Shown here: piece by piece, positions 1 through 64,000 of the stretch
Layout of the letters: each line of letters opens with the position of its first letter
Numbering within the stretch: the stretch's first letter is position 1
From: an uncultured Gammaproteobacteria bacterium
GTDB taxonomy: Bacteria; Patescibacteriota; Patescibacteriia; Magasanikbacterales; GWA2-37-8
Direction: 5' to 3'
Assembly (NCBI GenBank): GCA_964510885.1
Contig: CAZEDL010000001.1
Coordinates: 312,982-376,981, forward strand
Length of the DNA stretch: 64,000 nucleotides
The notes under the pieces: generated by a model
Databases searched by the model: none
Told to the model about the DNA's origin: nothing
What the model saw: the letters and a program-made list of their open reading frames with translations, nothing else
Program-made: the position numbers and the translations under genes

Positions 1-884
1 TGATTGACTTTGACTACAATGCCATCGATCCAAAAGGGCTGGGTGGCCCGGCGCGTTTTCCAATCAATATGAAACTTTAACACTTCATCAATCGTTTGAC
101 ATACCTTCCAGTTAGAATCAGTTTTGAAACCGAGCTCTTTCAAACGAGTGAGCTCTTCAGCTTGGGTGGGCGGCACCACACCACTTGAAATATCATAAGC
201 AGTGAGGAGGAGTTTCCGGGCAGCTACAATGCGCGGATCAAGTTGGCGGAGTGTGCCAGCGGCGGCATTGCGCGGGTTGGCAAATAGCGGCTCGCCGGAT
301 TTCTCTCGCTCGGCATTGATGCGCTTCAGCATAGCATCCGGCAGCCAGGCTTCGCCTTCGGCAACGAGGGTCGCAGGCTCTTCGAGCGTAAGCGGAACAC
401 TTTCGATCGTTTTTATATTTTGGGTAACATCTTCCCCCACTCTGCCATCACCACGGGTGGCGGCGGTAATAAGCTTACCGCCTTCATAGGAAAGCACAAT
501 GTGCAGACCATCGATTTTCAATTCACAGACATACGACAGATCGGTTGGGCGGGCACCGAGGGACTTTTCGAGCATATTCAAGATGCGCTCTTGCCAGTCG
601 CGCATATCATCTTCAGAGAAGGCATCATTAAATGACCACTGCGGCACTTGGTGGGTAACTTTGGTAAATTTATCGAGTGCTGTGCCGGCGACACGTTGAG
701 TCGGTGAATCTGGAGTGACTAGATCTGGGTGGGCGGCTTCGAGGCGGCGTAATTCATCCATCAGGCTGTCATACATGGCATCGGTCACTTCCGGATCATT
801 GAGCACATGATAGCGGTGCCGCAGATCGTTGATCTGGGCGCGTAGGCGCGGGAGAAGTTCTGTAAGATTTTGATGTTTAGTCAT
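1..884 (-). CDS. ligA: NAD-dependent DNA ligase LigA, N-terminal part; the 3' end of the gene lies beyond the window start
   Basis: Minus-strand translation from the ATG (complement of 882-884) reads MTKHQNLTELLPRLRAQINDLRHRYHVLNDPEVTDAMYDSLMDELRRLEAAHP... It contains the adenylation motif ELKIDG and the conserved LigA N-terminal Ia and adenylation domains. The ORF runs off the window edge. Confidence 0.85.
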   Translation of the reverse strand, partial: MTKHQNLTELLPRLRAQINDLRHRYHVLNDPEVTDAMYDSLMDELRRLEAAHPDLVTPDSPTQRVAGTALDKFTKVTHQVPQWSFNDAFSEDDMRDWQERILNMLEKSLGARPTDLSYVCELKIDGLHIVLSYEGGKLITAATRGDGRVGEDVTQNIKTIESVPLTLEEPATLVAEGEAWLPDAMLKRINAEREKSGEPLFANPRNAAAGTLRQLDPRIVAARKLLLTAYDISSGVVPPTQAEELTRLKELGFKTDSNWKVCQTIDEVLKFHIDWKTRRATQPFWIDGIVVKVN

Positions 885-963
885 ATCATCATGAAAACAC
901 TAGAACATAAGAACACTAAAGCAGTAATTATATGTTTAAATTGAACTTAAATAACAAATTTTT

Positions 964-1046
964 TGTCATTCCCGCAAAAGCGGGAATTAACAATCACTTT
1001 GGACTTCGTTTAACTATCCTGGATTCCCGCTTTCGCGGGAATGACA
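964..1046. repeat. Family-A palindromic MITE-like element (copy A1), intergenic. Termini are TGTCATTCCCGC...GCGGGAATGACA, with two internal hairpins.
   Basis: Perfect terminal inverted repeats tgtcattcccgc/gcgggaatgaca seen directly. Internal hairpins cccgcaaaagcggg and cccgctttcgcggg. The same termini recur at six other loci in the window. Confidence 0.7.
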
Positions 1047-1097
1047 CCGAGTGATTTTATTTTACTGTTTTCATGCTTTAATGTTTCAATGACTACA

Positions 1098-1892
1098 TTA
1101 CACACCGATCAGGCCCATATACCACCCAATAATCTGATTACTAAAAAATAAAGAGCACAGCGTGCCGATGGCGAGGAATGTGCCAAATGGAACCGCTGAA
1201 TCAAACCGAAATTTTTTGGATACCAAAAGGCCAATCGCCACAATCGAGCCGAGAATATAGGCAATGAATAAGGCAACCAGTACATTCGGCCACCCAAGCC
1301 AGATTCCCATGAGAACGCCGAGGCGCACATCACCTCCTCCAATCCAGCGACCGCGTGAGACCAGGAATTGAAATAGGAAAAATCCACCCGTTACCACTGC
1401 AGCGGTGATCATAGATCCGGGCATAAGGCCGAGGGCATAATAATTAACGATGCCGCCGACAAATGACCCAACCCAGATAACACGCGATAGAATCAACTGA
1501 TAATTATAATCGTAGAAAAAGATAATGATTAGTAGAGCTAGAAAAAATACATCGCGCCAAAAATGCCAGGGATCGAAGATGGTCACCTTGGTGTGATAAT
1601 AAAAGAGACCTGACAATAATACCCCGGTGAGGGCTTCTACCAAAAAATATTGCCAGGGAATAGGTCGACCGCAGGTGCGACAGACATGTTTTAAAAAAAT
1701 AAAACTCAGCAGCGGAATATTTTCATACCATGCGAGCTGCCGATGGCAATGCACACAGACACTCCTCGTGAAGGCAAAAATTCGGATATTTTCGCGGGTA
1801 CGCCATATCCAGGAGTTGAGAAAACTGCCAAGGACGGCACCGCACCAAAAAACAAATATGTATAAAGGGAAGCCGAGGACTTCTTGAAGCAT
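1098..1892 (-). CDS. pilD: Prepilin peptidase (type IV leader peptidase, A24 family)
   Basis: 264-aa polytopic membrane protein. N-terminal LGSFLN and tetracysteine CxxC...CxxC (CVHCHRQL...CRTCGRP) are typical of PilD/ComC, followed by a C-terminal peptidase A24-like TM core. It sits adjacent to a pilin gene. Confidence 0.75.
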   Translation of the reverse strand: MLQEVLGFPLYIFVFWCGAVLGSFLNSWIWRTRENIRIFAFTRSVCVHCHRQLAWYENIPLLSFIFLKHVCRTCGRPIPWQYFLVEALTGVLLSGLFYYHTKVTIFDPWHFWRDVFFLALLIIIFFYDYNYQLILSRVIWVGSFVGGIVNYYALGLMPGSMITAAVVTGGFFLFQFLVSRGRWIGGGDVRLGVLMGIWLGWPNVLVALFIAYILGSIVAIGLLVSKKFRFDSAVPFGTFLAIGTLCSLFFSNQIIGWYMGLIGV

Positions 1893-1920
1893 ACCGACTG
1901 ACGGAGTCTAGTTAAGCAAC

Positions 1921-1947
1921 CATGAATTCACAGGCGCATGAATTCAT
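1921..1947. promoter_or_regulatory. Two copies of the self-complementary decamer ATGAATTCAT, spaced 6 bp apart, 30-55 nt upstream of the pilD start. Candidate operator.
   Basis: catgaattca caggcg catgaattcat read directly; each decamer is its own reverse complement. Confidence 0.3.
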
Positions 1948-2033
1948 AACCAGACATAAGTATACCTAAAAGGTTTTTGGCTGACAAATTAGAAAATGGG
2001 ATAAATTACCATACATGCTTAGACATATAATTT

Positions 2034-2065
2034 AAAAACCCTTTAGAAGTATCTAAAGGGTTTTT
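2034..2065. terminator. Bidirectional rho-independent terminator downstream of the pilin gene
   Basis: aaaaaccctttag-aagtatc-ctaaagggttttt: an 11-bp stem, 7-nt loop, A-run on one side and T-run on the other. It sits immediately 3' of the minus-strand pilin ORF. Confidence 0.6.
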
Positions 2066-2082
2066 ATAAAAACGAATCCTGA

Positions 2083-2505
2083 TTATTTGCCAATACCTGC
2101 TGGGGTTAATTTGATATCCCCGCTGAGACCGTTTACGTCTCCTTCGAGAGTCGCTTCAACCGTATAGGTACCAGTGCCGACAGTGTAGACATAGGAACCT
2201 TCTTTAGGATCGGTTGGAACTTTGGACATATACGGATTAGTGCAGCCTGACGTGGTGAAACCAGTTGAGTTCAAACAGGCGTAGTTGGTGGTGGCGAGAT
2301 CAATTGTATCGCCGGCCGGGTATGAATTCTGGTCAGTATAGTAAAGTTCGAGTGCAGTTTGTAATTGCTTGAGGTCGGATAGACGTTTGGAGTCGCGCGC
2401 TTTGACACGAGCTGATCCGAGCGCTACCACTGCCAAGGTTGACAACAACCCGATAATAGCGATAACAACGAGCAATTCAATTAATGTAAAGCCTTTCTTG
2501 TTCAT
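2083..2505 (-). CDS. Type IV pilin / pseudopilin with a class III (prepilin) signal peptide
   Basis: [29 protein letters not shown]... is the canonical G|FTLIE cleavage/methylation motif plus a hydrophobic helix. Strong SD AAGGGGGTGA upstream of the ATG at 2505; the six-frame ORF extends to 2547 but the internal Met is the likely start. Confidence 0.85.
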
Positions 2506-2566
2506 AGTGTCACCCCCTTTCCGTGATAGATAGACATATGACCGCAATCTTTAGTTCATCAGACGG

Positions 2567-2953
2567 TTATTTTTTCAACACTTTGCGCACCTTTTCTACG
2601 ACTTCGGAGGGTTTGAAATGGGCTTTGATTAAATAGTCAACAGCCCCTGATTCAAGCCCTTTTTCGACGTCGTCTTTTTGGCCAAGATTGGTGAGCAGGA
2701 TAACTGGAATCTGTTTGGTAGACGGGTCAGTTTTTAATTTTTCGAGCACCGAAAAACCATCTAGTTTAGGCAAGAGTATATCAAGCAGGATAATATCTGG
2801 TTGTTTTCGCTTGGCTTCTACCAACCCTTTTTCACCATTATCAGCGACACTAGTTTTAAATCCTTCTAGTTCAAATTTTTTTTCGTAAATATTGGCCAGA
2901 AAAACATCGTCTTCTACCAACAATACATGGGTTTTGGAGTCTTTTTTATCCAT
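2567..2953 (-). CDS. Single-domain response regulator receiver (CheY-like; possibly a PilH-type pilus regulator)
   Basis: 128 aa. HVLLVEDDVFL... with the acidic pocket DD, the phospho-acceptor in ILLDILLP, and a conserved T and K later in the sequence. No output domain. Confidence 0.8.
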   Translation of the reverse strand: MDKKDSKTHVLLVEDDVFLANIYEKKFELEGFKTSVADNGEKGLVEAKRKQPDIILLDILLPKLDGFSVLEKLKTDPSTKQIPVILLTNLGQKDDVEKGLESGAVDYLIKAHFKPSEVVEKVRKVLKK

Positions 2954-3036
2954 AGAAGTTAAGGTTAAACAACTTATAAAGTCCTCCTGCCACGGCAGTT
3001 ACAGCGTAATGCCAAGGACTATGGACGTAAGATTAA

Positions 3037-4194
3037 TTATACCAAATTACGCAGTGCAAGGCCAATAGCCACCGACATGCGTGGGCCGATGCTGTGCAGC
3101 ACCGTCTTCAAACCTTCTTGATAGACCACCCGGCCCCACGGATCACCCGTATAACATTTTATTTTGAACAGGTCAGTCAGGTAGGTGGCTAGAAGCGGCA
3201 TAATACCACTGCCTCCGGTCAAAATAATTTTTTCCGGGCGCTTGCCTTCATTACCGCTTTGGCGCAGATACATATCAAAGCTATAACCTATCTCTTTGGC
3301 AATTGGATCTATTATCGGCATCAAAATAGACAACAGCCGTTCGCGCGAAATAAGGGCGGCTGATTCGCGATTTAGATCAGCGAAGAGATTGAATTTTAAC
3401 TGTTCCACCAGCGAGTCGTCTACACCCCAAATCGACTGTAGCATGCTATTTATATTTTTACCACCCAGCTCGATGCTGTGGTGAGTCATGGGCACTGTCT
3501 GGTCGATCATGAAAAAATTGGTGCGCTCAGCCCCAAGATCGATCACCATAGTGAGAGCGCGATCGCGGCCGACGAGTGAACGGGCCAGAGCAACTGATTC
3601 TGGTTCGAGAGCGCTGAGCTCGAGGCCGGCTGCTTTGAAAACTTTGGAATAAAACAAGACGAGTGATTTTGGAACTGCATTTACCAAAATAGTTTGCACT
3701 TTTGCATCAGCGGCACGAGGTAAGAGCTCATAATCAAGTGCTGTATCTTCGAGTGCGTAGGGTAGCAATTTTTTTATTTCGGCTTTGAGAAGAGCGTCTA
3801 CTTCTTCGCGTTTTACCACTGGGAGGTTGACTATGGTATGAAACACAGCTGACACCGGCAGACTCACCACCACACTTTTGCTCCGAGTTTTGGCCGCAGT
3901 ACAAACAGCACGGACTAGATTCGCATATAGCTCTAGGCGCGGATCGACCGGCTCTGCCGAGGCCGCTTTTTTGTCAGCAGACGACTGCTCAAACGATGGT
4001 GGGGTTTTTTTGATCAACAAATCTTCGGGCCGTTTTTCTTGTTCGGGGACCAATCGGTGAACATCTTGGTACAGCGAGGTGTAACCATAGGTAAATAAAA
4101 CGGGCCGATGCTTTTGCTGCTGCAATTCCACAAGCTTTACGCCCCCTGCGCCGAGGTCAATACCGAGATAGGATTTTGGTTTGAAGAAAAACAT
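3037..4194 (-). CDS. pilM: Type IV pilus assembly protein PilM (actin-like ATPase fold)
   Basis: N-terminal LGIDLGAGGVKLVEL (actin/FtsA-like phosphate-1) and C-terminal ILTGGSGIMPLLATYL (adenosine motif). About 385 aa, in a pilus gene neighbourhood. Confidence 0.7.
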   Translation of the reverse strand: MFFFKPKSYLGIDLGAGGVKLVELQQQKHRPVLFTYGYTSLYQDVHRLVPEQEKRPEDLLIKKTPPSFEQSSADKKAASAEPVDPRLELYANLVRAVCTAAKTRSKSVVVSLPVSAVFHTIVNLPVVKREEVDALLKAEIKKLLPYALEDTALDYELLPRAADAKVQTILVNAVPKSLVLFYSKVFKAAGLELSALEPESVALARSLVGRDRALTMVIDLGAERTNFFMIDQTVPMTHHSIELGGKNINSMLQSIWGVDDSLVEQLKFNLFADLNRESAALISRERLLSILMPIIDPIAKEIGYSFDMYLRQSGNEGKRPEKIILTGGSGIMPLLATYLTDLFKIKCYTGDPWGRVVYQEGLKTVLHSIGPRMSVAIGLALRNLV

Positions 4195-4209
4195 ACTCTA
4201 ACCAAGCAG

Positions 4210-5139
4210 TTATGCTCGAATTTTTTTTAACCCCCATAGTATACCACTAACGCCTAAAAAAAGGCTACCAAAAATGACAACAGCATGGCCAGAAAACCTA
4301 TGTATCAACGATTTAGATGCGGCTGGGCTGACCACTACTACACGCTGCTGATGCGCACGATCAACCGCTTTGACATAAACAAAGCTACGCAGTGTTTGAT
4401 CGTAGAGTAACGCAGGACTATTAACTGTCCGCCAGGAAAACGGTGTTTGTAAAGCGATTTCAGCAGTATACCCAGTTTGGCTTTCAGCTATCTCATAGTG
4501 ATCGATGCCTGATTGATTATCCTGGGCTGAAAAAGTAACAAACCACTGGCCGTCAAAAACTGCCTCGCTGCGGCTGATAGACGGGGTGAAGAGTTCGGGT
4601 GGTTGATTATCAAAACGGGGGCGATAATCGATAACGCGCGAACCTATTGTAATCTGCAACGGTTGTGTGGCAACACTTACCGGTGTACCCAGCCCATCGT
4701 GCAAAAATGCTTGCGGATTGGTAATTGTGAGGCGAGGAGCCTGAGACCCTACCACATGAAACATTAATGAAAAGAGTCGGGCATCAGAACTGACTACGCC
4801 TCCAGGTATCATGCCACTAAAGGTTACTTTGGAAGCCCCTGCTCCAGTCTTAAGTTTGGGAGGTTCAATCCAAAAAGTAACCGCACTTTGACCATCATTA
4901 ATCTGTTCAAGTTCCAGCTCATCAGCTGAAAAAACAAGCGTTCCACCAACGAGATTTAGTCGGTCGCTCTCGGTATTGAGGCGAACTACAACCTCGATTG
5001 TATCGCCGATTCCAGTGCTTGGTGGCGCAGAAAAATATAATTCAGCGCTATAAGCGTGCTGTGGGGCAGCTAAAATTGCTACTAAACCGAGCACGGCAGC
5101 ACTCAGTAATGTTATGGTTTTTTGAAACACACTAGACAT
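4210..5139 (-). CDS. Hypothetical secreted protein with an N-terminal signal peptide and a C-terminal TM anchor
   Basis: Signal peptide LLSAAVLGLVAILAAPQHAYSA, C-terminal hydrophobic AVVIFGSLFLGVSGILWGL followed by KKIRA. No recognisable catalytic motif. Confidence 0.4.
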   Translation of the reverse strand: MSSVFQKTITLLSAAVLGLVAILAAPQHAYSAELYFSAPPSTGIGDTIEVVVRLNTESDRLNLVGGTLVFSADELELEQINDGQSAVTFWIEPPKLKTGAGASKVTFSGMIPGGVVSSDARLFSLMFHVVGSQAPRLTITNPQAFLHDGLGTPVSVATQPLQITIGSRVIDYRPRFDNQPPELFTPSISRSEAVFDGQWFVTFSAQDNQSGIDHYEIAESQTGYTAEIALQTPFSWRTVNSPALLYDQTLRSFVYVKAVDRAHQQRVVVVSPAASKSLIHRFSGHAVVIFGSLFLGVSGILWGLKKIRA

Positions 5140-5169
5140 ACGATAACGCTTAAGTCTTTGACGGCTAGC

Positions 5170-6543
5170 TTAACTGGTCCAATAATACGCAATAATACTA
5201 AAATCACTTAGAGTGATAGCACCATCACCATTCAAGCGCTCTGCTTCTACCGTTGCAAATAGTGGACTCGGGGGTCGCTTATACCAAAATAAGGCGATGG
5301 ACACATCGATAAAATTTACTCGTCCGTCCGCATTTAGATCACCCTTTAGATACACTTTTTTGGAGATGGTGCTATCGGTAATCATTTCGTCAATTATTAC
5401 GGTTTGCGTAAGACTTGAGTTGCTCTGCCCTACCTGATTATCTTTTGCTTCAGCATTAATTATAAAATTACCCTTCCCTAATTGACGGGCCGGGATCTGA
5501 TATTGGTAAAATCCATTTTCATCGGCAGTCGTAGTAACTAGTAATGATTTGTTACCGGGGGTGCGCGGGGTAAGAGTAATAATAATTGTAGCCCGCGGCA
5601 GCGTCGAACCAGTAACGGCCAGTGACTCACCAGGGGTGAGGTACTGGCTATTCATTTTGAGAGTCGGACTCAAAAAGACCGCTCCAATGCGCGCTTGATC
5701 ATTTCCAGCAATATCAACGGGGTATGCAACGAGCGCGGAACGGTCACCATTTATATCCTGACTAGCCAAAGAAAAAGTGTATTTTCGCGCGCCAAGATCG
5801 GTCAGAGACAGCTCAAACCTACCTCTTTGATCAGCTTGACTAGATAAAATAAACTCTCCGTCCTTTAAGAGGATTACTGAAGCTAGTGGAGACGTATACC
5901 CGAAAAAGGTAACCTGCGCTACTGATGATGAAGCGGCTGCTGCGGCCGACGTGGGGACTGAAGTGCTAACTGATACCGGACTAATACCAAAATTTACAGA
6001 GGTTCCAGAGCTACCAGTAGTGACAGCGACTGCACTGGAAGTAGCCACTACTGAACCTTCAGTGTCACGGACTCTGACTATAAAGTAATATCTGGTGTTA
6101 GCACTCAGACCGGTTTGGGTGCGCGTCAGTAGACTGCCGACATTAAAATAACTATATGGACCACCACTGATTAGTGATTGGCCAATTTCATAACTCCCAA
6201 CAGTAATCCCTAAGCTACCGACAGCTGACGTCCAGCTAAGATCAGCGCTAGTAGTATGAGCGGTAACGGTCAGAACAGGGGTGGTAACTGAGGGGAGCTG
6301 GACAATGTTTTGGTCAGCTTTAAATTTGCTTGAGCTGCTTTCACTAGCGACTAGCAGGCCGCTATTACTGATGAGCTGAAAATTGTCAGAGGTCGACTGT
6401 TCGGCCCCCATGAGAAGGACGGGATCTCGAGTGATAAAATTTTCGGAACTAAAATCATCGGCCTTGGCCACTCTGCCGCCACTCGTGATAACTAACGCTG
6501 CCAGCAGTATAAAGAGTCGCGCCAACATAAACCTATTTGACAA
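5170..6543 (-). CDS. Secreted Ser/Thr-rich protein with a C-terminal dockerin-like tandem Ca-binding repeat
   Basis: Signal peptide MLARLFILLAALVITSGG. The C-terminus KGDLNADGRVNFIDVSIAL...RLNGDGAITLSDFSIIAYYW matches a dockerin type I duplicated EF-hand-like repeat. The middle is T/S/V-rich and probably Ig/FN3-like. Confidence 0.45.
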   Translation of the reverse strand: MSNRFMLARLFILLAALVITSGGRVAKADDFSSENFITRDPVLLMGAEQSTSDNFQLISNSGLLVASESSSSKFKADQNIVQLPSVTTPVLTVTAHTTSADLSWTSAVGSLGITVGSYEIGQSLISGGPYSYFNVGSLLTRTQTGLSANTRYYFIVRVRDTEGSVVATSSAVAVTTGSSGTSVNFGISPVSVSTSVPTSAAAAASSSVAQVTFFGYTSPLASVILLKDGEFILSSQADQRGRFELSLTDLGARKYTFSLASQDINGDRSALVAYPVDIAGNDQARIGAVFLSPTLKMNSQYLTPGESLAVTGSTLPRATIIITLTPRTPGNKSLLVTTTADENGFYQYQIPARQLGKGNFIINAEAKDNQVGQSNSSLTQTVIIDEMITDSTISKKVYLKGDLNADGRVNFIDVSIALFWYKRPPSPLFATVEAERLNGDGAITLSDFSIIAYYWTS

Positions 6544-6592
6544 ACAAAGGTTGTTAAGGCTTTTTGATATTTCACTCAGTACTCAATAGATA

Positions 6593-7057
6593 CTATGGTT
6601 TGTTCTGAGCCTCACCAGCTGATACAGTTCCGGCTGCCTGGGCAGTAGGCGTACCTCCATTATTACCAATGTTGATGGGAGAAACTTCGATCACTCGATT
6701 AGCGATTGGATCAAACAAAATTGCTTTACGGGCTGTAGCATACAGCAAAACTTTATCCCCAGTTTTAGCCTTGGCAAAAAATTGCTGACCTTTAAGCAAC
6801 GACGGATCAGAGACGGTCGCGAGCGTTGGCTGCTCACCTTCAGGAAGATCTAGAATTTTTTGCACCCTTGCAACAACATCGACTAGTTCACTCTGACCTA
6901 CTTTAGATGGATTGTTTTTAATTACAGTCAGCTGATTATAAAGATACGCGTTTCCTGCTAAACTAACCAATAACGCCAGTAGAGAAAGAATGCTAAAAAT
7001 CTTAGCGACAGAGTGGACTGGCGGAGTTTGATTTTTTGTTTCCGTGCTCATAGGCAT
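6593..7057 (-). CDS. Hypothetical membrane-anchored protein (single N-terminal TM)
   Basis: IFSILSLLALLVSLAGNAYLY TM helix, then a soluble domain. A PilN/PilO-like role is possible but not demonstrable from the sequence. Confidence 0.35.
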   Translation of the reverse strand: MPMSTETKNQTPPVHSVAKIFSILSLLALLVSLAGNAYLYNQLTVIKNNPSKVGQSELVDVVARVQKILDLPEGEQPTLATVSDPSLLKGQQFFAKAKTGDKVLLYATARKAILFDPIANRVIEVSPINIGNNGGTPTAQAAGTVSAGEAQNKP

Positions 7058-7150
7058 AAAATTATTATTGATAAATAAGAATTTTTATTATTATATCATA
7101 GGTTAAAGATATACCAGAAAATTTTTGCTCATGTGGATAAGTTTTGATAG

Positions 7151-10100
7151 CTACCCTCCTTCCGGATTAGTGCTTGTATCATATTCTTGAGGAGGCTCAG
7201 ATGCAGGTGTAAAAACTTCTTCTGAAGAAGTCGAGAGTTCATCAACTGGTGGCGTGACAGAAGGTGTAGAAATAGTACTGGTCGTATCTGTTGGCAACAC
7301 TTCACCTGAAGGGGATTCAACTATCTCCGAAGGAATGACGGTGGCCCGACGAGCATTTTTAACAGCCAAAGCTATCCAGCTAAAGGTTAGCTCAAATGGA
7401 GCAGGCTTACTGAGGTGTAGAGTAAAACCACGGGTAGTCTTTTTAATTATGATATACCTAATATCTTCAGTAAAAATTATCTCTTCGAGAGCCGCAGCCT
7501 CATCAGCGCTGAGAGTGGAAGTAGTTTCGAGCGACAAAGTCGCATTTACTACCGGTTGCTCGAGATACTCATGCTGGAACTCTACAGCAACATTCTTTTG
7601 ACCGGGGGGTACAACCACAAATCCTCCGCTATCGGCGTTAAAATAGGGCCGGCCTATAAAAAGAATTTCGCTGCCGACACTAATAGCGCCGCTAATTGAA
7701 CTGAGCATATCGACTTGTAATCCAGCACGCAATATACCCGGCTGATCAATAGACAGGCTGCTACTTGCCAAGTTAGCCAGGGTAAGATTTGATTGATTTT
7801 CAAGCGTCGTCATACGATTAAACAGGTAGTCGGTGGTTGAGGCAACCGCGCTAAGGGCCATGGTAGATGACGCTAATTGGATGCCTAAATCAGCAGTGGT
7901 TGAGGCTAACGCATCTACGGTCGAAGACACATAAGAGAGGCCTGGGGTAACAATCTCGTTGGCAACCAACCGAGAAGCAGCAATTGTCCCAGACACGGTC
8001 AAGGTACTCGCAATTCTCACTTGATCAGCAAAAAAGGCGCTGCCCTCAAAGGTAGTAGTAGCTAAAAAATCTATATCTCCAATGACACTCACCATGCCGT
8101 TTAATACCGTCGGTCCGTTAACCGTGAGACCACCAATTACTAGTGAGCTTGAAGGACTGATTGTGAACGAAGAGGAGCTCGCGACAGTGGAAGTGGTGAG
8201 AATTTCGGTACCACCTAACTCTGATTCGGTATCAAAAAAAGATAAAGCGCTTGAAGTGACAGACGTACTACTCGGAGATCCCGGCAGGGCTAGTCCTCGA
8301 ATAATCAGAATAGTGATACGAGCAGAAGAAGTAGCGAGTGGCTCGAGTGCCATACCAATAATACTTGCTGTTTTTCCACTCTCCAGGTCATAACGCATAG
8401 CATAGCCTGCTCTAGAGGCAGTAACTACATAGTCACCGGTACTAATTGGGCCATTTTCATCAGTAACTTTGGTATTAACGAGGCCAGACAACGCGAGCGC
8501 ACCGCGATTTTCACCACTGACACCAATTAAGAAACGGCCCGTATCAGAGATAACACCAGCTACATTAACTGCATAGGCACTGGTAGATTTTTTAAATTTA
8601 TTAGGATTCTCCGGATCAGAAATGAGCACGTCACCGGGCTCGCTCGTGTCACCCGGCGACAGATCTACATATTCGGCCAAATCACCAATCGTGCTGCCCG
8701 CGGCATTGGAGGTAATAGTTCCGGTGGAGCGAACATTTCCACCGGTGTCTACTGAAAGAACTTTGGAACCGGCGTTGCGCAAAGAAAATAAAATAGAGCT
8801 ACTTGCCGTGCTCAACGCACTATTGGTATCAAAAATAAATGCCCCGGCACCAGACCCGGACGCAAAGGAAGTAATAGTGGTGGAAGAATTCGACGCGGTA
8901 ATTTTAAGGCCACCAGCGCCAGATCCACCAGTTATAGCTAGCGTACCTGAGGCATTAATGGTGCCTACTACGGTGAGAGCCGAACCGAGAGTAGTAGTGC
9001 CAATTACCGACAGGCCACCTTCGGAACTAATACCTCCAACCCCAGCAAATAGACCACCTCGTAAAAAAAGACTGTTATCAAAAAAAGCATTTTGTAGTAC
9101 TTGTAAACCTCCGATTTCGGCAGTATGGGAAATCAAACCACCTGTTTCAATTCCGCCCACATCATAATATTGAAACTCACATCCGTGTGCTGAATTCTCA
9201 GAGAGAGCCCGGCAACTATCGACTGAACCCCCAACCCCAATAAAGAATCGACGGCCGGCCACGTACAGAGCGTTTACCGTCGTTCCCGAAACCCCTGATC
9301 CGGAATCTACACCCCCGACAAAAGTTAGCGCACTCGTCGAAACATCATAGACTTGAATTTCGCAATTTGCTGGAGTTGAAATCGAACAACTGGCGCCATT
9401 GCTAGCATTCTTCCCCACATACAAATAGCGCCCAGCAGACATGACTGCTTTAGTCGCGTCGGTTAAATCAAGACCATTTTTATAAGTGGGATTTGTCGGA
9501 TTAATCACGTCAAATAGTTGTAGTTCGCAGCCAGTACGGGTGGAAGATGAACAAGTACCAGTATTGGCATTATTAACCAGAAACACGTTCATTCCATTGA
9601 CCGTAATACCATTAGCCGTATTATCACCATTATCAACTCCTCCAATATATATTAGTGCCGTGGTGGAGGCGGTGATATCATAAATTTGTAGCTCACAACC
9701 AGTATTATCAGTAGAACTGCAGGTTCCAGAATTAGATGCTTTACCAATATAGGCCCGACGCCCCGATAGAGCAACTGCATCAAAATTGCTTCCACCGGCA
9801 TCATTGGCGCCGCCCATAAACCGAGGCGTAGAACTGGGGCCGGACAAATCATATAATTGAATTTCACATCCTGCTGGGTTAGCGAAAGTACAAGTGGCAG
9901 CACTTACCGCTTTGGCAATTACTACTCTGCCGCCTTCCATAGCCAGTCCTTTAATTTGAGTAGTGGCATCAATACCGCCGCTATAAACCGGGCTCAGAGG
10001 ATTAAACATATTATACATTTGCAGCTCGCAACCAGTAGCCGTAGTAGCTGAACAAAAACCACTTGCCGCATTAGTTCCGAATACTAAATAATCGCCAAAA

Positions 10101-12772
10101 CCAGTAATCGCATTAACAGCGCTTCCCACATCGATACCACCCAGATACGTCGGACTACTGGTGCTGACATCAAATATTTGTATTTCACAGCCGGTTGGAT
10201 CGCTAGCGGAACATGTTCCAGCACTAGTAGCTTTACCTAAAAAAGCATAACGACCATTGGCAAACACTGCATTAGCATTAATAGCTGAATCATCATATCC
10301 GCCTGAAAAAGTGGGGTTGCCGAGATTGTGGACAATATTTCCTCCTGAAACAATTAAATTAGACGACAGGGTAGTAGTCCCTGAGATCGATAACGCCCCC
10401 GCTATACTAGAGGAAGCTATACTGATGAAACCTGTCCCGAAGGTGGCCAACCCCCCAGTCTGCAGCGTTCCAGAAGCGCTTAGTGGGCCGGCGACCTGAA
10501 GTCCAGCCCCGATACTGCTACTAGCACTGATAATTAAGCCGCCCTGAAAAGTACTTAGTCCCGCAACTAAAAAAGTAGAAGAGACAGTGGTGGCACCCGA
10601 GATGCTTAGTGTGCCACCGATACTACTGCTAGCGTTGCTAATAAACCCCCCCGTTAGAGTAGATAGCTCATTTACCAAGAGCGTAGACGAGGCGTTCAAT
10701 GGGCCGGCAATCTGAAGACCGCCGCCAATTGAAGATGAAGCGCTGGAAATGAACCCGCTCGTTAGCGTCGTTAGGCCGCTTACTCCAAGGGTGCTATTTA
10801 ATGTTGCTGCTCCACCTACTAACAAGCTGGAGGAAGCATTTAAGGGCCCTGTAACCTGCAACCCCCCTCCAATGCTACTTGAAGCATTGCTAATGAATCC
10901 ATTTTCAAATGAGGTCAATCCGGTCAACGTACCACCGCTCAGTAACAGATAATTACTCGCGGTAATGGAGTCGACCACCATGGCGTCGGTGATACTATTA
11001 TCGGGTAAGGAAATAGAGTTATTAACTGTGAGCGTACCGACATTCTGAGTGGTAACAGAGGAAGAAGCAATGGTGGTGGTAGAAAAGGTCGTAGTAGCGG
11101 AAAAAGTATTTAAGCCGCTGAATGTTTGGTCGCTAGATAATCTGGCAAGTGTGGCCGCATCTGAGAGACTATCGGTGCTGAGGCCAGTAATAGTGGCACC
11201 GGTCAGAGTGAGCTGGCCGGTAACGGCTAGGTTGGTGGAGGTGGCGTTGGTGGATGTAGAGAACGAGGTGAACAAATTGGTAATGGTGGACGTGGAAGCA
11301 TTGACTAATACTCCCCCACTTAAAGTGGACAGTCCATTGGCCAAAAAGGTCGATGAGGCATTAAGCGCGCCAGCCACTTGTAATCCGCCTGCCACAGAAG
11401 AGGATGCTGAAGAAATAAAGCCACCGGTAGCAGTAGTGAGGCCACTGACGCCAAGGGTGCTGTTAAGCGTAGCAGCACCACCAACCAACAGGCTCGACGA
11501 GGCATTCAACGCGCCAGCCACCTGAAGACCAGCGCTAATGGAGGAGGAAGCAGTGGAGATAAAGCCACCTTGGAGCGCTGTCAAGCCGGTTAAGGTGCCG
11601 CCAGAGAGCAACAAGTAATTACTCGCGGTAATGGAGTCGACCACCATGGCGTCGGTGATAGAGTTGACCGGTAAGGAGAGTGAATTGTTTACGGTCAAGT
11701 TGGAAACGTTTTCAGTTGTAACGGTCGATGAGGCAATTGTAGTTGTTGTAAAAGTAGTGGTAGCGGAAAAAGTATTTAACCCGCTGAATGTTTGGTTGAC
11801 AGCTAGTTTCGCCAAGTTAGCCGCATCTGAGAGATTACTGCTAGATAGGCCAGTAATAGTGGCACCGGTCAGAGTGAGCTGGCCGGTAACGGCTAGGTTG
11901 GTGGAGGTGGCGTTGGTGGATGTGGCATTAGTGACAACGAGGTTAAATAGTGACGAAACGCCATCTACCGTCAAATTATTATACAAGCGAGCAGCTCCGC
12001 TCACCTGCAGAGTGGATGAACTAAATAACGCCCCCGTTTGATCGATACGAAGCAAGTTAAGCCCGGCTGCGGTTTGAAGTTGCAGCAAATCAACTGCTTG
12101 GCCGGTGGCACCGCGTACTGCTACCGGTACTGCCCCGGTAGAGGTAGCTTGGACAGAAAGAACAGAGCTCCCAAAAGGAGTGGTGGTGCCAATAGTTGAT
12201 TGGCCGGTCCCAGAAATACTACTAGCTGAAAGCGCGTAAGCAACGGCAGCAATTCGCTGGCGTGGGCTGAGAGTCTCGAAGGTCACTCCGCCACAAGAAT
12301 TACTGACTTGAGCCGCAACCTCTACATTAAGATAGACAGTATCATAATCTTGAAAATTAATATCAAGAATGTCACCTCCAGCACTCGTATCGCCGATCGG
12401 AGCAGTGAAAGTACCGTTTTTTACTAATACTGTCATTGTTGAGGGCGTGTTAGTCGGCCATAACTTGGTACCAGAACCAACTGAAGCTGTATTATACAAC
12501 GAGAAACGGAAACAATAATTAGCCCCAATATTTCCACCAAGCGCATTGGTACTACTGTCAAGCAAACGACCCTGATGATAGAGTATTCGAGGAACACCGG
12601 CGGCTCTAGTTATAGAGCCCGTAGAGAACAAACTCGACAAAAAAAATATACCCAATAGTCCGGCGCGAACCAACCGAGCCACATATTGGAGCGAATGATT
12701 GCCACCTCCCAAACGGATCATACGGCTGCTACGAGAAAAACACTTATTAACAAGCACGAAAAACAACCACAC
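7151..12772 (-). CDS. Giant (~1,870 aa) repeat-rich cell-surface protein (putative adhesin or pilus-associated). The likely true start is the internal Met near 12721.
   Basis: N-terminal signal/TM (LVRAGLLGIFFLSSLFSTGSITRAAG). Two ~250-aa tandem repeats (ATSTNATSTNLAVTGQLTLTGATITGLS...QTFSGLNTFSATTTF...). Nested ~60-aa sub-repeats (GFIS.ASSSI.GGLQV.G.LNASS.LLVGG). About 8 copies of a ~40-aa Cys-pair repeat (GTCS...TGCE[IL]Q.YD.S...P.Y.GG.D). S/T/P-rich C-terminal tail. Confidence 0.6.
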   Translation of the reverse strand: MWLFFVLVNKCFSRSSRMIRLGGGNHSLQYVARLVRAGLLGIFFLSSLFSTGSITRAAGVPRILYHQGRLLDSSTNALGGNIGANYCFRFSLYNTASVGSGTKLWPTNTPSTMTVLVKNGTFTAPIGDTSAGGDILDINFQDYDTVYLNVEVAAQVSNSCGGVTFETLSPRQRIAAVAYALSASSISGTGQSTIGTTTPFGSSVLSVQATSTGAVPVAVRGATGQAVDLLQLQTAAGLNLLRIDQTGALFSSSTLQVSGAARLYNNLTVDGVSSLFNLVVTNATSTNATSTNLAVTGQLTLTGATITGLSSSNLSDAANLAKLAVNQTFSGLNTFSATTTFTTTTIASSTVTTENVSNLTVNNSLSLPVNSITDAMVVDSITASNYLLLSGGTLTGLTALQGGFISTASSSISAGLQVAGALNASSSLLVGGAATLNSTLGVSGLTTATGGFISSASSSVAGGLQVAGALNASSTFLANGLSTLSGGVLVNASTSTITNLFTSFSTSTNATSTNLAVTGQLTLTGATITGLSTDSLSDAATLARLSSDQTFSGLNTFSATTTFSTTTIASSSVTTQNVGTLTVNNSISLPDNSITDAMVVDSITASNYLLLSGGTLTGLTSFENGFISNASSSIGGGLQVTGPLNASSSLLVGGAATLNSTLGVSGLTTLTSGFISSASSSIGGGLQIAGPLNASSTLLVNELSTLTGGFISNASSSIGGTLSISGATTVSSTFLVAGLSTFQGGLIISASSSIGAGLQVAGPLSASGTLQTGGLATFGTGFISIASSSIAGALSISGTTTLSSNLIVSGGNIVHNLGNPTFSGGYDDSAINANAVFANGRYAFLGKATSAGTCSASDPTGCEIQIFDVSTSSPTYLGGIDVGSAVNAITGFGDYLVFGTNAASGFCSATTATGCELQMYNMFNPLSPVYSGGIDATTQIKGLAMEGGRVVIAKAVSAATCTFANPAGCEIQLYDLSGPSSTPRFMGGANDAGGSNFDAVALSGRRAYIGKASNSGTCSSTDNTGCELQIYDITASTTALIYIGGVDNGDNTANGITVNGMNVFLVNNANTGTCSSSTRTGCELQLFDVINPTNPTYKNGLDLTDATKAVMSAGRYLYVGKNASNGASCSISTPANCEIQVYDVSTSALTFVGGVDSGSGVSGTTVNALYVAGRRFFIGVGGSVDSCRALSENSAHGCEFQYYDVGGIETGGLISHTAEIGGLQVLQNAFFDNSLFLRGGLFAGVGGISSEGGLSVIGTTTLGSALTVVGTINASGTLAITGGSGAGGLKITASNSSTTITSFASGSGAGAFIFDTNSALSTASSSILFSLRNAGSKVLSVDTGGNVRSTGTITSNAAGSTIGDLAEYVDLSPGDTSEPGDVLISDPENPNKFKKSTSAYAVNVAGVISDTGRFLIGVSGENRGALALSGLVNTKVTDENGPISTGDYVVTASRAGYAMRYDLESGKTASIIGMALEPLATSSARITILIIRGLALPGSPSSTSVTSSALSFFDTESELGGTEILTTSTVASSSSFTISPSSSLVIGGLTVNGPTVLNGMVSVIGDIDFLATTTFEGSAFFADQVRIASTLTVSGTIAASRLVANEIVTPGLSYVSSTVDALASTTADLGIQLASSTMALSAVASTTDYLFNRMTTLENQSNLTLANLASSSLSIDQPGILRAGLQVDMLSSISGAISVGSEILFIGRPYFNADSGGFVVVPPGQKNVAVEFQHEYLEQPVVNATLSLETTSTLSADEAAALEEIIFTEDIRYIIIKKTTRGFTLHLSKPAPFELTFSWIALAVKNARRATVIPSEIVESPSGEVLPTDTTSTISTPSVTPPVDELSTSSEEVFTPASEPPQEYDTSTNPEGG

Positions 12773-14141
12773 ACCCCAATATGTGCCCGTCTTTATCTTT
12801 AAGCGAGGTAATGTGATCAGTTATCGCGATTTTTTTTCCTTCTTTGGTTACTAAGACACGATAACTCACTGATTTTTTGGAGCGAATTTTATTCAGAGAT
12901 CTATTTTTAATAAAAGAAAGTGTGAGCAGACTCTCATATTTTTTACCGATTACTTCCGCTTCGGTAAATCCGGATACATTACTGGCGGCAGTATTGAAAC
13001 GAATAATGTTGGCTTGGTTATTAACGACTATAACACCATCCCCAATGCTCGAGAGAATGGCTTCATCCAAATCTTTCACTTCACTAATAGCGTGATACGA
13101 TTTGGTCAAAGCCTTAGCCATGGTATTAAACGAAGCACTCAGTTCACCTAACTCATCACGCGATGTCACCGGCACATGAACCTGCAGTTTGCCTTCGGAA
13201 AAGGCTTGTGTTGCAGCACGCAAGCTCTGAACTGGCCGAATAATACTCTGATAAAGCCAATAAGCGATTACCAATTCACTGATTACGATAAAAAAACTCA
13301 AAATAAATAAAGAAGCTAGGGCGTCATCAAAAGAATACGTGGTTTTGTCTAAGACTGTTTGTTCAAGAGCCGTAAGTAGCGTGGTAATAGCAGTTTCTTT
13401 TTCAATCAAACCATGCTCGCCACCAAGCGTGTTGGTAGCAGTAAGACCGAGATCGTATTCAATTTTAGCCACCCTACTAAAAAGGCCCTGATAACGCTCT
13501 AGGGCTTTCAAACTGTCCCCGTTATTTTTAAATCCCTGGCGTAAAATGGCTATGTGTCGATCAAATTCAGTTTGATCTAACGCGTGGTGTCGCAGACGGA
13601 AGAATTGCTCACGCTGCCGTGCTTGACGTAACGTGGCAGCGAGGTTAGCAGGGGTTGCCGCTTGTAAAGTGTTAAAAGCGCGATCAAGCTCGCCTTCAAG
13701 GCCAAAATCCCTAAAGCCGAGTTCACGATAGTCGCTAACGACTTGATAAAAGAGTACTCGATAGTCGCTCAGCAAGTCTGGTAACGCAGTTGAATTGTGA
13801 CCGCGCAGATCTAGTTTTTGGAGTTGTCCATTCAAGAGACTTAATCGACGAGAGAAATCTTGATACCCGCGCTCCCAATTATCAACATAGCGACTTTTTC
13901 CTTCGTTAAAAAAAAGAATATTTTTTTCATCTGTAACTCCCTGAGTGAAAAAAGCCTGCTCTTCGAGCCGCATTTGCAAAATTAAACTGCGTAATTCTTG
14001 GATGGTTCCGCGCGCAGCAACTTGATTGACTTTAATATCACGCAGTGTCAAAAAAACAAAGCTGGAAAAAATTAATAAAATTAGTATCGGCAGCCCAAAT
14101 GCCAGCAGTAATTTGGAACGCAGGCTAAAGGTTGAAAGCAT
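12747..14141 (-). CDS. Membrane signal-transduction sensor: CHASE3-like extracytoplasmic domain, TM, HAMP, PAS. No kinase domain visible.
   Basis: N-terminal TM, then an LRDIKVNQVAARGTIQEL helical sensor region. Second TM LFILSFFIVISELVIAYWLY. HAMP-like RPVQSLRAATQAFSEGKL...SRDELGELSASFNTMAKAL. C-terminal PAS (ILSSIGDGVIVVNNQANIIRFNTAASNVSGFTEAEVIGKKYESLL). Confidence 0.55.
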   Translation of the reverse strand: MLSTFSLRSKLLLAFGLPILILLIFSSFVFLTLRDIKVNQVAARGTIQELRSLILQMRLEEQAFFTQGVTDEKNILFFNEGKSRYVDNWERGYQDFSRRLSLLNGQLQKLDLRGHNSTALPDLLSDYRVLFYQVVSDYRELGFRDFGLEGELDRAFNTLQAATPANLAATLRQARQREQFFRLRHHALDQTEFDRHIAILRQGFKNNGDSLKALERYQGLFSRVAKIEYDLGLTATNTLGGEHGLIEKETAITTLLTALEQTVLDKTTYSFDDALASLFILSFFIVISELVIAYWLYQSIIRPVQSLRAATQAFSEGKLQVHVPVTSRDELGELSASFNTMAKALTKSYHAISEVKDLDEAILSSIGDGVIVVNNQANIIRFNTAASNVSGFTEAEVIGKKYESLLTLSFIKNRSLNKIRSKKSVSYRVLVTKEGKKIAITDHITSLKDKDGHILGCVVVFRAC

Positions 14142-14363
14142 AGACCCTCCCTAGTTAGAGATAATTATAAGTAGTATACCAAAAAATTATACTTATCGCT
14201 ATGTGGAATGTTGATAAGTAACTGGAAACAAGATAAACTATGTGAGATTTCAAAAATCAATTTCTAATATCTGGCAAAAATTTCAATAGCTCATTTGAAA
14301 ATAGTAAATCTGACACCGTACTAGACATTAGAAATTGAACTATTTAAAAATTTCTATCCATTT

Positions 14364-15737
14364 ATGGCCCTCACCCTATATAACACTCTAACGCGCCAAA
14401 CAGAACTGTTTGCTGCTTTAAAAAAAGGCCACGTTGGGCTCTATACTTGTGGGCCGACAGTCTATAACTACGTACATATCGGGAATCTGCGCACCTATGT
14501 TTTTGAAGATATTCTGAAACGCGTTCTAACCCTCAACGGCTTCGACGTGAATCATGTGATGAATATCACCGATGTCGGCCACCTGACGAGCGACGGCGAT
14601 ACGGGCGAAGATAAAATGGAAAAAGGATCAGCGCGGGAGAATAAGTCGGCCTGGGATATTGCCGCCGAATATACGATTGCTTTTGAGCACGATATTGCGG
14701 AATTGAATATTTTGCCGCCGAGCGTGTGGTGCAAAGCGACGGATCATATTAAAGAGCAAATTGCCCTGATCAAAAAATTAGAGAAAAAAGAGTTTACCTA
14801 CCGCACCAAAGACGGCATCTATTTCGACACCTCAAAATTATCAGATTACGGCAAACTGGCTAATTTACAGAATCAGGAGCTACGCGCTGGCGTGCGAGTG
14901 GACGTGGGGGATAAAAAAAATAATACTGACTTTGCGCTGTGGAAGTTTTCGCCACCACTTGAGAAGCGGCAAATGGAATGGGATAGCCCGTGGGGAGTGG
15001 GCTTTCCGGGGTGGCATATTGAATGCTCGGCGATGGCCACCAAATATCTAGGGCAGCCGTTTGATATTCATTGCGGCGGGATTGACCATGTGCCGGTGCA
15101 CCACACCAATGAAATTGCCCAGAGTGAAGCGGCAGCCGGCAAGCCGCTGGCGAATTATTGGCTGCATGGGGAATTTCTTTTGATCAATAATGATAAAATG
15201 GCCAAGTCGGGGGAAAATTTTTTGACGATTTCAGTGCTGAAAGAAAAAGGCATTAAACCCCTTAGTTACCGTTATTTTTTGTTACAGAGTCATTATCGCC
15301 GTCAACTTAATTTTTCGTTTGAGGCACTGACAGCAGCTGAGCGCGGTTTGGAACACTTTTATAAAAGTGCCGCTGCGCTTCCAGAGGGAAAAGCGAGTGA
15401 CATATTTCGTAAAGAATTTTTGGAAAAAATTAATGATGATTTGGATATGCCGGGGGCGCTGGCCTTTGTTTGGGAGCAAATCAAGGCCAAGGCGATTACG
15501 CAGGCGGATATACTATGGGCGGACCAGGTATTTGGACTACAGATAAAAGAGTGGTTGGCCCATCATAAAATCGAGCAGAGTGCAGCCTTGCCAATAGAGG
15601 TGCGGGCACTGATTGACGAGCGTAATCAGGCCCGGGCCGATAAAAATTGGCAGCGGAGCGATGAATTACGGCAGGCTCTTGAAGCGATTGGGTATGTAGT
15701 GAAAGATACTAAGGACGGGACGAGTGTTAGTCGGTAA
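14364..15737 (+). CDS. cysS: Cysteinyl-tRNA synthetase
   Basis: HIGN-type class I motif (YTCGPTVYNYVHIGNLRTY), KMSKS variant KMAKSGENF, and the Zn-binding Cys/His pattern (CGGIDH). Confidence 0.9.
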   Translation: MALTLYNTLTRQTELFAALKKGHVGLYTCGPTVYNYVHIGNLRTYVFEDILKRVLTLNGFDVNHVMNITDVGHLTSDGDTGEDKMEKGSARENKSAWDIAAEYTIAFEHDIAELNILPPSVWCKATDHIKEQIALIKKLEKKEFTYRTKDGIYFDTSKLSDYGKLANLQNQELRAGVRVDVGDKKNNTDFALWKFSPPLEKRQMEWDSPWGVGFPGWHIECSAMATKYLGQPFDIHCGGIDHVPVHHTNEIAQSEAAAGKPLANYWLHGEFLLINNDKMAKSGENFLTISVLKEKGIKPLSYRYFLLQSHYRRQLNFSFEALTAAERGLEHFYKSAAALPEGKASDIFRKEFLEKINDDLDMPGALAFVWEQIKAKAITQADILWADQVFGLQIKEWLAHHKIEQSAALPIEVRALIDERNQARADKNWQRSDELRQALEAIGYVVKDTKDGTSVSR

Positions 15738-15894
15738 AAATGCCTTACTCAACTATATATTTTTGATATACTACCCTTGCTTTTTTTGACTGTTTATGCT
15801 AAAAAGCGTACGCCTTTGATTACAGCCGTGGGATCTGGCAACTAGCCAGATTGACTGGTAGTAAAATCATAGGTAAACCACAAGGAGTAGGTCC

Positions 15895-16095
15895 ATGAAA
15901 CGGAGAATTTTCCTTTTCAGCATGATGGCGGTCTTCGCTGCGAGCCTGAGGGAAGCCCAGGCTGAATCGAAGTGCGACAAGGAGTGCAAGGGGGGAGGGG
16001 GAAAAGAAAAGGGAGTCGACAAGGGGGGCGACAAGGCGACAGACCAGAATGCGGATAAGCATAAAGCCCCCGCGGGACAAACGCCTCCCAAGTAG
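15895..16095 (+). CDS. Small secreted Lys/Gly/Asp-rich low-complexity protein encoded in GC-rich islet 1
   Basis: Signal peptide MKRRIFLFSMMAVFAASLREAQA, then ESKCDKECKGGGGKEKGVDKGGDKATDQNADKHK.... Good SD (AAGGAG) 8 nt upstream. GC-rich third positions contrast with the neighbours. Confidence 0.4.
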   Translation: MKRRIFLFSMMAVFAASLREAQAESKCDKECKGGGGKEKGVDKGGDKATDQNADKHKAPAGQTPPK

Positions 16096-16157
16096 CGGCG
16101 CCCCTAGTCTGAGCCAGACTGGCTGACCCAGACCCCGCCGAAGGACAAACACTATCC

Positions 16158-16188
16158 TGGCACCAGTTCCGTGTAGGAACTGGTGCCA
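16158..16188. terminator. Strong GC-rich stem-loop (13-bp perfect stem, 5-nt loop) 60 nt downstream of the small secreted gene. Terminator-like, but with no U-tract.
   Basis: tggcaccagttcc-gtgta-ggaactggtgcca read directly. Confidence 0.4.
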
Positions 16189-16306
16189 AGAGAAATCGAT
16201 CTCGACAATGATGCCCTGTACCAGTCTATGCTTTTTAAAATCTGCTAATATTATAGGATAGGATGAAAGTTTTTTTCCAGCAGACCGGTTTAATTAGTCC
16301 TATTAA

Positions 16307-17233
16307 CTACATCCACCCTCTTCGTTTGAAAAATAGTACTGTGGCAATGCCACCCCAGAGCAAGATAGCCACGATAAGCCAAAAACCACCCGGAATATCC
16401 AAAAAGATATTACCCCGCGCATGAATGCCAAATAACGTCGCCGCCAAAGTAAGAGGAAACGTAATGACCGAAATAACAGTCAACATTTTCATGACTTCGG
16501 TGGTGCGCAGATTGATCAGTGATTCGTTGGTTTCGTGCAGCGCATTAATACTCTCCTTCTGGCTTTCAAGCATGTGCCAGATTTCATTGGCAAATTCTTT
16601 GAGCGAATTGATGTAGTTTTGATAATTATATAATTCGAGTTCGCGCCCGGCCGAGAGAATAATGCGATCAAGCACGGTACGATGACCCTGCATGGAGCGG
16701 CGGAAGGTGACGATATTGGTTTTGAGGCGGAGGACCTCTTCGGCCATCTGGGCCCCGGGAATACGCGCAAATAATTTGCGGTCGACAAGGGTAATATCTT
16801 CGTTTATATGGAGGAGAATCGGGAAAATAGCTTCGAACAGCCGGGTTAAGAGTTCAAACCATAAATGGACGGCGGTGCCCTGAAAAAATCCCTGAAGAGC
16901 GGCCGGATCTTTTTTGCATTCGGCAAACATCCGTTCGATAGTGAGGAGTTTATTGTCGTGAACAGTGACGAGCAGGTTGCGAGTGATAAAAAAATCCACT
17001 TCGGTGAAGCCGAGGCGCCGGGTTTCGCGATCAAACACCGGAAAATGAAGGATAATAAAATAATAATCGGGTCGTTTAACGATTTTGGGGCGCTGGAATG
17101 GGGGCAAGCATTCGGCAATATCGAGATCGGAGAATTTAAAGCGTTTTTGGATTTCGGCCAGATCCTTTTCGCCCTGGCGCGTGACATTCACCCAGGTCAG
17201 GCCATTGCGGTCTAATTGATGAATATTTTTCAT
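16307..17233 (-). CDS. CorA-family divalent-cation transporter-like protein. The likely start is the internal Met at 17233; the six-frame ORF runs on into the MITE.
   Basis: Soluble N-terminal domain plus two C-terminal TM helices with a GIHARGN loop where the canonical GMN sits (non-canonical). The N-terminal 42 codons of the six-frame ORF are MITE sequence. Confidence 0.5.
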   Translation of the reverse strand: MKNIHQLDRNGLTWVNVTRQGEKDLAEIQKRFKFSDLDIAECLPPFQRPKIVKRPDYYFIILHFPVFDRETRRLGFTEVDFFITRNLLVTVHDNKLLTIERMFAECKKDPAALQGFFQGTAVHLWFELLTRLFEAIFPILLHINEDITLVDRKLFARIPGAQMAEEVLRLKTNIVTFRRSMQGHRTVLDRIILSAGRELELYNYQNYINSLKEFANEIWHMLESQKESINALHETNESLINLRTTEVMKMLTVISVITFPLTLAATLFGIHARGNIFLDIPGGFWLIVAILLWGGIATVLFFKRRGWM

Positions 17234-17293
17234 AGGTCGATACCGGAAATGATGGAACACCTGAACGGTGTGAGTGAAACGCTTATTATGCTT

Positions 17294-17397
17294 TTCATTC
17301 CCGCCCCCGCTTACGCTGGGGGTAGACTCCGGCGGGAATCCAGTAATATTACTAGGCACTTATGCGACTGGATTCCCGTTTTCACGGGGATGACAAA
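17294..17397. repeat. Family-A MITE-like element (copy A2), a hybrid carrying a family-B-like core (CCCCGCTTACGCTGGGGGTAG)
   Basis: Termini tcattcccgcc...ggggatgaca, internal ggcgggaatccag / ctggattcccg inverted repeats. The core resembles B-family ccccgcttgggcggggtagggg. Confidence 0.6.
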
Positions 17398-17508
17398 TAA
17401 AAATTTACACCTATCATTCTGGAAACAATTATACCATACTTTTTTAGTCTAAAACAGCCAAACACACGCTTTCCTCTTTTTCCTTATATATGCTATACTA
17501 GCCATACT

Positions 17509-18039
17509 ATGGTCACCAACGAACTAAACGATACTCTTCCCTATAACGAGCGCCCACTCACTCCGGAAACAGAGGCTCCGCAAGATTCTCAGACAGCGGA
17601 ATTTGAACCAAGCATCGAGGCGCCTAAAGAACAAACCGGTGTTGACACTAAGCCGATACGACAGCAGCCCATCGACAGCAAAAAATCATTTGCGCTGCCG
17701 AGTTTGCGCCGGCCGAAAAAAGTTATTCCGCAGGTGCGCGATGAAGTGACACTCAAGATCGAGCATGTGCTCGAAGATGGGCTCAGCGATTCATTCCAGC
17801 GCCTGTCCCCCATTGCGCAACAGGAATTCAAGATCAAAGGCGAAGAAACAGCAGTGAAAATCCGTGAGCTGCTCACATCTACTCATGTCAAAGTGAAAAA
17901 AATTTTAGCGCTGATTCTGGATTGGCTGAAACTGCTCCCCGGGGTGAACCGATTTTTCCTGGAGCAAGAAGCCAAAATCAAAGCGGATCGGATTATTGAA
18001 ATCATCGAACAAAACCCCGACAAACGCATTAAGCTTTAG
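17509..18039 (+). CDS. Hypothetical protein (acidic N-terminus, helical C-terminus)
   Basis: 176-aa ORF with a -10-like TATACT upstream. No recognisable motif. Confidence 0.4.
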   Translation: MVTNELNDTLPYNERPLTPETEAPQDSQTAEFEPSIEAPKEQTGVDTKPIRQQPIDSKKSFALPSLRRPKKVIPQVRDEVTLKIEHVLEDGLSDSFQRLSPIAQQEFKIKGEETAVKIRELLTSTHVKVKKILALILDWLKLLPGVNRFFLEQEAKIKADRIIEIIEQNPDKRIKL

Positions 18040-18050
18040 CGGTTGTTTTT

Positions 18051-20612
18051 GTGGAATCCATTGTGTTATTTATCAACACGGTCGTTGCTGTCATACTGAG
18101 CAATCAGACCATCTTTTATGCCACCCTGGCCGGGCTTGGTTTTTTTGTGTTTGTGGCAGCGCTCTTTATTTTGCGAGCGGTGCTGCATGGGCGCAGTAAA
18201 ACCAGCCGGGCCTTCCACAAAACAATTCTACTGATCCGCGTGCCGAAAGAAAAAAAGAACGAGCGGCATGACAATGGTGGCGGAAATGAAGATACTATCA
18301 ACCAAACCCGCGAACATATTGCAGTGGCTGAAACACTCTTTTCGTCGATTGCCGGGCTTAAGCCAGACCATGGATTTATCAAATGGCTCACCGGGCGGAA
18401 CGAGCACATAGCCTTTGAAATCGTGGCCAAAGACAGCAAGATCTCATTCTATGTAGCGGCGCCAGACAAAATGCGCAATCTTTTGGAGCAACAAGTTCAT
18501 GCCCAGTATCCGCATGCCGAGATTTCGGTCGAGACCGATTATAATATTTTTCATCCGAGCAGCCATATTGTGGGCGGATATTTATGGTTCAAGCACAAAT
18601 CCCCCTTCCCCTTTAAAACCTATAAAAAAATGGACAGTGACCCGTTGGTTGCGATTTTGAACCCACTCAGCAAGATCCTTGATGACGAAGGAGCAGTGGT
18701 GCAATTTATTGTGCGGCCGGCTGGTTCGCATTGGCGGCGCGAAGGCGTGCACATGATTCGCGATATTCGCCAGGGCCAAAAATTTGAATATGTGGCGCAA
18801 CGCGGTAGCTTTATGCGCAGCGTGCATAAATGGGGAAAAATTATTGCGCCGAAGCATCATGACCCATCTAAGCAAAGCAATCATGGCGAAAAGTATGTAC
18901 TGACGCAGATGGAAGAAGAAATGGTAAAAAGCATGGAAGAAAAGCTGAGCCACGGCGGGCTTGAGATCACGATCCGGCTGATTAGTTCAGCGGGGAGCAA
19001 AGAAAAAGCACAGCTGAACCTCGAGAATATTATCAACTCGTTCAGCCAATATAATATTTATCGCTACGGCAATTCATTTGGGGCCGCTATCCCCCGCCGG
19101 CAGACGGAGCTGATCCGCGATTCAATCTATCGCTGTTTTCGCGAAGGTTACCACATGGTGATGAATACCGAAGAAATGGCCGGCCTGTGGCATTTGCCGA
19201 TTCCCCATACGGAGACACCCCATATTAATTGGCTCGGAGCCCGCAAAGCACCACCGCCGGTGAATATGCCGAAAGATGGCATTGTGCTCGGGCGAGCAGT
19301 GTACCGCGGCGAAGAGACAATTGTGAAAATGAAACGTTCCGACCGGCGCCGTCATTTGTACGTGGTCGGTAAATCGGGTGGTGGTAAATCGGTATTTATT
19401 GAAAATCTGGCCGTGCAGGATGTGCAGAATGGCGAAGGCGTGTGTGTAATCGATCCACACGGTGATTTTGTGGAATATGTATTACAACATATCCCCAAAG
19501 AACGCGCCGACGACGTGATTTACTTTAATCCGGCCGATACGGAGCGGCCAATTGGGTTGAATATTTTGGAGGTGAAGACCGAAGAGCAAAAAGACTTTGC
19601 TACCCAGGAAATGATTGCGATCTTCTATAAAATGGTGACTGACCCATCGATGATCGGGCCGATGTTTGAACACCAGATGCGCAATGTGATGTTAACCCTC
19701 ATGAGCGACCTTGAAACGCCGGGCACGATCGCCGAGGTGCCGCGCATGTTTACCGATGATACGTTTGTGGCCAAATGGAAAAAGAAATTGAAAGATCCGG
19801 TGGTGCGCGCTTTTTGGGATAAAGAAATGGCCAAGACATCTGATTTCCATAAATCGGAAATGCTCGGATATTTGATCTCTAAAGTGGGTCGCTTTGTAGA
19901 AAACGAAATGATCCGCAATATTATTGGACAATCGCGATCGGGCTTTAATTTCCGCGAAGTGATGGACGGCAAAAAGATTTTGCTCGTTAACCTCGCTAAG
20001 GGTTTGGTGGGTGAAATCAATGCCAACTTGCTTGGTATGATTATTGTAAGCAAGCTCCAAATGGCGGCGCTCGAACGCGCGGCCTTGCCCGAAGAAGAAC
20101 GGCATGACTTTTTCCTGTATATCGATGAGTTTCAGAACTTTATTACCGATTCGATCGCCACGATTTTGTCGGAAGCACGCAAGTATCGCCTGGAACTTAT
20201 TATTGCGCATCAATACTTAAATCAATTGGTGGATAATAAAGGCAAGAACACCGTGCGTGATGCCGTGCTTGGTAATGCCGGTACGATCGTGACGTTCCGT
20301 ATTGGCACGGAAGATGCGGATATTTTGGCCAAAGAATTTGCGCCGGTGTTTGGGGCGTATGATCTGATTAATGTGGAGCAGTTTACTGCCTATATCAAAT
20401 TATTGATCGACAATACAGCTGCCAAACCATTTAACATGCTGACGTATCCACCGAAGCATGGGAACAAAGAATTAGCGGCGGCGATCAAAGAATTATCACG
20501 CCTTAAATATGGCCGGCCGCGCGAAATTGTGACGGCGGAAATTCTGGAACGGTCGGCTTTGGCCTCGGTGGCGAAACTGGATGATATGGATTTGAGTGAG
20601 GCGACGTTGTAA
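18051..20612 (+). CDS. Membrane-anchored TraD/VirD4/TrwB-like P-loop ATPase (DUF87-type) with a ~420-aa N-terminal domain of unknown function
   Basis: N-terminal TM pair. Walker A YVVGKSGGGKSVF, Walker B-like FFLYIDEFQNF. A C-terminal helical region typical of type IV coupling or HerA-like ATPases. Confidence 0.5.
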   Translation: MESIVLFINTVVAVILSNQTIFYATLAGLGFFVFVAALFILRAVLHGRSKTSRAFHKTILLIRVPKEKKNERHDNGGGNEDTINQTREHIAVAETLFSSIAGLKPDHGFIKWLTGRNEHIAFEIVAKDSKISFYVAAPDKMRNLLEQQVHAQYPHAEISVETDYNIFHPSSHIVGGYLWFKHKSPFPFKTYKKMDSDPLVAILNPLSKILDDEGAVVQFIVRPAGSHWRREGVHMIRDIRQGQKFEYVAQRGSFMRSVHKWGKIIAPKHHDPSKQSNHGEKYVLTQMEEEMVKSMEEKLSHGGLEITIRLISSAGSKEKAQLNLENIINSFSQYNIYRYGNSFGAAIPRRQTELIRDSIYRCFREGYHMVMNTEEMAGLWHLPIPHTETPHINWLGARKAPPPVNMPKDGIVLGRAVYRGEETIVKMKRSDRRRHLYVVGKSGGGKSVFIENLAVQDVQNGEGVCVIDPHGDFVEYVLQHIPKERADDVIYFNPADTERPIGLNILEVKTEEQKDFATQEMIAIFYKMVTDPSMIGPMFEHQMRNVMLTLMSDLETPGTIAEVPRMFTDDTFVAKWKKKLKDPVVRAFWDKEMAKTSDFHKSEMLGYLISKVGRFVENEMIRNIIGQSRSGFNFREVMDGKKILLVNLAKGLVGEINANLLGMIIVSKLQMAALERAALPEEERHDFFLYIDEFQNFITDSIATILSEARKYRLELIIAHQYLNQLVDNKGKNTVRDAVLGNAGTIVTFRIGTEDADILAKEFAPVFGAYDLINVEQFTAYIKLLIDNTAAKPFNMLTYPPKHGNKELAAAIKELSRLKYGRPREIVTAEILERSALASVAKLDDMDLSEATL

Positions 20613-20721
20613 TCGAGTGTTACATTAAAAAACACCAATTCCTTAGGCTTTTTGCTCCACTTGAAAAATCCCTCCCGTTCTTTTATTCTTACTTAGTTGA
20701 ACTTGTTAGATAAGTCAGCCT

Positions 20722-22365
20722 ATGACCACTCTTTATCGAAAATACCGCCCGGGCGTGTTCGCCGATGTGATTGGCCAGGAACATATCCTTAAAACTCTGC
20801 AAAACGAAGTTATCCTCGGCCAGATTGCCCACAGCTACCTATTTTTTGGCCCACGCGGCACGGGTAAGACAACGATGGCTCGCCTGATTAGCAAAGCCCT
20901 TAACTGCACCGGTCGAAAAGACAAGAGTGCCGAACCCTGCAATGCTTGCGGAAGCTGCACCAGCCTGATTCAAAACCGCTCCCTCGATGTGATTGAAATT
21001 GACGCCGCTTCGCAGACTGGCGTCGATAACGTGCGCGAAAATATCATCGAAAATGCCGAGCTGCAGCCCACCACTAGTCGCTATAAAATCTTCATTATCG
21101 ATGAAGTGCACATGTTGTCGACCAGTGCGTTTAATGCGCTACTCAAGACACTCGAAGAGCCGCCAGCCCATACTATCTTTATTTTGGCAACGACTGAACT
21201 TCACAAACTTCCGGCCACCGTTATTTCGCGTTGCCAACGGTTTCACTTTCAAAAAATCCCGGCTGATTTGATGCGCGAGCGGCTTAAGAAAATTCTGAGC
21301 GAAGAAAAAGTAGCTGTAGAAGATGAAGTACTACGCCGGATTATCCGGCAAAGCGAAGGTTGTTTACGCGATGCCGAGAGCCTACTTGGTCAAATCTTGT
21401 CGCTCGGCGGCACCACTATTACGGTGGCTGACGCCGCTGCAGTGTTGCCGTTGTCGGATACTGGCCTACTCCTTGGCTATCTTGATCATATTATTAAAAA
21501 AGATGCACCCGGCGCCCTGACTGATATTACTAAGCTCCTCGAAACCGGTGGAAACTTAGACCGTTTTTTTGTTAATTTAATTGAGATGCTCCGGGCAATA
21601 CTGCTGATTCAGGCCGCCCCCGAGCAGCTCGAGTCATTGCACCTTGATTACAGCGGTGATGATCTTGCCCACCTTAAAGAACTCTCAGTGCTCGTAACTG
21701 AGGCTGAAGTAGTGACTGTCATCGAATTAGCGCTTAAACGTCGGCTGGAAATCCGGACCGCTCCCCTGCCCCAATTACCACTCGAACTCTTAACTATTGA
21801 ATGGACCTGCCGTGGGCAGATGGCAGCCAGGCCGACAACAACTCCTACTCAGGGCACCAAACAACCTATGGCTCCCGCACCTGCCAAGGCTGCACCTGCT
21901 CTGGCCCCAGTAAAAACGACTGCCCAGATTACCGAGTCCCCTATTTCACCTACAGCACCGACCCTAGAACCGGCTACCTTTACCGATTCCATAAAAACGG
22001 CCTTATCCTCTATCACCGGGCATAAGTGCCATACGAGTCTCGCGGATATTTCGGCGCGCTGGAATGAAGTAACCAGTCAATTAACTGCCTCTAACCCATC
22101 GATTACGTTTATTCTGAAGATGAGCACGCTCGTCGCTGCGACCGAAGAGGGTCTCAGTATCACGGTGCCGTTTGCCCTGCATCAGGAAAAATTAATGGAA
22201 GCCAAGAATCGCAAACTGATTGAGCAAGCACTGTATACGGTGTTTAATGACCGTATAATTTTGCATTGTAGCACGGTTCCAGCCGCTGAAAGCGCGCCAG
22301 GGCCGTCGGAGGCGGCCACAATCACGAATTTAGCGGCGGAATTTGGCGGCGAGGTGGTGGGCTAA
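20722..22365 (+). CDS. dnaX: DNA polymerase III subunit gamma/tau
   Basis: RYRPGVFADVIGQEH..., Walker A FFGPRGTGKTT, zinc module CTGRKDKSAEPCNACGSC, SRC motif ISRCQRF, DEVHML box. Confidence 0.9.
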   Translation: MTTLYRKYRPGVFADVIGQEHILKTLQNEVILGQIAHSYLFFGPRGTGKTTMARLISKALNCTGRKDKSAEPCNACGSCTSLIQNRSLDVIEIDAASQTGVDNVRENIIENAELQPTTSRYKIFIIDEVHMLSTSAFNALLKTLEEPPAHTIFILATTELHKLPATVISRCQRFHFQKIPADLMRERLKKILSEEKVAVEDEVLRRIIRQSEGCLRDAESLLGQILSLGGTTITVADAAAVLPLSDTGLLLGYLDHIIKKDAPGALTDITKLLETGGNLDRFFVNLIEMLRAILLIQAAPEQLESLHLDYSGDDLAHLKELSVLVTEAEVVTVIELALKRRLEIRTAPLPQLPLELLTIEWTCRGQMAARPTTTPTQGTKQPMAPAPAKAAPALAPVKTTAQITESPISPTAPTLEPATFTDSIKTALSSITGHKCHTSLADISARWNEVTSQLTASNPSITFILKMSTLVAATEEGLSITVPFALHQEKLMEAKNRKLIEQALYTVFNDRIILHCSTVPAAESAPGPSEAATITNLAAEFGGEVVG

Positions 22366-22368
22366 GGC

Positions 22369-22396
22369 TTGACTTTTTGGCTAGGAATGCTACAAT
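22369..22396 (+). promoter_or_regulatory. Sigma-70-type promoter for tRNA-Gln: TTGACT, 16-nt spacer, TACAAT
   Basis: Consensus-quality -35 and -10 hexamers read directly, about 45 nt upstream of the tRNA 5' end. Confidence 0.55.
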
Positions 22397-22443
22397 CTGG
22401 TCACTCAAAAAAAGCTCGTGAGCAGCAGCGGGCGACTATATTT

Positions 22444-22515
22444 TCGGAGATCGTCTAATGGTAGGACCGCAGACTCTGAATCTGCGTATCTAGGTTCGAA
22501 TCCTAGTCTCCGAGC
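22444..22515 (+). tRNA. tRNA-Gln (anticodon CTG); CCA not encoded
   Basis: Hand-folded cloverleaf: 7-bp acceptor tcggaga/tctccga, D-arm gtct..ggac, anticodon stem gcaga/tctgc with loop ctCTGaa, T-arm taggt TTCGAAT cctag. Confidence 0.8.
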
Positions 22516-22525
22516 AAAGCAGAAT

Positions 22526-22549
22526 AAACAGGATAAAGGTCCTGTTTTT
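22526..22549 (+). terminator. Rho-independent terminator after tRNA-Gln
   Basis: aacagga-taaagg-tcctgtt followed by TTTTTT. Confidence 0.6.
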
Positions 22550-22694
22550 TATTTTAGTTTTTGATATTTTATAAAATAAAAAACAGGCTCTCCCTTTGCT
22601 TCTATTTTTTAGAAACAACGGGAGATGAAGCCTGCTTTGTGCGACACCTCAAACGATACGGTGCCGCTGAAATGCACAAGTGTTGCGGGGTGCG

Positions 22695-22991
22695 CTAGAG
22701 CCCGTACCACCACGCGCGGAAATTGCCAATGTGACGCGAGAACCAGGTGGGCGGGAGAACCTCCCACCAACCATTCCCTACAATCTCGTTGCAGAGCTGT
22801 TCTGGCGTCCAGGTGAAATAATCGTCCGCATTCCGAGGGTTTCGTGCGCATATGTTCACGCCACTCCAGCTGGAGTAGAGGACCAACACGTCACCCTTTT
22901 TGAGTTTGAGTTGCGCAACCGGCCCCTCGCCCTGCGCCTTGAGCCGGCTGCCTGACACCAGATTGTTGTCATTCGAAGGAAAACTGCTCAT
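22695..22991 (-). CDS. Hypothetical 98-aa protein in GC-rich islet 2, directly downstream of tRNA-Gln
   Basis: ORF with SD AAGGAG (complement) just upstream and a TTGACAAA -35-like box about 150 nt upstream. Trp/Gly-rich C-terminus with no signal peptide. Strand choice is uncertain in GC-rich DNA. Confidence 0.35.
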   Translation of the reverse strand: MSSFPSNDNNLVSGSRLKAQGEGPVAQLKLKKGDVLVLYSSWSGVNICARNPRNADDYFTWTPEQLCNEIVGNGWWEVLPPTWFSRHIGNFRAWWYGL

Positions 22992-23391
22992 GGGGTCTCC
23001 TTAACCACTGTCCAACATGGACATGATCTTAGCCGCCTAAACGGCCATAATCATAGCTATGTTAAGCTTATAAAGCTAAATAGCTTCCCATAAAATACGC
23101 TTTTTGTCAATACTTAATGTATTTAATTTTAACTGATTCAACTTCTGCTTTCGTTGAGTTTTGTTTGCTTACATGCTAGCAATTCTCTCAGCTATTTTAA
23201 GACTACTTAAATGGTTAATGAGCCTATAAAATGAACACGCAAGGACAGTGACCCAAAACACCCCATCATACATGACGCTGCACACGCACTTTGACATTTT
23301 TTTGCAAGGGCAACCTGATATCAACCTTACTCTTTCCTGATTTAGCTAAGTGTACTATAGTAAGACAATCCTGCTTTTTACGTCATAAGAT

Positions 23392-23892
23392 ATGACAGAA
23401 GACGCCGAAAAAATGTTTCTCGAGTGGTATGACCAGTATGCCGACGCCCTCTATCGGCATGCTTTTTTTCGCCTGTTTTCCGCCCCTCGGGCCGAAGAAT
23501 TGGTGCAAGAGACGTTTATGAAGACCTGGGAGTACCTGAAAAAAGGCAAAACAATTGATCAGCCGCGTGCCTTTTTATACCGCTTGCTGACCAATTTGAT
23601 CATCGATGACACTCGAAAGAAGAAGACGCTTAGCCTCGAAGGGATGGGCACGGAAACCGAACCATTTGATCCGCCCGATAACCAGCATCTGAAAATGGAG
23701 CAGGCGGTGCTTGGCAGCCAATTGGTTGAAGCGATGGTTGATCTGACCGAAGAAGACCGAGCCATTATTACGCTCCGGTATATGAATGATCTTGAACCCA
23801 AAGAAATTGCCGACATCATCGGCAGTTCGGCTAATGTGGTGTCGGTGCGCATTCATCGGGCCTTAAAAAAATTAAAACACTTAGTTAGTTAA
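23392..23892 (+). CDS. ECF-type RNA polymerase sigma-70 family factor
   Basis: Region 2 (ETFMKTWEYL...YRLLTNLIIDDTRKKK) and region 4 HTH (LEPKEIADIIGSSANVVSVRIHRALKKLK). Confidence 0.8.
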   Translation: MTEDAEKMFLEWYDQYADALYRHAFFRLFSAPRAEELVQETFMKTWEYLKKGKTIDQPRAFLYRLLTNLIIDDTRKKKTLSLEGMGTETEPFDPPDNQHLKMEQAVLGSQLVEAMVDLTEEDRAIITLRYMNDLEPKEIADIIGSSANVVSVRIHRALKKLKHLVS

Positions 23893-23928
23893 TATACTCT
23901 GGCACACTTTTATCGCAGGGCAGCACCG

Positions 23929-25077
23929 GTGCAAAATGTGCGGCAGTGTATTAGTTATAATATGGAATCTTTTATCAAAAAAACCAATGAATTTAAAGAT
24001 ACGATCCGCTTTGACCCCGGGCGTAAGCAGGCGCTCAGAGACCGGCTCCTTAGCCATGCCAAAACTCATCCGGTGACACCGACCTGGTATGGACGACTCC
24101 TGGCACGAGCGCCTGTTTCAGGGAGTAGAACTCCCCTATTCATGATGCGGGCCGCGGCTCTGGCTAGCCTAGTGATAATTTTAACTGGTACCGGAGTGAC
24201 GCTGGCGGCCGAACAATCATTGCCAGGAGATCTGTTATACCCGGTAAAAATTCATGTCACCGAAGAGGCCCGGGCCGGGCTAATCTTATCTCCCCGCGCG
24301 TCAGCAGCCTGGCAGGTGAAACGGGCAGAGCGACGGGTGGGTGAAGCTAACGAACTGTTGAAACGAGGCACATTGTCTACTCAAACTGAAGCCAGGCTCA
24401 AGACACATTTTCATACTGATGCCGGTGCCGCTGAACAAAAGATTAATCAACTGAAGGCGAGTGGTGATATTAGCGGAGCGGCGGCAGCTGCGCGTGAACT
24501 TGAAGCGGTCCTTGAAGCTAGCCTTAAAACGCCGCGACGATTGTTTGAACCAGTGAATGATGGAGACACGGGAGAGCCGCTGACTACCGAAGAGCGTAAA
24601 GCCATACGGACTAGTCAACGAGCTGAGCTGGGGCGCATCAGTCGCTTGCGCGTATCTCTCGATAGTGAGATTGCTCATGAGGCCAATAGTGATCCGGCGC
24701 GAGCCAGCCTGAATAATGCAGAACTCAAACTTACAGCAGCTCTTAATATCGTTAATTCCACTCAAGGCTATATTGACGAACTGAAAAGCAGCGGGCGCCT
24801 GCGCAGCAGTTTTTCGGCTACCATAAAACTTGATCTGGCCCGGGAGTTGATCGCCGAAGGGCACGAACAATTGGCAGCGGAGGTGCCAGAAGAAGCCTTG
24901 CGACTGGCACTGCAAGCCCAAAAAATAGCGACCGAGGCGAACGAATTGGTGTTGGCTATGATTGATAAAGCTACTACCGAACCGCCATCTCACAATACCA
25001 CGTCTTCTCCAGCTGTAGAGGCTACCTCCACCGTAACAGTGCCGGCGGCAGAGATACAATTAGAAGTACGTTTTTAA
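23929..25077 (+). CDS. Putative anti-sigma-factor-like membrane protein (single TM, long helical extracytoplasmic domain); the start may be the Met at 23962
   Basis: Immediately downstream of the ECF sigma gene. TM segment AALASLVIILTGTGVTLAA, then a coiled-coil-rich region. This architecture recurs after ECF sigma genes. Confidence 0.45.
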   Translation: MQNVRQCISYNMESFIKKTNEFKDTIRFDPGRKQALRDRLLSHAKTHPVTPTWYGRLLARAPVSGSRTPLFMMRAAALASLVIILTGTGVTLAAEQSLPGDLLYPVKIHVTEEARAGLILSPRASAAWQVKRAERRVGEANELLKRGTLSTQTEARLKTHFHTDAGAAEQKINQLKASGDISGAAAAARELEAVLEASLKTPRRLFEPVNDGDTGEPLTTEERKAIRTSQRAELGRISRLRVSLDSEIAHEANSDPARASLNNAELKLTAALNIVNSTQGYIDELKSSGRLRSSFSATIKLDLARELIAEGHEQLAAEVPEEALRLALQAQKIATEANELVLAMIDKATTEPPSHNTTSSPAVEATSTVTVPAAEIQLEVRF

Positions 25078-25108
25078 GGTTACCATTTATTTTTAATTAT
25101 TTACTGGT

Positions 25109-25639
25109 ATGCGTCTTTCAATTCTTGGCCTTGGTTTACTCTCTGGAATACTACTCATTGGTGCAGGCTGTGGCCAGACACCAGATACTGCACCGCTCTC
25201 TAGCGAAGCAGATCCACCGGAAATTACTAGCCCGGTCAGCACCCCCGAAGTGGCGGCTTCCGATACCATACACGACGGCACTGATACGTTGGCTATCAAT
25301 GCCCTCATCTCTCCCGGGGTAATGAACGTGAAAACTCCAGCCGGCAAAACGGAGCAGGTGCCGACTAAAAATTATACGGCAGCCATGGCAACATATGGCA
25401 CCAATGGGGCCCGTTTCCAGTTTGTGGGCTGTTCGGCTACTCCAGGCACGATGAGCCTGAAGCGCGGCATCAGCTTCATGCTTGATAACCGGAATGCTGA
25501 AGCCCACACGATCGCTATCGGTCAGGCCAGCTACCGCCTTAAGGGTTATGATTATGCCATAGTCACCGTGCAGAAGGCTGGGGTATACCCCATCACCTGC
25601 GATGGCGGCGGCAGCGGACAATTGTCGGTAGAAGGCTAG
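25109..25639 (+). CDS. Hypothetical lipoprotein
   Basis: Signal plus lipobox LLIGAGCG, then a beta-rich domain. Confidence 0.5.
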   Translation: MRLSILGLGLLSGILLIGAGCGQTPDTAPLSSEADPPEITSPVSTPEVAASDTIHDGTDTLAINALISPGVMNVKTPAGKTEQVPTKNYTAAMATYGTNGARFQFVGCSATPGTMSLKRGISFMLDNRNAEAHTIAIGQASYRLKGYDYAIVTVQKAGVYPITCDGGGSGQLSVEG

Positions 25640-25682
25640 CCATAGCCAAACTTCACCTTTTGGCCCGCCTATGTTAGGATAG

Positions 25683-26576
25683 GTGGGCTTTTATTTTACT
25701 ATGAGACAGTTAATTGATGGCAAACAAATTGCAGCGGCTATTTTAAAGAGAGCTGCAGCCAAAGTGATAGATGTAAAGAAACAAGGTGTTGCTCCCAAAT
25801 TGGCGGTAGTGCTGGTTGGTGATGATCAGGCATCGGCCACCTATGTACGCAAGAAAGGTGAGGCCTGCGAGCAGATTGGGATTGATTTTTCATTACATAT
25901 CTTTCCGGCATCAATTACTACCACGGCCCTTAGCGCAGAAATTAAGGAGATTCAAAAAACCGGGTCGTTGTCTGGGTTGATTGTCCAGCTGCCACTACCA
26001 GAGCATCTATACACCCCGGAAGTATTGAATTCGGTAGATCCAGCAATTGATGTCGATTGCCTCACGGACGTTAATCTTGGTAAATTGGTAATGAAGACGA
26101 ATCAGCTTGTTCCCCCAACTCCGGGAGCCGTGATGAGTATTTTAGAAGAATTGGGTGTATCGGTAGAGGGAAAAAATGTGACGATTGTGGGCATGGGTGC
26201 ACTGGTCGGAAAACCATTATCGATCATGATGATCAATGAAGGCGCGAGTGTCACTACTGTAAATAGTCGGACAAAAAATACCAAGGAAAAATGTTTGGGA
26301 GCAGATATTACTGTGACTGGAGTGGGTAAAAAAGATGTGCTTCGCGGTGATATGGTGAAAGAAGGTTCGGTGGTGATTGATACGGGCGTTGATTTTGTTG
26401 ATAGCAAGATGTACGGCGATGTGAATGTGCCTGAGGCTCTCGAAAAAGCGGCTTGGGTAACACCAACCCCGGGTGGAGTAGGGCCGATTACGGTAGCGAG
26501 ACTGCTATGGAATACGGTGCTGTGCGCAGAACATAACTCAAAGTTCAAAACGCAAAACTCAAAGCGGCATCTTTAA
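25683..26576 (+). CDS. folD: Bifunctional 5,10-methylene-tetrahydrofolate dehydrogenase/cyclohydrolase (likely start 25701)
   Basis: MRQLIDGKQIAAAI..., LAVVLVGDDQASATYVRKK, PLPEH, and the Rossmann GxGxxVG (IVGMGALVGKP). Confidence 0.85.
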   Translation: MGFYFTMRQLIDGKQIAAAILKRAAAKVIDVKKQGVAPKLAVVLVGDDQASATYVRKKGEACEQIGIDFSLHIFPASITTTALSAEIKEIQKTGSLSGLIVQLPLPEHLYTPEVLNSVDPAIDVDCLTDVNLGKLVMKTNQLVPPTPGAVMSILEELGVSVEGKNVTIVGMGALVGKPLSIMMINEGASVTTVNSRTKNTKEKCLGADITVTGVGKKDVLRGDMVKEGSVVIDTGVDFVDSKMYGDVNVPEALEKAAWVTPTPGGVGPITVARLLWNTVLCAEHNSKFKTQNSKRHL

Positions 26577-26637
26577 AACTAAAAATTTGTGTGATTTGAG
26601 TTGTAGTTTTGACTTTTGAATTTAGAGTTTTGGATTT

Positions 26638-27951
26638 ATGAAAAATGAATCTATGAATTCGCAAATTACCATTGTAGTCGGCGCCCAATGGGGAGATGAA
26701 GGCAAGGGGAAGATTACCGATTATTTTGCGCGCGAAGCAGACTATGTCGTACGGTATCAGGGAGGGAATAATGCTGGCCATACGCTGGTCGTAAACAACC
26801 ATACCTACAAACTACACCTGATGCCCTCAGGTGTTTTGTATTCACATATTATTTCGGTGATTGGGAATGGCGTGCTGGTTGATCCGAAGGTACTCCTCAG
26901 TGAAATTGATGGTCTCAAAAAACAAGGAATCAATCCCCGGCTCAAGATTAGTCAGCGGGCCCATGTGATCATGCCGTATCATATTGCCATGGATGAAGGG
27001 CTATCTAAGCATCAGGGAGAGTTGGCAGCGGGCAGCACCAAGCGCGGGATTGCACCGGTGGCGGCGGATAAAATGTATCGGCACGGTATTCGGGTGGGCG
27101 ATCTCATTGATCCAGAATTATTCAAAGAAAAATTAAGCAGTAGCTATGATTTTAACGTGGGGATTGTTACCAAAGTGTTTGGACTCCCCTACTCTACTTC
27201 TTTGGAAGAGATCTATTCTGAATATCTAGAGTATGGAAAAAAGTTAGCAGAATATATTGGAGACACCGAAGTTGATTTGTACCGGGCGTATCGGGATGGT
27301 AAAAAAATTCTGTTTGAAGGGGCGCAAGGCATGTCGCTCGATCCGGATCATGGGATGTACCCACATACCACCAGCACGAATAATGTCGCTGGGTATATCG
27401 AAGTAGGCAGCGGGGTAGGATTTAATTGTCAGAAAAAAATTATCGGGGTCGCGAAGGCGTATGTGAGTCGCGTGGGTACGAGCCCATTCCCGACCGAGTT
27501 ACTCGGCGACGCGGGTGATGAACTCCGAAACAAAGGAAATGAGTTTGGCACGACCACCGGTCGGCCGCGACGCGTGGGTTGGCTCGATTTGGTGCAGCTA
27601 CGACAAACGGTGCGGGTGAGTGGACTCACTGATTTGGCCATTACGAAGCTCGATATTTTGGCGGGATTCAAAGATGTGTATGTGTGTACCGCTTATGAAC
27701 TCGATGGAACGACTATGATCGAGATGCCAGCGAGCCTGAGTAAGATTCGAGCTCTAAAACCAGTTTATGAAAAAGTGTCAGGGTGGGAAGAAATGAGTAC
27801 GGAAAAAATTAGCGAGCTGATACATGATGGTTACGAGGCTTTGCCAGAAGCGATTAAAAAATATGTTGATTTTATTGAAAAAGAAATTAATTGCCGCATA
27901 TCATTAATATCACTAGGGCCAGATCGAACCCAAACAATTATACGCCAATAA
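26638..27951 (+). CDS. purA: Adenylosuccinate synthetase
   Basis: VVGAQWGDEGKGKITDY P-loop, GNNAGHT, GTTTGRPRRVGWLD, GPDRT... motifs. Confidence 0.9.
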   Translation: MKNESMNSQITIVVGAQWGDEGKGKITDYFAREADYVVRYQGGNNAGHTLVVNNHTYKLHLMPSGVLYSHIISVIGNGVLVDPKVLLSEIDGLKKQGINPRLKISQRAHVIMPYHIAMDEGLSKHQGELAAGSTKRGIAPVAADKMYRHGIRVGDLIDPELFKEKLSSSYDFNVGIVTKVFGLPYSTSLEEIYSEYLEYGKKLAEYIGDTEVDLYRAYRDGKKILFEGAQGMSLDPDHGMYPHTTSTNNVAGYIEVGSGVGFNCQKKIIGVAKAYVSRVGTSPFPTELLGDAGDELRNKGNEFGTTTGRPRRVGWLDLVQLRQTVRVSGLTDLAITKLDILAGFKDVYVCTAYELDGTTMIEMPASLSKIRALKPVYEKVSGWEEMSTEKISELIHDGYEALPEAIKKYVDFIEKEINCRISLISLGPDRTQTIIRQ

Positions 27952-27970
27952 ATTACTACTACTCATTTTT

Positions 27971-28372
27971 ATGGAACGTATTACCACTATTGACCAATCA
28001 CTCTCCACCACGGTGGAGCAACCGGAAGCGATGGAGCTAAAAAAAGACGGGAAATTTTCTGATTTGTTTAATGTAATAGATGGTGTTATTAAAAATATTG
28101 ATATATCTCTAGCCCAAGCCAGCTTTGTGAGAAAAGCTCATCAAAAATTTTTTCCTCGATGGTTTTCGGCCTCAGACGCTATACGAATGAACAGTATTTT
28201 AGAGCAAGAAGAAACTCTCTATTCTGATTTAGTTGTCGATTCTGAATCAGGAATAATCAATTTTACTATCCAGTGTAAAATTCAAAAAAAGACACTGACC
28301 CGTTCTTTTCGTGGAATACTTAAATCGTTTAAGCGTGATAACCAAGAGATATATGGGATCGCTTGGGAGTAG
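27971..28372 (+). CDS. Hypothetical protein (133 aa) within the pur operon
   Basis: ORF only. Not PurS-like by eye. Confidence 0.3.
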   Translation: MERITTIDQSLSTTVEQPEAMELKKDGKFSDLFNVIDGVIKNIDISLAQASFVRKAHQKFFPRWFSASDAIRMNSILEQEETLYSDLVVDSESGIINFTIQCKIQKKTLTRSFRGILKSFKRDNQEIYGIAWE

Positions 28373-30845
28373 TACCCTCATTGATTTTTCTCTTCTGCCC
28401 GAAGGTGATATTGCTGACTGGCTCCAAAAAAACCACATTGGGTTAACTGTATCTGAAATTTTACATATTCAAAATACTATTCTGAAACGACCACCCACTT
28501 TGACGGAGTGTATTTTATGGTCAATCCAGGGGTCGGAGCATAGCTCCTACAAAAGTAGCCGACCTCATCTGAAACAATTTGCTACCAGTGGCCCGAGTGT
28601 CATGCTTGGGCCCGGTGAAGATGCGGGGATTGTAGAAGTCGCTCGAGATGCCGAGGGGCACCGGTATGGCATTGTGATGAGCCATGAGTCGCATAATAGC
28701 CCGTCACAAATTGTCCCCTACGAAGGCGCGGCAACTGGGGTGGGTGGCAATGTGCGCGATGTGGCATGCATGGGGGCCAAGGTGATTGCGAGCGCTGACC
28801 CGCTGCGCTTTGGTGATATTGCAAAAAATAAAACGAAATGGTTGACCGATGGCGTAGTCGCCGGCATTGCCGGGTATGGAAATCCTATCGGGGTACCGAT
28901 TATTGCAGGCGATATTTATTTTGATAAAAGTTACGATCCAAATTGTTTGGTGAATGTGGTTACGCTCGGCGTGGTGCGCGACGATGAGATTATTCACTCT
29001 CGCGCTCCTAGCAATGCCGACGGGTATAATCTCATTCTCGTTGGCAAGCCCACCGATAACAGCGGATTTGGTGGGGCGAGCTTTTCTTCGGTCGTGGTTG
29101 ATGAAACGAAAAAAGAAACCAACAGTGGCGCGGTGCAGCAGCCGAACGCCTTTCTCAAACGACATTTGCTGAAGGCGAGTTATGAATTGTTTAAGATTTT
29201 GAAAGCCAAAAATTTGATTGACCAGGTTGGATTCAAAGACTTGGGTGCAGGCGGGATTGCCTGCGTGTCGGTGGAGCTCGCTGACGCGGGTGACTATGGC
29301 GCTGAGGTGAACCTAGACTTAGTGCCGACGAGCATGGATAATTTAGCACCAGCGGTGATTCTGTGTTCGGAAACGCAAGAGCGATTTATGTGGGTGGCGT
29401 CGCCCGAGGTGACACCACTGATTTTAGAACATTATAATAAGACGTTTGATTTGCCGAAGATTGCCGGGGGCGCACAGGCCAAAGTAGTTGGTACGATTCG
29501 AGATGATGGGCAGTACATCGTTACCTTTAAGGGAGAAAAAGTTGTCGACGCACCGGCAAAAGAGGTGACACGGGGGTTGGTGTATGATCGACCCCATGTC
29601 AGATCTCAACGAGAATTGAGTGAGCCGGATATACCCGAACCGATCCCCTACTGTCATCCTGAGCAGGGCGAAGGACCCCTTAACGCAAACAATGCCTTGC
29701 AGTTAACTTTAAGGGATTCTTCGGCTGGGTCTCAGAATGACAAGTGGACATATAACGACATCCTCCTCAAAATTCTTTCTCACGAAAACGTTGCTTCCCG
29801 CGAGCCGATCTATGAACACTATGACAAAAATGTGCAAGGCATTACGGTGATCGAACCCGGTGAAGCTGATTCGGGCGTAATGCAACCCTTCAAAGATGAG
29901 ACATACCCTGCTGAAATTCGCTCCACGGGCGTTGCGCTATCAGTCGATCAAAACCCACGTTACTGCTTAGTAGATGCTTATTGGGGTGGAGTGAATGCAG
30001 TTGTTGAAGCGATGCGTAATGTGGCCGCGGTGGGAGCCTATCCGGTAGCATTGACGGATTGTCTGAATTTTGGCAATCCGGAAAAGCCGGAGGACATGGG
30101 AGTGTTCATCGAAGGAGTGCGGGGCGTGGCCGAAGCACAAACAGGGATTCATCTGCGAGATTTTCCCGACTCCCCTATCCCGATTATTTCGGGCAATGTA
30201 TCGCTTTATAAGCCGGTGGCACCGAGCCCGATTATTGCGTGTCTTGGTGCTATGCCTGATGCGAGCAAGGCGATTACGATGCACTTTAAAAAAGCTGACT
30301 CGGTCTTATTCGTGATTGGAGAGAGAAAAGATGAGTGTGGTGGAAGTGTGTATTATAGTCTATTCAACGAAGGGGTGGTGTTGGCTCCCTCCCATGCCGG
30401 AGGGGATGTTAGGTGGGGTGGGAGCAACACACTCCTCGGCGCCAATGTCCCTAAACCAAACCTAGCTGAAGTTGAAAGAGAGCTGCGTGCACTGACCGAG
30501 GCTATTCAAACTGGATTAATCCTAGCCGCCCATGATATTTCCGATGGCGGTATCGCGACGACACTCGCTGAGATGAGCTTTAGGAATGAAATTGGGTGCG
30601 ACGTGGCTATTCCGGGGGAACTTAGGACAGATAGAAAATTATTTGGCGAAAGTGGAGGCTGGGCGATTGAAGTTGAAAAACATCAGATTGATATGGTAAA
30701 AAATATTTTTGAAAAAAATAAACTAGAGCTACTAGAGATCGGGACTACTACCGCTGAAAAAAAATTACAGATGAACGGAGTCGTGACGGTTGATTTATCG
30801 GAAGCCAAAAAAATGTGGACAAATGGACTGAGAGAAAAATTATAG
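28354..30845 (+). CDS. purL: Phosphoribosylformylglycinamidine synthase subunit PurL (FGAM synthase II), carrying an in-frame MITE insertion at 29652-29742
   Basis: ILWSIQGSEHSSYKSSRPHLKQ...GPGEDAGIVEV..., the GNPIGVP and DxLNFGNPE regions, both AIR-synthase-like halves. The 31-codon insert YCHPEQGEGPLNANNALQLTLRDSSAGSQNDK is palindromic DNA. Confidence 0.85.
29652..29742. repeat. Family-A MITE-like element (copy A3) inserted in-frame inside purL
   Basis: tgtcatcctgagcagggcgaaggacccc...ctcagaatgaca. The internal ccttaacgc...aactttaagggattcttcg core is shared with copy A4. The ORF is uninterrupted across it. Confidence 0.75.
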
Positions 30846-31951
30846 AGACTATGAAATCACTTACGTATACCACCTCCGGTGTTAATTACGACACTCTTGA
30901 CCCAGTGAAACGATTGGCGTTGCGGAGTGCTCGGGCCACTGGCAAACACCTGTTGAATTCTGGGGCTCAAGAAGTCGAAGCCAGCCGTGGTGAATCGGCT
31001 TATGTATGGAAACAAGGCGGTGTGTACCTGGCGTCGGTGATCGAGGGGCTCGGGACCAAAAATCTAGTGGCCGATGCGATGTATGCTCTGACTGGCAAAA
31101 ACTACTATGATGCAGCGGCCTACGATACGGTCGCTTCGATCATTAATGACCTCGTTTCCGTCGGAGCACGACCACTTAGCCTCCATGCCTATTGGGCGGT
31201 GGGCAACAGTGACTGGTTCAAAGATACGAAGCGCGCTTCTGACTTGGTCAGAGGGTGGAAAAAGGCCTGTGATGACGCGCGCGTATCGTGGGGTGGCGGC
31301 GAGACACCTAGCTACAAAGACATTATTAATCCCGAGACGATTGATTTGGCTGGCTCGGCTGTCGGGATTATTAAGAACAAAAAGCAACTACTCCTCGGAT
31401 CAAAAGTAACGGCCGGAGATAGAATTGTGCTCATCAAAAGTAATGGCATCAATGCTAATGGCTTAACCTTGGCTCGTGCCGTTGCTGATCGGTTACCCAA
31501 AGGCTATGCAACTAAACTCCCGAGTGGTATTTCATATGGCGAAGCGATTTTGAAACGCAGCCACATCTATGCACAATTGATTCAGGATTTATTCAAAGCT
31601 GGAGTTGAATTACATTATATTTCTAATATCACGGGGCATGGCCTGCGTAAAATTATGCGTGCGAATGAACCATTTAGTTATGTGCTCGAGCATATTTTTA
31701 AACCACAAGAAGTTTTTGCTTTTATCCAAGAGCAGGCGCAACTTTCTGATTACGAAATGTATCAGACATTCAATATGGGCCAGGACTATGCGTTGTTCAT
31801 TCCGGCGAAAGATGTATCTAGGGCGCAACGAATTATTAAAAAGAATATATTTCATAGTTTAAATGCAGGGTATATTGAAAAGGGTGAAAGACAGGTGATT
31901 ATTAAAGAAAAGAATATTGTTTATACATCTGAGACAATGAATTTAAGATAA
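30815..31951 (+). CDS. purM: Phosphoribosylformylglycinamidine cyclo-ligase (AIR synthetase), long form; start possibly 30851
   Basis: VIEGLGTKNLVA (DGVGTK-like), DLAGSAVGIIKNKKQLL.GSKVTAGDRIVLIKSNGINANGLTLAR (matches the PurM C-domain signature). Position in the pur operon. Confidence 0.7.
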   Translation: MDKWTERKIIETMKSLTYTTSGVNYDTLDPVKRLALRSARATGKHLLNSGAQEVEASRGESAYVWKQGGVYLASVIEGLGTKNLVADAMYALTGKNYYDAAAYDTVASIINDLVSVGARPLSLHAYWAVGNSDWFKDTKRASDLVRGWKKACDDARVSWGGGETPSYKDIINPETIDLAGSAVGIIKNKKQLLLGSKVTAGDRIVLIKSNGINANGLTLARAVADRLPKGYATKLPSGISYGEAILKRSHIYAQLIQDLFKAGVELHYISNITGHGLRKIMRANEPFSYVLEHIFKPQEVFAFIQEQAQLSDYEMYQTFNMGQDYALFIPAKDVSRAQRIIKKNIFHSLNAGYIEKGERQVIIKEKNIVYTSETMNLR

Positions 31952-31958
31952 TGTAAAT

Positions 31959-32918
31959 ATGCCATATAGAGAGACCCCTTATGGGGAAATAAACCGTCTT
32001 CCATCTGATACAAGTGGATATCGAATGCTTCAGATGAAGAATAATCCAGTGCGAAATAATGAAGGGGGCAATCAGGCCGGTCTCTATTTAGCAGCTGTAG
32101 AACTTAACTGTCCACACGAAGATGGCAATCATACTCCATTAATAACTCGAGTAGAGAGTGTCTCTTTGTTTGAAGGCGCGCTGCCTGAGGATGAAGTGTT
32201 AAAAAACGCTTCTAATCGAGACCATATACTAATTCAACTCGCGGGGACCAGCGACCTGCAAGTAGGTGCTACACAGGATAATTCGAGGCTAGTCCAACTC
32301 GAGCCCTTAAGTACGGTATTTATTAAACAAGGCATGTGGCAACAATCAATAAAAGCGTCCCCTGAGAGCAGGACGCTCATTATCACTTCCGCTGGCGATG
32401 AAACCGATGAAAATTATATTAAAAATAGAAGAAATTCGCCTCTATGTGCTAGCCGTGATTTCGCTACTTTAACTTTGAAACATGAACAGCCAACAACGGA
32501 TACGAACGTACTCAAACTGAACATCACAGATATTCCTTTTCCTATACTTCGAGCCTATTTTATTCATAGCGCCTCTGATCAAAAGGCTAGGAGCCGGGCT
32601 CATGCTCATCGAGGGGAAAAGGAAATATTTATACAGTTATCCGGGGAGTCGACTCTAATCATCGACCAAGGAGATAATAAAGGACCACAAGAACATCGGC
32701 TTACTAAAGGCCAGGCTCTCTACATACCAAATTTTGTATGGCACCAAGTTATCAATCCGAGTTTGGATTGCATGGTGGGAGTATTGTCTTCAACCCAATA
32801 TACCGGAAACCAAGATCTGCGAACAATTGAATATATTGAAGATCCTGATCAGTTTCAACGCAGCGTCGATCTTAGGAAACGGCTTCCCATTTTACCCGAC
32901 GACCTGTCTAATAGGTAA
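31959..32918 (+). CDS. Hypothetical cupin-domain protein inserted between purM and purQ
   Basis: C-terminal cupin motifs HAHRGEKEIFIQLSGESTLII...LYIPNFVWHQVINPS (an FdtA/WxcM-like sugar isomerase cupin pattern). The N-terminal ~200 aa are unassigned. Confidence 0.45.
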   Translation: MPYRETPYGEINRLPSDTSGYRMLQMKNNPVRNNEGGNQAGLYLAAVELNCPHEDGNHTPLITRVESVSLFEGALPEDEVLKNASNRDHILIQLAGTSDLQVGATQDNSRLVQLEPLSTVFIKQGMWQQSIKASPESRTLIITSAGDETDENYIKNRRNSPLCASRDFATLTLKHEQPTTDTNVLKLNITDIPFPILRAYFIHSASDQKARSRAHAHRGEKEIFIQLSGESTLIIDQGDNKGPQEHRLTKGQALYIPNFVWHQVINPSLDCMVGVLSSTQYTGNQDLRTIEYIEDPDQFQRSVDLRKRLPILPDDLSNR

Positions 32919-32921
32919 GTT

Positions 32922-34205
32922 ATGACTTTAGCCATCATCCAATTCCCCGGCAGTAATTGCGAAACTGAAACACTACGTGCCGTCAGAAATGTTGGCATGC
33001 AAGCGGAAGAATTTTTGTGGAATCGAAATCAGAATGATCTCACAAAATTTGACGGCTATATTATCGTCGGTGGCTTTTCGTATGAAGATCGGTCGCGCTC
33101 CGGGATTATCGCGGCGCTTGACCCGCTCATCCCCTATCTACGAGCGGAAGCCGAGAAAGGCAAGCCAGTGCTTGGAATTTGCAATGGCGCGCAGATTTTG
33201 GTGGAAACGGGAATGGTACCCGGGCTGAAAAAGTATGCGGTCGGGATGGCCTTGGCAGAAAATAAACGAGTTAAAAACGGACAAGTGCTGGGGACTGGCT
33301 ATTACAATGCCTGGGTGCAGATGAAATTGACCGTCGATCCACTACGAACCGCCTTTACTAGGAAATTAAAGGCTGGTGCAATTTTGGACGTACCCATCGC
33401 CCACGGCGAAGGCCGTTTTATTATCCCTTCTGAACTGTTGAACGAGATGAAGCGAAACGGGCAAACGATCTTCTGTTACTCTGATGCAATGGGGAATACT
33501 ACCGAAGAATTCCCAACCAACCCCAATGGCGCCATATATAATTTAGCAGCCGTAAGCAATACTGCTGGTAACGTCATGGCAATGATGCCGCATCCGGAAC
33601 GGCGGCCTGATATGGGTCGGGCTATTTTTGAATCACTACGGGATTATATTCGTGAACCTGCCGCTCTTTCTGCATACGCATCCTTGTCTTTTGCTCCTCC
33701 ACCTTTGGTCACTCCTAACTACGCTCTGCCTACTTCAGCATGTAGCATTATGACCGTGCTCATTATCACTGACAATGAAGCTAAAACGGTTGAAGCCACT
33801 CTACGACAGCTGGGATTAGCGGTAATTGTGGAACGAATCACTTATTGGGAGATTGAGAATGAGGCGCAACATACTACAGAATTAAAGCAAATCCTGGTGA
33901 GTTCGGGAGAGTTATTTAATCCAAACAAAGAGCGACTTGTTCAGAATCCCCCTACTCACGAGAGGTTGTCAGAGGGCGAAGGAGTTACGTTATTAGTTCG
34001 GCCTAGAGAAAATTTTGTTGGCCAGCAAAAAAAACAATCACTGGAACAACGATTTGGATTAACAACTATCACACGTATTAACAAAGGGTCATTGTGGAAG
34101 ATACGGCCGGCACATGGTACGATACCCAACTTGCTCAGCCGGATTCTGGAAACGAATATTTTGTATAATCAGTTTAGTCAAGAGTGTTTTGTATATAAAG
34201 GTTAA
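32922..34205 (+). CDS. purQ: FGAM synthase glutaminase subunit PurQ, fused to a C-terminal ~190-aa extension resembling tandem PurS domains
   Basis: Residues 1-235 are class I glutamine amidotransferase (LGICNGAQIL catalytic Cys, HGEGRF, MPHPER). The extension has two PurS-like beta-alpha-beta-beta-alpha units ending ELKQILVSSGELFNPNKERL and LLSRILETNILYNQFSQECFV. Confidence 0.7.
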   Translation: MTLAIIQFPGSNCETETLRAVRNVGMQAEEFLWNRNQNDLTKFDGYIIVGGFSYEDRSRSGIIAALDPLIPYLRAEAEKGKPVLGICNGAQILVETGMVPGLKKYAVGMALAENKRVKNGQVLGTGYYNAWVQMKLTVDPLRTAFTRKLKAGAILDVPIAHGEGRFIIPSELLNEMKRNGQTIFCYSDAMGNTTEEFPTNPNGAIYNLAAVSNTAGNVMAMMPHPERRPDMGRAIFESLRDYIREPAALSAYASLSFAPPPLVTPNYALPTSACSIMTVLIITDNEAKTVEATLRQLGLAVIVERITYWEIENEAQHTTELKQILVSSGELFNPNKERLVQNPPTHERLSEGEGVTLLVRPRENFVGQQKKQSLEQRFGLTTITRINKGSLWKIRPAHGTIPNLLSRILETNILYNQFSQECFVYKG

Positions 34206-34219
34206 ATGAATAACTACTT

Positions 34220-34873
34220 ATGATACAGGCCGTAATTTTTGACATGGATGGGCTCATGATAGACAGCGAGCCGATACAATCACGGGCGATCGAGGCGGTG
34301 ATTCGATCGTATGGCAAGGAACCAATCTTGAATGAATATGGAGTCGTACAAAACTTTGGTATGCGCGCCGAAGATGATTGGGGAGCAAAAAAAGAGCAGC
34401 TAGGAATTACTGAAGATACGTCTATTTTGATCCAGAAGAAATCAGCTATTTATACAGAGATGCTGAAAGTCGCGATTACGGTAAAACCTGGTTTGCAGGG
34501 CTTGATTAGGTTGTTCCAAGCTCATGGCCTACCCATGGCAATCGGCTCCTCTTCTTCCTTATCTGATATTCACCTGGTAGTACACCACCTCGGACTGGAA
34601 ACAGCTTTTACTACTATTGTATCAGGGCAAGATGTTACTCGCGGCAAACCAGCGCCAGATATTTTTCTTGAAGCGGCTAAGCGATTGCAGATCGCGCCGA
34701 TCAATTGCTTGGTACTCGAAGACGCTCTGAGCGGGGTGGAAGCCGGCGTGCGGGCAGGGATGAAGGTGATCGCCGTCCCAAATCAATACGTGTCACCCGA
34801 TCGATATACACAGGCTGACCGAACTCTTGGTTCACTGGCAGATATTACCTGGGAAATGATTCAATCACTGTAA
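34220..34873 (+). CDS. HAD-superfamily hydrolase (beta-phosphoglucomutase/phosphatase-like)
   Basis: Motif I VIFDMDGLMIDSE, motif II S/T, motif III K...LEDALSGVEAGVRAGM. Confidence 0.7.
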   Translation: MIQAVIFDMDGLMIDSEPIQSRAIEAVIRSYGKEPILNEYGVVQNFGMRAEDDWGAKKEQLGITEDTSILIQKKSAIYTEMLKVAITVKPGLQGLIRLFQAHGLPMAIGSSSSLSDIHLVVHHLGLETAFTTIVSGQDVTRGKPAPDIFLEAAKRLQIAPINCLVLEDALSGVEAGVRAGMKVIAVPNQYVSPDRYTQADRTLGSLADITWEMIQSL

Positions 34874-34879
34874 GACTCT

Positions 34880-35848
34880 ATGCACTACGAGCAAGTAATC
34901 AAAACCCATCTGAATAACTGTGTAACCGTTACTGATTTTAATTTCGGCAAGAAGCGAATCGGTAAAGTCCGTGACACTTACGAATTACCTGATACATTAA
35001 TTTTGGTTACCACCGACCGCCAAAGCGCTTTCGACCGAGTGCTGGCTGCCATCCCCTTCAAAGGACAGGTGCTGAATCAGACGAGCGCCTGGTGGTTTGA
35101 GAAAACGAAGCATATTGTGCCGAATCATGTGCTCTCGGTGCCCGATGCCAATGTGACGATCGGAAAAAAATGTACTGTATTTCCGGTCGAGTTTGTCGTG
35201 CGGGGTTACATTACGGGCACTACGAGCACCAGTGCGTGGGTCAACTACCACAATGGCATGCGGGAGTTTTGCGGGAATACCTTACCAGAGGGACTGAAAA
35301 AAAATCAGCGGTTTGACCTGCCCATTATCACTCCGACTACCAAATCCGATGAACACGATCGTTTGATCAGTCCTAAAGAAATTATCTCCGAGGGCCTGAT
35401 GACAGCGGCCGATTGGGACTATGTGAGCAGCAAAGCATTAGAACTGTTTAGTTTTGGTCAAAAAGTCGCGGCTGAACACGGGCTGATTTTAGTCGATACG
35501 AAATATGAATTTGGTAAGGATGTTGATGGAACTATTCGGATTGTAGATGAGATGCATACCCCAGATTCCAGTCGGTATTGGATTGCCAAATCCTACGAGC
35601 AGCGGATGACGGAAGGAAAAGAACCAGAGAATATTGACAAAGAATTTTTACGGTTGTGGTTTACCGAGCATTGCGACCCCTATCATGATAAAGAACTACC
35701 ACCAGCGCCGGAAGAACTGGTCATTGAGCTATCACGACTATACATTCAATTATATGAGATGATTACTGGGGAGAAATTTATTTTTCCAGAACAGAATGAA
35801 TCTATTACTGAACGGATTAACCAGTCGCTAAAAAAGTATACGTTATAA
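34880..35848 (+). CDS. purC: Phosphoribosylaminoimidazole-succinocarboxamide synthase (SAICAR synthetase), long form
   Basis: GKVRDTYELPDTLILVTTDRQSAFD, and FVVRGYITG for ATP binding. Confidence 0.8.
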   Translation: MHYEQVIKTHLNNCVTVTDFNFGKKRIGKVRDTYELPDTLILVTTDRQSAFDRVLAAIPFKGQVLNQTSAWWFEKTKHIVPNHVLSVPDANVTIGKKCTVFPVEFVVRGYITGTTSTSAWVNYHNGMREFCGNTLPEGLKKNQRFDLPIITPTTKSDEHDRLISPKEIISEGLMTAADWDYVSSKALELFSFGQKVAAEHGLILVDTKYEFGKDVDGTIRIVDEMHTPDSSRYWIAKSYEQRMTEGKEPENIDKEFLRLWFTEHCDPYHDKELPPAPEELVIELSRLYIQLYEMITGEKFIFPEQNESITERINQSLKKYTL

Positions 35849-35866
35849 TTTATAAATTATAATTGT

Positions 35867-36991
35867 GTGTCCAAAACGTTAGGCATTATCGGCGGCGGAC
35901 AATTAGGGCGCTTGCTCTGTGAAGCAGCGCGGTCGCTTGGGATACGCACGATCGTGCTTGACCCAACTCCAGATAGCCCGGCAGGACAAGTAGCAGATGA
36001 GCAAATAATTGGGGATTATAGAGATCCCGCTGCTATTAAAAAATTAGCTAAGCGAGTAGACGTATTGACTTGGGAAATAGAATCAACCAATGCTGCGGCA
36101 CTTATCAAACTCAAGGAGACAGGAATCAATGTAGAGCCATCACCCGAACAGCTACTGGTTATTCAAGATAAATTGTTGCAAAAAAAATTACTTCAACAGG
36201 CTGGCATTCCAGTGGCCGATTTTTGTGAATTATCAGACTCCAATGAATTGCCTCAAATTGCTAAGGAATATGGATATCCGTTTCTCTTGAAAGCGCGCTG
36301 CCAGGCCTTTGATGGAAGAGGGAATTATTTGGTTCGATCTGTGAAAGATATCCCAGCGGCCTTAGCGAAACTTGGAAAAGCTGATTTGTATGTGGAGCGG
36401 TATATTCCCTTTCAAAGGGAACTGGCTATTCAGGTGGCACGCAGCCAGAGCGGAAAAATTAGTCTTTTCCCGTTAGTCGAAACGATACAGAAAAATAATA
36501 TTTGCCATAGCGTGATGGCACCAGCGCGAGTTTCGGCAATAATTACGAAACAAGCTTTACTCATTGCCCAAAAAGTGGCGCGTGAGCTGAAAGGAGCAGG
36601 AGTATTTGGTATTGAATTCTTTTTGACTAGGGATAAGAAAATTGTGGTCAATGAAATTGCCCCGCGCGTGCACAATAGCGGGCACTATACGATCGAAGCG
36701 TGCAGTGTATCGCAATTTGAACAACACGTACGATTGGTGTGCGGGTTACCGGCTAAAAAAATTAAACTTATTTCATCAGCGGTAATGATTAATCTGCTAG
36801 GCGACCGCATGGGTCTGGCAGAATGGAAGGGTTTAGATAAAATTAATAAGCAAAAAAATGTATTTGTTCATGTATACGGCAAAGAAGAAGTTAAGCCGGA
36901 GCGGAAGATGGGGCACATCACGGTCTTAGGGAGAACTGCTGGAGTGGCTTGGCGAACAGCTTTGGAAATTAGGAAAAAGATTAGGATATAA
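35867..36991 (+). CDS. purK: N5-carboxyaminoimidazole ribonucleotide synthase (ATP-grasp)
   Basis: LGIIGGGQLGRLLCEAA Rossmann, ATP-grasp core, position next to purE. Confidence 0.8.
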   Translation: MSKTLGIIGGGQLGRLLCEAARSLGIRTIVLDPTPDSPAGQVADEQIIGDYRDPAAIKKLAKRVDVLTWEIESTNAAALIKLKETGINVEPSPEQLLVIQDKLLQKKLLQQAGIPVADFCELSDSNELPQIAKEYGYPFLLKARCQAFDGRGNYLVRSVKDIPAALAKLGKADLYVERYIPFQRELAIQVARSQSGKISLFPLVETIQKNNICHSVMAPARVSAIITKQALLIAQKVARELKGAGVFGIEFFLTRDKKIVVNEIAPRVHNSGHYTIEACSVSQFEQHVRLVCGLPAKKIKLISSAVMINLLGDRMGLAEWKGLDKINKQKNVFVHVYGKEEVKPERKMGHITVLGRTAGVAWRTALEIRKKIRI

Positions 36992-37029
36992 ATCAACAAG
37001 ATACCATATTAATTGGTAAAATAAATTAC

Positions 37030-37121
37030 TGTCATCCTGAACACAATGAAGGATCCCTTAACGCTATAATTAGTACAGAATTTTAACTTTAAGGGATTCT
37101 TCGCTACCGCTCAGAATGACA
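37030..37121. repeat. Family-A MITE-like element (copy A4), intergenic between purK and purE
   Basis: tgtcatcctgaacacaatgaaggatccc...ctcagaatgaca. The core is near-identical to copy A3. Confidence 0.75.
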
Positions 37122-37141
37122 ATTCGTTATTACCTCATTAA

Positions 37142-37657
37142 ATGGTTAGTAATTATTTTATGAAAAAACCTTTGGTCGGCATTATTATGGGATCGGATTC
37201 AGATTTACCGCTGATGCAGGAATGCAGCGCCCAGCTCAAAGAATTTGGTATCGCCTATGAACTGACTATTGTGTCGGCTCATCGGACACCCAAGCGCATG
37301 GTGGCGTACGCCGAGGAAGCAGAGCATAAAGGATTACGAGTGATTATTGCTTGTGCGGGTGGCGCGGCGCACTTACCAGGGATGGCGGCATCGCTGACTA
37401 CTCTGCCGGTCATTGGGGTGCCAAGAGAATTAAAAACCTTAAAAGGCATTGATTCACTCCTATCTATTGCCCAGATGCCACCCGGAGTGCCGGTTGCGAC
37501 GATGGCGATCAATGGAGCCAAAAATGCAGCACTACTGGCGGTGCGGATGTTGGCTTTAAGTGATAATACCTTGGCCACTAAGCTTAAAAAATACCAGAAT
37601 GAATTGAAAAATTCAGTTGAGAAAAAGGCTCGGGCGTTAGAAAAAACGATTCGATGA
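37142..37657 (+). CDS. purE: N5-CAIR mutase (PurE)
   Basis: [36 protein letters not shown] motifs. Confidence 0.85.
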
Positions 37658-39027
37658 TAATAATAGAACCTACTATGCCTACTTTACAAAATCTTTCCCC
37701 TCTCGACGGCCGTTACGCGGAAAAAATATCCGAACTTACCAACTATTTTTCCGAAATGGCACTGATGAAATACCGCCTTCTGGTTGAGATTGAATATTTT
37801 ATCGCGCTGAGTCTAGAGCCGAAAATTGAAGAGTTTCCCCCGTTAGCCGAGGATACGCAACAGCTGCTCCGTGATATCTATGTACAGTTTTCTGTAGCCG
37901 ACGCCGAACACATCAAAACTATCGAACAGACGACTCAGCACGATGTAAAGGCGGTGGAATATTTTTTAAAAGAAAAAATCAGCGCTCTCCCTTGTTCTGA
38001 ACACGCTGAATTTATTCATTTTGCACTCACCTCCGAAGATATAAACAATCTGGCCTATTCACTGATGTGGAAACAGGCTCTAACCGAGATCTATCTGCCA
38101 GTCTTTACCGAGGTGATAGAAAAAATTACCGCCTTTGCCAAAACTAACGCCTCTGTTCCCCTCTTGGCGCTCACCCATGGGCAGAGCGCTACACCGACGA
38201 CTGTGGGCAAAGAATTTGCAGTGTTTGCTAACCGATTGACCCGCCAATTACAACACCTACAAAGACAAACCTTTCTGGGGAAACTGAGTGGGGCGACAGG
38301 TACGTGGAGTGCACAGACTCTCGCGTATCCCGCAATTGACTGGCTAGCATTCAGCGAATCATTCATTACTGCACTCGGGCTTGAGCCTAACCTGGTTACA
38401 ACTCAAATTGAACCCCACGATTCGCTCGCGGAAAGTTTTCATACGCTAGAGCGGATTAATACAATCTTGATCGATTTTACTCGTGATGTCTGGCTGTATA
38501 TCATGCGCGGCGTCTTGGGACAGACGAAAAAGGAAGGCGAGGTAGGCTCAAGTACCATGCCCCACAAAATTAATCCTATTCATTTTGAAAATGCGGAGGG
38601 AAATTTGGGAATTGCTAATGCGTTATTTGGACATCTGGCAGAAAAGTTACCTGTTTCACGACTACAACGAGATCTTACTGATAGTACTGTGCTTCGAAAT
38701 ATCGGCGTGCCACTCGGTCATTCCCTCTTGGCTTGCCAGAGTATTTTGACTGGCCTGTCGCGCGTGACAGTGAACGAAGAAAAAGTGAACGAAGAATTAG
38801 GACAGCACTACGAAATTCTCGCTGAGGCGATCCAAATCGTTTTACGCAAAGTTGGTTACCCCAAACCATATGAAAAGCTAAAAGAGTTAACGCGCGGAGA
38901 AAAAATTACCAAAGAAAAAATTTACCAATTTGTTTCTGAACTTGAAATCTCAAAAGCAGAAAAAGACGTATTATTAGCGCTAACACCACAAACGTATATT
39001 GGGCTTGCAACTAAGCTCGCTTCCTAA
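37654..39027 (+). CDS. purB: Adenylosuccinate lyase
   Basis: SPLDGRY N-terminus, fumarate-lyase signature [11 protein letters not shown]. Confidence 0.85.
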
Positions 39028-39040
39028 TCTATTTTCTATG

Positions 39041-40495
39041 TGTGGAATCTTGGGCATCTATTCTCACAAATCAGTGGCTCATGACCTCTATGATGGCCTC
39101 ATCCACCTGCAGCATCGCGGTCAGGATGCAGCCGGTATGCTTACGTTTAATAACCACTTTCATCTTAAAAAAGGTCTTGGTTATGTGCGCGACGTGTTTG
39201 ACCAAGATCATATGGAACGCTTGGAAGGTAATTGGGGTATCGGGCACACGCGCTACCCGACAGCCGGATCGCGTAGTGATGTGGAGAATGCCCAGCCATT
39301 TTATGTGTCTTCACCCTATGGTATTGCAATGGCGCATAACGGCGACTTGACGAATTACGCAGCACTCAAAACAGAACTAGAACAAAAAGATCGACGACAA
39401 TGCAACTCAAGCTCAGACCTCGAGGTGATATTGCATGTATTTGCAGCGAAACTGGAATCTTTGCCCGCGAGTAATGATTTTTTTGATGCTATTTGTCAGG
39501 CGGTAGAAGCGGTCTATACCAGAACTCGCGGTGCGTATTCTGTAGTCGGAATGATTGCCGACAAAGGCATGGTAGCTTTTCGCGATCCGCATGGGATTCG
39601 GCCCTTTGTCTATGGCGAACGAAAAAATGTTGACGGCACGACCGATTATATTTTTTCATCGGAAAATACGATGTATTACCCACTCGGATTCAGCTTGATT
39701 GGAGATGTGCAGCCAGGAGAAATTATTTTCGTCGATGCGACAGGACAACTGCATCGAAGGCAAATTCGGAAGGAGTTATTTACGCCCTGTATTTTTGAAT
39801 ATGTCTATTTGGCTCGTCCGGACGCTACCCTGAATGATGTGAGCGTTTATCGGGCACGTTTACGTATGGGTCAAAATCTGGCTCGGGCTTGGAAAAATAA
39901 ATATCCGGATGTAATTCCGGATATTGTGATTCCGGTTCCCTTTTCTTCCAATACTGCCGCACTCTCAATGGCACATGAGTTGGGCGTGCGGTATTCTGAG
40001 GGTTTATACAAAAACCCGTTTGTGGGCCGGACTTTTATCATGCCTGGTCAAGCTAAGCGACGGAAATCGGTGTTGCAAAAATTATCTCCACAAATTTTTG
40101 AGATTAAAGACAAAAATGTGCTGCTGGTTGATGACTCGATTGTCCGCGGTACCACCAGCCAGGAGGTAGTAAAATTAGTCCGTGATGCGGGAGCCAAAAA
40201 GGTCTACTTTGCCTCGGCATGCCCGCCGGTGAAATACCCTGATTTTTATGGTATTGATATGCCCACAAGCAGCGAGCTCATTGCTTCGCATAAAACCGAA
40301 GATGAGATTCGTGAATTTATCGGAGCTGATATTTTACTTTACCAAACTATTGACGATCTAGTAGAAGCCGTGACGCGTAAAGGCAACCATCATATTGATC
40401 GGCCGAGCATGCCGTATTTGGATGGGTGGTATGTGACCGGAGATATAAATAGTAACAAGCTAGAGGAATTGGAGAAGGAAAAGAAGAGCTGTTAA
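39041..40495 (+). CDS. purF: Amidophosphoribosyltransferase
   Basis: Ntn MCGILGIY, PRTase loop LVDDSIVRGTT. The six-frame ORF starts earlier, at 38999; the Met-Cys start is the likely one. Confidence 0.85.
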   Translation, partial: CGILGIYSHKSVAHDLYDGLIHLQHRGQDAAGMLTFNNHFHLKKGLGYVRDVFDQDHMERLEGNWGIGHTRYPTAGSRSDVENAQPFYVSSPYGIAMAHNGDLTNYAALKTELEQKDRRQCNSSSDLEVILHVFAAKLESLPASNDFFDAICQAVEAVYTRTRGAYSVVGMIADKGMVAFRDPHGIRPFVYGERKNVDGTTDYIFSSENTMYYPLGFSLIGDVQPGEIIFVDATGQLHRRQIRKELFTPCIFEYVYLARPDATLNDVSVYRARLRMGQNLARAWKNKYPDVIPDIVIPVPFSSNTAALSMAHELGVRYSEGLYKNPFVGRTFIMPGQAKRRKSVLQKLSPQIFEIKDKNVLLVDDSIVRGTTSQEVVKLVRDAGAKKVYFASACPPVKYPDFYGIDMPTSSELIASHKTEDEIREFIGADILLYQTIDDLVEAVTRKGNHHIDRPSMPYLDGWYVTGDINSNKLEELEKEKKSC

Positions 40496-40550
40496 TAATT
40501 ATTTAAAACAATATTAAAAGGATATTAAGCGGCTATTGAGAGGATATTTT

Positions 40551-42020
40551 ATGAATATTTTACTTGTTGGTTCAGGAGCTCGTGAACATGCCATTGCTCG
40601 AGCTATAAAGAAATCAAAGACCGAGACGAATCTTTTTTGTTTTGGTTCAAGTCGGAACCCAGGAATTATAGAACTTGTTTGTCATTCCAACGACGAAGGA
40701 GAAATCTCTGTCCGACACGATAATAACACATTGAACCAGAGATCCCTCGTCGGCGCGAGCCTCGCTCGGGATGACAGTAATGCCTACCGCGTCGGAAAAT
40801 TGGATGACGTCACTTCGATACTACAATTTGCTAAAAAAAATAAAATCGATTGGGCGATTATTGGACCTGAGCTGCCGCTGTCAGTTGGCCTGGTGGATGA
40901 ATTGAAAGCAATTAGCATTCCCTGTATTGGACCGACTAAGCAATTAGCCCAAATTGAAACGAGCAAGGCCTTTGCGCGGGATTTACTTTCTTATCATGGC
41001 GTGCCCGGACTGCCCCAGTACAAACGATTTGATTTTTTTGAAGCACTGGAAGTGATACAGGAATATATTCATTCGCTTGATGATAATTATGTAGTGAAGG
41101 CTGACGGGCTCATGGGTGGTAAGGGGGTTAAAGTCTACGGCGAGCAGCTACAAAGTTTTGAGGATACACTGCAATTTATCTTAGAAATAAAAGCAGCCAA
41201 TAGCCCATTTGTAATCGAAGAAAAATTCGTGGGGCAAGAATTTTCACTGATTAGCTTTTGTGATGGGGTACACCTGGCCCATATGCCGGCAGTGCAAGAT
41301 CATAAACGGGCCTATGTTGGCGATACCGGACCTAATACGGGTGGTATGGGCAGTTATTCGGACAGCAATCACTCACTCCCTTTTTTAACTGAAAAAGATA
41401 TTGCCCAGGCTCAAAAAATAAATGAATTAACAGCAGCGGCACTACTCAAGCAATTTGGCGTACCCTACAAAGGCATCCTGTATGGTGGTTTTATGACTAC
41501 GGCAGAAGGGGTGAAACTGATTGAATATAACGCCCGCTTTGGCGATCCGGAAAGCATTAATGTCTTGGCGTTACTGGAAACTGATTTGGTGGAAATTTGT
41601 CAGGCGATTACCAGCGGCGCCTTAGACACTATAGAGATTAAGTGGAAAAATGTAGCCACTGTTTGTAAATATGTTGTACCCGAAGGATATCCTGATAATC
41701 CGGTAAAAAATCAAGTTGTCGATGTTTCGGAAGTTAAGGATGCAGATTCTTTATATTTCGCGGCAATTGATGAACGAGAAGGAAAATTATATGAAACTGG
41801 TTCGCGAGCCATTGCGGTATTGGGTGTAGGCACCACTATTACTGAAGCGGAACAAAAAGCCGAGGAAGAAATTAAACAAATTAAAGGTTCACTATTTCAT
41901 CGGGAAGATATTGGGACAGAGGAGTTGATTGAGAAGAGAGTTCAGATAATGAGTCAAATACGCAATGAACGCAATCCCCGCTTGGGCGGGGTAGGGGTGG
42001 GTGAGTCCGCTGAGCTTTAA
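40551..42020 (+). CDS. purD: Phosphoribosylamine-glycine ligase (GAR synthetase). It has an in-frame MITE insertion (40680-40777), and its last ~16 codons come from the left inverted repeat of the DUF559 element.
   Basis: MNILLVGSGAREHAIA, ATP-grasp core, C-terminal domain. Insert CHSNDEGEISVRHDNNTLNQRSLVGASLARDDSN is palindromic DNA. The C-terminus NPRLGGVGVGESAEL is encoded by a B-family half-site. Confidence 0.85.
   Translation: MNILLVGSGAREHAIARAIKKSKTETNLFCFGSSRNPGIIELVCHSNDEGEISVRHDNNTLNQRSLVGASLARDDSNAYRVGKLDDVTSILQFAKKNKIDWAIIGPELPLSVGLVDELKAISIPCIGPTKQLAQIETSKAFARDLLSYHGVPGLPQYKRFDFFEALEVIQEYIHSLDDNYVVKADGLMGGKGVKVYGEQLQSFEDTLQFILEIKAANSPFVIEEKFVGQEFSLISFCDGVHLAHMPAVQDHKRAYVGDTGPNTGGMGSYSDSNHSLPFLTEKDIAQAQKINELTAAALLKQFGVPYKGILYGGFMTTAEGVKLIEYNARFGDPESINVLALLETDLVEICQAITSGALDTIEIKWKNVATVCKYVVPEGYPDNPVKNQVVDVSEVKDADSLYFAAIDEREGKLYETGSRAIAVLGVGTTITEAEQKAEEEIKQIKGSLFHREDIGTEELIEKRVQIMSQIRNERNPRLGGVGVGESAEL
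40680..40777. repeat. Family-A MITE-like element (copy A5) inserted in-frame in purD
   Basis: tgtcattccaacgacgaaggagaaatctctg...cagagatccctcgtcggcgcgagcctcgctcgggatgaca. The right end is ~85% identical to the TIR of the GIY-YIG element. It is read in the same frame (TGT CAT ... GAC A) as copy A3. Confidence 0.7.
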
Positions 42021-42438
42021 GAGACATACTTATGTTAAACAATCAAACCCATAAAAATTATAAGCCCTCCCTTAAGCCACTCACTCGTCACTTACGTACG
42101 AATTCTACATTAAGCGAGGTTATTTTATGGAATCATCTTAAAAATCGAGGCTTATTAGGTTATAAATTTCGACGTCAAACTCCTATTTTAAATTATATTG
42201 TTGATTTTTATTGTAAAGAATTACAGTTAGCGATTGAGATTGACGGGATAACTCATGATGAAAAAATTGAGTATGATGTGGAGCGACAGAAAAAAATGGA
42301 AAAAGTTGGTATCTTTGTGTTACGGTTTCAAGATAGTGAAATTAAAAAGGATATTGATATTATCCTGCAACGAATTGTTGAGTGGGTAAACGGCCACGCA
42401 TCGCCCTCACCCACCCCTACCCCGCCCAAGCGGGGATT
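41973..42438 (+). mobile_element. Inverted-repeat-flanked element (family B, copy B1) carrying a DUF559/Vsr-like endonuclease gene, inserted at the purD/purN junction
   Basis: Left IR aatccccgcttgggcggggtaggggtgggtgag (41973-42005). Right IR ctcacccacccctaccccgcccaagcggggatt (42406-42438), its exact reverse complement. The DUF559 ORF lies between them. Confidence 0.7.
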
Positions 42439-43036
42439 GCTATCCAGTGACGCCGGTATACACCTTGCCATCCTCGGTTCCACACGCGGTACCAATCTGC
42501 AAGCGATTATTGATGCTATTGCAGAAAAAAAATTAAACGCTTATATCGATATCGTTATCAGCAATAAAGCCGATGCCTATATTTTGGAGCGCACCAAGCA
42601 ACATGGATTACGGGTCGTTTTTATCGATAGCAGAAATAAAAGCCGAGAACAGTTTGACCAAGAAGTTTTAAATGAATTAAAAAAATATCATATTGATCTC
42701 GTCCTGCTTATCGGTTACATGCGTATCCTCTCCCCCACTTTCGTACAGACGTATAGAAATAAAATTTTAAATGTTCACCCGTCCCTACTCCCCGCCTTTG
42801 CTGGCGGGATGGACATGAATGTACATGAAGAAGTGTTAAAATCAGGGGTGACAGAAACGGGTTGTACGATTCATCTGGTTGACGATGGAGTGGATACCGG
42901 CAAGATTTTGCTGCAAAAAAAATGTACCGTTGAACCAGGGGATACGGCGGAGAGTTTGAAAGATAAAGTGCAACAATTGGAGGGAGAAGCGTGGATTGAA
43001 ATATTAAAAAATTGCAATTTAACAGATACTTTCTAA
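42032..43036 (+). CDS. purN: Fusion ORF: an N-terminal DUF559 endonuclease-domain protein (Vsr/PD-(D/E)xK-like, ~125 aa) fused in-frame, through the right IR, to phosphoribosylglycinamide formyltransferase PurN. The PurN part is ~42437-43036, with a possible TTG start at 42437.
   Basis: DUF559 signature LRTNSTLSEVILWNHLKNRGLLGYKFRRQTPILNYIVDFYC...IEIDGITHDE...VLRF. PurN: LAILGSTRGTNLQAII, NVHPSLLPAFAG, DTGKIL. There is no in-frame ATG at the PurN N-terminus. Confidence 0.7.
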   Translation: MLNNQTHKNYKPSLKPLTRHLRTNSTLSEVILWNHLKNRGLLGYKFRRQTPILNYIVDFYCKELQLAIEIDGITHDEKIEYDVERQKKMEKVGIFVLRFQDSEIKKDIDIILQRIVEWVNGHASPSPTPTPPKRGLLSSDAGIHLAILGSTRGTNLQAIIDAIAEKKLNAYIDIVISNKADAYILERTKQHGLRVVFIDSRNKSREQFDQEVLNELKKYHIDLVLLIGYMRILSPTFVQTYRNKILNVHPSLLPAFAGGMDMNVHEEVLKSGVTETGCTIHLVDDGVDTGKILLQKKCTVEPGDTAESLKDKVQQLEGEAWIEILKNCNLTDTF

Positions 43037-43040
43037 TTTT

Positions 43041-44732
43041 ATGAATCTTTCCCTCACCCCTATCACTCGCGCCCTCATCTCCGTCTCTGATAAAACCGGC
43101 ATTATTGCTTTTGCCGAAAAATTAGCTGAAAAAAATGTGGAAATTATTTCCACTGGCGGGACGGCCAAAGCCCTCGTGGAAGCAGGGATTCCGGTCATTG
43201 AAATTTCTGATTTCACTGGTTTCCCAGAAATGATGAATGGCCGAGTAAAAACCCTTCACCCCAAAGTTCATGGCGGCATTCTGGGCCTCAGGGACGCACA
43301 CGCGAGTACTGCCGCCGAGCATGGAATCAAGTGGATCGATTTGGTGGTGTGTAATCTATATCCATTCGCTGCCACTATTCAGAAACCGGGCGTGAGTGAA
43401 GACGAAGCGATTGAGAATATTGATATCGGCGGGCCGAGCATGATAAGGAGTGCGGCCAAAAATGTGGGGTGGGTCGGGGTAGTGGTTGATCCGTCAGATT
43501 ATGAGTTTGTGAAGGGTGAATTAGAAACACAAGGCGGAATCACGATCGAGACGCGAAAAAGATTATCAGCCAAAGCATTTGGGCATACGGCGGCATATGA
43601 TGCGCTGATCAGTAATTATTTTAATGCAGAGCCATTCCCCAGCGAGCTGACACTCGGCTACAAAAAATTCTATGATTTGCGCTATGGAGAAAACCCGCAT
43701 CAGCTCGCTTGCGTGTATCAAGAATCAATACCGACTGATCAGAATGTACTCGGGGCAATCATTCATCAAGGTAAGCAGCTCTCCTACAACAATATTAACG
43801 ATGCGGATGGCGCGTGGTTCACTCTCAGGGAATTCCCTGAGCCGACCTGCGTGGTAGTAAAACATGCTAATCCATGTGGGGTGGCAAGCGATAGCGATAT
43901 TACTGTAGCATTTAAACGGGCCTATGCAGCGGATGCGCTCTCGGCCTTTGGTGGTGTCATTGCTTTGAATCGACCGTGTACCGCAGCTATTGCTGAGGAG
44001 ATAGCCAAAGTCTTTGCCGAAATTGTGTTGGCTCCTTCATATGAAACTAAGGCTTTGGAAGTATTGGCACCAAAAAAGAATTTACGAGTGTTAGAAATGA
44101 AGAGAGAGGCGGCTGTACATAACACACAAAATCCCCGCTTGGGCGGGGTAGGGGTGGGTGAGACCTTTGCGTCGCCGGACTCAACGACCTCACCCACCCC
44201 TGGCCTGTGGGCCACCCCCGCCCAAGCGGGGATTGTCCGTCGACCAGTTTATAAATCTGAACTAAAAAACAATTCACCGTTAGAGTATCGTTTTATTAAT
44301 GGTGGACTGCTCGTACAGGAGCAAGATACTAAAGAGATAACTCTGCCTGACCTCAAAATTGTCACTGCTAAACAACCAAGCGAACAAGAATTACAAACTA
44401 TGCTGTTTGCCTGGAAAGTCTTGAAACACATGAAATCAAATGCGATTTTGGTTGCCAAAGACAATACCACGGTGGGAGTTGGTGTGGGGCAGGTGTCGCG
44501 CGTGGATGCGGTGGATATCGCGCTCAAGAAAGCTGGAGATCGCTTGAACGGCTCAATTTTGGCCTCTGATGCCTTCTTCCCTTTTCGCGATAGTATTGAT
44601 AAACTGGCGGGAACTGGAATTACCGCCATCATTCAACCGGGCGGGTCAGTGAAAGACAAGGAAGTGATCGAGGCCTGCAACGAGCATGGGATTGCGATGG
44701 TGTTTACGGGAGTGAGGTGTTTTAAGCATTAA
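43041..44732 (+). CDS. purH: Bifunctional AICAR transformylase/IMP cyclohydrolase, with an in-frame 35-codon palindromic insert (44130-44234)
   Basis: MGS-like N-terminus RALISVSDKTGI, AICARFT core. Insert NPRLGGVGVGETFASPDSTTSPTPGLWATPAQAGI is encoded by B-family half-sites. Confidence 0.9.
   Translation: MNLSLTPITRALISVSDKTGIIAFAEKLAEKNVEIISTGGTAKALVEAGIPVIEISDFTGFPEMMNGRVKTLHPKVHGGILGLRDAHASTAAEHGIKWIDLVVCNLYPFAATIQKPGVSEDEAIENIDIGGPSMIRSAAKNVGWVGVVVDPSDYEFVKGELETQGGITIETRKRLSAKAFGHTAAYDALISNYFNAEPFPSELTLGYKKFYDLRYGENPHQLACVYQESIPTDQNVLGAIIHQGKQLSYNNINDADGAWFTLREFPEPTCVVVKHANPCGVASDSDITVAFKRAYAADALSAFGGVIALNRPCTAAIAEEIAKVFAEIVLAPSYETKALEVLAPKKNLRVLEMKREAAVHNTQNPRLGGVGVGETFASPDSTTSPTPGLWATPAQAGIVRRPVYKSELKNNSPLEYRFINGGLLVQEQDTKEITLPDLKIVTAKQPSEQELQTMLFAWKVLKHMKSNAILVAKDNTTVGVGVGQVSRVDAVDIALKKAGDRLNGSILASDAFFPFRDSIDKLAGTGITAIIQPGGSVKDKEVIEACNEHGIAMVFTGVRCFKH
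44130..44234. repeat. Family-B palindromic MITE-like element (copy B2), with no cargo gene, in-frame inside purH
   Basis: aatccccgcttgggcggggtaggggtgggtgag ... ctcacccacccctgg..cccgcccaagcggggatt. Both half-sites are the same as those flanking the DUF559 gene. Confidence 0.75.
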
Positions 44733-44738
44733 TTTACT

Positions 44739-44880
44739 TGTCATTGCGAGGAGTGATCCCGATTCGCATCGGGAGAACGACGAAGCAATCCCTTTGATTT
44801 CAGAACTACTTAAAATTAAAAATACCCCTGCAAACAAGGGGATTGCCACGTCTTCGCTTGGGCTCCTCCTCGCAATGACA
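44739..44880. repeat. Family-A MITE-like element (copy A6), nested palindromes, intergenic between purH and the amidohydrolase
   Basis: tgtcattgcgaggag...ctcctcgcaatgaca outer IR. Inner hairpins atcccgattcgcatcggga and aatcccc..ggggatt. The terminal cAATGACA supplies an in-frame ATG to the downstream ORF. Confidence 0.7.
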
Positions 44881-44892
44881 CAGTATCATTTT

Positions 44893-46266
44893 ATGAATAA
44901 CTTCTCTCGTTCCCCTCGCTATAACGTACTCAAACCAGACCATGAGCCCAAGCGAATTCTTATTCATGGATTACGTTTTATATTGACTAGCAGCGAATCT
45001 GAGAGATTAAGTGTGGTACCCGACCAATCATTACTTATTGAGGACGGAGAAATCACTGAGCAATTTCCTAAAAAAGAATTGGACAAAAGGGTTGATCTCA
45101 AAACCATCGATCTCATTTATGATGCCGAACAAAAAGGTGGAATTGTTGCAACGCCGGGCTTTATAAATCTACATTCTCATCCGCCGATGTATCTGCTGCG
45201 CTCCACCCTTACACTGGCTGAGGATAATTTGGAAGAAGCGCTGCGCGGCATGGCGAAGCTCGAAGCCAAAATGAATACTGAGGATTTTTACCTCGGAGCA
45301 CTCGGTGACTTTACGGAGCAGCAAAAATCAGGAATCACGACTACGCTCAGCCACTATGGCGTGTTCGATCCGATTGAGCGAGCGGCGAGTGAATCGGGAC
45401 AGCAGGTTATTAATTGCTTATCGGCAGCAAGCAATTCACATCCAGAGAATACGCCAGCCTTGGTAGAAAAGTACTTGAAGAAAAAAAATACGGTGACTAC
45501 GCCTGGTATTGCCCTGCACTATGTGTGGAAAGCAACTCCACCGACGCTGAAAAAGATTGCCGCTTTGATTAAAAAATACAACGCGTACTTTACGGTGCAT
45601 GTGGCCGAGAGCGAACAGACCGTGGAGCGGTGCCTCGAGGCCTATGGCGAGCGGCCGGTGGCAGTCTTGGCCAAATATGATTTACTGGGGCCGCGAACGA
45701 TCATTAGCCATGCGGTCCATTTGACTCCCGAAGAAATTAGCATCATTAAAAAAACAGGGACTATCGTGGTGCACCTGCCTACTTCGAATTTGTTGCATCG
45801 TTCAGGACAATTTAAGTATACAGAATTTTCGCGGCAGCAAGCCAAACAGTTGATTACGCTCGGGACTGATAGCGTGATCAGTAAGAATCGGCTGGATTTA
45901 CTGAGCGAAGCGTTGGCCATGAAGACGTTGCATCAGGCTAAAGAAATTATTTCGTACGAAGAATTATTTAATGTGCTCACGGCACAACCGGCTAAGCTCC
46001 TCGGATTAAAAAAGCTCGGTCAGATTAAACCGGGCTTTACGGCGAATTTGTGTTTTTGGAAGCTGAAAGATCGAGGGCTATTGCCGTATGATGAGGACCA
46101 TCCGGAAACTCTGGTGAGTAATTTAATTACTCATGGGAGTCGCGGAGTGCGGGATTTGATGATTAAGGGGCGATTTGTTATTAGTAATCGGTATCATAAT
46201 TTGGTGGATGAGAGTGGGCTATTGGAGAAACTACAGACAGCACATATGGAACTGAGAAAACGTTAA
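44893..46266 (+). CDS. Amidohydrolase-superfamily protein (metal-dependent deaminase-like, e.g. guanine/adenosine-type). The six-frame ORF starts at 44794, inside the MITE.
   Basis: GFINLHSHPPMY metal-binding HxH, and later H and D ligands (VHVAES, HAVHL, GTDS). Confidence 0.6.
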   Translation: MNNFSRSPRYNVLKPDHEPKRILIHGLRFILTSSESERLSVVPDQSLLIEDGEITEQFPKKELDKRVDLKTIDLIYDAEQKGGIVATPGFINLHSHPPMYLLRSTLTLAEDNLEEALRGMAKLEAKMNTEDFYLGALGDFTEQQKSGITTTLSHYGVFDPIERAASESGQQVINCLSAASNSHPENTPALVEKYLKKKNTVTTPGIALHYVWKATPPTLKKIAALIKKYNAYFTVHVAESEQTVERCLEAYGERPVAVLAKYDLLGPRTIISHAVHLTPEEISIIKKTGTIVVHLPTSNLLHRSGQFKYTEFSRQQAKQLITLGTDSVISKNRLDLLSEALAMKTLHQAKEIISYEELFNVLTAQPAKLLGLKKLGQIKPGFTANLCFWKLKDRGLLPYDEDHPETLVSNLITHGSRGVRDLMIKGRFVISNRYHNLVDESGLLEKLQTAHMELRKR

Positions 46267-46273
46267 TTTCTAC

Positions 46274-46688
46274 TGTCATCCCGAGGAACGAGGGATCCCC
46301 TGGTTTGAGTAAGTAGTAAATAAGCAGAAATATATATGTTACAACCAACTTACTACATCTACTTCCTCATGAACGCCTATCATAGTGTCCTGTATGTGGG
46401 TGTTACCAATGATTTAGCCAGACGTATTTCAGAACATAAACAGCATTTAATTCCTGGTTTTACCAAAAAATATAATGTTGATAATTTAGTTTATTGCGAA
46501 TCATTTAGTGATATTAATCAAGCAATTCAACGAGAGAAAGAATTGAAGGGGTGGCGACGTTCGAAAAAATTAGAATTAATAAAAAGCATCAATAGTGACT
46601 TAAGAGATTTGAGTAAGGAGTGGGAGTAATTTTTTATTATTTTACTGGGCACTGCATACAGGGGGATCCCTCCTTCGTCGGGATGACA
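46274..46688 (+). mobile_element. Inverted-repeat-flanked element (family A, copy A7) carrying a GIY-YIG nuclease gene
   Basis: Left TIR tgtcatcccgaggaacgagggatcccc (46274-). Right TIR ggggatccctccttcgtcgggatgaca (-46688). The two are ~28 bp, reverse complements of each other, ~85% identical. A single 97-codon ORF lies between them. Confidence 0.7.
46336..46629 (+). CDS. GIY-YIG family nuclease (URI-domain, YhbQ/COG2827-like)
   Basis: YYIYFLMNAYHSVLYVGVTNDLARRISEHK...REKELKGWRRSKKLELI matches GIY..YIG, the catalytic R and E, and the KxWxRxxK tail. Confidence 0.8.
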   Translation: MLQPTYYIYFLMNAYHSVLYVGVTNDLARRISEHKQHLIPGFTKKYNVDNLVYCESFSDINQAIQREKELKGWRRSKKLELIKSINSDLRDLSKEWE

Positions 46689-46704
46689 AGAACGATTGAA
46701 CTTG

Positions 46705-48180
46705 CTACTCCCCCACTCGATAATTCGGTGCCGAACGCATTTCGCGCAAATCATGCGGGTGACTCTCTTTGAGACCGGCATTACTGATTTTAACGAGTAC
46801 TGCTTTCTGATGTAGTTCTTTTATCGTAGCGGCACCGACATACCCCATACCACTGCGGAGACCGCCGGCGAGTTGGTACAGAATCCGATCAACAGGTCCT
46901 TTATAGGCCACACGGCCGCTCACGCCCTCGGGAACAAATTTAGTTTTTTCTTTGACTTCGGCCTGGCCATAGCGATCTTTACTGCCACGCTCCATAGCTT
47001 CCATGCTGCCCATGCCGCGGTAGACTTTGAACATGCGGCCATCAATATATTCTACGCGGCCAGGTGATTCATCGGTACCGGCAAACATGTTGCCCATCAT
47101 CACCGTGTCGGCACCGGCAGCGAGCGCCTTCACAATATCACCAGACGTTTTTATTCCTCCGTCAGCGATAATAAGCGGATGTTTTTTTGTTTTTTTAAAT
47201 GCTGCAGCCACATCAAGAACGGCTGAAAGTTGCGGCACCCCGACTCCGGCTATAATACGCGTGGTACAGATAGAACCCGGGCCAATGCCTACTTTTACCG
47301 CATCGGCGCCAGCGGCGGCAAGGGCGAGAGCTGCAGTGCCGGTGGCGATATTACCTGCGATAATAGCCTGATCTTTGTAGGCTTTACGCAGGCGTTTCAC
47401 GGCGTTTATTACTCCACTCGAATGCCCATGGGCGGTATCTACGACCAGCACATCAACCCCGGCTCGAATGAGCGCTTCGGCCCGCTCAAAACCCGCATCG
47501 CCTACCCCGACTGCGGCACCGACCCGCAATTGCTTGGCAACGTTCTTGGCAGCGTCTGGATAGAGCTCGTTTTTTTCCATGTCTTTACGGGTCACGATGC
47601 TGACTAATTTTCCGGCCGTGTCGACAATACACAGGGTCTTGAGTTTATTTTTACGGATCATGGCATTCGCTTCCTCTAGGCGCATACCTGCTTGACCAAC
47701 TATTAATTCAGCGACGCTTTGCATCCGGAATTTGACCATAAGGTCGTTATCGTCTGGAGCAAAATAATCAACATCACTAATAAGACCGACGAGAACACCC
47801 TTACTATCTACCACGGGAATTTTCTTATAACCCTGCTCGGTGCGTAATTGCTGTACAAGGCTAATTTTATCTTCTGGTTTGACCGTGACGGGATTTTCAA
47901 TAAAGCCGTTTTCAAAACGCTTGACGCGCTGCACTTCGAGCACCTGTTCATCGATTGAAAGATTTTTATGAATAATGCCCATGCCACCAGCCAAGGCAAG
48001 TGCGATAGCCATTTTGTGCTCGGTAACGGTATCCATAGGTGCACTTAAAAAGGGCAATTGCAGCTTGATATCTGGCGTGAGCCAGGTCGCGAGCTCGGTG
48101 TCTTTGGGCAATAGATCAGAGGCTTGGGGCACGAGCAAGACATCGTCAAAGGTGAGCGTTTCTTGGAGAGGGGTAAACAT
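46705..48180 (-). CDS. guaB: IMP dehydrogenase (with CBS pair)
   Basis: [11 protein letters not shown], catalytic [31 protein letters not shown] subdomain. Confidence 0.9.
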
Positions 48181-48243
48181 ATTTTGAAAAGTTCTAAGTA
48201 ACCTAATTTCTAATGTCTAATATAATGTCCAATGTTAATTTTA

Positions 48244-48615
48244 TTATCCTTTATTTTTTGAATTCTTTATGATTGTTATGAAAATTAAGTTTAATTCATG
48301 CGCTTCTTTCCATAACATTCGAGCCTTGACTATCTGTTCAGGTACTGCTCTACCAATCATACGCAACCAGTGTTTTGACTCTTTAGCTTCTTTATTGCAA
48401 ATTCCCATTTTATGCTCAAAATCTTTCTTGCTTTCGGCACAATCAGCTTCACAATAATTGGCTCCTACTGCTGTAGCTGCACGTACTCATTGATTTATAA
48501 TCGGTCCAGTTAAATCCGATTTGGGCAATAATTTTATAAAATCAATCACTGCTTCCCCAAAAGCTGCTGTTCTCTCTTCCAAATCATACTTTTTTGGAAA
48601 TTCCTCCTTAGACAT
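48244..48615 (-). pseudogene. Four-helix-bundle protein gene (the family often found in 23S rRNA intervening sequences), interrupted by an in-frame TGA at codon 43 (48487-48489)
   Basis: Minus-strand translation MSKEEFPKKYDLEERTAAFGEAVIDFIKLLPKSDLTGPIINQ*VRAATAVGANYCEADCAESKKDFEHKMGICNKEAKESKHWLRMIGRAV... Family hallmarks A.S.G.N..E.......EF..FL.IA..S..E. Both segments are in the same frame. Confidence 0.5.
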
Positions 48616-48700
48616 TTTATTAGAAATTAGGCCTTAGGTGAATTAGAAATTTTATACGGTTGTGCTATAGTATACTTGACTTTTAGCTAAAAAGACAACT

Positions 48701-50536
48701 ATGGAAGCCTCTAAAAATGAAATTGCAATTCTCGACTTTGGATCACAGTATACCCACCTCATTGCCCGGCGGATCAGAGAATTAGGAGTGGTTTCACACA
48801 TTTATCCGACCGATATAGCGGCCAAAAACCTTAAAAACGTAGTCGGCATTATTCTCTCGGGGGGGCCAAAAAGTGTCGTACGGGAAGAGACTCTCCCCTA
48901 TGACAAAGATATTTTTGATCTCGGAATTCCGATCTTGGGGCTCTGCTATGGCCACCAACTCATGGCCATGCATTTTGGTGGAGTGGTCGGAGCGGGTAGT
49001 GCTCGGGAATACGGGCAAGCCGAGCTAACGGTACAGGCTTCACCCATCTTCAAGAATATCCCTAAGCGCTCAACGGTGTGGATGAGTCATGGCGATCATG
49101 TATCGGTCGTCCCGCCGGGTTGGCAGGCTATTGCGGATAGTGGCGGCGAGGCAGTGGCGGCCATGGAATACTCCGAAAAAAAATGGTACGGATTCCAATT
49201 TCATCCGGAGGTGTATCACTCCGCGCACGGGAAAAAGATGTTAAGTAATTTTGTGTTTGATATCTGCGGAGCCAGCAAGAATTGGGATTCCAAAACGCAA
49301 CTGAAAACGGTAAGTGAAGAAATTAAACAGGCCGCGGGAGATAAAAATGTCTTTTTACTGGTGAGTGGAGGCGTGGATTCTACGGTCTGTTTCGCACTCC
49401 TTGAAAAAATACTGGGCAAGAATCGGGTGTACGGTTTGCATGTAGATAGTGGCCTCATGCGTCTTGATGAGAGTAAGAAAATTACTCGGGCTCTAAAACA
49501 AACTGGCTTTTCTAACTTACACGTTTATCACGCAGAAAAAGAATTTTTAAATCGACTAAAAGGAATTATTGAACCAGAACAAAAAAGAAAAATCATTGGC
49601 GACACCTTCCTCGACATCGTGGATCGGGTGATGAAAGAAAAAAACATGGATTCTGGTGGATGGCTCGTTGGCCAAGGCACCATTTACCCCGATACGATTG
49701 AATCCGGAGGAACCAAACATGCGGTGGTGATCAAAACTCACCACAACCGCGTGCCACGGATCCAGCAGATGATTGCGGAGGGAAAAATTATTGAACCGCT
49801 GAAAGAGTTATACAAAGATGAGGTGCGGGCAATTGGGCGCCAGCTTAAGCTACCAAAAGAATTAATTGAGCGGCATCCGTTCCCGGGGCCAGGACTGGGG
49901 ATTCGGATTTTGTGTTCAAAGGGGTCGAAAGAGAGAGCTACACCTATTGAAGGTGATAGATTCCCGCTGCTACGCGGGAATGACACTGAGGATAGTAATA
50001 CACTCTATTCCCTACCAATTAAATCCGTCGGTGTGCAGGGTGACGAACGATCGTATTCGCATCCAGCCATTATTATTGGGAACAGTCTGGCCGAAGAGAA
50101 AAAAATCTGGAAGACCATTCACACTCTAGCACCAGCTATTACCAATCAACATCATGAAGTGAATCGCGTGATGCTGCCTGTGCTGGGAGACAGAAAAAAA
50201 ATCTTGACATCGCGTGTGCATGCGGCAACCCTGACTAAAAAGCGAATTGCACTATTACAAAAAATCGATGCTATCGTGCATCGTTATGTGCTGGCAGCTA
50301 AATCATGTAGCCACATTTGGCAATTGCCGGTGGTGTTGGTGCCGTTTGGTTATAAGCACAGAGAATCAATCGTGCTCCGACCATTTCAATCCGAAGAAGT
50401 GATGACCGCTTCGTTTGCCCTGATCCCATGGCCAGTACTCAAAAAAATTCTGGCAGCGATTGCGAGGCTGAAAGCAGTTGATTTTGTGTTTTATGATGTG
50501 ACGAATAAGCCTCCTGGTACTATTGAATGGGAATAA
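48701..50536 (+). CDS. guaA: GMP synthase (glutamine-hydrolysing)
   Basis: GATase ILDFGSQYTHLIARRIRELGV, catalytic LGLCYGHQ, HPE. PP-loop VSGGVDSTV. C-terminal dimerisation domain. Confidence 0.9.
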   Translation: MEASKNEIAILDFGSQYTHLIARRIRELGVVSHIYPTDIAAKNLKNVVGIILSGGPKSVVREETLPYDKDIFDLGIPILGLCYGHQLMAMHFGGVVGAGSAREYGQAELTVQASPIFKNIPKRSTVWMSHGDHVSVVPPGWQAIADSGGEAVAAMEYSEKKWYGFQFHPEVYHSAHGKKMLSNFVFDICGASKNWDSKTQLKTVSEEIKQAAGDKNVFLLVSGGVDSTVCFALLEKILGKNRVYGLHVDSGLMRLDESKKITRALKQTGFSNLHVYHAEKEFLNRLKGIIEPEQKRKIIGDTFLDIVDRVMKEKNMDSGGWLVGQGTIYPDTIESGGTKHAVVIKTHHNRVPRIQQMIAEGKIIEPLKELYKDEVRAIGRQLKLPKELIERHPFPGPGLGIRILCSKGSKERATPIEGDRFPLLRGNDTEDSNTLYSLPIKSVGVQGDERSYSHPAIIIGNSLAEEKKIWKTIHTLAPAITNQHHEVNRVMLPVLGDRKKILTSRVHAATLTKKRIALLQKIDAIVHRYVLAAKSCSHIWQLPVVLVPFGYKHRESIVLRPFQSEEVMTASFALIPWPVLKKILAAIARLKAVDFVFYDVTNKPPGTIEWE

Positions 50537-50572
50537 TGAAAAAAACCTGCGACAGACGCAGGTTTTTTAGTA

Positions 50573-52042
50573 TCAGCCATAGGGCAGATCGGCCGGTGGT
50601 TCGTCGGCAGGAGCAACCGCTGGTGGCGGAGAGGATGGCACCGATGGCAACTTTCGTTTGAGCGGGCCTTCGCTGTGCTCCACAGGGAGTTCGGTCGGCG
50701 GCTCGGCACGTTTGGCACCAGCCTTCTGCAGAAGCGGTGTCTTGACGAACGGTAGTGGGAAGTGCCAAATGGTTGCTAATTCTTCGATATTTAAAATATA
50801 CGGATTCCCGAGAGCCTTTAATTTACGGCCTTTAAAGGCATGGATAAAATGATGCTTGTGATGGGCCAACCGGCGTTCTTTAAAGAGATAGTACGCCTCG
50901 GTCGTATGGTGCGGCAAAATGGCATTACTACTCATGACATGGAACTGGTTCATGGCACCCACCAAGCCATCGATTGACGGGCCGGGATTAAATACTTCGC
51001 GGCGGGCCGCATACAAGATGCGGATTTTTGATTTAAAGCCGATTTTAGAAATTTTTTGTTCAATGGCTTCTACGGTAGCTTTAAATCCGGGCGATAGATC
51101 GCTTAATTTACCAGCATGCTCTTCTTCGTGTCCACCATGATCATCCTCGCCTTCACCGCCAACCAAATTTGCTAAAATAAATTTTAATATCTCAAACGGC
51201 AGGTGCAAAATTTTAATCAGCCATTCAGACACGAACCCACCTCCGCCATGCCCTCCGTGTCCGCCATGTCCACCGGCGTGGCCACCGCCGGCGATGATCT
51301 CTTTCACCAGATCTATCCCCTTTTCTTTCCAAGCATTACCGGTCGGCTCAATGATGATCTGCATCCAGACATTTTCACCATGGCCAACGCGGCTGAAATT
51401 TTCGAGAATAGCGGCCATCGGGTCGCTAAACACTGCATCTTTACTCAGGTTATATTCAAAACTCGGATAGGTGCGGATCGGAAATGCGTCCGGCTCGTGG
51501 AGCGCAAACTCTACTGCAAACATGTCATAATCCGGATGCGGGTAATGATCAGGAATATTATCTACATAGTCTTCGACTTCGGTGATTTCCGCTTCGGTGT
51601 ACTGCGCATAGACAGCTGCTTCCACCAAATCACGGAATTCAGCTTCAGTGCGAATCAAAAATTGAATATAGCCCTCGATGCTGATAATCTCGAAACTGAA
51701 GGATTTTTGTTTTTTACCGAGCCAGTATTTTTGACCAATATTAGGGCTTACTTTGGCGCCGCTCAAATGCGCAAAAATTTGCTCCACGGCTTTTGGGGTT
51801 TGGATAAACATAGCGGGCACATCCACTGCGAGCAATACCCAGCGCCATTTTTTCTTATATTTTTTTCCCCGATATTCCCGCCATAATTCTGAACCCATGT
51901 AAAAAAATACCAAGGCCATGGCTGTCCAGCCAACAATGGAAAAAATTATGGTCACAAGCTCGGCCGGCGGCAATGACAAAATATCCTGCCAGACAGACAG
52001 ATCGAGACTGAAACCGAGCGGAGTGTCGATGATCCAGGGCAT
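50573..52042 (-). CDS. Hypothetical membrane protein, a paralog of the N-terminal ~420-aa domain of the TraD-like ATPase at 18051-20612 but without the ATPase. It has a His/Gly-rich insert and a Pro-rich C-terminal tail.
   Basis: Colinear similarity seen by eye: YAQYTEAEITEVEDY vs HAQYPHAEISVETDY; SDPMAAILENFSRV vs SDPLVAILNPLSKI; ATIWHFPLPFVKTP vs AGLWHLPIPHTETP. Also GGHAGGHGGHGGHGGGGF and APADEPPADLPYG. Confidence 0.5.
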   Translation of the reverse strand: MPWIIDTPLGFSLDLSVWQDILSLPPAELVTIIFSIVGWTAMALVFFYMGSELWREYRGKKYKKKWRWVLLAVDVPAMFIQTPKAVEQIFAHLSGAKVSPNIGQKYWLGKKQKSFSFEIISIEGYIQFLIRTEAEFRDLVEAAVYAQYTEAEITEVEDYVDNIPDHYPHPDYDMFAVEFALHEPDAFPIRTYPSFEYNLSKDAVFSDPMAAILENFSRVGHGENVWMQIIIEPTGNAWKEKGIDLVKEIIAGGGHAGGHGGHGGHGGGGFVSEWLIKILHLPFEILKFILANLVGGEGEDDHGGHEEEHAGKLSDLSPGFKATVEAIEQKISKIGFKSKIRILYAARREVFNPGPSIDGLVGAMNQFHVMSSNAILPHHTTEAYYLFKERRLAHHKHHFIHAFKGRKLKALGNPYILNIEELATIWHFPLPFVKTPLLQKAGAKRAEPPTELPVEHSEGPLKRKLPSVPSSPPPAVAPADEPPADLPYG

Positions 52043-52366
52043 ATGTGGGCATTACCTCCCTAAGTTCGCTTATTTATCAATAATACGATATACCCCACCG
52101 TACACTATCAGAATGCCGCCAGCAGTCCACCACCAGCCGTATTGGCCAGAAAAATAGCCGCTGACATAGGCCATGAGGCAAATACTGGCAGCGATGAAGG
52201 CTACCATATGGCGGATAAAATTATCGGTCATATGAAGTTACACAGAAAGCAAATGTCAGGAGTTACGTAGTTTTTATTTTTATCAGTATACCATTTTTAG
52301 AGAAAAAAATGAACAGGGTAATTAAAAAATCTTGCTGAGGAGCAAGATTTTTTGTGATTTTAACCG

Positions 52367-53272
52367 TTATTTTTTTCCCCACCGCTCGGCCATTACTACC
52401 AAGGGGCTAGCAATAAAGATTGATGAATAGGCGCCGCTCGCCATACCAATCAGAAGCGCCAGGGCAAAATTATGGATGGTCGAGCCGCCGAGGAAATAGA
52501 GGGCAAATAGCGGCAAAAGTACAGTGAAAGTGGTGTTGAGTGAACGCATCAGAGTTTCATTCAAACCGTTATTCACAATCTCTGGGAAGTTGTCTGCACT
52601 ATGGCGAGTCAGATTTTCGCGGATACGGTCGTATACTACGATCGTATCGTTGACCGAATATCCAAGTACGGTCAAAATGGCCACAATAAACGCGATGTCA
52701 ATTTCTACCCCTTTAAAATGGCCAAGGGCTGCAAAGATACCAAGCACAAGCAGCACATCATGCACCAGCGCCACAATGGCAAAGACGCCGTATTTCCAGC
52801 TAGCAACGGGGCGCGATACCTTGCGGAAGGCATAGGCCAAATAGAGGATAATGCTGACATTAACGAGAATAATAGCCCACAGCGAACGTTCCCGGAGTTG
52901 TTTACTCACGGCTGCACCAATGGTCTGAAAACTGTCTTCTTTTACAGCCACCTCTTTGGTCTGGAATTGATCGCGAATGGCTTTAAGCACCGTTTGATGC
53001 TCTTCTTCGCTGAGGAAACTGGTGCGGACAATAAGCCCAGCATCACCCGTTTTTTGAATGATACGTTCTTTGAGCCCTAATTTATCGAAGACTTGTTCTA
53101 CGGCGGTGACTTCGGGGCGATTTTTACTAAATGATACTTCGAGCAAGGATCCACCGGTAAAATCGATGCCTGGCTTGAGACCCCAGACAATAATGGCGGC
53201 GAGTGAAGCTACCATGGTAAGGGCAGCAATACTCAACCAAACTTTGCTATAACGAATAAAAGGAATCTTCAT
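52367..53272 (-). CDS. secF: Protein translocase subunit SecF
   Basis: Six-TM RND-like topology, conserved IDFTGG and LIVRT... motifs, directly downstream of secD. Confidence 0.85.
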   Translation of the reverse strand: MKIPFIRYSKVWLSIAALTMVASLAAIIVWGLKPGIDFTGGSLLEVSFSKNRPEVTAVEQVFDKLGLKERIIQKTGDAGLIVRTSFLSEEEHQTVLKAIRDQFQTKEVAVKEDSFQTIGAAVSKQLRERSLWAIILVNVSIILYLAYAFRKVSRPVASWKYGVFAIVALVHDVLLVLGIFAALGHFKGVEIDIAFIVAILTVLGYSVNDTIVVYDRIRENLTRHSADNFPEIVNNGLNETLMRSLNTTFTVLLPLFALYFLGGSTIHNFALALLIGMASGAYSSIFIASPLVVMAERWGKK

Positions 53273-53273
53273 A

Positions 53274-55325
53274 TTATTGTTTCCGGTAGCCTAAGAATAA
53301 GGAATTTCCGCGTTGACCGACGTGGACAAATACCAACCGCATAATGGTGCGGGTGACACTAATAGCAGTGAACAAGTTAATCAACGTACCGACGGCTAAA
53401 ATCACGGCAAAACCCTGAATAAAGCCGCTACCAAACCAGACTAAGAATACGCAGCTAATAAGGGCGGTAATATGACTATCTCGAATCGAGGGCCAAGAAC
53501 GGGCAAATGATTCTTCGGTGCTGGAGTTTAGTAGTTTTCCCGCTTGGAGCTCTTCTTTAAGACGTTCAAATACTAGGATATTAGCATCGACAGCCATACC
53601 AATCGAGAGGATAAACCCGGCAATACCGGCCAGGGTCATTGTGACACCGATCAGCTTGAAGACAGCTAAACTGAGAATAGCATAGAAAGCCAAAGAGAAG
53701 ACCGAGAGCAGGCCCGGCAAACGGTAGTAGATAACCATGAATAACATGACCAGCAGAAGCCCGTAGATACCAGCGCGGAAACTTTTTTGGAGCGAATCAA
53801 CACCAAGAGTCGCATCAACGGTTTGCTGACTGATCAATTCTACCGGCACTGGCAAGGCGCCTGAATTCAAGCGCTGTGCCAAGAGTTTGGCATCTTTCAG
53901 GCTAAAGCCACCGGAAATCACGGCGCTGCCGGTGTTGATCGCTTCGTTCACTATCGGGGCGCTGATTGGCTGGCCATCGAGGAAGACGGCGATCGGCTTG
54001 CCGACATTGCGGCCGGTGATCTCACTAAAGAGTTTGGCGCCTTCGTCGTTAAAATTCAGACTGACCTGGATTTGGCCGCTGCGCTGATCTTCGGTTACTT
54101 CGGCACGTTTCAATTGTTTGCCCGATAGACCGGTAGATTTCCACTGGTCAACCGGTGGGACAATATCAGTTTTGGTTTTGGTTTTAATGAAGAGATTGGC
54201 AATCTGAATCTGATCGGCCACCGCTTCATCAGTTTTATAAATCAAATGATAACCAAATTCAGTTTCAACTGGCTCGGAAATGGTGCCAACTTTCTGCGGC
54301 CAAACTACGGCTTCAAAGGCTTTCACCATTGCACCTTGTTTAAAGGTACCAAGGCTACCGCCGGTATTAGCCGCGCCTGGTTCGGTAGAATATTTTTTGA
54401 CTAGTTCTACAAAATTCTTTGGAGTGGCTTCTTTGCGGATTTCTTGAATCTTGGCGAGGGCTTGTTCTTTGGTATAGCTACTGCCTTCACAGCGAGTGGC
54501 GCCTTTGTAGCAGAGGAGCAAATGCGAAGCCGTCACGGTTTTTTCTCCGGCTTGCACGGCGAGGCGGCGCACGATATTCAAACCACTCACGGTTTTAATA
54601 GTAGTCGCGCTAACTTCACCATCTTTAAGGGTTTTGGCTGAGGCATAGAGCTCGGGGTAGACATCGGCGCTAATAAAACCGAGGTCGCCGGCTTTATCTT
54701 TGGTGGTGGTATCTTCGGAATACTTAGCTACAGCTTCAGAGTATGACATCCCTTTTTTAATCGCTTGGAGCGCGGTAGTGGCTTTTTGCTCAGCGGCTTT
54801 ATTGAAATCCGTCAGTTGTTTTTGTTCAGCGGCAGTCAGCTCGCGCGGGGCAGCGGTATTTTCTTCTTTAAATTCAAGGATCGGGGTTTCGCCAATACTC
54901 TTGATGGCTTCATTGACATCGGTGACGCCTGGCAACTCCACGATCACGCGATAGGCGCCGGCAACTTTCGTAGTTTGAACCAGTGGTTCGGCCACACCAA
55001 GGCCGCCACGGACGCGGCGTTCGATCACATCACGCACGCCTTCTACGGAATTAGCGCGGTCAGCTTCGGGAATATTGGTGGTGTTGGCTTCGTAGACGAG
55101 GTGAGCACCGCCTTGCAAATCAAGGCCGAGGTTGTAACCTTTTTCGGGAAAGCGGGGTAGGCCGAGATTGGTGGTTTGGTTAACTTTATCAATCGCCCGA
55201 TTGGCATAGTGCGGGGCAGCAATAATGCCGCAGAGCGCAAACAACAGGATGATTCCAGCCATGCGCCAGCGCAGCTGGGAGCGGGTAATTACTTTACGCG
55301 TGGGCAGTGGTTTTCGAATAGCCAT
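53274..55325 (-). CDS. secD: Protein translocase subunit SecD with a PpiC/parvulin-type peptidyl-prolyl isomerase domain embedded in the periplasmic head
   Basis: SecD TM1, P1 domain and C-terminal six-TM core (GLLSVFSLAFYAIL..., IGMAVDANIL). Inserted rotamase signature SHLLLCYKG...GGSLGTFKQGAMVKAFEAVVW...SEPVETEFGYHLIY. Confidence 0.8.
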   Translation of the reverse strand: MAIRKPLPTRKVITRSQLRWRMAGIILLFALCGIIAAPHYANRAIDKVNQTTNLGLPRFPEKGYNLGLDLQGGAHLVYEANTTNIPEADRANSVEGVRDVIERRVRGGLGVAEPLVQTTKVAGAYRVIVELPGVTDVNEAIKSIGETPILEFKEENTAAPRELTAAEQKQLTDFNKAAEQKATTALQAIKKGMSYSEAVAKYSEDTTTKDKAGDLGFISADVYPELYASAKTLKDGEVSATTIKTVSGLNIVRRLAVQAGEKTVTASHLLLCYKGATRCEGSSYTKEQALAKIQEIRKEATPKNFVELVKKYSTEPGAANTGGSLGTFKQGAMVKAFEAVVWPQKVGTISEPVETEFGYHLIYKTDEAVADQIQIANLFIKTKTKTDIVPPVDQWKSTGLSGKQLKRAEVTEDQRSGQIQVSLNFNDEGAKLFSEITGRNVGKPIAVFLDGQPISAPIVNEAINTGSAVISGGFSLKDAKLLAQRLNSGALPVPVELISQQTVDATLGVDSLQKSFRAGIYGLLLVMLFMVIYYRLPGLLSVFSLAFYAILSLAVFKLIGVTMTLAGIAGFILSIGMAVDANILVFERLKEELQAGKLLNSSTEESFARSWPSIRDSHITALISCVFLVWFGSGFIQGFAVILAVGTLINLFTAISVTRTIMRLVFVHVGQRGNSLFLGYRKQ

Positions 55326-55440
55326 AGCAGGAAATATCTAAAAAATATAAGGAAATTAAAGCTGCGGAGATGATAGCGAGTTTTGATTGGTTTGACAAGT
55401 GGACAAGGGGGAAATTTTTGTTGAATTTTGTTAACTACTA

Positions 55441-55469
55441 TTGACAAATTCTGTGATATATGCTAGTGT
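55441..55469 (+). promoter_or_regulatory. Promoter-like motif TTGACAAAT-N11-TGCTAG upstream of GC-rich islet 3 gene (shared with 55996-56024)
   Basis: ttgacaaattctgtgatatatgctagtgt, then SD GGAG and ATG at 55514. Confidence 0.4.
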
Positions 55470-55513
55470 CTGGCCTAACCAGGCGTTCAACGTAGCCTGG
55501 GGAGATCAAGTCA

Positions 55514-55813
55514 ATGAACAAGAATCAACAGAGGTGCATCTCTATCTCTTTTCCCGTCTCCTTTTCGTTGGCGGCGATGCTGGCAGCGGTGATTGGGATG
55601 GCGGCATTCTTCCTTCACTTCCGGCAGCAGCCGCAGTCGGGCCCACAGAACACCATTGAGTTCTGCAGCCCTGCCTACGCCTGTGTGGCTGGCTGCTCCG
55701 ATGCCGATCGCAAGGCAGGCAAGGACTGCTGCGACGCACCCACCCAGGATACCAAGGACAGCAAGGCGGGCAAGAAGGCGGCCAAGAAGGAAGCCGAGAA
55801 GAAGGGCGGCTAA
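55514..55813 (+). CDS. Small secreted Lys/Ala/Asp-rich low-complexity protein (GC-rich islet 3). It resembles the 15895-16095 product in composition.
   Basis: Signal/TM FPVSFSLAAMLAAVIGMAAFF. Cys cluster CSPAYACVAGCSDADRKAGKDCCDAP. Tail KDSKAGKKAAKKEAEKKGG. GC-rich codons. Confidence 0.4.
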   Translation: MNKNQQRCISISFPVSFSLAAMLAAVIGMAAFFLHFRQQPQSGPQNTIEFCSPAYACVAGCSDADRKAGKDCCDAPTQDTKDSKAGKKAAKKEAEKKGG

Positions 55814-55995
55814 CTTCCCTACCCACCACCAGACACCCCACAACCCACTGAGACTCAGTGCGGCAAATAGAAGAATCCCCAACTGTCTTTATCTAGTAAT
55901 TATTTTAATAGGTAAAGACAGGGATTACTTCTAAAGTAAGTGAATAACTCTGCTATATAGCGGGGTTATTTTTTTATACATTTTGTAAATTAAAC

Positions 55996-56024
55996 TTGAC
56001 AAATTTTTAAATATGTGCTAGCTT
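55996..56024 (+). promoter_or_regulatory. Promoter-like motif TTGACAAAT-N11-TGCTAG upstream of GC-rich islet 4 lipoprotein gene, followed by the palindrome tagcttcatcacaagcta
   Basis: ttgacaaatttttaaatatgtgctagctt. Spacing and both boxes are identical to 55441-55469. Confidence 0.4.
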
Positions 56025-56067
56025 CATCACAAGCTAGGCCCTTCAATTTGCCTAGTGGAGGACAACC

Positions 56068-56655
56068 ATGAAGCTGCCCCTTCTCTACGCCATCACCACC
56101 CCCCTGATCCTCTTGGGTGCGTCGTGCGGAACGGTCACCACCAACCCCCTCGACCTGCGTCCAACCTACTACCAGTGGGTGTCGCGGTGCCAGCTGGAGG
56201 GTGGCGCGCCACCCCCGACGGGCCCCAAGGACGTCAACGATACGGCCACCATGGCCAAGGCCAAGTACACGGCTGTCTACGCCGTGACACACCTCCAGCC
56301 GCAGAACTGCGCCGAGGCGCTGGCTGACCCGAACGCCCTGCTCCTGTGCGCTGATGGCGCGCAGAACTATACCCTCAAGGAGGGAGGGGATCCCAACAAG
56401 GCAGCGGACTGGATCCCCAACCCCAATGCCCCCTACCGCATCTGCCAACCTGGGGTCATCAGCCCGGCCCTGCTGGGCGATGGGCTCCACGACTTCAGTG
56501 GAAGCGGCCCGACCTGGACCCAGAAAGGGGGCCAATCCCAGATCGTGGCCAGCAAGGTGCCCAGCCCAGTCGGCTACGCCGGGATCAATGGGCAGAACGC
56601 CGCCGAGGCGCTCCTGCAGATCAGCCGTATCACCGGCGTCTACGCCACCAAGTAG
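56068..56655 (+). CDS. Hypothetical lipoprotein (GC-rich islet 4)
   Basis: Signal plus lipobox LILLGASCG. Strong SD GGAGG. Strongly GC-biased codons compared with the flanking genes. Confidence 0.5.
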   Translation: MKLPLLYAITTPLILLGASCGTVTTNPLDLRPTYYQWVSRCQLEGGAPPPTGPKDVNDTATMAKAKYTAVYAVTHLQPQNCAEALADPNALLLCADGAQNYTLKEGGDPNKAADWIPNPNAPYRICQPGVISPALLGDGLHDFSGSGPTWTQKGGQSQIVASKVPSPVGYAGINGQNAAEALLQISRITGVYATK

Positions 56656-56776
56656 CGCCCCCAACCCCTGCCCCATCCCGATCCGCATCGGGACAGCGTG
56701 GCCCGAATCAATCCCCTGCCTTTCGTTCTCTAGTAGTTAGCTAGTAGCGAGCGAAAGGGGTTGACTTCGAGAGAAT

Positions 56777-56807
56777 TAAAAAATCCTGCTTCTAGGCAGG
56801 ATTTTTT
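56777..56807. terminator. Bidirectional rho-independent terminator between the convergent lipoprotein and hypothetical genes
   Basis: aaaaaatcctgc-ttctag-gcaggatttttt: a perfect 8-bp stem flanked by an A-run and a T-run. Confidence 0.7.
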
Positions 56808-56809
56808 AA

Positions 56810-57727
56810 TTAACCTCTCTGATTTTGTAGTTGTAATGCTGCTTGTAACTCGGTAACGCCAGCTCTTGCCAAAGTATCAGGATCGTTCATAAATCCGGCG
56901 ACCAGATAACCATCTGGGCTGCCTGATTGACTTAGCACGTTCACTGTAACAGGAATTCTGTCTTCTTTTTTTCTTGTTCCCCACAGTCTGCCTGGAACTT
57001 CATTAGAACGAACAACAACGAATGGTATCTCGGCAATTACGTATGATGTTGGTACCGTGCCGACAAAGGCTTCGGCGCTTTTTTTACGAGCCTTATTATA
57101 TGCAGATACACAGTTAGATAGAGCGGTGATAAATTGTGCCAGTTCCCGTGGTTTTTCATTTTCATTAAATTCACCTTGCTTTCTAAAATTAGCGATCACC
57201 AGGTCTAAATTTTCTTTGGCTCGGCTGATTTCATTGGCTCTTTCAGCTTCTTGAGCTATATCCTGTTTAGTTTTTTGAACAATCGCTTCTTGGCGTAATA
57301 TTTCCTCGACTGCCAGGCGCAGCCCTCCGGCTTCAGGAAAATTATTGAGCGGCACACCCCCTGATTCCCGGCCGCCAGCCATATATTTGAGCCAGTGCCT
57401 AACAGTTACTGTATCAAACGAGCGCCCTTTAGCGTCTGTCATCTTGTCAGGCCATGATGCGACGATTTCAATAAATTTAGAGAAACTGGCCTCGCCCCTA
57501 TTAGCCAGCTCTAAAAAGCTGCTGTTATCTAAAAAAGCTTGGGCTTTCGCAGTCGGATCTGGTTCACGGTCTCCTGCCACATCGACTACGGGATGGGCGC
57601 CGGCATGTCGCGGATTTATCTCCGCGCGACGCTGTGCGTTGCTAGGCGGCTTCACATCCTGAGATCTAACCAGTATATCGAACCGAGGATCGCCCTCACC
57701 AAATCTAGGCTTGTCTCCTTGTGACAT
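56810..57727 (-). CDS. Hypothetical protein (305 aa, soluble, helical)
   Basis: ORF only, upstream of secA on the same strand. Confidence 0.4.
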   Translation of the reverse strand: MSQGDKPRFGEGDPRFDILVRSQDVKPPSNAQRRAEINPRHAGAHPVVDVAGDREPDPTAKAQAFLDNSSFLELANRGEASFSKFIEIVASWPDKMTDAKGRSFDTVTVRHWLKYMAGGRESGGVPLNNFPEAGGLRLAVEEILRQEAIVQKTKQDIAQEAERANEISRAKENLDLVIANFRKQGEFNENEKPRELAQFITALSNCVSAYNKARKKSAEAFVGTVPTSYVIAEIPFVVVRSNEVPGRLWGTRKKEDRIPVTVNVLSQSGSPDGYLVAGFMNDPDTLARAGVTELQAALQLQNQRG

Positions 57728-57743
57728 AAATAGCTAATTTAGA

Positions 57744-60635
57744 TTATTTTTTACTCATCAATTGCTGATGTTCGGGCGTATTGAGCGCACCACACTTTTT
57801 GAACTTTTTCCCGGAACCGCAGGGGCAGGCTTCATTGCGACCGACTTCTTTATTACCAGAGGCCTGGATATTACCAGACACAACGGCCGCTTCGCCAGGT
57901 TGCACAGCACCACCCCCCATTGTCTTCTCAGCTCCGGCAAATTGCATATTGCCGCGCTCCATAACACTTGGGGCGAGTTGCATACCTAGGCTCATTTTGA
58001 AAATAGTGAAGACTACTTCTTGGTTGATAAGACTAAGGAGCTCATTGAACATGCGATAGGTCTCTTTTTTGTATTCCACCAGCGGATCGCGCTGGCCATA
58101 GCCGCGTAGGCCAATACCGGTGCGGAGGTAATCAATAGCTACCAGATGTTCTACCCAGAGGTTATCGATCGAGCGCAGCAAAATTTGTTTCTCGATTTCA
58201 AGCAATACTTCAGGGTGCGGTGATTTTTTAACAAGCAGTTCATCATATTTTTGTTTGGCTAATTCAAACAAATATTCAATGATGTGGGTGCGCTCGGTGA
58301 CGGCTTCAAGTTTAGCGTCATTTTTTGGACTAAATGATAATAATTTAGATTTTTCTGCATCTGTGAACGGAAATATAGTGGCCATGGTCCCGTATACTTC
58401 CTCAAGATCCCAGGCACGCTCATCTTCGGCATTGGTGTGGAGCGAGACGATTTGTTCGATCTCGGTTTCAATCATCTCAAAGATACGCTGGCGTGCAGTG
58501 AGCGGAGCCTCGGGAATAGCGGCGCCAGTTTCGATGGCGGTGGAAATAGCTGGTGGCAACGTTGGAACCACTTGCCCGGTAGCAGCCAGCGCCAGCTTGT
58601 CTTTTTCCTCGTGATAGCTCTGCAGAATCTTGCGGCGGAGGCCATAGATAACTTCGCGATGGCGATTCAAGACGTCGTCGTATTCAAGGAGGTGTTTGCG
58701 GGTATCGAAATGAAAGCCCTCCACTTTGCGCTGAGCTGATTCGATGAGGCGGGTAATGGCGCCTTGTTCGATCGGCATATCATCTGGAACTTTGAGTGCG
58801 ATCATGGCGCGCTTTAGGCGTTCGCCGGCAAAGATACGCATCAAATCATCTTCGGTGGACAGGAAGAATTGCGATTGACCAGGATCGCCTTGGCGGGCAG
58901 CGCGTCCGCGGAGCTGATTATCGATGCGGCGGCTTTCGTGGCGCTCGGTGCCGATGACGAATAATCCGCCGGCACCTTTGGCTTTGGCACTTTCGGCAGC
59001 TTCGGGCGGATTACCGCCGAGGATAATATCTACCCCGCGGCCAGCCATATTGGTGGCGAGCGTCACGGCGCCCGTGCGTCCGGCCTGAGCAATAATCTCA
59101 CCTTCGCGTTCATGATTTTTGGCATTGAGGACTTGATAGGACACGCCTTCTTGTTCGAGATACACCGCGAGCAATTCATTTTTAGCTACCGAAATAGTGC
59201 CGATAAGCACCGGTTCGCCAGCAGCCTGCAATTCTTTGACGCGTTTCGCGATGGCGCGGAATTTGGCATCTTCGGTGCGGTAAATGCGATCAGGATTATC
59301 GATACGAGCTTTAAGTTTGTTGGGTGGCACCACCACTACTTCGAGATGATAAATCTTGCCAAATTCTTCGGCTTCGGTGACGGCGGTACCGGTCATGCCG
59401 GACAGTTTTTTGTACAGGCGGAAATAATTTTGGAAGGTAACAGTGGCCATGGTTTGGCTTTCGCGCTGAATCGCCACGCGTTCTTGGGCTTCGATTGCTT
59501 GGTGCAGGCCTTCGCTATACCGGCGGCCCGGCATTTTGCGGCCGGTGAATTCGTCGACGATGATAACTTCGTTGTTTTCGACTACGTAATCGCGATCACG
59601 TTTGAAGAGGGCACGAGCGCGCAAAGCCTGTTCAACATGGTGCACAGTAGTGATGCCGCCTTCGGCATAAATATTATCAACACCCAGCCACTGTTCAATT
59701 TTTTTGAGGCCCGCATCGGTGAGGCTGGCGGAGCGCATTTTTTCGTCGACATTGTAATCATCAGTTTCACTAAGCTGCTTTACTAGATCAGCAAATTTAT
59801 AATAGCGATCGGCCGCCTCTTCGGCTGGTGCGGAAATAATGAGGGGGGTGCGGGCTTCATCGATCAAAATGGAGTCAACTTCATCAACAATGGCAAAATT
59901 CAACTGCGGCTGACAGATTTGTTCCAGGCTTTGCACCATATTGTCACGCAGATAATCAAAGCCGAATTCATTATTGGTACCATAGATAATATCGCATTTG
60001 TAAACCTGTTGGCGCGAGCACGATTCGAGGTAGTCGTATTCAACCTTGAAGGTGCCAATTGCATCGCGTTCGCGGTCGGCTGGGCTACCTTCGGCGAGAC
60101 TCTGAGCCGGATCAGTGGCCCTGGCCTCTGCTGAATAACGGTATGACACTAATTGATTCTGAATAACACCGATAGTGAGGCCGAGGAAATCATAGATCTG
60201 TCCCATCCAGACCGCGTCGCGTTTGGCCAAATAATCATTGACGGTGACTAGATGTACACCTTTGCCAGTCAGCGCATTCAGATATACTGGTAAGGTGGCT
60301 GTGAGTGTTTTACCTTCACCGGTATGCATTTCGGCGATAGAGCCGCGATGGAGCACAATGCCACCAATCAGCTGCACATCGAAGTGGCGCATGCCGGTGA
60401 GGCGCTTACTCGCTTCGCGCACGGTGGCAAAGGCTTCGGGCAAAATATCATCGAGTGTTTCGCCTTTGCTCAGGCGAATTTTGAACTCGGCCGTTTTATC
60501 TTTGAGCTGATTATTACTGAGGCCGACAAAGTCTGGTTCGAGCGCATTGATACGATCTACGATCGGCTGAATCTGGCGGATTACTTTGGCATTCGGATCA
60601 CCGAATAATTTGGTCAGGAAAGACATATTCTTCAT
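57744..60635 (-). CDS. secA: Preprotein translocase ATPase SecA
   Basis: MSFLTKLFGDPNAKVIRQ..., Walker A MHTGEGKTLTATL, DEVDSILIDEARTPLIIS, and the C-terminal zinc finger CPCGSGKKFKKC. Confidence 0.9.
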   Translation of the reverse strand: MKNMSFLTKLFGDPNAKVIRQIQPIVDRINALEPDFVGLSNNQLKDKTAEFKIRLSKGETLDDILPEAFATVREASKRLTGMRHFDVQLIGGIVLHRGSIAEMHTGEGKTLTATLPVYLNALTGKGVHLVTVNDYLAKRDAVWMGQIYDFLGLTIGVIQNQLVSYRYSAEARATDPAQSLAEGSPADRERDAIGTFKVEYDYLESCSRQQVYKCDIIYGTNNEFGFDYLRDNMVQSLEQICQPQLNFAIVDEVDSILIDEARTPLIISAPAEEAADRYYKFADLVKQLSETDDYNVDEKMRSASLTDAGLKKIEQWLGVDNIYAEGGITTVHHVEQALRARALFKRDRDYVVENNEVIIVDEFTGRKMPGRRYSEGLHQAIEAQERVAIQRESQTMATVTFQNYFRLYKKLSGMTGTAVTEAEEFGKIYHLEVVVVPPNKLKARIDNPDRIYRTEDAKFRAIAKRVKELQAAGEPVLIGTISVAKNELLAVYLEQEGVSYQVLNAKNHEREGEIIAQAGRTGAVTLATNMAGRGVDIILGGNPPEAAESAKAKGAGGLFVIGTERHESRRIDNQLRGRAARQGDPGQSQFFLSTEDDLMRIFAGERLKRAMIALKVPDDMPIEQGAITRLIESAQRKVEGFHFDTRKHLLEYDDVLNRHREVIYGLRRKILQSYHEEKDKLALAATGQVVPTLPPAISTAIETGAAIPEAPLTARQRIFEMIETEIEQIVSLHTNAEDERAWDLEEVYGTMATIFPFTDAEKSKLLSFSPKNDAKLEAVTERTHIIEYLFELAKQKYDELLVKKSPHPEVLLEIEKQILLRSIDNLWVEHLVAIDYLRTGIGLRGYGQRDPLVEYKKETYRMFNELLSLINQEVVFTIFKMSLGMQLAPSVMERGNMQFAGAEKTMGGGAVQPGEAAVVSGNIQASGNKEVGRNEACPCGSGKKFKKCGALNTPEHQQLMSKK

Positions 60636-60892
60636 GAAAACATTATCATTAAAGCATTAAAACATGAAAACAGTGACTGATTTTTTTGTTTTAATGTTTT
60701 CGTATTTTCAGGTTTTAATGAGTATAACCTTAACATTTTATACTAAAAAAAACAAGGCTCTGTTGAGCCTTATTTTTAATCCCGATCACGCGGCCAGAGT
60801 TGACCGATTTATGGGGATGCGCCTGGCGAGAGGCGCGAGATTCGACCGCGCCGACGGAGGGGTGCTCACAGAGGGGGCGGGAAAGGGAAGGG

Positions 60893-61648
60893 TTACGGGC
60901 TGCTGAACTGGCACTCAGCGCGATCGCCCCCAATGCGATTGGCAAGCACCATGTCGTGCTGCAGCGACGGGATGAACGCCGTCGACGTGTAGACGCGGTA
61001 GATCCCGAGGTCGTCGGTGCCAGCGAGACTCCTGATGTGCAGGCGGGCATCATCGTCCGTCACGCACTCGCCCACGCTGGCGAATGGCACGCCGGTGATG
61101 TGGGTGTTGGTGGCGCGCTCGTAGCAGTCGACCGACCCCCAGTGCCTCGCCTCCACCTCCAGGTGCTCGCAGACCGTGGCCGAGACGAGCTCGCCGGGGC
61201 GAAGCGAGTTGGGGTGATCGCCCATCCAGATCTTCTCGACGGTCCTGTCAGCCGCCGTCACAGTGATCTGGTAGTTGGTCTCGGGCAAGAGCGGGATCTG
61301 ATCCTGCGGCAGCACACAGTCCATGAAGCCCGGGATGCGCTGGCAGCTGTAGACCACGTTGTAGACCGTCGGGGTCACAGTGACCGTCGGCGGACCCGCG
61401 GCCGCCTTGTCGAAGCAGATGCGCAGGTGGCGCCCCCTGAGGCCGGCGGGCCAGGTGGCGTGGGGCAGGATCTTCAGCGAACCGACCGGCTCGCCGAGCT
61501 TGTCACAGGGGTTGCGCGCCGGGCGCGTATCAGCGCCCGTCTCGATGAGAGACGACGCACCGTCGCCGCCACCATCCACTTCGCCACAGGCCGGGGCCAG
61601 GAGCAGCAAGAACGCTGCCAGGAGCAGCTGAGAAACATGCGAACGCAT
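60893..61648 (-). CDS. Hypothetical lipoprotein (GC-rich islet 5)
   Basis: Signal plus lipobox LLLLAPACG. SD GAGGTG upstream. A Cys-containing beta-rich mature domain. The antisense 331-aa ORF is Arg-rich and judged spurious. Confidence 0.45.
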   Translation of the reverse strand: MRSHVSQLLLAAFLLLLAPACGEVDGGGDGASSLIETGADTRPARNPCDKLGEPVGSLKILPHATWPAGLRGRHLRICFDKAAAGPPTVTVTPTVYNVVYSCQRIPGFMDCVLPQDQIPLLPETNYQITVTAADRTVEKIWMGDHPNSLRPGELVSATVCEHLEVEARHWGSVDCYERATNTHITGVPFASVGECVTDDDARLHIRSLAGTDDLGIYRVYTSTAFIPSLQHDMVLANRIGGDRAECQFSSP

Positions 61649-61885
61649 CTAGTCACCTCTATCATGGAAATGTTGGTCGGAAGCGGGGTGGACCGTCTCC
61701 TTTCTGTCTTCGCAGGTTTGACCTTGTCCTGCTTGACCGAAAATATACTTGGCACAGTATGCTTTCGTTCAAGCAGGAATCGTTACTTCGCATAATAAAG
61801 AACAAAAAATTAGGGTAATGCCCTAATTAATTTTTTAAAAACTACCACATTTTTACCTTTTTGTCAACCTTTTTAGACACTATTT

Positions 61886-62629
61886 TTAGATTTTACTTTG
61901 CCTTGATTTTTGTTTCATTTCTTCTTTATACCCCCGGCTATATTTGGCGATCCGATCAAAAATGCCCGTCTTGCCGATGATTGGATTCAGCCACCCCGAA
62001 GTAATGCAAAAGTAGGTGCGGAACGGAGCGGTGTGATGCACTTGATGATGGGTGGGTGAGAGAATAATGCGATACTTTTGCAGCAGTTTAATAAACCGCG
62101 GCGGATTGTCTAGGTGCGCCCAGCCATGAATTTGATTGGTTAAAAATATAAAGATGAGTAAAAACCATATCAATTCGCCGAGTAAAAAATTACCAGCACT
62201 GCTAGCGACATTAAGCCAATAGTACATCGGGATGAGCAGGAACAGGGACAGGAAAGAATTAGTCCCATTAACCTCTAAAAAGCTGTGGCGGGTAATTGCT
62301 TTCTCATCAACATGATGTTCGCGGAACGGGTGGATGAAATTTGGGCCGATGATGGGAGTGGTTTCGGAGCCAAAAGTGTCGCCGAGAAAATGTACCACGC
62401 CCGAGACTAGGTCAGCGCCAATATATGAAATAACTGGCACAATAAGAGCGATTAGCACTATCCACCAGGCCGACAGGATTGAAGCATTGACTACTAATTC
62501 CATTAGAAAAGCAATCGCAAAGCCGCCAAACAAACAGACGCTGATAAATTCAATTATTTTATAATAGGTGGGGCGAAATTTTTCGTGATCAAGTCGTGGT
62601 GTAGGAGCCGAGGTAACGTTATTCATCAT
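61886..62629 (-). CDS. CarF/TMEM189 (Kua)-family membrane lipid desaturase-like protein
   Basis: Polytopic membrane protein with the His boxes FREHHVDE, HGWAH, HHQVHH that are characteristic of the plasmanylethanolamine-desaturase/CarF family. Confidence 0.5.
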   Translation of the reverse strand: MMNNVTSAPTPRLDHEKFRPTYYKIIEFISVCLFGGFAIAFLMELVVNASILSAWWIVLIALIVPVISYIGADLVSGVVHFLGDTFGSETTPIIGPNFIHPFREHHVDEKAITRHSFLEVNGTNSFLSLFLLIPMYYWLNVASSAGNFLLGELIWFLLIFIFLTNQIHGWAHLDNPPRFIKLLQKYRIILSPTHHQVHHTAPFRTYFCITSGWLNPIIGKTGIFDRIAKYSRGYKEEMKQKSRQSKI

Positions 62630-62632
62630 AAT

Positions 62633-63679
62633 TTAGATATCAACCTGAGTAGTAGCAAAAACTTCACTATAATAGTGCAGGCAATTTTTGAGGCACGACC
62701 AATAGCCTTCTTCGGCATATTGGTAGCCTTCTTTTTGCAAATATTTTTTTATAATGGGGCGAATCTTACCAAGTATGTGATTTGAGAGCCCTGGGTACAA
62801 ATGGTGCTCGATATGACAATCGACCAACGCATTACCACCCATGCCGACCAAAATCCAGTGCGGGCGCAAATTGCGGGTGGTTTTGGTTTGGTGGGGCAGC
62901 CAGGGCAGGCGGGTAGCCGGATTCTCAAGACCAAGGTGATTGAAGACTGACAGGTGCAAAAACAGCGGTGCAAACAGACTGCGCATAATAAAGGCGTAGC
63001 CAATTGCAGCCGGCACGGAAACTACGAGTGAAAATAGATAAATAGGGAGAAGCCAGCCCGCTAGACCAAGGATACTATATATGGCCATCGCTTTCCATTT
63101 TCCTTTTAGGAAGATAACGCTATGCGCTACCAACCAAAATTGGACTAAAAACGGTGTGATGAAAAAATAGACGTATTTATGCAGCCATGGATAGTAAAAT
63201 TGTTTTTTTTCTTTGCTCGGGACATTCGGGTATACATGATGCACCTGAACATGGCGATGATGCCACCAGAGGCTGCTTTGCGCACACCAAAAGTCAGAAA
63301 AAATATAGGATAAGATGCGATTTAAGTGAGGTGATTTGGTAAAGGCCAGGTGGCTGGTTTCGTGGGTAGCAGTGATGCCTATGCCATAATAGGCATACGA
63401 CAAAATGACGATGCCGATGATTTTGAAGATAGCGCCGGGTACGGTAAAAATTCCATAGCCGAGAGCAAACAAAGCCAATCGGGCAAACAGGGCTACCCAT
63501 TCTTGTCCGTGACGGCTCCACCAGGATTGGGTGCTCACCAGATTGCGGACTTCTTTGGATAATTCTATAAAATTTTTTTCGGAAAAGAGATCGCGTACGT
63601 GCTCCATACCTAAAATAAAAAAGGTATACAAATTAACTAAAACCCAGTAGAATCCCCTGCAGTATAGCCTAAAAATCAA
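62633..63679 (-). CDS. Membrane fatty-acid desaturase family protein (di-iron, three His boxes)
   Basis: HETSHLAF, HRHVQVHHVYPN, and HIEHHLYPG His boxes with four or more TM helices. Confidence 0.6.
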   Translation of the reverse strand: MIFRLYCRGFYWVLVNLYTFFILGMEHVRDLFSEKNFIELSKEVRNLVSTQSWWSRHGQEWVALFARLALFALGYGIFTVPGAIFKIIGIVILSYAYYGIGITATHETSHLAFTKSPHLNRILSYIFSDFWCAQSSLWWHHRHVQVHHVYPNVPSKEKKQFYYPWLHKYVYFFITPFLVQFWLVAHSVIFLKGKWKAMAIYSILGLAGWLLPIYLFSLVVSVPAAIGYAFIMRSLFAPLFLHLSVFNHLGLENPATRLPWLPHQTKTTRNLRPHWILVGMGGNALVDCHIEHHLYPGLSNHILGKIRPIIKKYLQKEGYQYAEEGYWSCLKNCLHYYSEVFATTQVDI

Positions 63680-63683
63680 GATT

Positions 63684-64000
63684 ATGCAACCTCTTAGCCC
63701 ACGGAAAAAAGCTTACATTGGCTTGGCTTTTGTCCTGTTTACCAGCCTTATCTTAGGACTGATTATGATGCGGTCGGCCGCTGAGCGGATTAAAAATGAC
63801 TACCGCCAGCTAGCCTCCCCTACCCTGCTCGATCGGAGTGGACAGATTATTTCAATTCAAAAAAATGCTCGTGGGTATTATGCCCGCTACCTACATACCG
63901 TGCCCGCGAAATTCACTGAGCGCCTGCTGGCCCAAGAAGATCACTATTTTTACTTTCACCCCGGTATTAACCCTATCAGCACACTGCGCGCACTTGGCCG
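63684..64000 (+). CDS. Penicillin-binding protein / peptidoglycan glycosyltransferase (GT51), N-terminal part only; runs off the window end
   Basis: N-terminal TM, then the GT51 signature QEDHYFYFHPGINPISTLRA (EDxxFxxHxG). Confidence 0.6.
   Translation, partial: MQPLSPRKKAYIGLAFVLFTSLILGLIMMRSAAERIKNDYRQLASPTLLDRSGQIISIQKNARGYYARYLHTVPAKFTERLLAQEDHYFYFHPGINPISTLRALG

Follow-up and report, generated by a model that had tools for sequence, protein, structure and literature searches.

In the REPIN-RAYT system, inverted copies of a short hairpin repeat enclose a single enzyme gene, the repeat forms dozens of approximately 100-nt palindromic doublets per genome (REPIN, REP doublet), and the enzyme (RAYT, REP-associated tyrosine transposase) persists for long under housekeeping-like purifying selection (PMC3116915, PMC5581495). 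The same traits are found at the locus described here, where a repeat-flanked small nuclease gene is seated between two purine-synthesis genes, purD and purN, of an uncultured groundwater bacterium. The two systems differ in the enzyme, which is a Vsr-like PD-(D/E)XK protein of the DUF559 family here and an IS200/IS605-type HUH (Y1) transposase in the case of RAYTs, and in the 3′-end of the ORF, which lies here inside the right arm of an element lacking a stop codon. Moreover, the repeats are here frequently intragenic and translated, and the presence of the element at this locus is patchy between sister genomes. DUF559 is a very large protein family whose function is unknown, and to our knowledge no transposition activity has been assigned to it.

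Palindromes of about 100-150 bp, which lie in-frame in housekeeping genes and add peptides at tolerated positions, have been described as Rickettsia palindromic elements (RPEs) and intragenic MITEs (PMC10969869; PMC1779305). Their counterparts here are the insertions found in purH and purD and in the purH of relatives. However, the RPEs belong to an unrelated sequence family and carry no nuclease gene, whereas the nuclease-bearing copy described here links the expression signals of two genes and fuses with one of them. Free-standing homing endonuclease genes are similar in encoding a nuclease of the same fold clade, in being lodged between conserved genes and in their polymorphism within sister pairs; a Vsr-like group I intron endonuclease (PDB 3r3p) belongs to the same PD-(D/E)XK clade as DUF559 (PMC3424549, Table 1). 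In contrast to these genes, the present one is associated with neither an intron nor an intein, it is bounded by inverted repeats (IRs) of which there are many short copies as well, and the divergence of its DUF559 tracks the host genes rather than recent spread. The Vsr endonuclease shares a related fold and the Pfam clan, and many homologues are labelled "very-short-patch-repair endonuclease" by JGI, but the protein studied here matched only DUF559/MTES_1575 (PF04480) in Pfam and not the Vsr family itself, its gene forms part of a repeat element, and no cytosine methyltransferase partner was found among the annotated neighbours between 28311 and 48180.

The PurN fold is known to tolerate a large N-terminal partner joined via a linker. 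The human GART domain occurs naturally at the C-terminal end of a larger polypeptide, the eukaryotic trifunctional GARS-AIRS-GART, and PurU consists of an ACT domain and a formyltransferase; the PurN model obtained here superposes on both the human GART domain (target-normalised TM approximately 0.8) and PurU. The partner at this locus differs in that it is neither an enzyme of the pathway nor a regulatory domain but a repeat-element nuclease, and the fusion arose by the loss of signals at the element boundary. We found no description of a REPIN-RAYT-like system with DUF559 as its enzyme in the literature, and searching for "DUF559" gave nothing on an association with repeats.

The element between purD and purN

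The 64-kb stretch of DNA analysed (the window) includes a purine cluster comprising purL, M, Q, C, K, E, B, F, D, N, and H. The element of approximately 470 bp lies at the purD-purN junction and consists of a left arm, the DUF559 ORF and a right arm. purD, the ORF following it and purH, together with the codons, domains, spacer and linker described for them, are on the plus strand. The left (IR-L, 41971-42012) and the right arm (IR-R, 42399-42440) are 42 nt each and 93% complementary. A 33-nt arm core is identical in the right arms of all three element-bearing genomes and in the left arm of one of them (L001, see below), and occurs three times in the window while shuffled sequences gave an expectation of zero.

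purD (40551-42020) encodes a 489-aa protein with complete catalytic domains. IR-L is read in-frame by purD as NPRLGGVGVGESAEL, by which the element supplies the last approximately 15 codons of the gene, and also the stop codon TAA (42018-42020), located inside the element directly after IR-L; the resulting "AEL*" end is kept in all three element-bearing genomes. The earlier note held that the native C-terminus of PurD had been replaced by residues encoded in the IR. This proved to be an overstatement, since the PurD model TIGR00877 matched with 421 bits from position 1 to 424 of 425 on aa 1-459, and alignment with element-free PurD proteins showed that the usual "...M..(L/I)R" end is retained, at most 1-3 native residues being replaced and approximately 15 added.

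The purD stop codon is followed by an 11-nt spacer (42021-42031), which is of equal length in the three genomes, AT-rich and devoid of a Shine-Dalgarno motif, and which would be the site of termination-reinitiation coupling. From here an uninterrupted ORF of 334 aa (42032-43036) runs through a complete DUF559 (Vsr-like) domain, the Pro/Thr-rich stretch encoded by IR-R (SPSPTPTPPKRG) and an 8-codon linker (LLSSDAGI, 42437-42460) into a complete PurN, as had been noticed previously and was confirmed by Pfam and TIGR00639; purH (43041-44732) begins 4 nt past its stop codon. Elements of this family contain no stop codon of their own, and the ORF exits via the right arm to the first stop in the flank, which in stand-alone relatives is reached 0-3 codons past the arm. 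At the purD-purN junction, the flank following the right arm is purN in frame, and its own ATG is gone. The proposal that an IR-flanked DUF559 element provides the purD stop and deprives purN of its own start was upheld. Neither PurT nor a second PurN was found in the 64-kb window, which points to a need for this PurN; an ATP-grasp ORF at 35867-36991 turned out to be PurK.

The DUF559 domain (42080-42385, aa 17-118) matched PF04480 with 113.6 bits (gathering threshold 20.6, E = 5e-33) over model positions 6-107 of 109. The protein retains all the family-invariant residues, D58, E69, D71, H75, D82, and R85, and within the motif D...E-x-D-G-x-x-H the residues D58, E69, D71, G72, and H75 are each conserved in 47 of 47 sequences. 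Considering these residues, the similarity to PDB 3hrl (2e-17) and the confident AF2 model of the domain (pLDDT above 90), it is predicted to be a nuclease. The PurN (GAR transformylase) domain (42458-43033) matched the PurN equivalog model TIGR00639 with 192.6 bits (cut-off 150.1; model positions 2-182 of 192 on aa 144-326) and Formyl_trans_N of Pfam at aa 145-324 (4e-53), and its first β-strand starts at aa 143. N247, H249, and D288, which correspond to the catalytic Asn and His of the NxHPSLLP motif and the catalytic Asp (N106, H108, and D144 of the Escherichia coli enzyme), are invariant across 20 aligned PurN sequences. The AF2 model of the entire protein comprised two confident domains and a disordered joining segment at aa ~123-142 (pLDDT below 50 at aa 126-138), that is, IR-R encodes a predicted disordered inter-domain linker. 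The PurN domain had pLDDT of approximately 90, and its top Foldseek matches were all GAR transformylases (rmsd mostly about 2 Å, target-normalised TM 0.74-0.88). An active nuclease joined to a biosynthetic enzyme is an unusual combination, which is a point against a fused product.

Conservation of the junction in distantly related genomes

The element was found at the same junction in two more Patescibacteria assemblies, one being GCA_023246665.1 (L001) and the other coming from a groundwater metagenome (L002/L003), where the fusion ORF has the same architecture (P0002 and P0003, 76% and 75% identity, respectively). The earlier note had named a sequencing error as a possible source of the fusion; since three independent assemblies from different samples share the in-frame structure, such an artefact is ruled out. 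The three genomes are distantly related: among them, nucleotide and amino acid identities are 74-75% and 75-80% in the DUF559 segment and 68-73% and 72-76% in the PurN segment, and third-position identity is 40-59% in both. With saturated dS, the dN/dS ratios of approximately 0.10 for DUF559 and 0.08 for PurN indicate purifying selection on both parts. Judging from these sequence comparisons, the element at purD-purN is an old, selected arrangement and not a recent insertion.

In element-free relatives, the comparison with which had been suggested, purD ends at a normal stop and purN has an ATG 4-6 codons ahead of HLAILGS, and the purD-purN spacers at these empty sites measure -4, 5, 105, and ~118 nt. 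Presence of the element differs even within sister pairs. L001 carries it but its sister L005, with a PurH that is 90.6% identical, lacks it, and the same holds for the window and L004, respectively (PurD 78.4% identical). The 5′-end of purN in L001 resembles that of its sister L005 and not that of the window, and no co-conversion tract was evident. The sequence GAAATT-AAT of L001 was considered as a relic of a native start in comparison with GAAATT-ATG of L005, but it was rejected because in L005 these bases are part of the terminal repeat of another palindrome, which is AT-rich.

Common to the three copies are the inner sequence CGCTGAGCTTT(A/G)A, the 11- and 24-nt spacings and both reading frames at the junctions, none of which is shared with the elements of L041 and L129 at other loci. 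By these signatures the three known purD-purN copies are of one origin, and three independent insertions were rejected. Their patchy distribution would then require that the allele was later lost or replaced several times, or that it spread laterally. A metagenome scan for the right arm and the PurN motif GSTxGT separated by any linker of 25-55 nt recovered the known contig only, and neither out-of-frame nor additional in-frame variants were seen.

Translation of PurN

According to the earlier note, purN has no in-frame ATG near its N-terminus and is translated either as a fusion with DUF559 or from a TTG in the right IR. The absence of a conventional start was borne out, since no ATG or GTG occurs between aa 119 and 150, and TTG 42437-42439 (aa 136) is the only in-frame ATG, GTG, or TTG codon there. 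TTG is a legitimate bacterial start codon, and this one remains the sole canonical candidate for a stand-alone PurN. Its position was less accurately described: it does not lie deep inside the arm but straddles the outermost arm bases, which are a variable position in the repeat family. The weak G-rich Shine-Dalgarno sequence assigned to it could not be maintained either, because the G-run abuts the TTG at a distance of 0-1 nt and cannot serve as such, and Shine-Dalgarno motifs are rarely used in this genome (the core precedes only 6 of 43 long ORFs). The starts of these ORFs are preceded by AT-rich sequence, unlike the TTG, whose 22 upstream nucleotides are 77% G+C. In addition, IR-L and IR-R are predicted to form a GC-rich mRNA helix of about 35 bp (z = -6.7), in which the TTG is paired. 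No start-codon position is common to the three genomes: codon 136 is TTG, ATA, and TTG in the window, L001, and L002, while codon 143, the ATA at 42458 where the PurN model begins in the window, is ATA, AAT, and ATC, respectively. As the TTG is not conserved and is buried in a predicted GC-rich helix, translation as a fusion is the better reading, and of the two routes of the earlier note the first gained and the second lost support. The element provides the purD stop and most likely the start for purN, and PurN is probably made as a 334-aa DUF559-PurN fusion.

In the proposed mechanism, ribosomes terminating on purD would reinitiate at the ATG of DUF559, 11 nt downstream of the stop codon, translate the nuclease domain, and unwind the arm-arm helix, the right arm being decoded as a flexible Pro/Thr linker. 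Translation would carry on into PurN, and GAR transformylase activity would reside in the 334-aa polypeptide. If PurN needs the element for its initiation, the element could not be lost without a compensating change, and the long persistence of the element would be explained by this dependence in combination with the selection that acts on the nuclease itself.

The main competing explanation is that internal initiation gives rise to most of the PurN, as a stand-alone protein, at TTG 42437 in the window and its equivalent in L002, and at a TTG at codon 145 or a near-cognate ATA, ATT, or ATC in L001, the read-through from DUF559 being an irrelevant by-product. In two of the three genomes the TTG is in frame, 7 codons ahead of the PurN core, native PurN N-termini differ in length and sequence and a short extension should be tolerated, and the lack of a Shine-Dalgarno motif is no objection where such motifs are seldom used. 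In L001, the TTG at codon 145 would cost just two residues before the conserved core, which speaks against the fusion, and a ribosome translating DUF559 could itself open the helix and enable internal initiation. Nevertheless, the three genomes have no conserved start position, and the TTG lies within the predicted helix after a stretch of 77% G+C. Furthermore, a linker ahead of an independent start would be free to shift frame, yet all three genomes have exactly 24 nt between the arm and the PurN His codon, even though the linker is only 0-37% identical in amino acids, in contrast to the variable spacers of the empty sites; in a sample as small as three genomes the absence of indels in it is no more than suggestive, with a rough p of ~0.03-0.2 under neutrality. 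We regard a mainly stand-alone PurN from internal initiation as unlikely. The predicted products are distinct: tryptic peptides GLLSSDAGIHLAILGSTR and IVEWVNGHASPSPTPTPPK would mark the fusion, while initiation at TTG 42437 would give the N-terminus (f)MLSSDAGIHLAILGSTR, that is, (f)Met-Leu-Ser-Ser-Asp....

Splitting of the fusion transcript or polypeptide after synthesis, by RNase III acting on the helix or by a protease acting on the linker, would leave free PurN as the working enzyme. RNA duplexes of ~35 bp are classical RNase III substrates, the predicted duplex is of this length and near-perfect, and the prediction for the linker is a disordered, exposed segment. However, an RNase III cut in the helix would strip the purN mRNA of its only good start codon, a protease site is not identifiable in the sequence, and proteolysis overlaps with fusion translation, as synthesis would still start at the DUF559 ATG. 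We therefore consider such splitting improbable. It is scarcely credible that the structure is an assembly or sequencing artefact or that a transposon-like insertion has disabled purN and left it as a decaying pseudogene. The loss of the native purN ATG and the origin of the sequences from metagenome-assembled genomes would fit this, but, besides the agreement of the assemblies, PurN is constrained (dN/dS ~0.08), keeps its three invariant residues and scores above the equivalog cut-off, and the purine pathway around it is intact. Should PurN be made only as the probable fusion, the locus would be a clean example from nature of how a selfish or semi-domesticated element secures its retention by taking over the translation signals of a biosynthetic gene, and one that has been retained long enough for the saturation of synonymous sites.

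The repeat family and its intragenic copies

The arms belong to a family of hairpin-forming repeat units of 86-106 nt with the termini ATTCCCCGC...GCGGGGAAT, which are often translated in-frame. At least 119 stretches were detected in approximately 20 genomes, at least 53 arms occurring in one metagenome-assembled genome, and dozens of copies are present per genome. Within the 8-kb blocks surrounding exact matches, JBBTSL01 showed one matched DUF559 versus at least 53 arms, and DATION01 one versus at least 4. DUF559 genes lie between inverted arms in the window, L001, L002, L041, and L089, and both arms are seen in part in L129 and L130. The gene-flanking arms match the sub-family to which the short copies of the same genome belong, the repeat family varies with the DUF559 clade, and almost all close DUF559 homologues end in a repeat-encoded Pro/Thr tail; judging by these protein tails, arm-flanked DUF559 genes appear to occur across phyla. 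No consistent target-site duplication was found in the flanks of 46 complete copies. Rfam at gathering thresholds identified only tRNA and left the repeat unmatched, and PADLOC gave only a marginal match to a methyl-directed restriction enzyme (E = 8e-4), by which a known defence system is not supported.

The location of a DUF559 gene between arms of the repeat that populates the same genome suggests, by analogy with RAYTs, that the enzyme may have a role in making or maintaining the repeats. We tentatively propose that DUF559 proteins could be resident enzymes of hairpin-repeat populations, a PD-(D/E)XK counterpart of REPIN-RAYT widespread across phyla, and that the copy at purD/purN might have become irremovable via the captured stop and start, persisting as a selected fusion; taken as a whole, this is a possible rather than a probable account.

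Two further palindromes interrupt the neighbouring purine genes. The GARS_N model of 100 positions is stretched over aa 1-136 of PurD by an in-frame insertion of ~99 nt (40680-40780; 33 aa, residues 46-78), which belongs to a different palindromic family (TGTCATTCC...GGGATGACA) and appears as a gap in the PurD of L001, L004, and L005. Such insertions indicate that the core metabolic enzymes of Magasanikbacteria-type Patescibacteria can accommodate in-frame repeats on a rampant scale, which matters for gene calling and annotation. The other is a 105-nt MITE/REPIN-like copy in purH (44130-44234), which is in-frame (35 codons), has the third 33-nt core of the window as its left arm, is absent from the PurH of L001 and L004, and folds at -49 kcal/mol (z = -8.3).

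The DUF559-PurN reading frame and its junction with purD

The DUF559-PurN ORF (42032-43036, + strand) is a single open frame of 334 codons. By Pfam, residues 17-118 form a full DUF559 domain (5e-33) and residues 145-324 a formyltransferase domain, and the PurN half scored 192.6 bits with the NCBIfam PurN equivalog (cut-off 150.1), confirming the claim of the earlier note that the frame runs uninterrupted from DUF559 into a complete PurN. D58, E69, D71 and H75, invariant in DUF559, are all present in the protein. The element's arms (41971-42012 and 42399-42440, 42 nt each) are 93% complementary, and their 33-nt core has three copies in the window versus none in 100 shuffles. Residue 144 corresponds to position 2 of the PurN model, the first position of which falls on an ATA codon at 42458. 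TTG 42437 is the sole in-frame ATG, GTG or TTG between residues 119 and 150, and the absence of an in-frame ATG near the PurN N-terminus was therefore borne out. Upstream, the frame of purD (40551-42020) continues across the left arm, there encoding NPRLGGVGVGESAEL, and ends at a TAA (42018-42020), 11 nt before the DUF559 ATG.

Over the PurN part, the nearest PurN proteins that lack DUF559 show 74-78% identity. At element-free loci, purD ends with '...M..(L/I)R' plus 1-3 residues before the stop, and purN begins at an ATG of its own that lies 4-6 codons ahead of HLAILGS. At these loci, the two genes overlap by an ATGA in L007 (spacing -4 nt), and they are separated by 5 nt in L004, by 105 nt in L005 and by about 118 nt where the PurN protein P0004 is encoded. 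This comparison upheld the view that purN lacks a start of its own, since the native ATG is lost in all three element-bearing genomes. The purD C-terminus, said to have been replaced, is instead extended: position 424 of 425 of TIGR00877 falls on aa 459, thus PurD is complete and gains approximately 15 residues and a new stop. The spacer of L005 holds a 105-nt AT-rich palindrome (2896-3000; AATTTCTAAT...ATTAGAAATT), indicating that the junction attracts differing insertions; similar AGACATTAGAAATT motifs occur in the window at 14312-14353 and 48188-48229.

The window holds a complete de novo purine cluster: purL (28311-30845), purM (30815-31951), purQ (32922-34205), purC (34880-35848), purK (35867-36991), purE (37142-37657), purB (37654-39027), purF (38999-40495) and purD, DUF559-purN and purH (40551-44732), with guaB at 46705-48180 (- strand). 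The ATP-grasp ORF is PurK (416 bits); as PurT it scored 163 bits, far under the cut-off of 502. No second PurN was found within the 64-kb window. Such a full cluster (28311-48180) lies here in a Patescibacteria-type genome, a group that is often described as being without nucleotide synthesis. The purQ ORF encodes 427 aa, of which the PurQ model spans residues 1-228, leaving approximately 200 C-terminal residues unexplained.

Age of the fusion and the start of PurN

A search of 5.8 billion proteins returned exactly two further proteins with the DUF559-PurN architecture, P0002 (76% identical to the window protein), encoded on contig L001 of GCA_023246665.1, and P0003 (75%), on the groundwater metagenome contigs L002/L003. 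A sequencing error, raised earlier as a possible source of the fusion, is contradicted by these two sequences. The gene order purF-purD-(DUF559-purN) of the window recurs in L001, while L002/L003, being 1.4-kb contigs, cover no more than the purD 3' end and the fusion after it. Both have the arms, a purD ending in 'AEL*', the 11-nt gap before the DUF559 ATG and, as in the window, 24 nt from the right arm to the His codon of HLAILGS. At 144-174 of L002, an insertion of about 31 nt (TCGTACGTCGCCAAAGGCTATGACGACGGCG) breaks the left arm, and the purD read-through is still in frame.

Among the three genomes, nucleotide and amino acid identities are 74-75% and 75-80% in the DUF559 segment, 68-73% and 72-76% in the PurN segment, and 42-54% and 0-37% in the 8-codon linker. 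Third-position identity is merely 40-59% in DUF559 and PurN; dS is saturated, and dN/dS, where computable, is about 0.10 and 0.08, respectively. Both halves are thus kept as proteins. The linker drifts freely in sequence while its length and frame are kept. Five of the six arms have an identical 33-nt core, and this constancy at the DNA level would reflect constraint or homogenisation with other copies. Judged from these comparisons, the arrangement is no artefact, and it is old and selected rather than a recent disruption.

L001 is sister to the element-free L005 (PurD 83.5%, PurH 90.6% identity), the closest relative of the window is the element-free L004 (PurD 78.4%), and PurD identity between the window and L001 is only 67%; the element is thus patchily distributed at purD-purN. 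Common inner sequence, spacings and both junction frames, absent from other family members, indicate a single origin for the three copies. The patchiness would then require either that the element-bearing allele was later lost or replaced several times, with the purN start regained, or that it spread laterally, long ago, into the same site; past the linker, no sign of a co-conversion tract was seen.

The earlier note had left open whether PurN is translated as a fusion or from TTG 42437. No start-codon position is common to the three fusion genomes: codon 136 is TTG in the window and L002 and ATA in L001; codon 143 is ATA, AAT and ATC in the window, L001 and L002, and codon 145 is CTT, TTG and CTC. 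In the predicted mRNA fold of 41950-42480 (-169 kcal/mol, z = -6.7), the arms pair in a perfect helix of about 35 bp, inside which lie the TTG and its preceding G-run. Long ORFs of the window have AT-rich sequence ahead of their starts (n = 43) and, by a crude first-start assignment, a 4-nt Shine-Dalgarno core at only 6 of 43; the 22 nt ahead of the TTG are 77% G+C, whereas the DUF559 ATG, at its conserved 11 nt past the purD stop, has the usual AT-rich context. The AlphaFold model of the fusion (alignment A3, mean pLDDT 86) has confident domains at about 11-122 and 143-326, joined by a low-confidence stretch formed by the arm-encoded Pro/Thr residues and the linker. Its PurN half superposes at about 2 Å on solved GAR transformylases, including the human GART domain, which naturally follows two other domains, and also on PurU, whose N-terminal part is an ACT domain.

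Taken together, the lack of a shared start, the helix-buried TTG, the start contexts and the two-domain model favour a route in which ribosomes start at the DUF559 ATG and read across the right arm into PurN; it is the best-supported one, and probably the one used. Internal initiation at the TTG or at a near-cognate codon is unlikely, and it may supplement the fusion route instead of supplanting it. The earlier interpretation stands in outline, with three corrections: the fusion is preferred to the TTG, purD is lengthened and not truncated, and the arrangement is old and selected, not a fresh disruption.

Repeats related to the arms

The arm core belongs to a dispersed repeat, of which a scan of species-representative genomes found at least 119 stretches, spread over about 20 MAGs (mostly Magasanikbacteria-type Patescibacteria among the matches listed), with at least 53 arms in one MAG. 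When complete, the short copies are palindromes of 86-106 nt that have the termini ATTCCCCGC...GCGGGGAAT; in most of them the right arm contains a small extra hairpin, and many sit inside another palindrome family. In purH (43041-44732), a 105-nt in-frame copy (44130-44234, 35 codons) encodes 35 extra residues (NPRLGGVGVGETFASPDSTTSPTPGLWATPAQAGI) in a loop at which PurH of L001 and L004 has no insert and that of L005 a different one. The fusion locus is a new variant of known phenomena, namely intragenic palindromic repeats, repeat-associated enzyme genes and element-boundary gene fusions.

Other repeats were also seen. A different palindrome family (TGTCATTCC...GGGATGACA) encodes a 33-residue in-frame insert in the PurD N-domain (about 40680-40780), at the position of which L007 PurD has another insert, and purH of relatives has, at two other loops, more inserts that are repeat-encoded and lineage-specific. 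Copies of a further repeat (TACTGTCATCCTGA...GAAGGA.CCCTTAACGC) lie in purL (29649-29686) and the purK-purE spacer (37027-37064); PurL exceeds the model length by about 77 residues, consistent with more in-frame inserts. A near-perfect palindrome at 964-1046 (TGTCATTCCCGCAAAAGCGGGAAT / ATTCCCGCTTTCGCGGGAATGACA) may belong to the TGTCAT...ATGACA family, which often encloses main-repeat copies in other genomes. Three hairpins with A-/T-run flanks (AAAAAATCTTGCTGAGGAGCAAGATTTTTT type; 52315-52353, 56778-56816 and 50535-50568) look like bidirectional terminators. The records of several repeat-bearing MAGs (L004, L009, L018, L020, L041 and others) name them 'uncultured Gammaproteobacteria' or 'Candidatus Udaeobacter'; Magasanikbacteria-like pur genes are present in one of these MAGs, CAZXIF01 (L004), and such labels look wrong, or the bins mixed.

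DUF559 genes between arms at other sites

The wider association of DUF559 with repeats is the most novel lead of the analysis. DUF559 genes flanked by the arm family also occur at unrelated sites (L041, L089, L129 and L130), being intergenic in L041, upstream of an unrelated gene in L129 and downstream of an unrelated ORF (72-623) in L130. In all four, the DUF559 ORF crosses the right arm and stops 0-3 codons past it (in L041, at a TGA directly outside). The element itself consequently lacks a stop codon, and a fusion is to be expected where the flank is an in-frame gene.

DUF559, Vsr and a homing endonuclease of a group I intron fall in one PD-(D/E)XK clade (PMC3424549, Table 1). A literature search on DUF559 found no paper tying it to repeats. 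Among known systems, the REPIN-RAYT partnership (PMC3116915; PMC5581495) comes closest; its enzyme, however, is unrelated to DUF559. We hypothesize that the DUF559 nuclease spreads or maintains the repeats.

The arms form genome-specific sub-families with inner bases of 'TGG' or 'GAG' type, and the arms beside a given DUF559 gene agree with that genome's short copies. The same division runs through the DUF559 proteins, with about 58% identity between groups. Nearly all of the 120 homologues closest to the DUF559 part (window 42032-42436; P0121-P0240) carry a repeat-like Pro/Thr tail at their C-terminus (...PTPxPS(R/K/Q)EGN, NPPLPRPSGE or PTPTPPKRG), and some begin with a mirror-image peptide. 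As these tailed proteins come from Patescibacteria, Chloroflexi, Bacteroidia and others, an architecture in which inverted G-rich arms enclose a DUF559 ORF is suggested to be general, and it is apparently undescribed. More distant DUF559 genes (L107 and L070) have a G-rich repeat of another kind at their flanks.

Follow-up and report, generated by a model that had tools for sequence, protein, structure and literature searches.

The window analysed here is a 64,000-nt (64-kb) stretch of DNA whose encoded SecA is 70-72% identical to proteins of Candidatus Magasanikbacteria and other Patescibacteria, where the named relatives of an amidohydrolase encoded in the window are likewise found. Between this amidohydrolase gene, which ends at 46266, and guaB, which is encoded on the other strand and has its stop codon at 46705-46707, lies a small cassette composed of the following features.

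46274 to 46307, plus strand: left arm, a repeat resembling the Ssn-related motif (SRM), with the tag TGTCAT facing outward, then the palindrome ATCCC-GA-G-GAA-C-GA-GGGAT, then C
46336 to 46629, plus strand: ssn gene encoding a 97-amino-acid (aa) single-domain GIY-YIG nuclease of the Ssn family, identified by Pfam and by homology to SsnA
46655 to 46688, minus strand: right arm, the same repeat inverted (…GGGATGACA), with the tag facing outward

The two arms form an inverted repeat of 34 nt with 85% complementarity and a spacing of 347 nt, and the nuclease gene is the only sizeable open reading frame (ORF) between them. Both observations agree with an initial annotation of this DNA, in which termini that are reverse complements at about 85% identity were described at this place with a 97-aa GIY-YIG gene as their sole cargo. 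A search of the 64-kb window with the first 24 nt of the left arm, allowing up to three mismatches, returned two sites only, both of them cassette arms, and the same search returned no match in 100 dinucleotide-preserving shuffles of the window.

Each arm consists of TGTCAT, a 19-nt near-palindrome that starts at the AT of the tag, and a C. The palindrome of the right arm reads ATCCC-GA-C-GAA-G-GA-GGGAT, and in both arms the hairpin has a stem of 5 bp followed by a tandem G.A/A.G step, one more base pair and a GAA loop. Within the palindrome the arms differ at two positions only, and these are the partners of the inner pair (G..C in the left arm, C..G in the right arm), a compensatory change which argues that the hairpin is real. 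By nearest-neighbour folding the arm hairpin did not stand above shuffled sequence (-4.2 kcal/mol, z about 0), and the same single-strand folding gave -8.9 kcal/mol (z=-3.0) for the canonical Neisseria repeat. Tandem G.A pairs and GNA triloops, here GAA, are under-credited by the nearest-neighbour energy model, and we attribute the low folding score of the arms to this. Comparison of the arms with Rfam gave no family at the gathering threshold and none at E-values up to 10, so they are not a described RNA motif. A promoter and terminator scan of positions 46150-46800 yielded nothing above shuffles, and a role of the arms as terminator was dropped for this reason.

The 97-aa protein was matched by the Pfam GIY-YIG model PF01541 (E=5e-17) over residues 6-78, with no second domain. 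When it was used as tblastn query against two N. gonorrhoeae chromosomes, one place was matched in each (E=4e-18, residues 2-92, 94% of the protein). The matched ORF encodes 94 aa (MQPAVYILASQRNGTLYIGVTSDL...) with Tyr6, Tyr17 and Glu64 and is located amid canonical NTS repeats. BLASTP between the window protein and this N. gonorrhoeae SsnA ortholog, which stands in for N. meningitidis SsnA in the comparison, gave 42/91 identities (46%; E=5e-28, 84 bits), and in the alignment the catalytic residues Y6, Y17 and E64 of the ortholog correspond to Y9, Y20 and E67 in the window protein. Y20 and E67 do not vary among 36 aligned homologs, and conservation of Y9 reaches at least 90%. The match to the N. 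gonorrhoeae ortholog lies within the bounds by which homologs were called in the paper describing the family (tblastn E<1e-10 over >75% of the length). The sole solved structure that was matched is the UPF0213 protein 1zg2, and weakly so (E=0.0014, 22 bits). Set against the 84 bits to Neisseria SsnA, this match indicates that the label COG2827-like, given to the gene in the initial annotation, names the wrong small GIY-YIG family.

The Ssn family was described by Chenal et al. (2025, Nat Commun 16:2388; PMC11893778) as single-domain GIY-YIG nucleases of about 94 aa, with the 94-aa SsnA of N. meningitidis falling into CDD cd10448 (GIY-YIG_unchar_3). Binding of SsnA to the repeat CGTCATTCCCGCGMAVGCGGGAATCYRG is limited to single-stranded DNA and to one of the two strands, and cleavage falls a few nt upstream of the repeat; the mutants Y6A, Y17A and E64A no longer cut (PMC11893778). 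For binding the most important base is the C right after the palindrome, and for cutting the three bases before the palindrome matter most (PMC11893778). At these critical positions both arms of the cassette retain the GTC tag and the post-palindrome C. The demonstrated role of the system in Neisseria is the restriction of incoming repeat-bearing single-stranded DNA in transformation, and deletion of ssnA raised transformation by repeat-bearing DNA about five-fold (PMC11893778). In the same study at least one SRM was recorded in 71% of the homolog regions and on both sides in 42%, and an ssn gene is present in 81% of the genomes with more than 200 motifs (PMC11893778). Literature searches for GIY-YIG proteins paired with MITE, REPIN or REP repeats, or for COG2827/UPF0213/YhbQ, gave nothing relevant; it was the repeat sequence itself that led to PMC11893778.

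The window protein has more than 1000 homologs, the nearest of which is 74% identical. For a survey of their surroundings 80 homolog loci were fetched, with the help of the alignment of 36 homologs, from contigs representing one genome per species; they cover Bacteroidota, Chloroflexota, Acidobacteriota, Firmicutes, Cyanobacteria, Proteobacteria, Verrucomicrobiota, Patescibacteria and others. When the 200 nt upstream of each gene were aligned with the reverse complement of the 200 nt on the downstream side, scores of 30 or more were reached at 38/81 loci versus 9 when the downstream flank was swapped, and the matched flank arm starts with TGTCAT nearly always. The density of strict TGTCAT-hairpins is 3.1 per kb up to 250 nt from the gene and 0.16 per kb beyond. 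The upstream repeat mostly starts 28-62 nt before the start codon, and the copy facing outward was found upstream in 37 loci and downstream in 24. The association between gene and repeat is thus strong and general, which answers the question raised in the initial annotation, whether other GIY-YIG genes sit between such repeats; being consistent across loci, it also shows that the flanking repeats are not the independent solo elements, lacking any regular association with such genes, that the annotation had named as the finding that would speak against it.

Repeat features were tallied for 169 GTCAT-hairpins located within 300 nt of homolog genes. The base preceding GTCAT is T in 144 (a TGTC tag in 85%), the palindrome starts at AT in 165, a C directly follows the palindrome in 159, and the loop is bordered by GA...GA in 113. 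Loci with a common palindrome core had a protein identity of 56.6% versus 53.9% otherwise (permutation p about 0.0005), a difference confounded by phylogeny. This weak co-variation of core and protein may fit cognate nuclease/repeat pairs, under the same confounding.

The published SRM pattern, HGTCWYN(0-2)YYVSBRHN(0-5)WNVSBRGN(0-2)RNCYNB, is a search heuristic built by hand from 29 genomes, and variant repeats (NTSvar) are described in the same paper (PMC11893778). Neither cassette arm matches the pattern, which was found in the window at 1019-1046 and 17368-17395 only. Since it also matches no more than 5/80 homolog loci, this branch of the family uses a variant repeat, and we read the mismatch of the arms as the mark of a variant repeat class and not as failed Ssn membership. 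For the same reason the published counts of repeat-flanked homologs are probably underestimates.

Taken with the homology of its product, the cassette is most probably (at roughly 85%) an ssn gene bordered by an inverted pair of its presumed cognate hairpin repeats, which are a variant SRM within the CGTC/TGTC-tagged REP class. The module of Ssn nuclease and SRM repeat was published in 2025, and the cassette is a fresh example of it, not a fresh kind.

Further repeats of this class were located with a strict scan (TGTCAT with a perfect stem of at least 5 bp starting at AT and a loop of 3-18 nt), which replaced a looser hairpin scan that gave 8 matches per shuffled window. The strict scan returned 11 TGTCAT-hairpins in the 64-kb window versus 1.5 in shuffles, belonging to several core subfamilies. 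Besides the cassette there are five TGTCAT...ATGACA doublets of 83-142 bp, listed here together with two solo repeats.

964 to 1046, intergenic: doublet with the canonical NTS-like core ATTCCCGC...GCGGGAAT, its right arm (1019-1046) fitting the SRM pattern exactly
17368 to 17395, minus strand: solo NTS-like repeat that fits the published SRM pattern
29652 to 29742, inside the purL ORF (28311-30845): doublet of the ATCCTGA/ATTCTGA core subfamily
37030 to 37121, between purK and purE: doublet of the ATCCTGA/ATTCTGA core subfamily
40680 to 40776, inside purD: TGTCAT...ATGACA doublet, read through in frame as a 33-aa insert
44739 to 44880, between purH and the amidohydrolase gene: doublet of the ATTGCGAGG core subfamily
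49960 to 49985, minus strand, inside the guaA ORF: solo NTS-like hairpin (TGTCATTCCCGCG...GCGGGAAT)

The doublet cores are of at least four types (ATTCCCGC, ATCCTGA/ATTCTGA, ATCCCGA and ATTGCGAGG), and the folding energy of the doublet at 37030-37121 as single-stranded DNA is -14.1 kcal/mol (z=-3.8). The cassette core TGTCATCCCGA...CGAGGGATC is found among these doublets in the right arm of the purD doublet only, where 27/30 positions match once a loop insertion is allowed; the identification of this purD end with the cassette TIR in the initial annotation was therefore correct. The wider claim made there, that the short elements (the family-A MITEs) all end in the cassette TIR, holds for the purD right arm alone: the other doublets match the cassette arm at 20-23/30 positions, having in common with it the TGTCAT tag, the AT-initiated palindrome and the following C, and so belong to the same superfamily without carrying the same TIR. 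The suggestion that the doublets are cargo-less derivatives of the cassette is not supported either, since the arm motif is all that they share with it and their cores are of at least four subfamilies. The supposed MITEs are better described as doublets of the repeat class of the cassette, in several subfamilies. Repeats occur in frame within purD, purL and guaA, in one operon.

The region was compared with L104 and L105, two related Patescibacteria genomes in which the order purD-purN-purH-amidohydrolase-guaB is kept (amidohydrolase 83% and 81% identical, respectively). In L104 a gap of 1 nt separates the amidohydrolase gene from guaB, in L105 one of 48 nt, and the cassette is absent from both. 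It is thus an insertion relative to the syntenic sites, a form of the insertion polymorphism that the initial annotation had proposed to map. The blastn alignment to L104 breaks at position 5377 of that sequence and at 46269|46706 in the window, and the inserted segment is flanked by CTAC at 46270-46273 and 46705-46708, a possible direct repeat that could be due to chance. Four further elements of the window are missing from L104, namely the purD insert, the 44739-44880 doublet and two that are listed here with the cassette segment.

41960 to 42461: DUF559 cassette, absent from L104
44099 to 44283: purH-internal element, absent from L104
46270 to 46705: segment absent from the amidohydrolase-guaB site of L104 and L105, as delimited by the blastn break

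The 33-aa insert is lacking in the PurD of L104 (78% identical), and purH and the amidohydrolase gene abut there, with no counterpart of the 44739-44880 doublet. In turn, purH of L104 carries an independent ATTGCGAGG-type doublet, in frame and at a different position. The doublets, too, are lineage-specific insertions, some of them tolerated in frame in essential genes. The parallel that had been drawn between the GIY-YIG cassette and the nearby DUF559 cassette also holds.

The nearest Ssn homologs, P0002 (74% identical) and P0004/P0005 (68-70%), are all located upstream of a gene for a UbiE-type methyltransferase, a context unlike that in the window, and the arms of P0002 have the same ATCCCGA...GAGGGATCCCC core as the cassette. 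At locus L113, where the protein is 74% identical and the neighbours are others, DNA similarity to the window spans TA(C/T)TGTCAT to GGGATGACA and ends there. Because similarity stops at the TGTCAT/ATGACA termini in a different context, gene and arms behave as one relocated unit. This bears out the view of the initial annotation that the nuclease gene and its two arms are a real unit, and by these alignments they are a conserved one that has changed place at least once. Within lineages the position is stable: three sets of identical Ssn proteins, each widely sampled, were examined for signs of recent transposition, and none was found in more than one context. Two of them, each read in many metagenomes, are always located between a Mur-ligase gene and an M42-peptidase gene and between cas1 and cas2, respectively; the third, from the nearest lineage, is always found between a radical-SAM gene and a methyltransferase gene. 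The borders of the insertions vary in that the inserted segments are 2-23 nt longer than the doublet unit, with no consistent duplication. Candidate direct repeats are CTAC (cassette) and ATTT (44739 doublet), which are short and inconsistent with the 99-nt purD insert that holds a 97-nt doublet.

A working for the module can be proposed by homology to the Neisseria and Wolbachia enzymes. The nuclease would bind the hairpin in single-stranded DNA, on just one of the strands, read the GTC tag and the post-palindrome C, and cut a few nt 5' of the tag; the dispersed hairpins would be bound likewise and nicked just outside the tag. With both arms of the cassette pointing outward, the cuts on either strand are predicted to lie immediately beyond the borders of the unit. 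It is possible, although we lean against it, that in this lineage of Patescibacteria module and doublets actively move and are spread by the Ssn nuclease, in a manner resembling REPIN/RAYT systems but based on a GIY-YIG enzyme. If they were mobile, the unit would start about 3 nt 5' of TGTCAT, at the nuclease cut site.

The cassette may alternatively be seen as an autonomous transposon of the insertion-sequence kind, mobilised by the GIY-YIG protein, with the arms as TIRs and the doublets as non-autonomous partners, an option implied by the initial annotation and also raised in the Discussion of PMC11893778. The outward orientation of the arms, with predicted cuts at the outer borders, would suit such an element, as would the lack of the cassette and of four other repeat elements at the syntenic sites of relatives, the doublet of the same subfamily elsewhere in purH of the related L104, the end of homology to the nearest homolog at the termini despite differing neighbours, and the possible 4-nt CTAC direct repeat around the inserted segment. 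The protein, however, is a hydrolytic nuclease of 97 aa, not known to catalyse strand transfer and not a known transposase, and the published enzyme is inactive on double-stranded DNA (PMC11893778). The distribution is also hard to reconcile with a transposon: the ssn gene is present as a single copy in the 64-kb window, identical Ssn proteins keep one fixed context in every sample read, and in three diverged genomes the nearest lineage is stably placed upstream of a methyltransferase gene. Moreover, the insertions are larger than the TGTCAT...ATGACA unit by 2 to 23 nt and show no duplication that is consistent among them, and the doublets have no internal sequence in common with the cassette. 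We regard the transposon as doubtful.

Homing endonucleases occur among GIY-YIG enzymes, and the cassette is built like a doublet whose spacer holds a gene. A free-standing homing-endonuclease gene inserted into the spacer of an existing doublet, the arms being the halves of the split target, would account for both. It is nevertheless very improbable, since the characterised cut lies 5' of the tag and hence outside the pair instead of in the spacer, only single-stranded DNA is cleaved (PMC11893778), and the single-domain protein is without the DNA-binding extension typical of homing GIY-YIG enzymes; in addition, the syntenic sites of relatives have neither doublet nor gene, and the window gene is intergenic. 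That two independent solo repeats came to flank an unrelated small gene by chance could be imagined in so repeat-rich a window (11 strict hairpins versus 1.5 expected), yet the survey refutes it: genes of this family have flanks of the same kind across phyla, the upstream repeat keeps its narrow distance to the start codon, mostly 28-62 nt, and the arm subtype travels with the gene lineage. The published association, with 42% of homologs flanked on both sides (PMC11893778), is further evidence against a coincidence, to which we assign next to no weight. The preferred reading, an ssn gene with its presumed cognate repeats on either side, resembles instead a stable, single-copy and occasionally relocated gene with dispersed doublets, closer to RAYT/REPIN than to insertion-sequence biology.

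Overall, the interpretation given in the initial annotation was partly supported. Working from the bare sequence, its reader had arrived at a system whose experimental description dates from no earlier than 2025, which speaks for that approach. In Patescibacteria, as in many further phyla, the family occurs together with its repeat, and the repeat is of a variant that escapes the published pattern. The empty syntenic sites, together with the end of homology at the termini elsewhere, bear on the mobility of the module, a question left open by PMC11893778. If Ssn nucleases did spread the repeats, they would be the 'missing enzyme' for the CGTC/TGTC-tagged repeats including the Rickettsia palindromic elements. 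Ssn enzymes are also under development as single-stranded-DNA tools, and the pair of enzyme and repeat in the window, having a different core, is a candidate for a new specificity.

Among known systems the Ssn/NTS-SRM module of Neisseria (PMC11893778) shares with the cassette a single-domain GIY-YIG protein of 94-97 aa (46% identity, with the catalytic Tyr/Tyr/Glu), a GTCAT-tagged hairpin followed by C on both sides of the gene, and a repeat class that is scattered over the genome and often paired. Apart from its host, a Patescibacteria genome, the cassette differs in its core (ATCCCGA..GAA..GAGGGAT with internal G.A pairs, versus ATTCCCGCG...GCGGGAAT) and in its tag (TGTC versus CGTC), and its arms lie outside the published SRM pattern. 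The nearest flanking repeats face outward in the cassette whereas they face inward in N. gonorrhoeae, and several repeats are in frame in essential genes here, compared with 2% intragenic repeats in N. meningitidis.

The CGTC-tagged REP superfamily, which includes the Rickettsia palindromic elements, was defined by Di Nocera et al. (2013), who recorded intragenic copies and noted that it 'apparently lack[s] a dedicated transposase' (PMC3733652). Its members are likewise short palindromes tagged at one end, single or dimeric and in part located inside protein-coding genes. Unlike them, the repeats considered here flank the ssn gene, whereas no dedicated enzyme was found in that study, and 85% of the repeats beside homologs have TGTC as their tag.

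UPF0213/YhbQ proteins (COG2827; PDB 1zg2) are small stand-alone GIY-YIG proteins as well, but the similarity to them is marginal (E=0.0014, 22 bits) and the window protein belongs elsewhere. Unlike an IS/MITE transposon, the cassette encodes a 97-aa GIY-YIG nuclease only and no recognised transposase, and the short elements are without subterminal cassette sequence, the core occurring only in the right arm of the purD doublet.

REP/REPIN-RAYT systems (REPtrons) also consist of a single-copy, largely vertical nuclease gene located between inverted hairpins that are dispersed as doublets as well, and they too involve recognition of a single-stranded hairpin with a short stem-adjacent tag. Their enzyme, however, is a transesterase of the IS200/IS605-type HUH/Tyr (Y1) kind, in contrast to the GIY-YIG hydrolase of unrelated fold found here, and their tag is GTAG instead of GTCAT (TGTCAT). 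The cassette works like a REPtron but is not a member of that group.

The nuclease gene of the DUF559 (Vsr-like) family in the window lies between inverted hairpin repeats (CCCCGC-TTGG-GCGGGG, followed by TAGGGGTGGGTGAG) that are distinct from the Ssn-type repeat, the TGTCAT-tagged hairpin of the single-domain GIY-YIG nucleases.

41971-42440, DUF559 cassette, gene between inverted hairpin repeats; ORF 42032-43036

For 80 metagenome loci of DUF559 relatives (L114-L193) the upstream flank was aligned with the reverse-complemented downstream flank, and swapped pairs served as controls. A flank alignment score of at least 30 was obtained in 57 of 76 DUF559 loci compared to 16 swapped controls, and the motif common to the repeats flanking these relatives was TCCCCTC-N4-6-GAGGGG..TAGGGGTG(T/G)GT. 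A DUF559 gene with a flanking inverted repeat is thus a general arrangement among the relatives. No description of this gene-repeat association was found in the papers examined that mention DUF559. The gene and its repeats appear to form a second module of nuclease and repeat, as yet undescribed and parallel to Ssn/SRM, which may be a more novel lead in the window than the Ssn cassette (ssn gene 46336-46629 between inverted Ssn-type arms). The DUF559 ORF continues across the right-hand repeat (…SPSPTPTPPKRG…) into purN as a single frame of 334 aa, whereas relatives have purN on its own, with a length of 190-193 aa.

Two observations were made on Ssn homologs elsewhere. A CRISPR adaptation module contains the gene of one homolog (P0014, a single lineage at L093-L102; 3001-3312 in L093), with cas1 on one side and cas2-cas4 on the other. 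Arrays of the homolog's own repeats lie on both sides of the gene, and the arrangement is identical in all samples read. The SsnA ortholog used for the Ssn membership test was taken from two 2.17-Mb N. gonorrhoeae chromosomes that are catalogued as plasmids in PLSDB (NZ_CP119140.1 and NZ_CP119142.1).

The DUF559 cassette lies within a near-complete de novo purine cluster, in a genome placed in the Patescibacteria by its SecA. Members of this group are usually described as being without nucleotide synthesis.

25683-50536, purine cluster: folD, purA, purL, purM-like, purQ, purC, purK, purE, purB, purF, purD, purN, purH, guaB, guaA

Outside the cluster, a single ORF at 53274-55325 combines SecD/SecF domains with two inserted PPIC-type rotamase domains. 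The 1873-aa ORF at 7151-12772 contains a 300-nt direct repeat, with copies at 10647-10946 and 11313-11612 that are 64% identical and 666 nt apart; it presumably reflects a repeat within the protein.

Repeats of both types are read through within purine genes, the Ssn-type copies keeping the frame of essential genes.

44099-44283, DUF559-type doublet in purH (repeat 44130-44201), in frame; predicted purH product 563 aa
40680-40778, Ssn-type repeat in purD
29652-29742, Ssn-type repeat in purL
49960-49985, Ssn-type repeat in guaA

The purH doublet was missing at the same position in L104 and L105, two related Patescibacteria genomes sharing the purine-operon synteny, and the purD insert amounts to 33 extra residues missing from the L104 PurD (78% identical). 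L104 carries its own in-frame doublet in purH (2888-3022; CGTCATTGCGAGGAG…CTCCTCGCAATGACG), which differs in position from the window purH insert and belongs to the same subfamily, as sorted by palindrome core, as the window doublet 44739-44880. The ATGACA end of the latter supplies an in-frame ATG (44875-44900, MTQYHFMNNF…) a short distance 5' of the amidohydrolase start conserved in L104 (MDNF…), so that the start of this gene may have been altered when the doublet inserted.

Only 2% of the Ssn repeat copies in N. meningitidis are intragenic (PMC11893778), whereas Ssn-type copies in the window sit within purD, purL, and guaA.

What the first reader, a model, noticed from the sequence alone, without database searches (positions are those of the whole stretch)
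53274..55325. SecD carries an embedded parvulin (PpiC-type) prolyl-isomerase domain in its periplasmic head
Between TM1 and the C-terminal six-TM core there is a complete rotamase signature (SHLLLCYKG…GGSLGTFKQGAMVKAFEAVVW…SEPVETEFGYHLIY). A foldase built into the Sec translocon motor would fold or release emerging secretory proteins directly. This is consistent with a cell that secretes giant repeat proteins such as the 1,870-aa neighbour and has few standalone chaperones.
Basis: partly seen in the sequence, partly recalled or inferred. Interest (0 to 1): 0.6.

Follow-up and report, generated by a model that had tools for sequence, protein, structure and literature searches.

The report
SecD with built-in nested parvulin foldase
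The protein-export motor subunit SecD of this candidate-phyla-radiation bacterium carries two nested prolyl-isomerase (parvulin) domains on its outer-face domain, a conserved but apparently undescribed arrangement that joins a folding helper directly to the secretion machine.

Summary
ORF 53274..55325(-) is a genuine SecD (TIGR01129 356 bits, cutoff 244). A 227-residue insert (residues 157-383) sits between Pfam SecD_1st and SecDF_P1_head and matches PPIC-type rotamase (E 6e-32).

An outer parvulin is circularly permuted (helix α1 to strand β4, with β1 supplied after the inner domain) and has lost its catalytic histidines. An inner canonical parvulin (263-366) keeps both histidines, the acidic residue and the proline-pocket residues in 29-36 of 36 species.

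Among 80 species-representative genomes chosen for SecD similarity:
- 35 have the double insert (Magasanik-, Uhr-, Falkow-, Peribacteria).
- 16 have a single insert; 14 keep both histidines as an intact permuted parvulin.
- About 27 have none (Saccharibacteria, Microgenomates, Paceibacterota, Chloroflexi).

Peregrinibacteria have a larger variant. All named carriers are Patescibacteria, annotated only as "SecD". I found no paper describing the fusion.

The most likely function is a membrane-tethered PrsA/SurA-like foldase or holdase acting on chains pulled out by the P1 head. This is inferred, not shown. The links to the 1,873-aa ORF and to "few chaperones" are unsupported.

The parts
53274..55325 (-). 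secD ORF, 683 aa, carrying the insert
   Evidence: ORF list. TIGR01129 secD scores 356.5 bits against a cutoff of 244.4. 3aqp SecDF aligns at E 5e-76.
55218..55283 (-). TM1 (residues about 15-36)
   Evidence: Helix 15-36 in the AlphaFold2 model; hydrophobic sequence RWRMAGIILLFALCGIIAAP.
54858..55043 (-). SecD_1st (first part of the P1 domain), residues 95-156; ends with strand PILEFKE, which leads into the insert
   Evidence: Pfam PF21760, E 1.4e-13. Aligns to TtSecDF 31-123. Strand 150-155 in the model.
54177..54857 (-). Whole insert, residues 157-383: nested double parvulin module
   Evidence: Absent from TtSecDF and from 27 insert-free Patescibacteria/Chloroflexi SecDs. The insert-only model has pLDDT 93.4 and pTM 0.71. 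Best structural match is SurA 1m5y over about 200-220 columns.
54555..54845 (-). Outer parvulin-like domain, helix α1 to strand β4 (residues about 161-257). It has no β1 at its N-terminus, and the catalytic His is replaced (GLNIV).
   Evidence: Aligns to the parvulin model only from about position 21. Retains YSEDTTTKDKAGDLGF but has N in place of the β4 His. Secondary-structure order α-α-α-β-α-β-β.
54228..54539 (-). Inner canonical parvulin (PpiC-type PPIase) domain, residues 263-366. Key residues: H268, E315, L325, M333, F337, F357-G358-Y359-H360; Cys pair C272/C279.
   Evidence: Pfam Rotamase/Rotamase_3 at E about 6e-32. Residue conservation across 36 species. Mapping to Pin1 H59/L122/M130/F134/H157. 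TM-score 0.75-0.83 to the PrsA, SurA-P2 and Pin1 PPIase domains.
54183..54215 (-). Strand after the inner domain (residues about 371-381, QIQIANLFIKT). Proposed permuted β1' that completes the outer parvulin.
   Evidence: One continuous 24-residue strand 358-381 lies antiparallel-length-matched to strand 248-271 in both models. It is positionally equivalent to the His-bearing '...RASHILIKT' tail of single-insert SecDs. The sequence-level re-permutation test on the query's own degenerate domain was inconclusive.
53847..54137 (-). P1 head subdomain, residues 397-493
   Evidence: Pfam PF22599, E 4.4e-28, profile positions 18-114. Aligns to the TtSecDF head region.
53322..53801 (-). TM2-TM6 core, residues about 509-668, including invariant D580 in GMAVDANILVFERLKEE
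   Evidence: Pfam SecD_SecF_C. The alignment to TtSecDF pairs this motif with GAAVDGNVLSFERIKEE. D580 and N582 are invariant in 53 homologs.
52367..53272 (-). secF, 301 aa, partner subunit immediately downstream
   Evidence: TIGR00966 scores 294 bits against a cutoff of 160. A SecF follows SecD, or is fused to it, in essentially all related loci.

Best explanation
This is a functional SecD whose extracytoplasmic P1 domain has acquired a foldase module at the junction between its first part and the mobile head.

The module has two nested parvulin domains:
- The outer one is a circularly permuted parvulin. It runs from helix α1 to strand β4, and its β1 strand arrives only after the inner domain. 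In this lineage it has lost its catalytic histidines and probably serves as a rigid scaffold or peptide-binding surface.
- The inner one is a canonical PpiC-type parvulin with an intact catalytic and proline-binding pocket. It is probably an active prolyl cis/trans isomerase.

Proposed mechanism: SecDF uses the proton gradient to swing the P1 head, which grips the unfolded chain emerging from SecYEG. The attached parvulin pair then meets the chain immediately. It holds the chain, isomerises its prolyl bonds and so promotes folding and release on the outer face of the membrane. In a cell that, by established knowledge of these bacteria, has no outer membrane to retain soluble chaperones, fusion to SecD replaces the lipid anchor of PrsA or the TM anchor of PpiD.

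Shown: the domain identities, the insertion site, the nested arrangement, residue conservation and the lineage distribution. Inferred: enzymatic activity, the clients, and coupling to head movement.
For: Domain identities:
- SecD and rotamase domains are both identified at high significance.
- The insertion is delimited by alignment to TtSecDF.
- The insert-only model is confident (pLDDT 93.4, pTM 0.71) and has two 24-residue strands that each span both domains.
- Foldseek gives SurA as the best two-domain match, and PrsA (TM 0.83), SurA-P2 (0.83) and Pin1 (0.75-0.79) for the single domain.

Inner-domain residues across 36 species:
- H268 34/36 (the other two are alignment gaps), H360 36/36, F357 and G358 36/36, F337 36/36.
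- L325 34/36, M333 29/36, acidic residue at 315 in 35/36.
- These map to Pin1 H59, H157, F134, L122 and M130.
- The same residues are invariant in an alignment of members only 35-50% identical.

Permutation:
- Single-insert SecDs show FGYH, then a linker, then a '...[AS]xHILI..' motif.
- Moving that tail to the front extends the Pfam Rotamase match to profile positions 1-96 and adds 5-8 bits in 3 of 3 cases.

Selection and spread:
- The architecture occurs in 51 of 80 species-representative loci.
- It occurs in 90 of the top 150 cluster representatives at 50% identity, and in Peregrinibacteria.

The motor looks intact: D580 is invariant and secF is adjacent.

Independent literature:
- AlphaFold models dock the two parvulin domains of SurA onto the SecDF P1 head, and SurA binds the holo-translocon (PMC9987972).
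- A surface PPIase cross-links to SecD in Mycoplasma (bioRxiv 10.1101/2024.09.05.611430).
Against: - No activity data exist.
- Parvulin folds with no PPIase activity are known (SurA P1, PpiD), and from established knowledge the chaperone function of PrsA and SurA does not strictly need isomerase activity. Conservation of the pocket therefore supports peptide or proline binding more firmly than catalysis.
- The Cys/Asp position is Glu in 21 of 36 sequences. This is unusual, and its alignment to Pin1 C113 is ambiguous by one residue.
- The full-length model has pTM 0.36, so the position of the module relative to the head cavity and the SecY exit is unknown.
- The β1' assignment for this particular protein rests on predicted secondary structure and positional homology. 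The re-permutation test on its degenerate outer domain was inconclusive.
- Many Patescibacteria do without the insert.
- I could not test whether insert-free genomes carry a standalone parvulin instead.
Confidence: 0.65

Rival explanations
1. The module is a non-catalytic holdase or extension of the substrate-gripping surface. The parvulin domains simply enlarge the peptide-binding area or the reach of the P1 head, improving the pulling or ratchet action of SecDF. Prolyl isomerisation would be irrelevant.
For: The outer domain has clearly lost its catalytic histidines yet is retained. One Magasanikbacteria relative (L033) keeps only the His-less outer domain. A few close Peregrinibacteria relatives of similar length have no detectable rotamase match (P0484, P0495, P0500). 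The same junction tolerates unrelated inserts (L059 acidic, L080 proteobacterial). From established knowledge, SurA P1 and the PpiD parvulin are inactive peptide binders.
Against: The inner domain, and 14 of 15 single-insert domains, keep both histidines, the acidic residue and FGYH across deep divergence. Pure binding would not obviously require this. When the second domain was acquired, only the outer one decayed, which suggests one catalytic site is under selection.
Confidence: 0.2
2. The module is a dedicated maturation or regulatory device rather than a general foldase. It either serves a few specific clients (as PrsA does for penicillin-binding proteins) or acts on a proline switch within the Sec machinery itself to time the head cycle.
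For: A secA...secD-secF-489-aa-ORF arrangement is conserved, and the 489-aa membrane protein has unknown function. The rigid two-domain arm (pTM 0.71) sits next to the strand that leads from the base into the head.
Against: The 489-aa neighbour occurs equally with and without the insert: 26/35 double, 9/18 single, 9/27 none. No conserved client gene is linked to the insert. Nothing in the data points to an internal proline switch.
Confidence: 0.1
3. The feature is an artefact: a chimeric assembly or mis-called ORF joining a parvulin gene to secD, or ordinary P1 sequence with chance similarity to rotamase.
For: None found. The source is metagenome-derived.
Against: E-values are about 1e-32. The insert is in frame and flanked on both sides by SecD sequence. 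The same architecture appears in more than 100 independent assemblies from several sources, in 51 species-representative genomes and in a second lineage. The predicted fold is confident.
Confidence: 0.01

Closest known systems
SurA (E. coli periplasmic chaperone; PDB 1m5y)
   Same: It has two parvulin domains in one chain, the first inactive and the second active. It is the best two-domain sequence match (query 173-373 to SurA 170-369) and the best structural match. It acts on chains leaving the Sec translocon. Its parvulin domains are modelled to dock on the SecDF P1 head (PMC9987972).
   Different: SurA is soluble, and its parvulins are inserted in an N/C chaperone core; no SurA_N match is found here. 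Its two parvulins follow one another, whereas here one is nested inside a circularly permuted other. The high rmsd (about 10 Å) shows a different relative arrangement. SurA serves outer-membrane proteins, which these cells presumably lack.
PrsA (lipoprotein foldase of Firmicutes; PDB 4wo7, 2jzv, 6vj6)
   Same: It is a membrane-tethered extracytoplasmic parvulin foldase of single-membrane bacteria that acts on Sec-exported proteins. Its PPIase domain is the closest single-domain match (NCBIfam PrsA E 1.6e-25; TM 0.83).
   Different: PrsA is a separate lipoprotein dimer with a single parvulin inserted in an N/C chaperone domain. Here there is no lipobox and no N/C domain in this protein. The anchor is SecD itself.
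PpiD-YfgM at SecYEG (E. coli; PDB 8zht)
   Same: It is a TM-anchored parvulin-containing chaperone stationed at the translocon exit that promotes translocation (PMC9643414).
   Different: It is a separate protein that binds SecY rather than being part of SecD. Its parvulin is catalytically inactive, and structural similarity is weak (rank 50).
Mpn444 surface PPIase of Mycoplasma pneumoniae
   Same: It is an extracellular PPIase/chaperone of a wall-less, reduced-genome bacterium that cross-links to SecD and is proposed to fold chains leaving SecYEG (bioRxiv 10.1101/2024.09.05.611430).
   Different: It is a non-covalent partner: a large trimeric lipoprotein of a different family from the parvulin insert described here.
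Canonical SecDF (T. thermophilus 3aqp/5yhf; E. coli SecD)
   Same: It shares the same TM core, P1 first part, P1 head and adjacent or fused SecF. E. coli-type SecD also has extra sequence at the same junction (L080).
   Different: No solved or described SecD has a parvulin domain. The proteobacterial extra region is not a rotamase.

Membership tests
SecD (protein translocase subunit, TIGR01129; RND superfamily) | Whole-protein match to the SecD equivalog model above its curated cutoff | tested here: met
   TIGR01129 scores 356.5 bits against a cutoff of 244.4, spanning residues 66-662.
SecD (protein translocase subunit, TIGR01129; RND superfamily) | Topology: TM1, a large outer-face P1 domain (first part plus head), then five TM helices | tested here: met
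   Pfam SecD_1st, SecDF_P1_head and SecD_SecF_C occur in that order. Model helices lie at 15-36 and 509-668. Foldseek top hits are SecDF 5yhf and 3aqp.
SecD (protein translocase subunit, TIGR01129; RND superfamily) | Conserved charged residue of the proton path in the central TM helix (Asp in the GxxVDxNVLxFER motif; its essential role is from established knowledge) | tested here: met
   D580 aligns with the Asp of TtSecDF GAAVDGNVLSFER and is invariant in 53 homologs.
SecD (protein translocase subunit, TIGR01129; RND superfamily) | Partner SecF encoded adjacent or fused | tested here: met
   secF at 52367..53272 scores 294 bits on TIGR00966. This is conserved in related loci.
SecD (protein translocase subunit, TIGR01129; RND superfamily) | Proton-gradient-driven stimulation of protein export | not testable with these tools
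   Requires biochemistry or genetics.
Parvulin / PpiC-type PPIase (PF00639, PF13616): inner domain 263-366 | Profile match above the gathering score over the full domain | tested here: met
   Rotamase scores 110.6 bits (cutoff 21.7). Rotamase_3 scores 111.1 bits (cutoff 22.5) over profile positions 3-114 of 116.
Parvulin / PpiC-type PPIase (PF00639, PF13616): inner domain 263-366 | Parvulin fold (β-α-α-α-β-α-β-β) | tested here: met
   Secondary-structure order in a model of pLDDT 93. TM-score 0.75-0.83 and rmsd 2.4-3.2 Å to the PrsA, SurA-P2 and Pin1 PPIase domains.
Parvulin / PpiC-type PPIase (PF00639, PF13616): inner domain 263-366 | Two active-site histidines, the Cys/Asp-position residue, and the Leu/Met/Phe proline pocket | tested here: met
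   H268, H360, L325, M333 and F337 map to Pin1 H59, H157, L122, M130 and F134 and are conserved in 29-36 of 36 species. The acidic residue (E or D) is present in 35 of 36, but its exact register against Pin1 C113 is ambiguous by one residue.
Parvulin / PpiC-type PPIase (PF00639, PF13616): inner domain 263-366 | Measured prolyl cis/trans isomerase activity | not testable with these tools
   Requires an enzyme assay.
Parvulin: outer domain (161-257 plus 371-381) | Canonical strand order with β1 first, and catalytic histidines | tested here: not met
   It aligns to the parvulin model only from about position 21. The β4 His is replaced by N and the tail reads ANLFI rather than SHILI. It is parvulin-derived but permuted and degenerate. 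The re-permutation test on this protein was inconclusive and positive for intact single-insert relatives.
SurA / PrsA / PpiD-type chaperones | Parvulin(s) inserted in a SurA_N / PrsA N-C / PpiD chaperone domain | tested here: not met
   No SurA_N (PF09312, PF13624, PF13623) or other chaperone-domain match in this protein. The host domain is SecD P1.
SurA / PrsA / PpiD-type chaperones | Own export signal or anchor (signal peptide, lipobox, or a single N-terminal TM) as a separate polypeptide | tested here: not met
   The module is internal to SecD, flanked by SecD_1st and the P1 head.
SurA / PrsA / PpiD-type chaperones | Inactive-plus-active parvulin pair acting on Sec-exported chains | tested here: inconclusive
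   The residue pattern fits an inactive outer and an intact inner domain, and SurA aligns across both. Action on exported chains is untested.

The most novel reading that the evidence does not exclude
This is a natural covalent version of the proposed SecDF-parvulin chaperone partnership. A proton-driven export motor carries its own prolyl isomerase on a rigid arm beside the moving head, so that pulling and folding are mechanically coupled.

The arm is built from what would be the first recognised circularly permuted parvulin fold, which later accepted a second parvulin inside itself. The graded series would record how a translocon acquired and then upgraded a foldase, and would give independent evolutionary support for the contested SurA/PpiD-SecDF hand-over model. 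The series runs from no insert, to an intact permuted single domain, to a nested pair with a decayed outer domain, and includes a free TM + P1-head + parvulin protein.
Probability: 0.4. Interest if true: 0.75.

Novelty: new variant of a known kind. Interest (0 to 1): 0.62.

Why it matters
How unfolded proteins leaving SecYEG are handed to folding helpers is still debated. The SurA-SecDF, PpiD-SecY and PrsA links rest on weak or indirect interactions. A conserved gene fusion is classic evidence that two functions work together, and here the fused partners are exactly the ones modelled to dock in E. coli (parvulin domains and the SecDF P1 head).

The fusion provides a compact, single-chain system in which the geometry of hand-over could be solved structurally, and in which isomerase-dead point mutants could be tested.

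It also shows how genome-reduced, single-membrane Patescibacteria may secure extracellular folding capacity without a separate anchored chaperone. Finally, it adds a permuted, nested variant to the parvulin fold family, which is useful for protein-engineering and fold-evolution studies.

Tried and rejected
- **Taxonomy from cluster names**: almost no names were returned. Replaced by the genome scan.
- **Hinge and head residue numbers of TtSecDF:** the 2011 structure paper is not held and the 2018 review gives no numbers. The insertion site is therefore described by Pfam boundaries and by alignment only.
- **Full-length model for placing the module:** pTM 0.36 makes the relative domain positions unreliable. 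Model coordinates are not exposed, so contacts and the C272-C279 distance could not be measured.
- **Re-permutation test on the query's own outer domain and other double forms:** no gain except where the tail keeps His (L010, L013). Inconclusive for this protein.
- **Pairwise identities of single, outer and inner domains**: the outer domain evolves fast (28% within its class), so ancestry cannot be settled this way. The link between single-insert and outer domains rests on the shared site and the shared permutation.
- **Standalone parvulin genes** in the window or within ±6 kb of SecD in 80 loci: none found. Whole-genome complementarity could not be tested.
- **The standalone triple-parvulin lipoproteins** (P0186 and others) look like ordinary relatives from other bacteria and were not pursued.
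- **PrsA-like flanks in the roughly 780-aa Peregrinibacteria class:** a few PrsA chains align beyond the parvulin, but this is not conclusive.
- **Literature searches** for the fusion and for permuted parvulins: nothing relevant found. The library covers open-access papers only, so absence is not proof.
- **MAG labels** such as 'uncultured Gammaproteobacteria', 'Binatia' and 'Lysobacteraceae' on fused loci were judged unreliable. Many of these contigs carry the same Patescibacteria-type gene order; L037 ('Lysobacteraceae') does not, and I did not check this label by label.
Full report
**Observation**

The ORF at 53274..55325 on the minus strand is real and encodes 683 aa. All three quoted motifs are present at residues 267-275, 322-342 and 350-363. 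Pfam places the domains in this order:
- SecD_1st at 95-156.
- Rotamase_3/Rotamase at 251-366 (E 5.7e-32 and 7.4e-32; 111 bits against cutoffs of about 22).
- SecDF_P1_head at 397-493.
- SecD_SecF_C at 495-663.

NCBIfam's SecD equivalog model scores 356.5 bits against a cutoff of 244.4. The next ORF downstream (52367..53272) is SecF. Thermus thermophilus SecDF (3aqp) aligns to query residues 62-160 and 384-662. Roughly residues 161-383 are therefore extra, sitting where the Thermus protein has about 20 residues.

**Anatomy: two domains, nested**

Pfam reported two rotamase stretches, and SurA (1m5y) aligns across residues 173-373 through both of its parvulin domains.

A model of the insert alone (residues 146-396) is confident, with pLDDT 93.4 and pTM 0.71. 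Its secondary structure reads:
- Long helix α1 (165-190), two short helices, β (214-218), α (224-230), β.
- A 24-residue strand (248-271).
- A complete canonical parvulin.
- A second 24-residue strand (358-381).

Each long strand spans both domains. The first is β4 of the outer domain running on into β1 of the inner domain. The second is β4 of the inner domain running on into a strand that returns to the outer domain.

The outer domain matches the parvulin profile only from about position 21, so it lacks an N-terminal β1.

The explanation came from relatives with a single insert. There the domain also starts at α1, but FGYH (β4) is followed by a short linker and a textbook β1 motif carrying the first catalytic histidine. 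Examples are FGYHIIKKTGERQGTAGTEVRASHILIKT and FGYHIIKKEAERKNDKGEDEIQARHILILT. This is a circular permutation.

I tested it by moving the tail to the front. In 3 of 3 cases the Pfam Rotamase match then covers profile positions 1-96 instead of starting at position 7-12. The score rises by 5-8 bits for both rotamase profiles.

In the window's protein the equivalent tail is QIQIANLFIKT (371-381). Related double-insert proteins show a graded series:
- KASHIFIKN
- SVRHIFIKT
- QLAHILITT
- QVSRILART
- QIANLFIKT

For the window's own degenerate outer domain the re-permutation test gave no gain. Its β1' assignment therefore rests on the predicted strands and on positional homology.

**Which domain is likely active**

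Across 36 double-insert species representatives, the inner domain keeps:
- H268 in 34 of 36 (the other two are alignment gaps).
- H360, F357, G358 and F337 in 36 of 36.
- L325 in 34 of 36 and M333 in 29 of 36.
- An acidic residue at 315 in 35 of 36 (E in 21, D in 14).

BLASTP against human Pin1 maps H268, L325, M333, F337 and H360 onto H59, L122, M130, F134 and H157. E315 falls at or next to C113, because a one-residue loop indel makes the register ambiguous. The same residues are invariant in an alignment of members only 35-50% identical.

The outer domain keeps the S-x-D...GGDLGF segment. However, it has N, S, E or D where the β4 histidine should be, and R or N in most tails.

Single-insert domains keep the Asp in 15 of 15 and FGYH in 14 of 15. 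The same 14 carry the His-bearing tail.

The simplest history is as follows. A permuted but intact parvulin entered SecD first. A canonical parvulin later landed in its β4-β1' linker. The outer domain then decayed.

A cysteine pair (C272, C279) flanking the β1-α1 loop is invariant among close relatives and present in 27 of 36 species. A disulfide is plausible but untested.

**Distribution**

- All 120 best database homologs combine the SecD and rotamase Pfam domains. The named ones are Magasanikbacteria or 'Patescibacteria group', annotated only as SecD.
- A search of cluster representatives at 50% identity with the P1-plus-insert region found 197 representatives at E ≤ 1e-30. Of the top 150, 90 combine SecD parts with a parvulin. 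These include fused SecDF forms of 1,015-1,075 aa and larger-insert forms of 775-938 aa.
- In 80 GTDB species-representative loci, the spacing between SecD_1st and the P1 head falls into three classes:
  - 212-239 aa in 35 loci: Magasanik-, Uhr-, Falkow-, Peribacteria and 'Parcubacteria group'.
  - 111-146 aa with a parvulin in 16 loci: Komeili-, Buchanan-, Kerfeld- and Moranbacteria.
  - 4-51 aa in about 27 loci: Saccharibacteria, Daviesbacteria, Beckwithbacteria, Microgenomates, Paceibacterota, Portnoy-, Nealson- and Niyogibacteria, and Chloroflexi.
- The roughly 780-aa class belongs to Peregrinibacteria.
- Several fused loci carry labels such as 'uncultured Gammaproteobacteria'. Many of these share the Patescibacteria gene order, so I regard the labels as unreliable.
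- From my own knowledge of GTDB, most carriers fall in class ABY1 plus Gracilibacteria. I did not test this.

**Context**

The order secA, (variable genes), secD, secF, 489-aa unknown ORF is conserved. The 489-aa ORF follows secF in 26 of 35 double, 9 of 18 single and 9 of 27 insert-free loci, so it is independent of the insert. The SecD insert is the only parvulin in the 64-kb window, and no related locus has one within ±6 kb.

**Mechanism**

From the literature, the SecDF P1 head has an amphiphilic cavity that cross-links to precursor. It swings between membrane-facing and upright states, and this is proposed to pull chains out of SecYEG using the proton gradient (PMC5974789).

The insert leaves the chain directly after the strand PILEFKE, which ends SecD_1st, and returns just before the first head strand. 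The rigid parvulin pair therefore projects from the base/head junction.

My best explanation (confidence 0.65) is a built-in PrsA/SurA-like foldase or holdase. It would receive the chain held by the head, bind it and isomerise prolyl bonds, favouring folding and release at the outer face of the membrane.

The steps have different standing:
- Shown: the architecture, the conservation and the distribution.
- Inferred: activity, clients and coupling.

The main rival (0.2) is a purely non-catalytic binding extension. It is supported by the retained dead outer domain and by L033, which keeps only that domain. A client-specific or regulatory role (0.1) has no positive evidence. An artefact is excluded.

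**Comparison with known systems**

- **SurA.** Closest by sequence and fold over two domains, but soluble, built on a different chaperone core and with sequential rather than nested parvulins.
- **PrsA.** The closest functional analogue and the best single-domain match, but a separate lipoprotein.
- **PpiD-YfgM.** Sits at SecY with an inactive parvulin (PMC9643414).
- **SurA on the holo-translocon.** Troman et al. showed that SurA binds the holo-translocon. Their AlphaFold models dock both SurA parvulin domains on the SecDF P1 head (PMC9987972).
- **Mycoplasma.** A surface PPIase cross-links to SecD.

The present protein is the covalent counterpart of those proposed contacts. It is a member of the SecD family and contains a parvulin-family domain. 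It is not a member of the SurA, PrsA or PpiD families, because no chaperone core or own anchor is present.

**Novelty and limits**

The sequences and their Pfam hits are already public, so the architecture is visible to anyone who looks. Five literature searches found no description of a SecD-parvulin fusion or of a circularly permuted parvulin. The library holds open-access papers only.

I class this as a new variant of known kinds, with moderate to high interest (0.62).

Limits:
- No enzymology.
- No reliable placement of the module relative to the head cavity (pTM 0.36).
- No whole-genome test of whether the fusion replaces a standalone parvulin.

Noticed in passing
window 50573-52042 (-): A 489-aa ORF with N-terminal hydrophobic segments and a Gly/His-rich run (GGHAGGHGGHGGHGGGG) has no Pfam match. 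It lies directly downstream of secF on the same strand here and in 44 of 80 related loci, whether or not SecD has the insert. It is a conserved, uncharacterised neighbour of the Sec genes in Patescibacteria.
   Followed up: partly
P0152, P0181, P0193, P0197, P0245, P0275; loci L081-L084 (gene at L081:3947-4807): A rare family of proteins of about 280-297 aa has an N-terminal TM anchor, a SecDF P1-head-like domain, then a complete parvulin with the same SHLL[IV]CY..C / EPG / FGYHLIYK signature as the SecD inner domain. The head-plus-parvulin pairing therefore also exists free of the motor. Its neighbours are an HTH regulator, Zn-ribbon/TPR proteins, a Trypsin_2 protease and DUF3800, not Sec genes.
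   Followed up: partly
window 55326-57743: The roughly 2.4 kb between secA and secD holds ORFs found in none of the 80 related loci: a 305-aa ORF at 56810-57727(-), overlapping ORFs at 55990-56688, and a Cys-rich 99-aa ORF at 55514-55813(+). GC is raised here (0.49-0.53 against about 0.45). In some relatives secA and secD are adjacent. This is possibly a lineage-specific insertion.
   Followed up: partly
L059:3506-5146 and L080:5257-7767: The same SecD_1st / P1-head junction carries unrelated inserts in other organisms: a 113-aa acidic low-complexity stretch in L059, and a 169-aa non-parvulin region in a Pararhodobacter SecDF. The junction seems to be a permissive site for insertions.
   Followed up: no
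P0148, P0158, P0159, P0185 and relatives (Peregrinibacteria): SecDs of about 775-830 aa have about 165 residues before and about 55 after a canonical parvulin. The parvulin carries Cys at the Pin1-C113 position (SDCPS). Some PrsA chains align beyond the parvulin, hinting at a PrsA-like N/C chaperone frame inserted into SecD. Close relatives P0484, P0495 and P0500 (about 667 aa) have no detectable rotamase match.
   Followed up: partly
L033:5824-7581 (Magasanikbacteria): This single-insert SecD has a domain of the His-less outer type (GLNV; tail VARILVKTK). It looks like a double-insert form that secondarily lost the inner, catalytically intact parvulin.
   Followed up: no
window 7151-12772 (-): A 1,873-aa ORF has no Pfam match. 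It is flanked by a HAMP/PAS sensor-like ORF (12747-14141) and an ORF with weak Big_6 and dockerin hits (5170-6543). It is not linked to secD.
   Followed up: partly
window 18051-20612 (+): An 853-aa ORF matches type IV secretion coupling proteins (TrwB/VirD4/TraG-like), which suggests conjugation or DNA-uptake machinery in this small genome.
   Followed up: no
P0186, P0190, P0203 and about 15 similar cluster representatives: Standalone lipoproteins of 360-430 aa consist of three complete, apparently intact parvulin domains in tandem. They were recovered as relatives of the inner domain. Their taxonomy is unknown and is probably not Patescibacteria.
   Followed up: no
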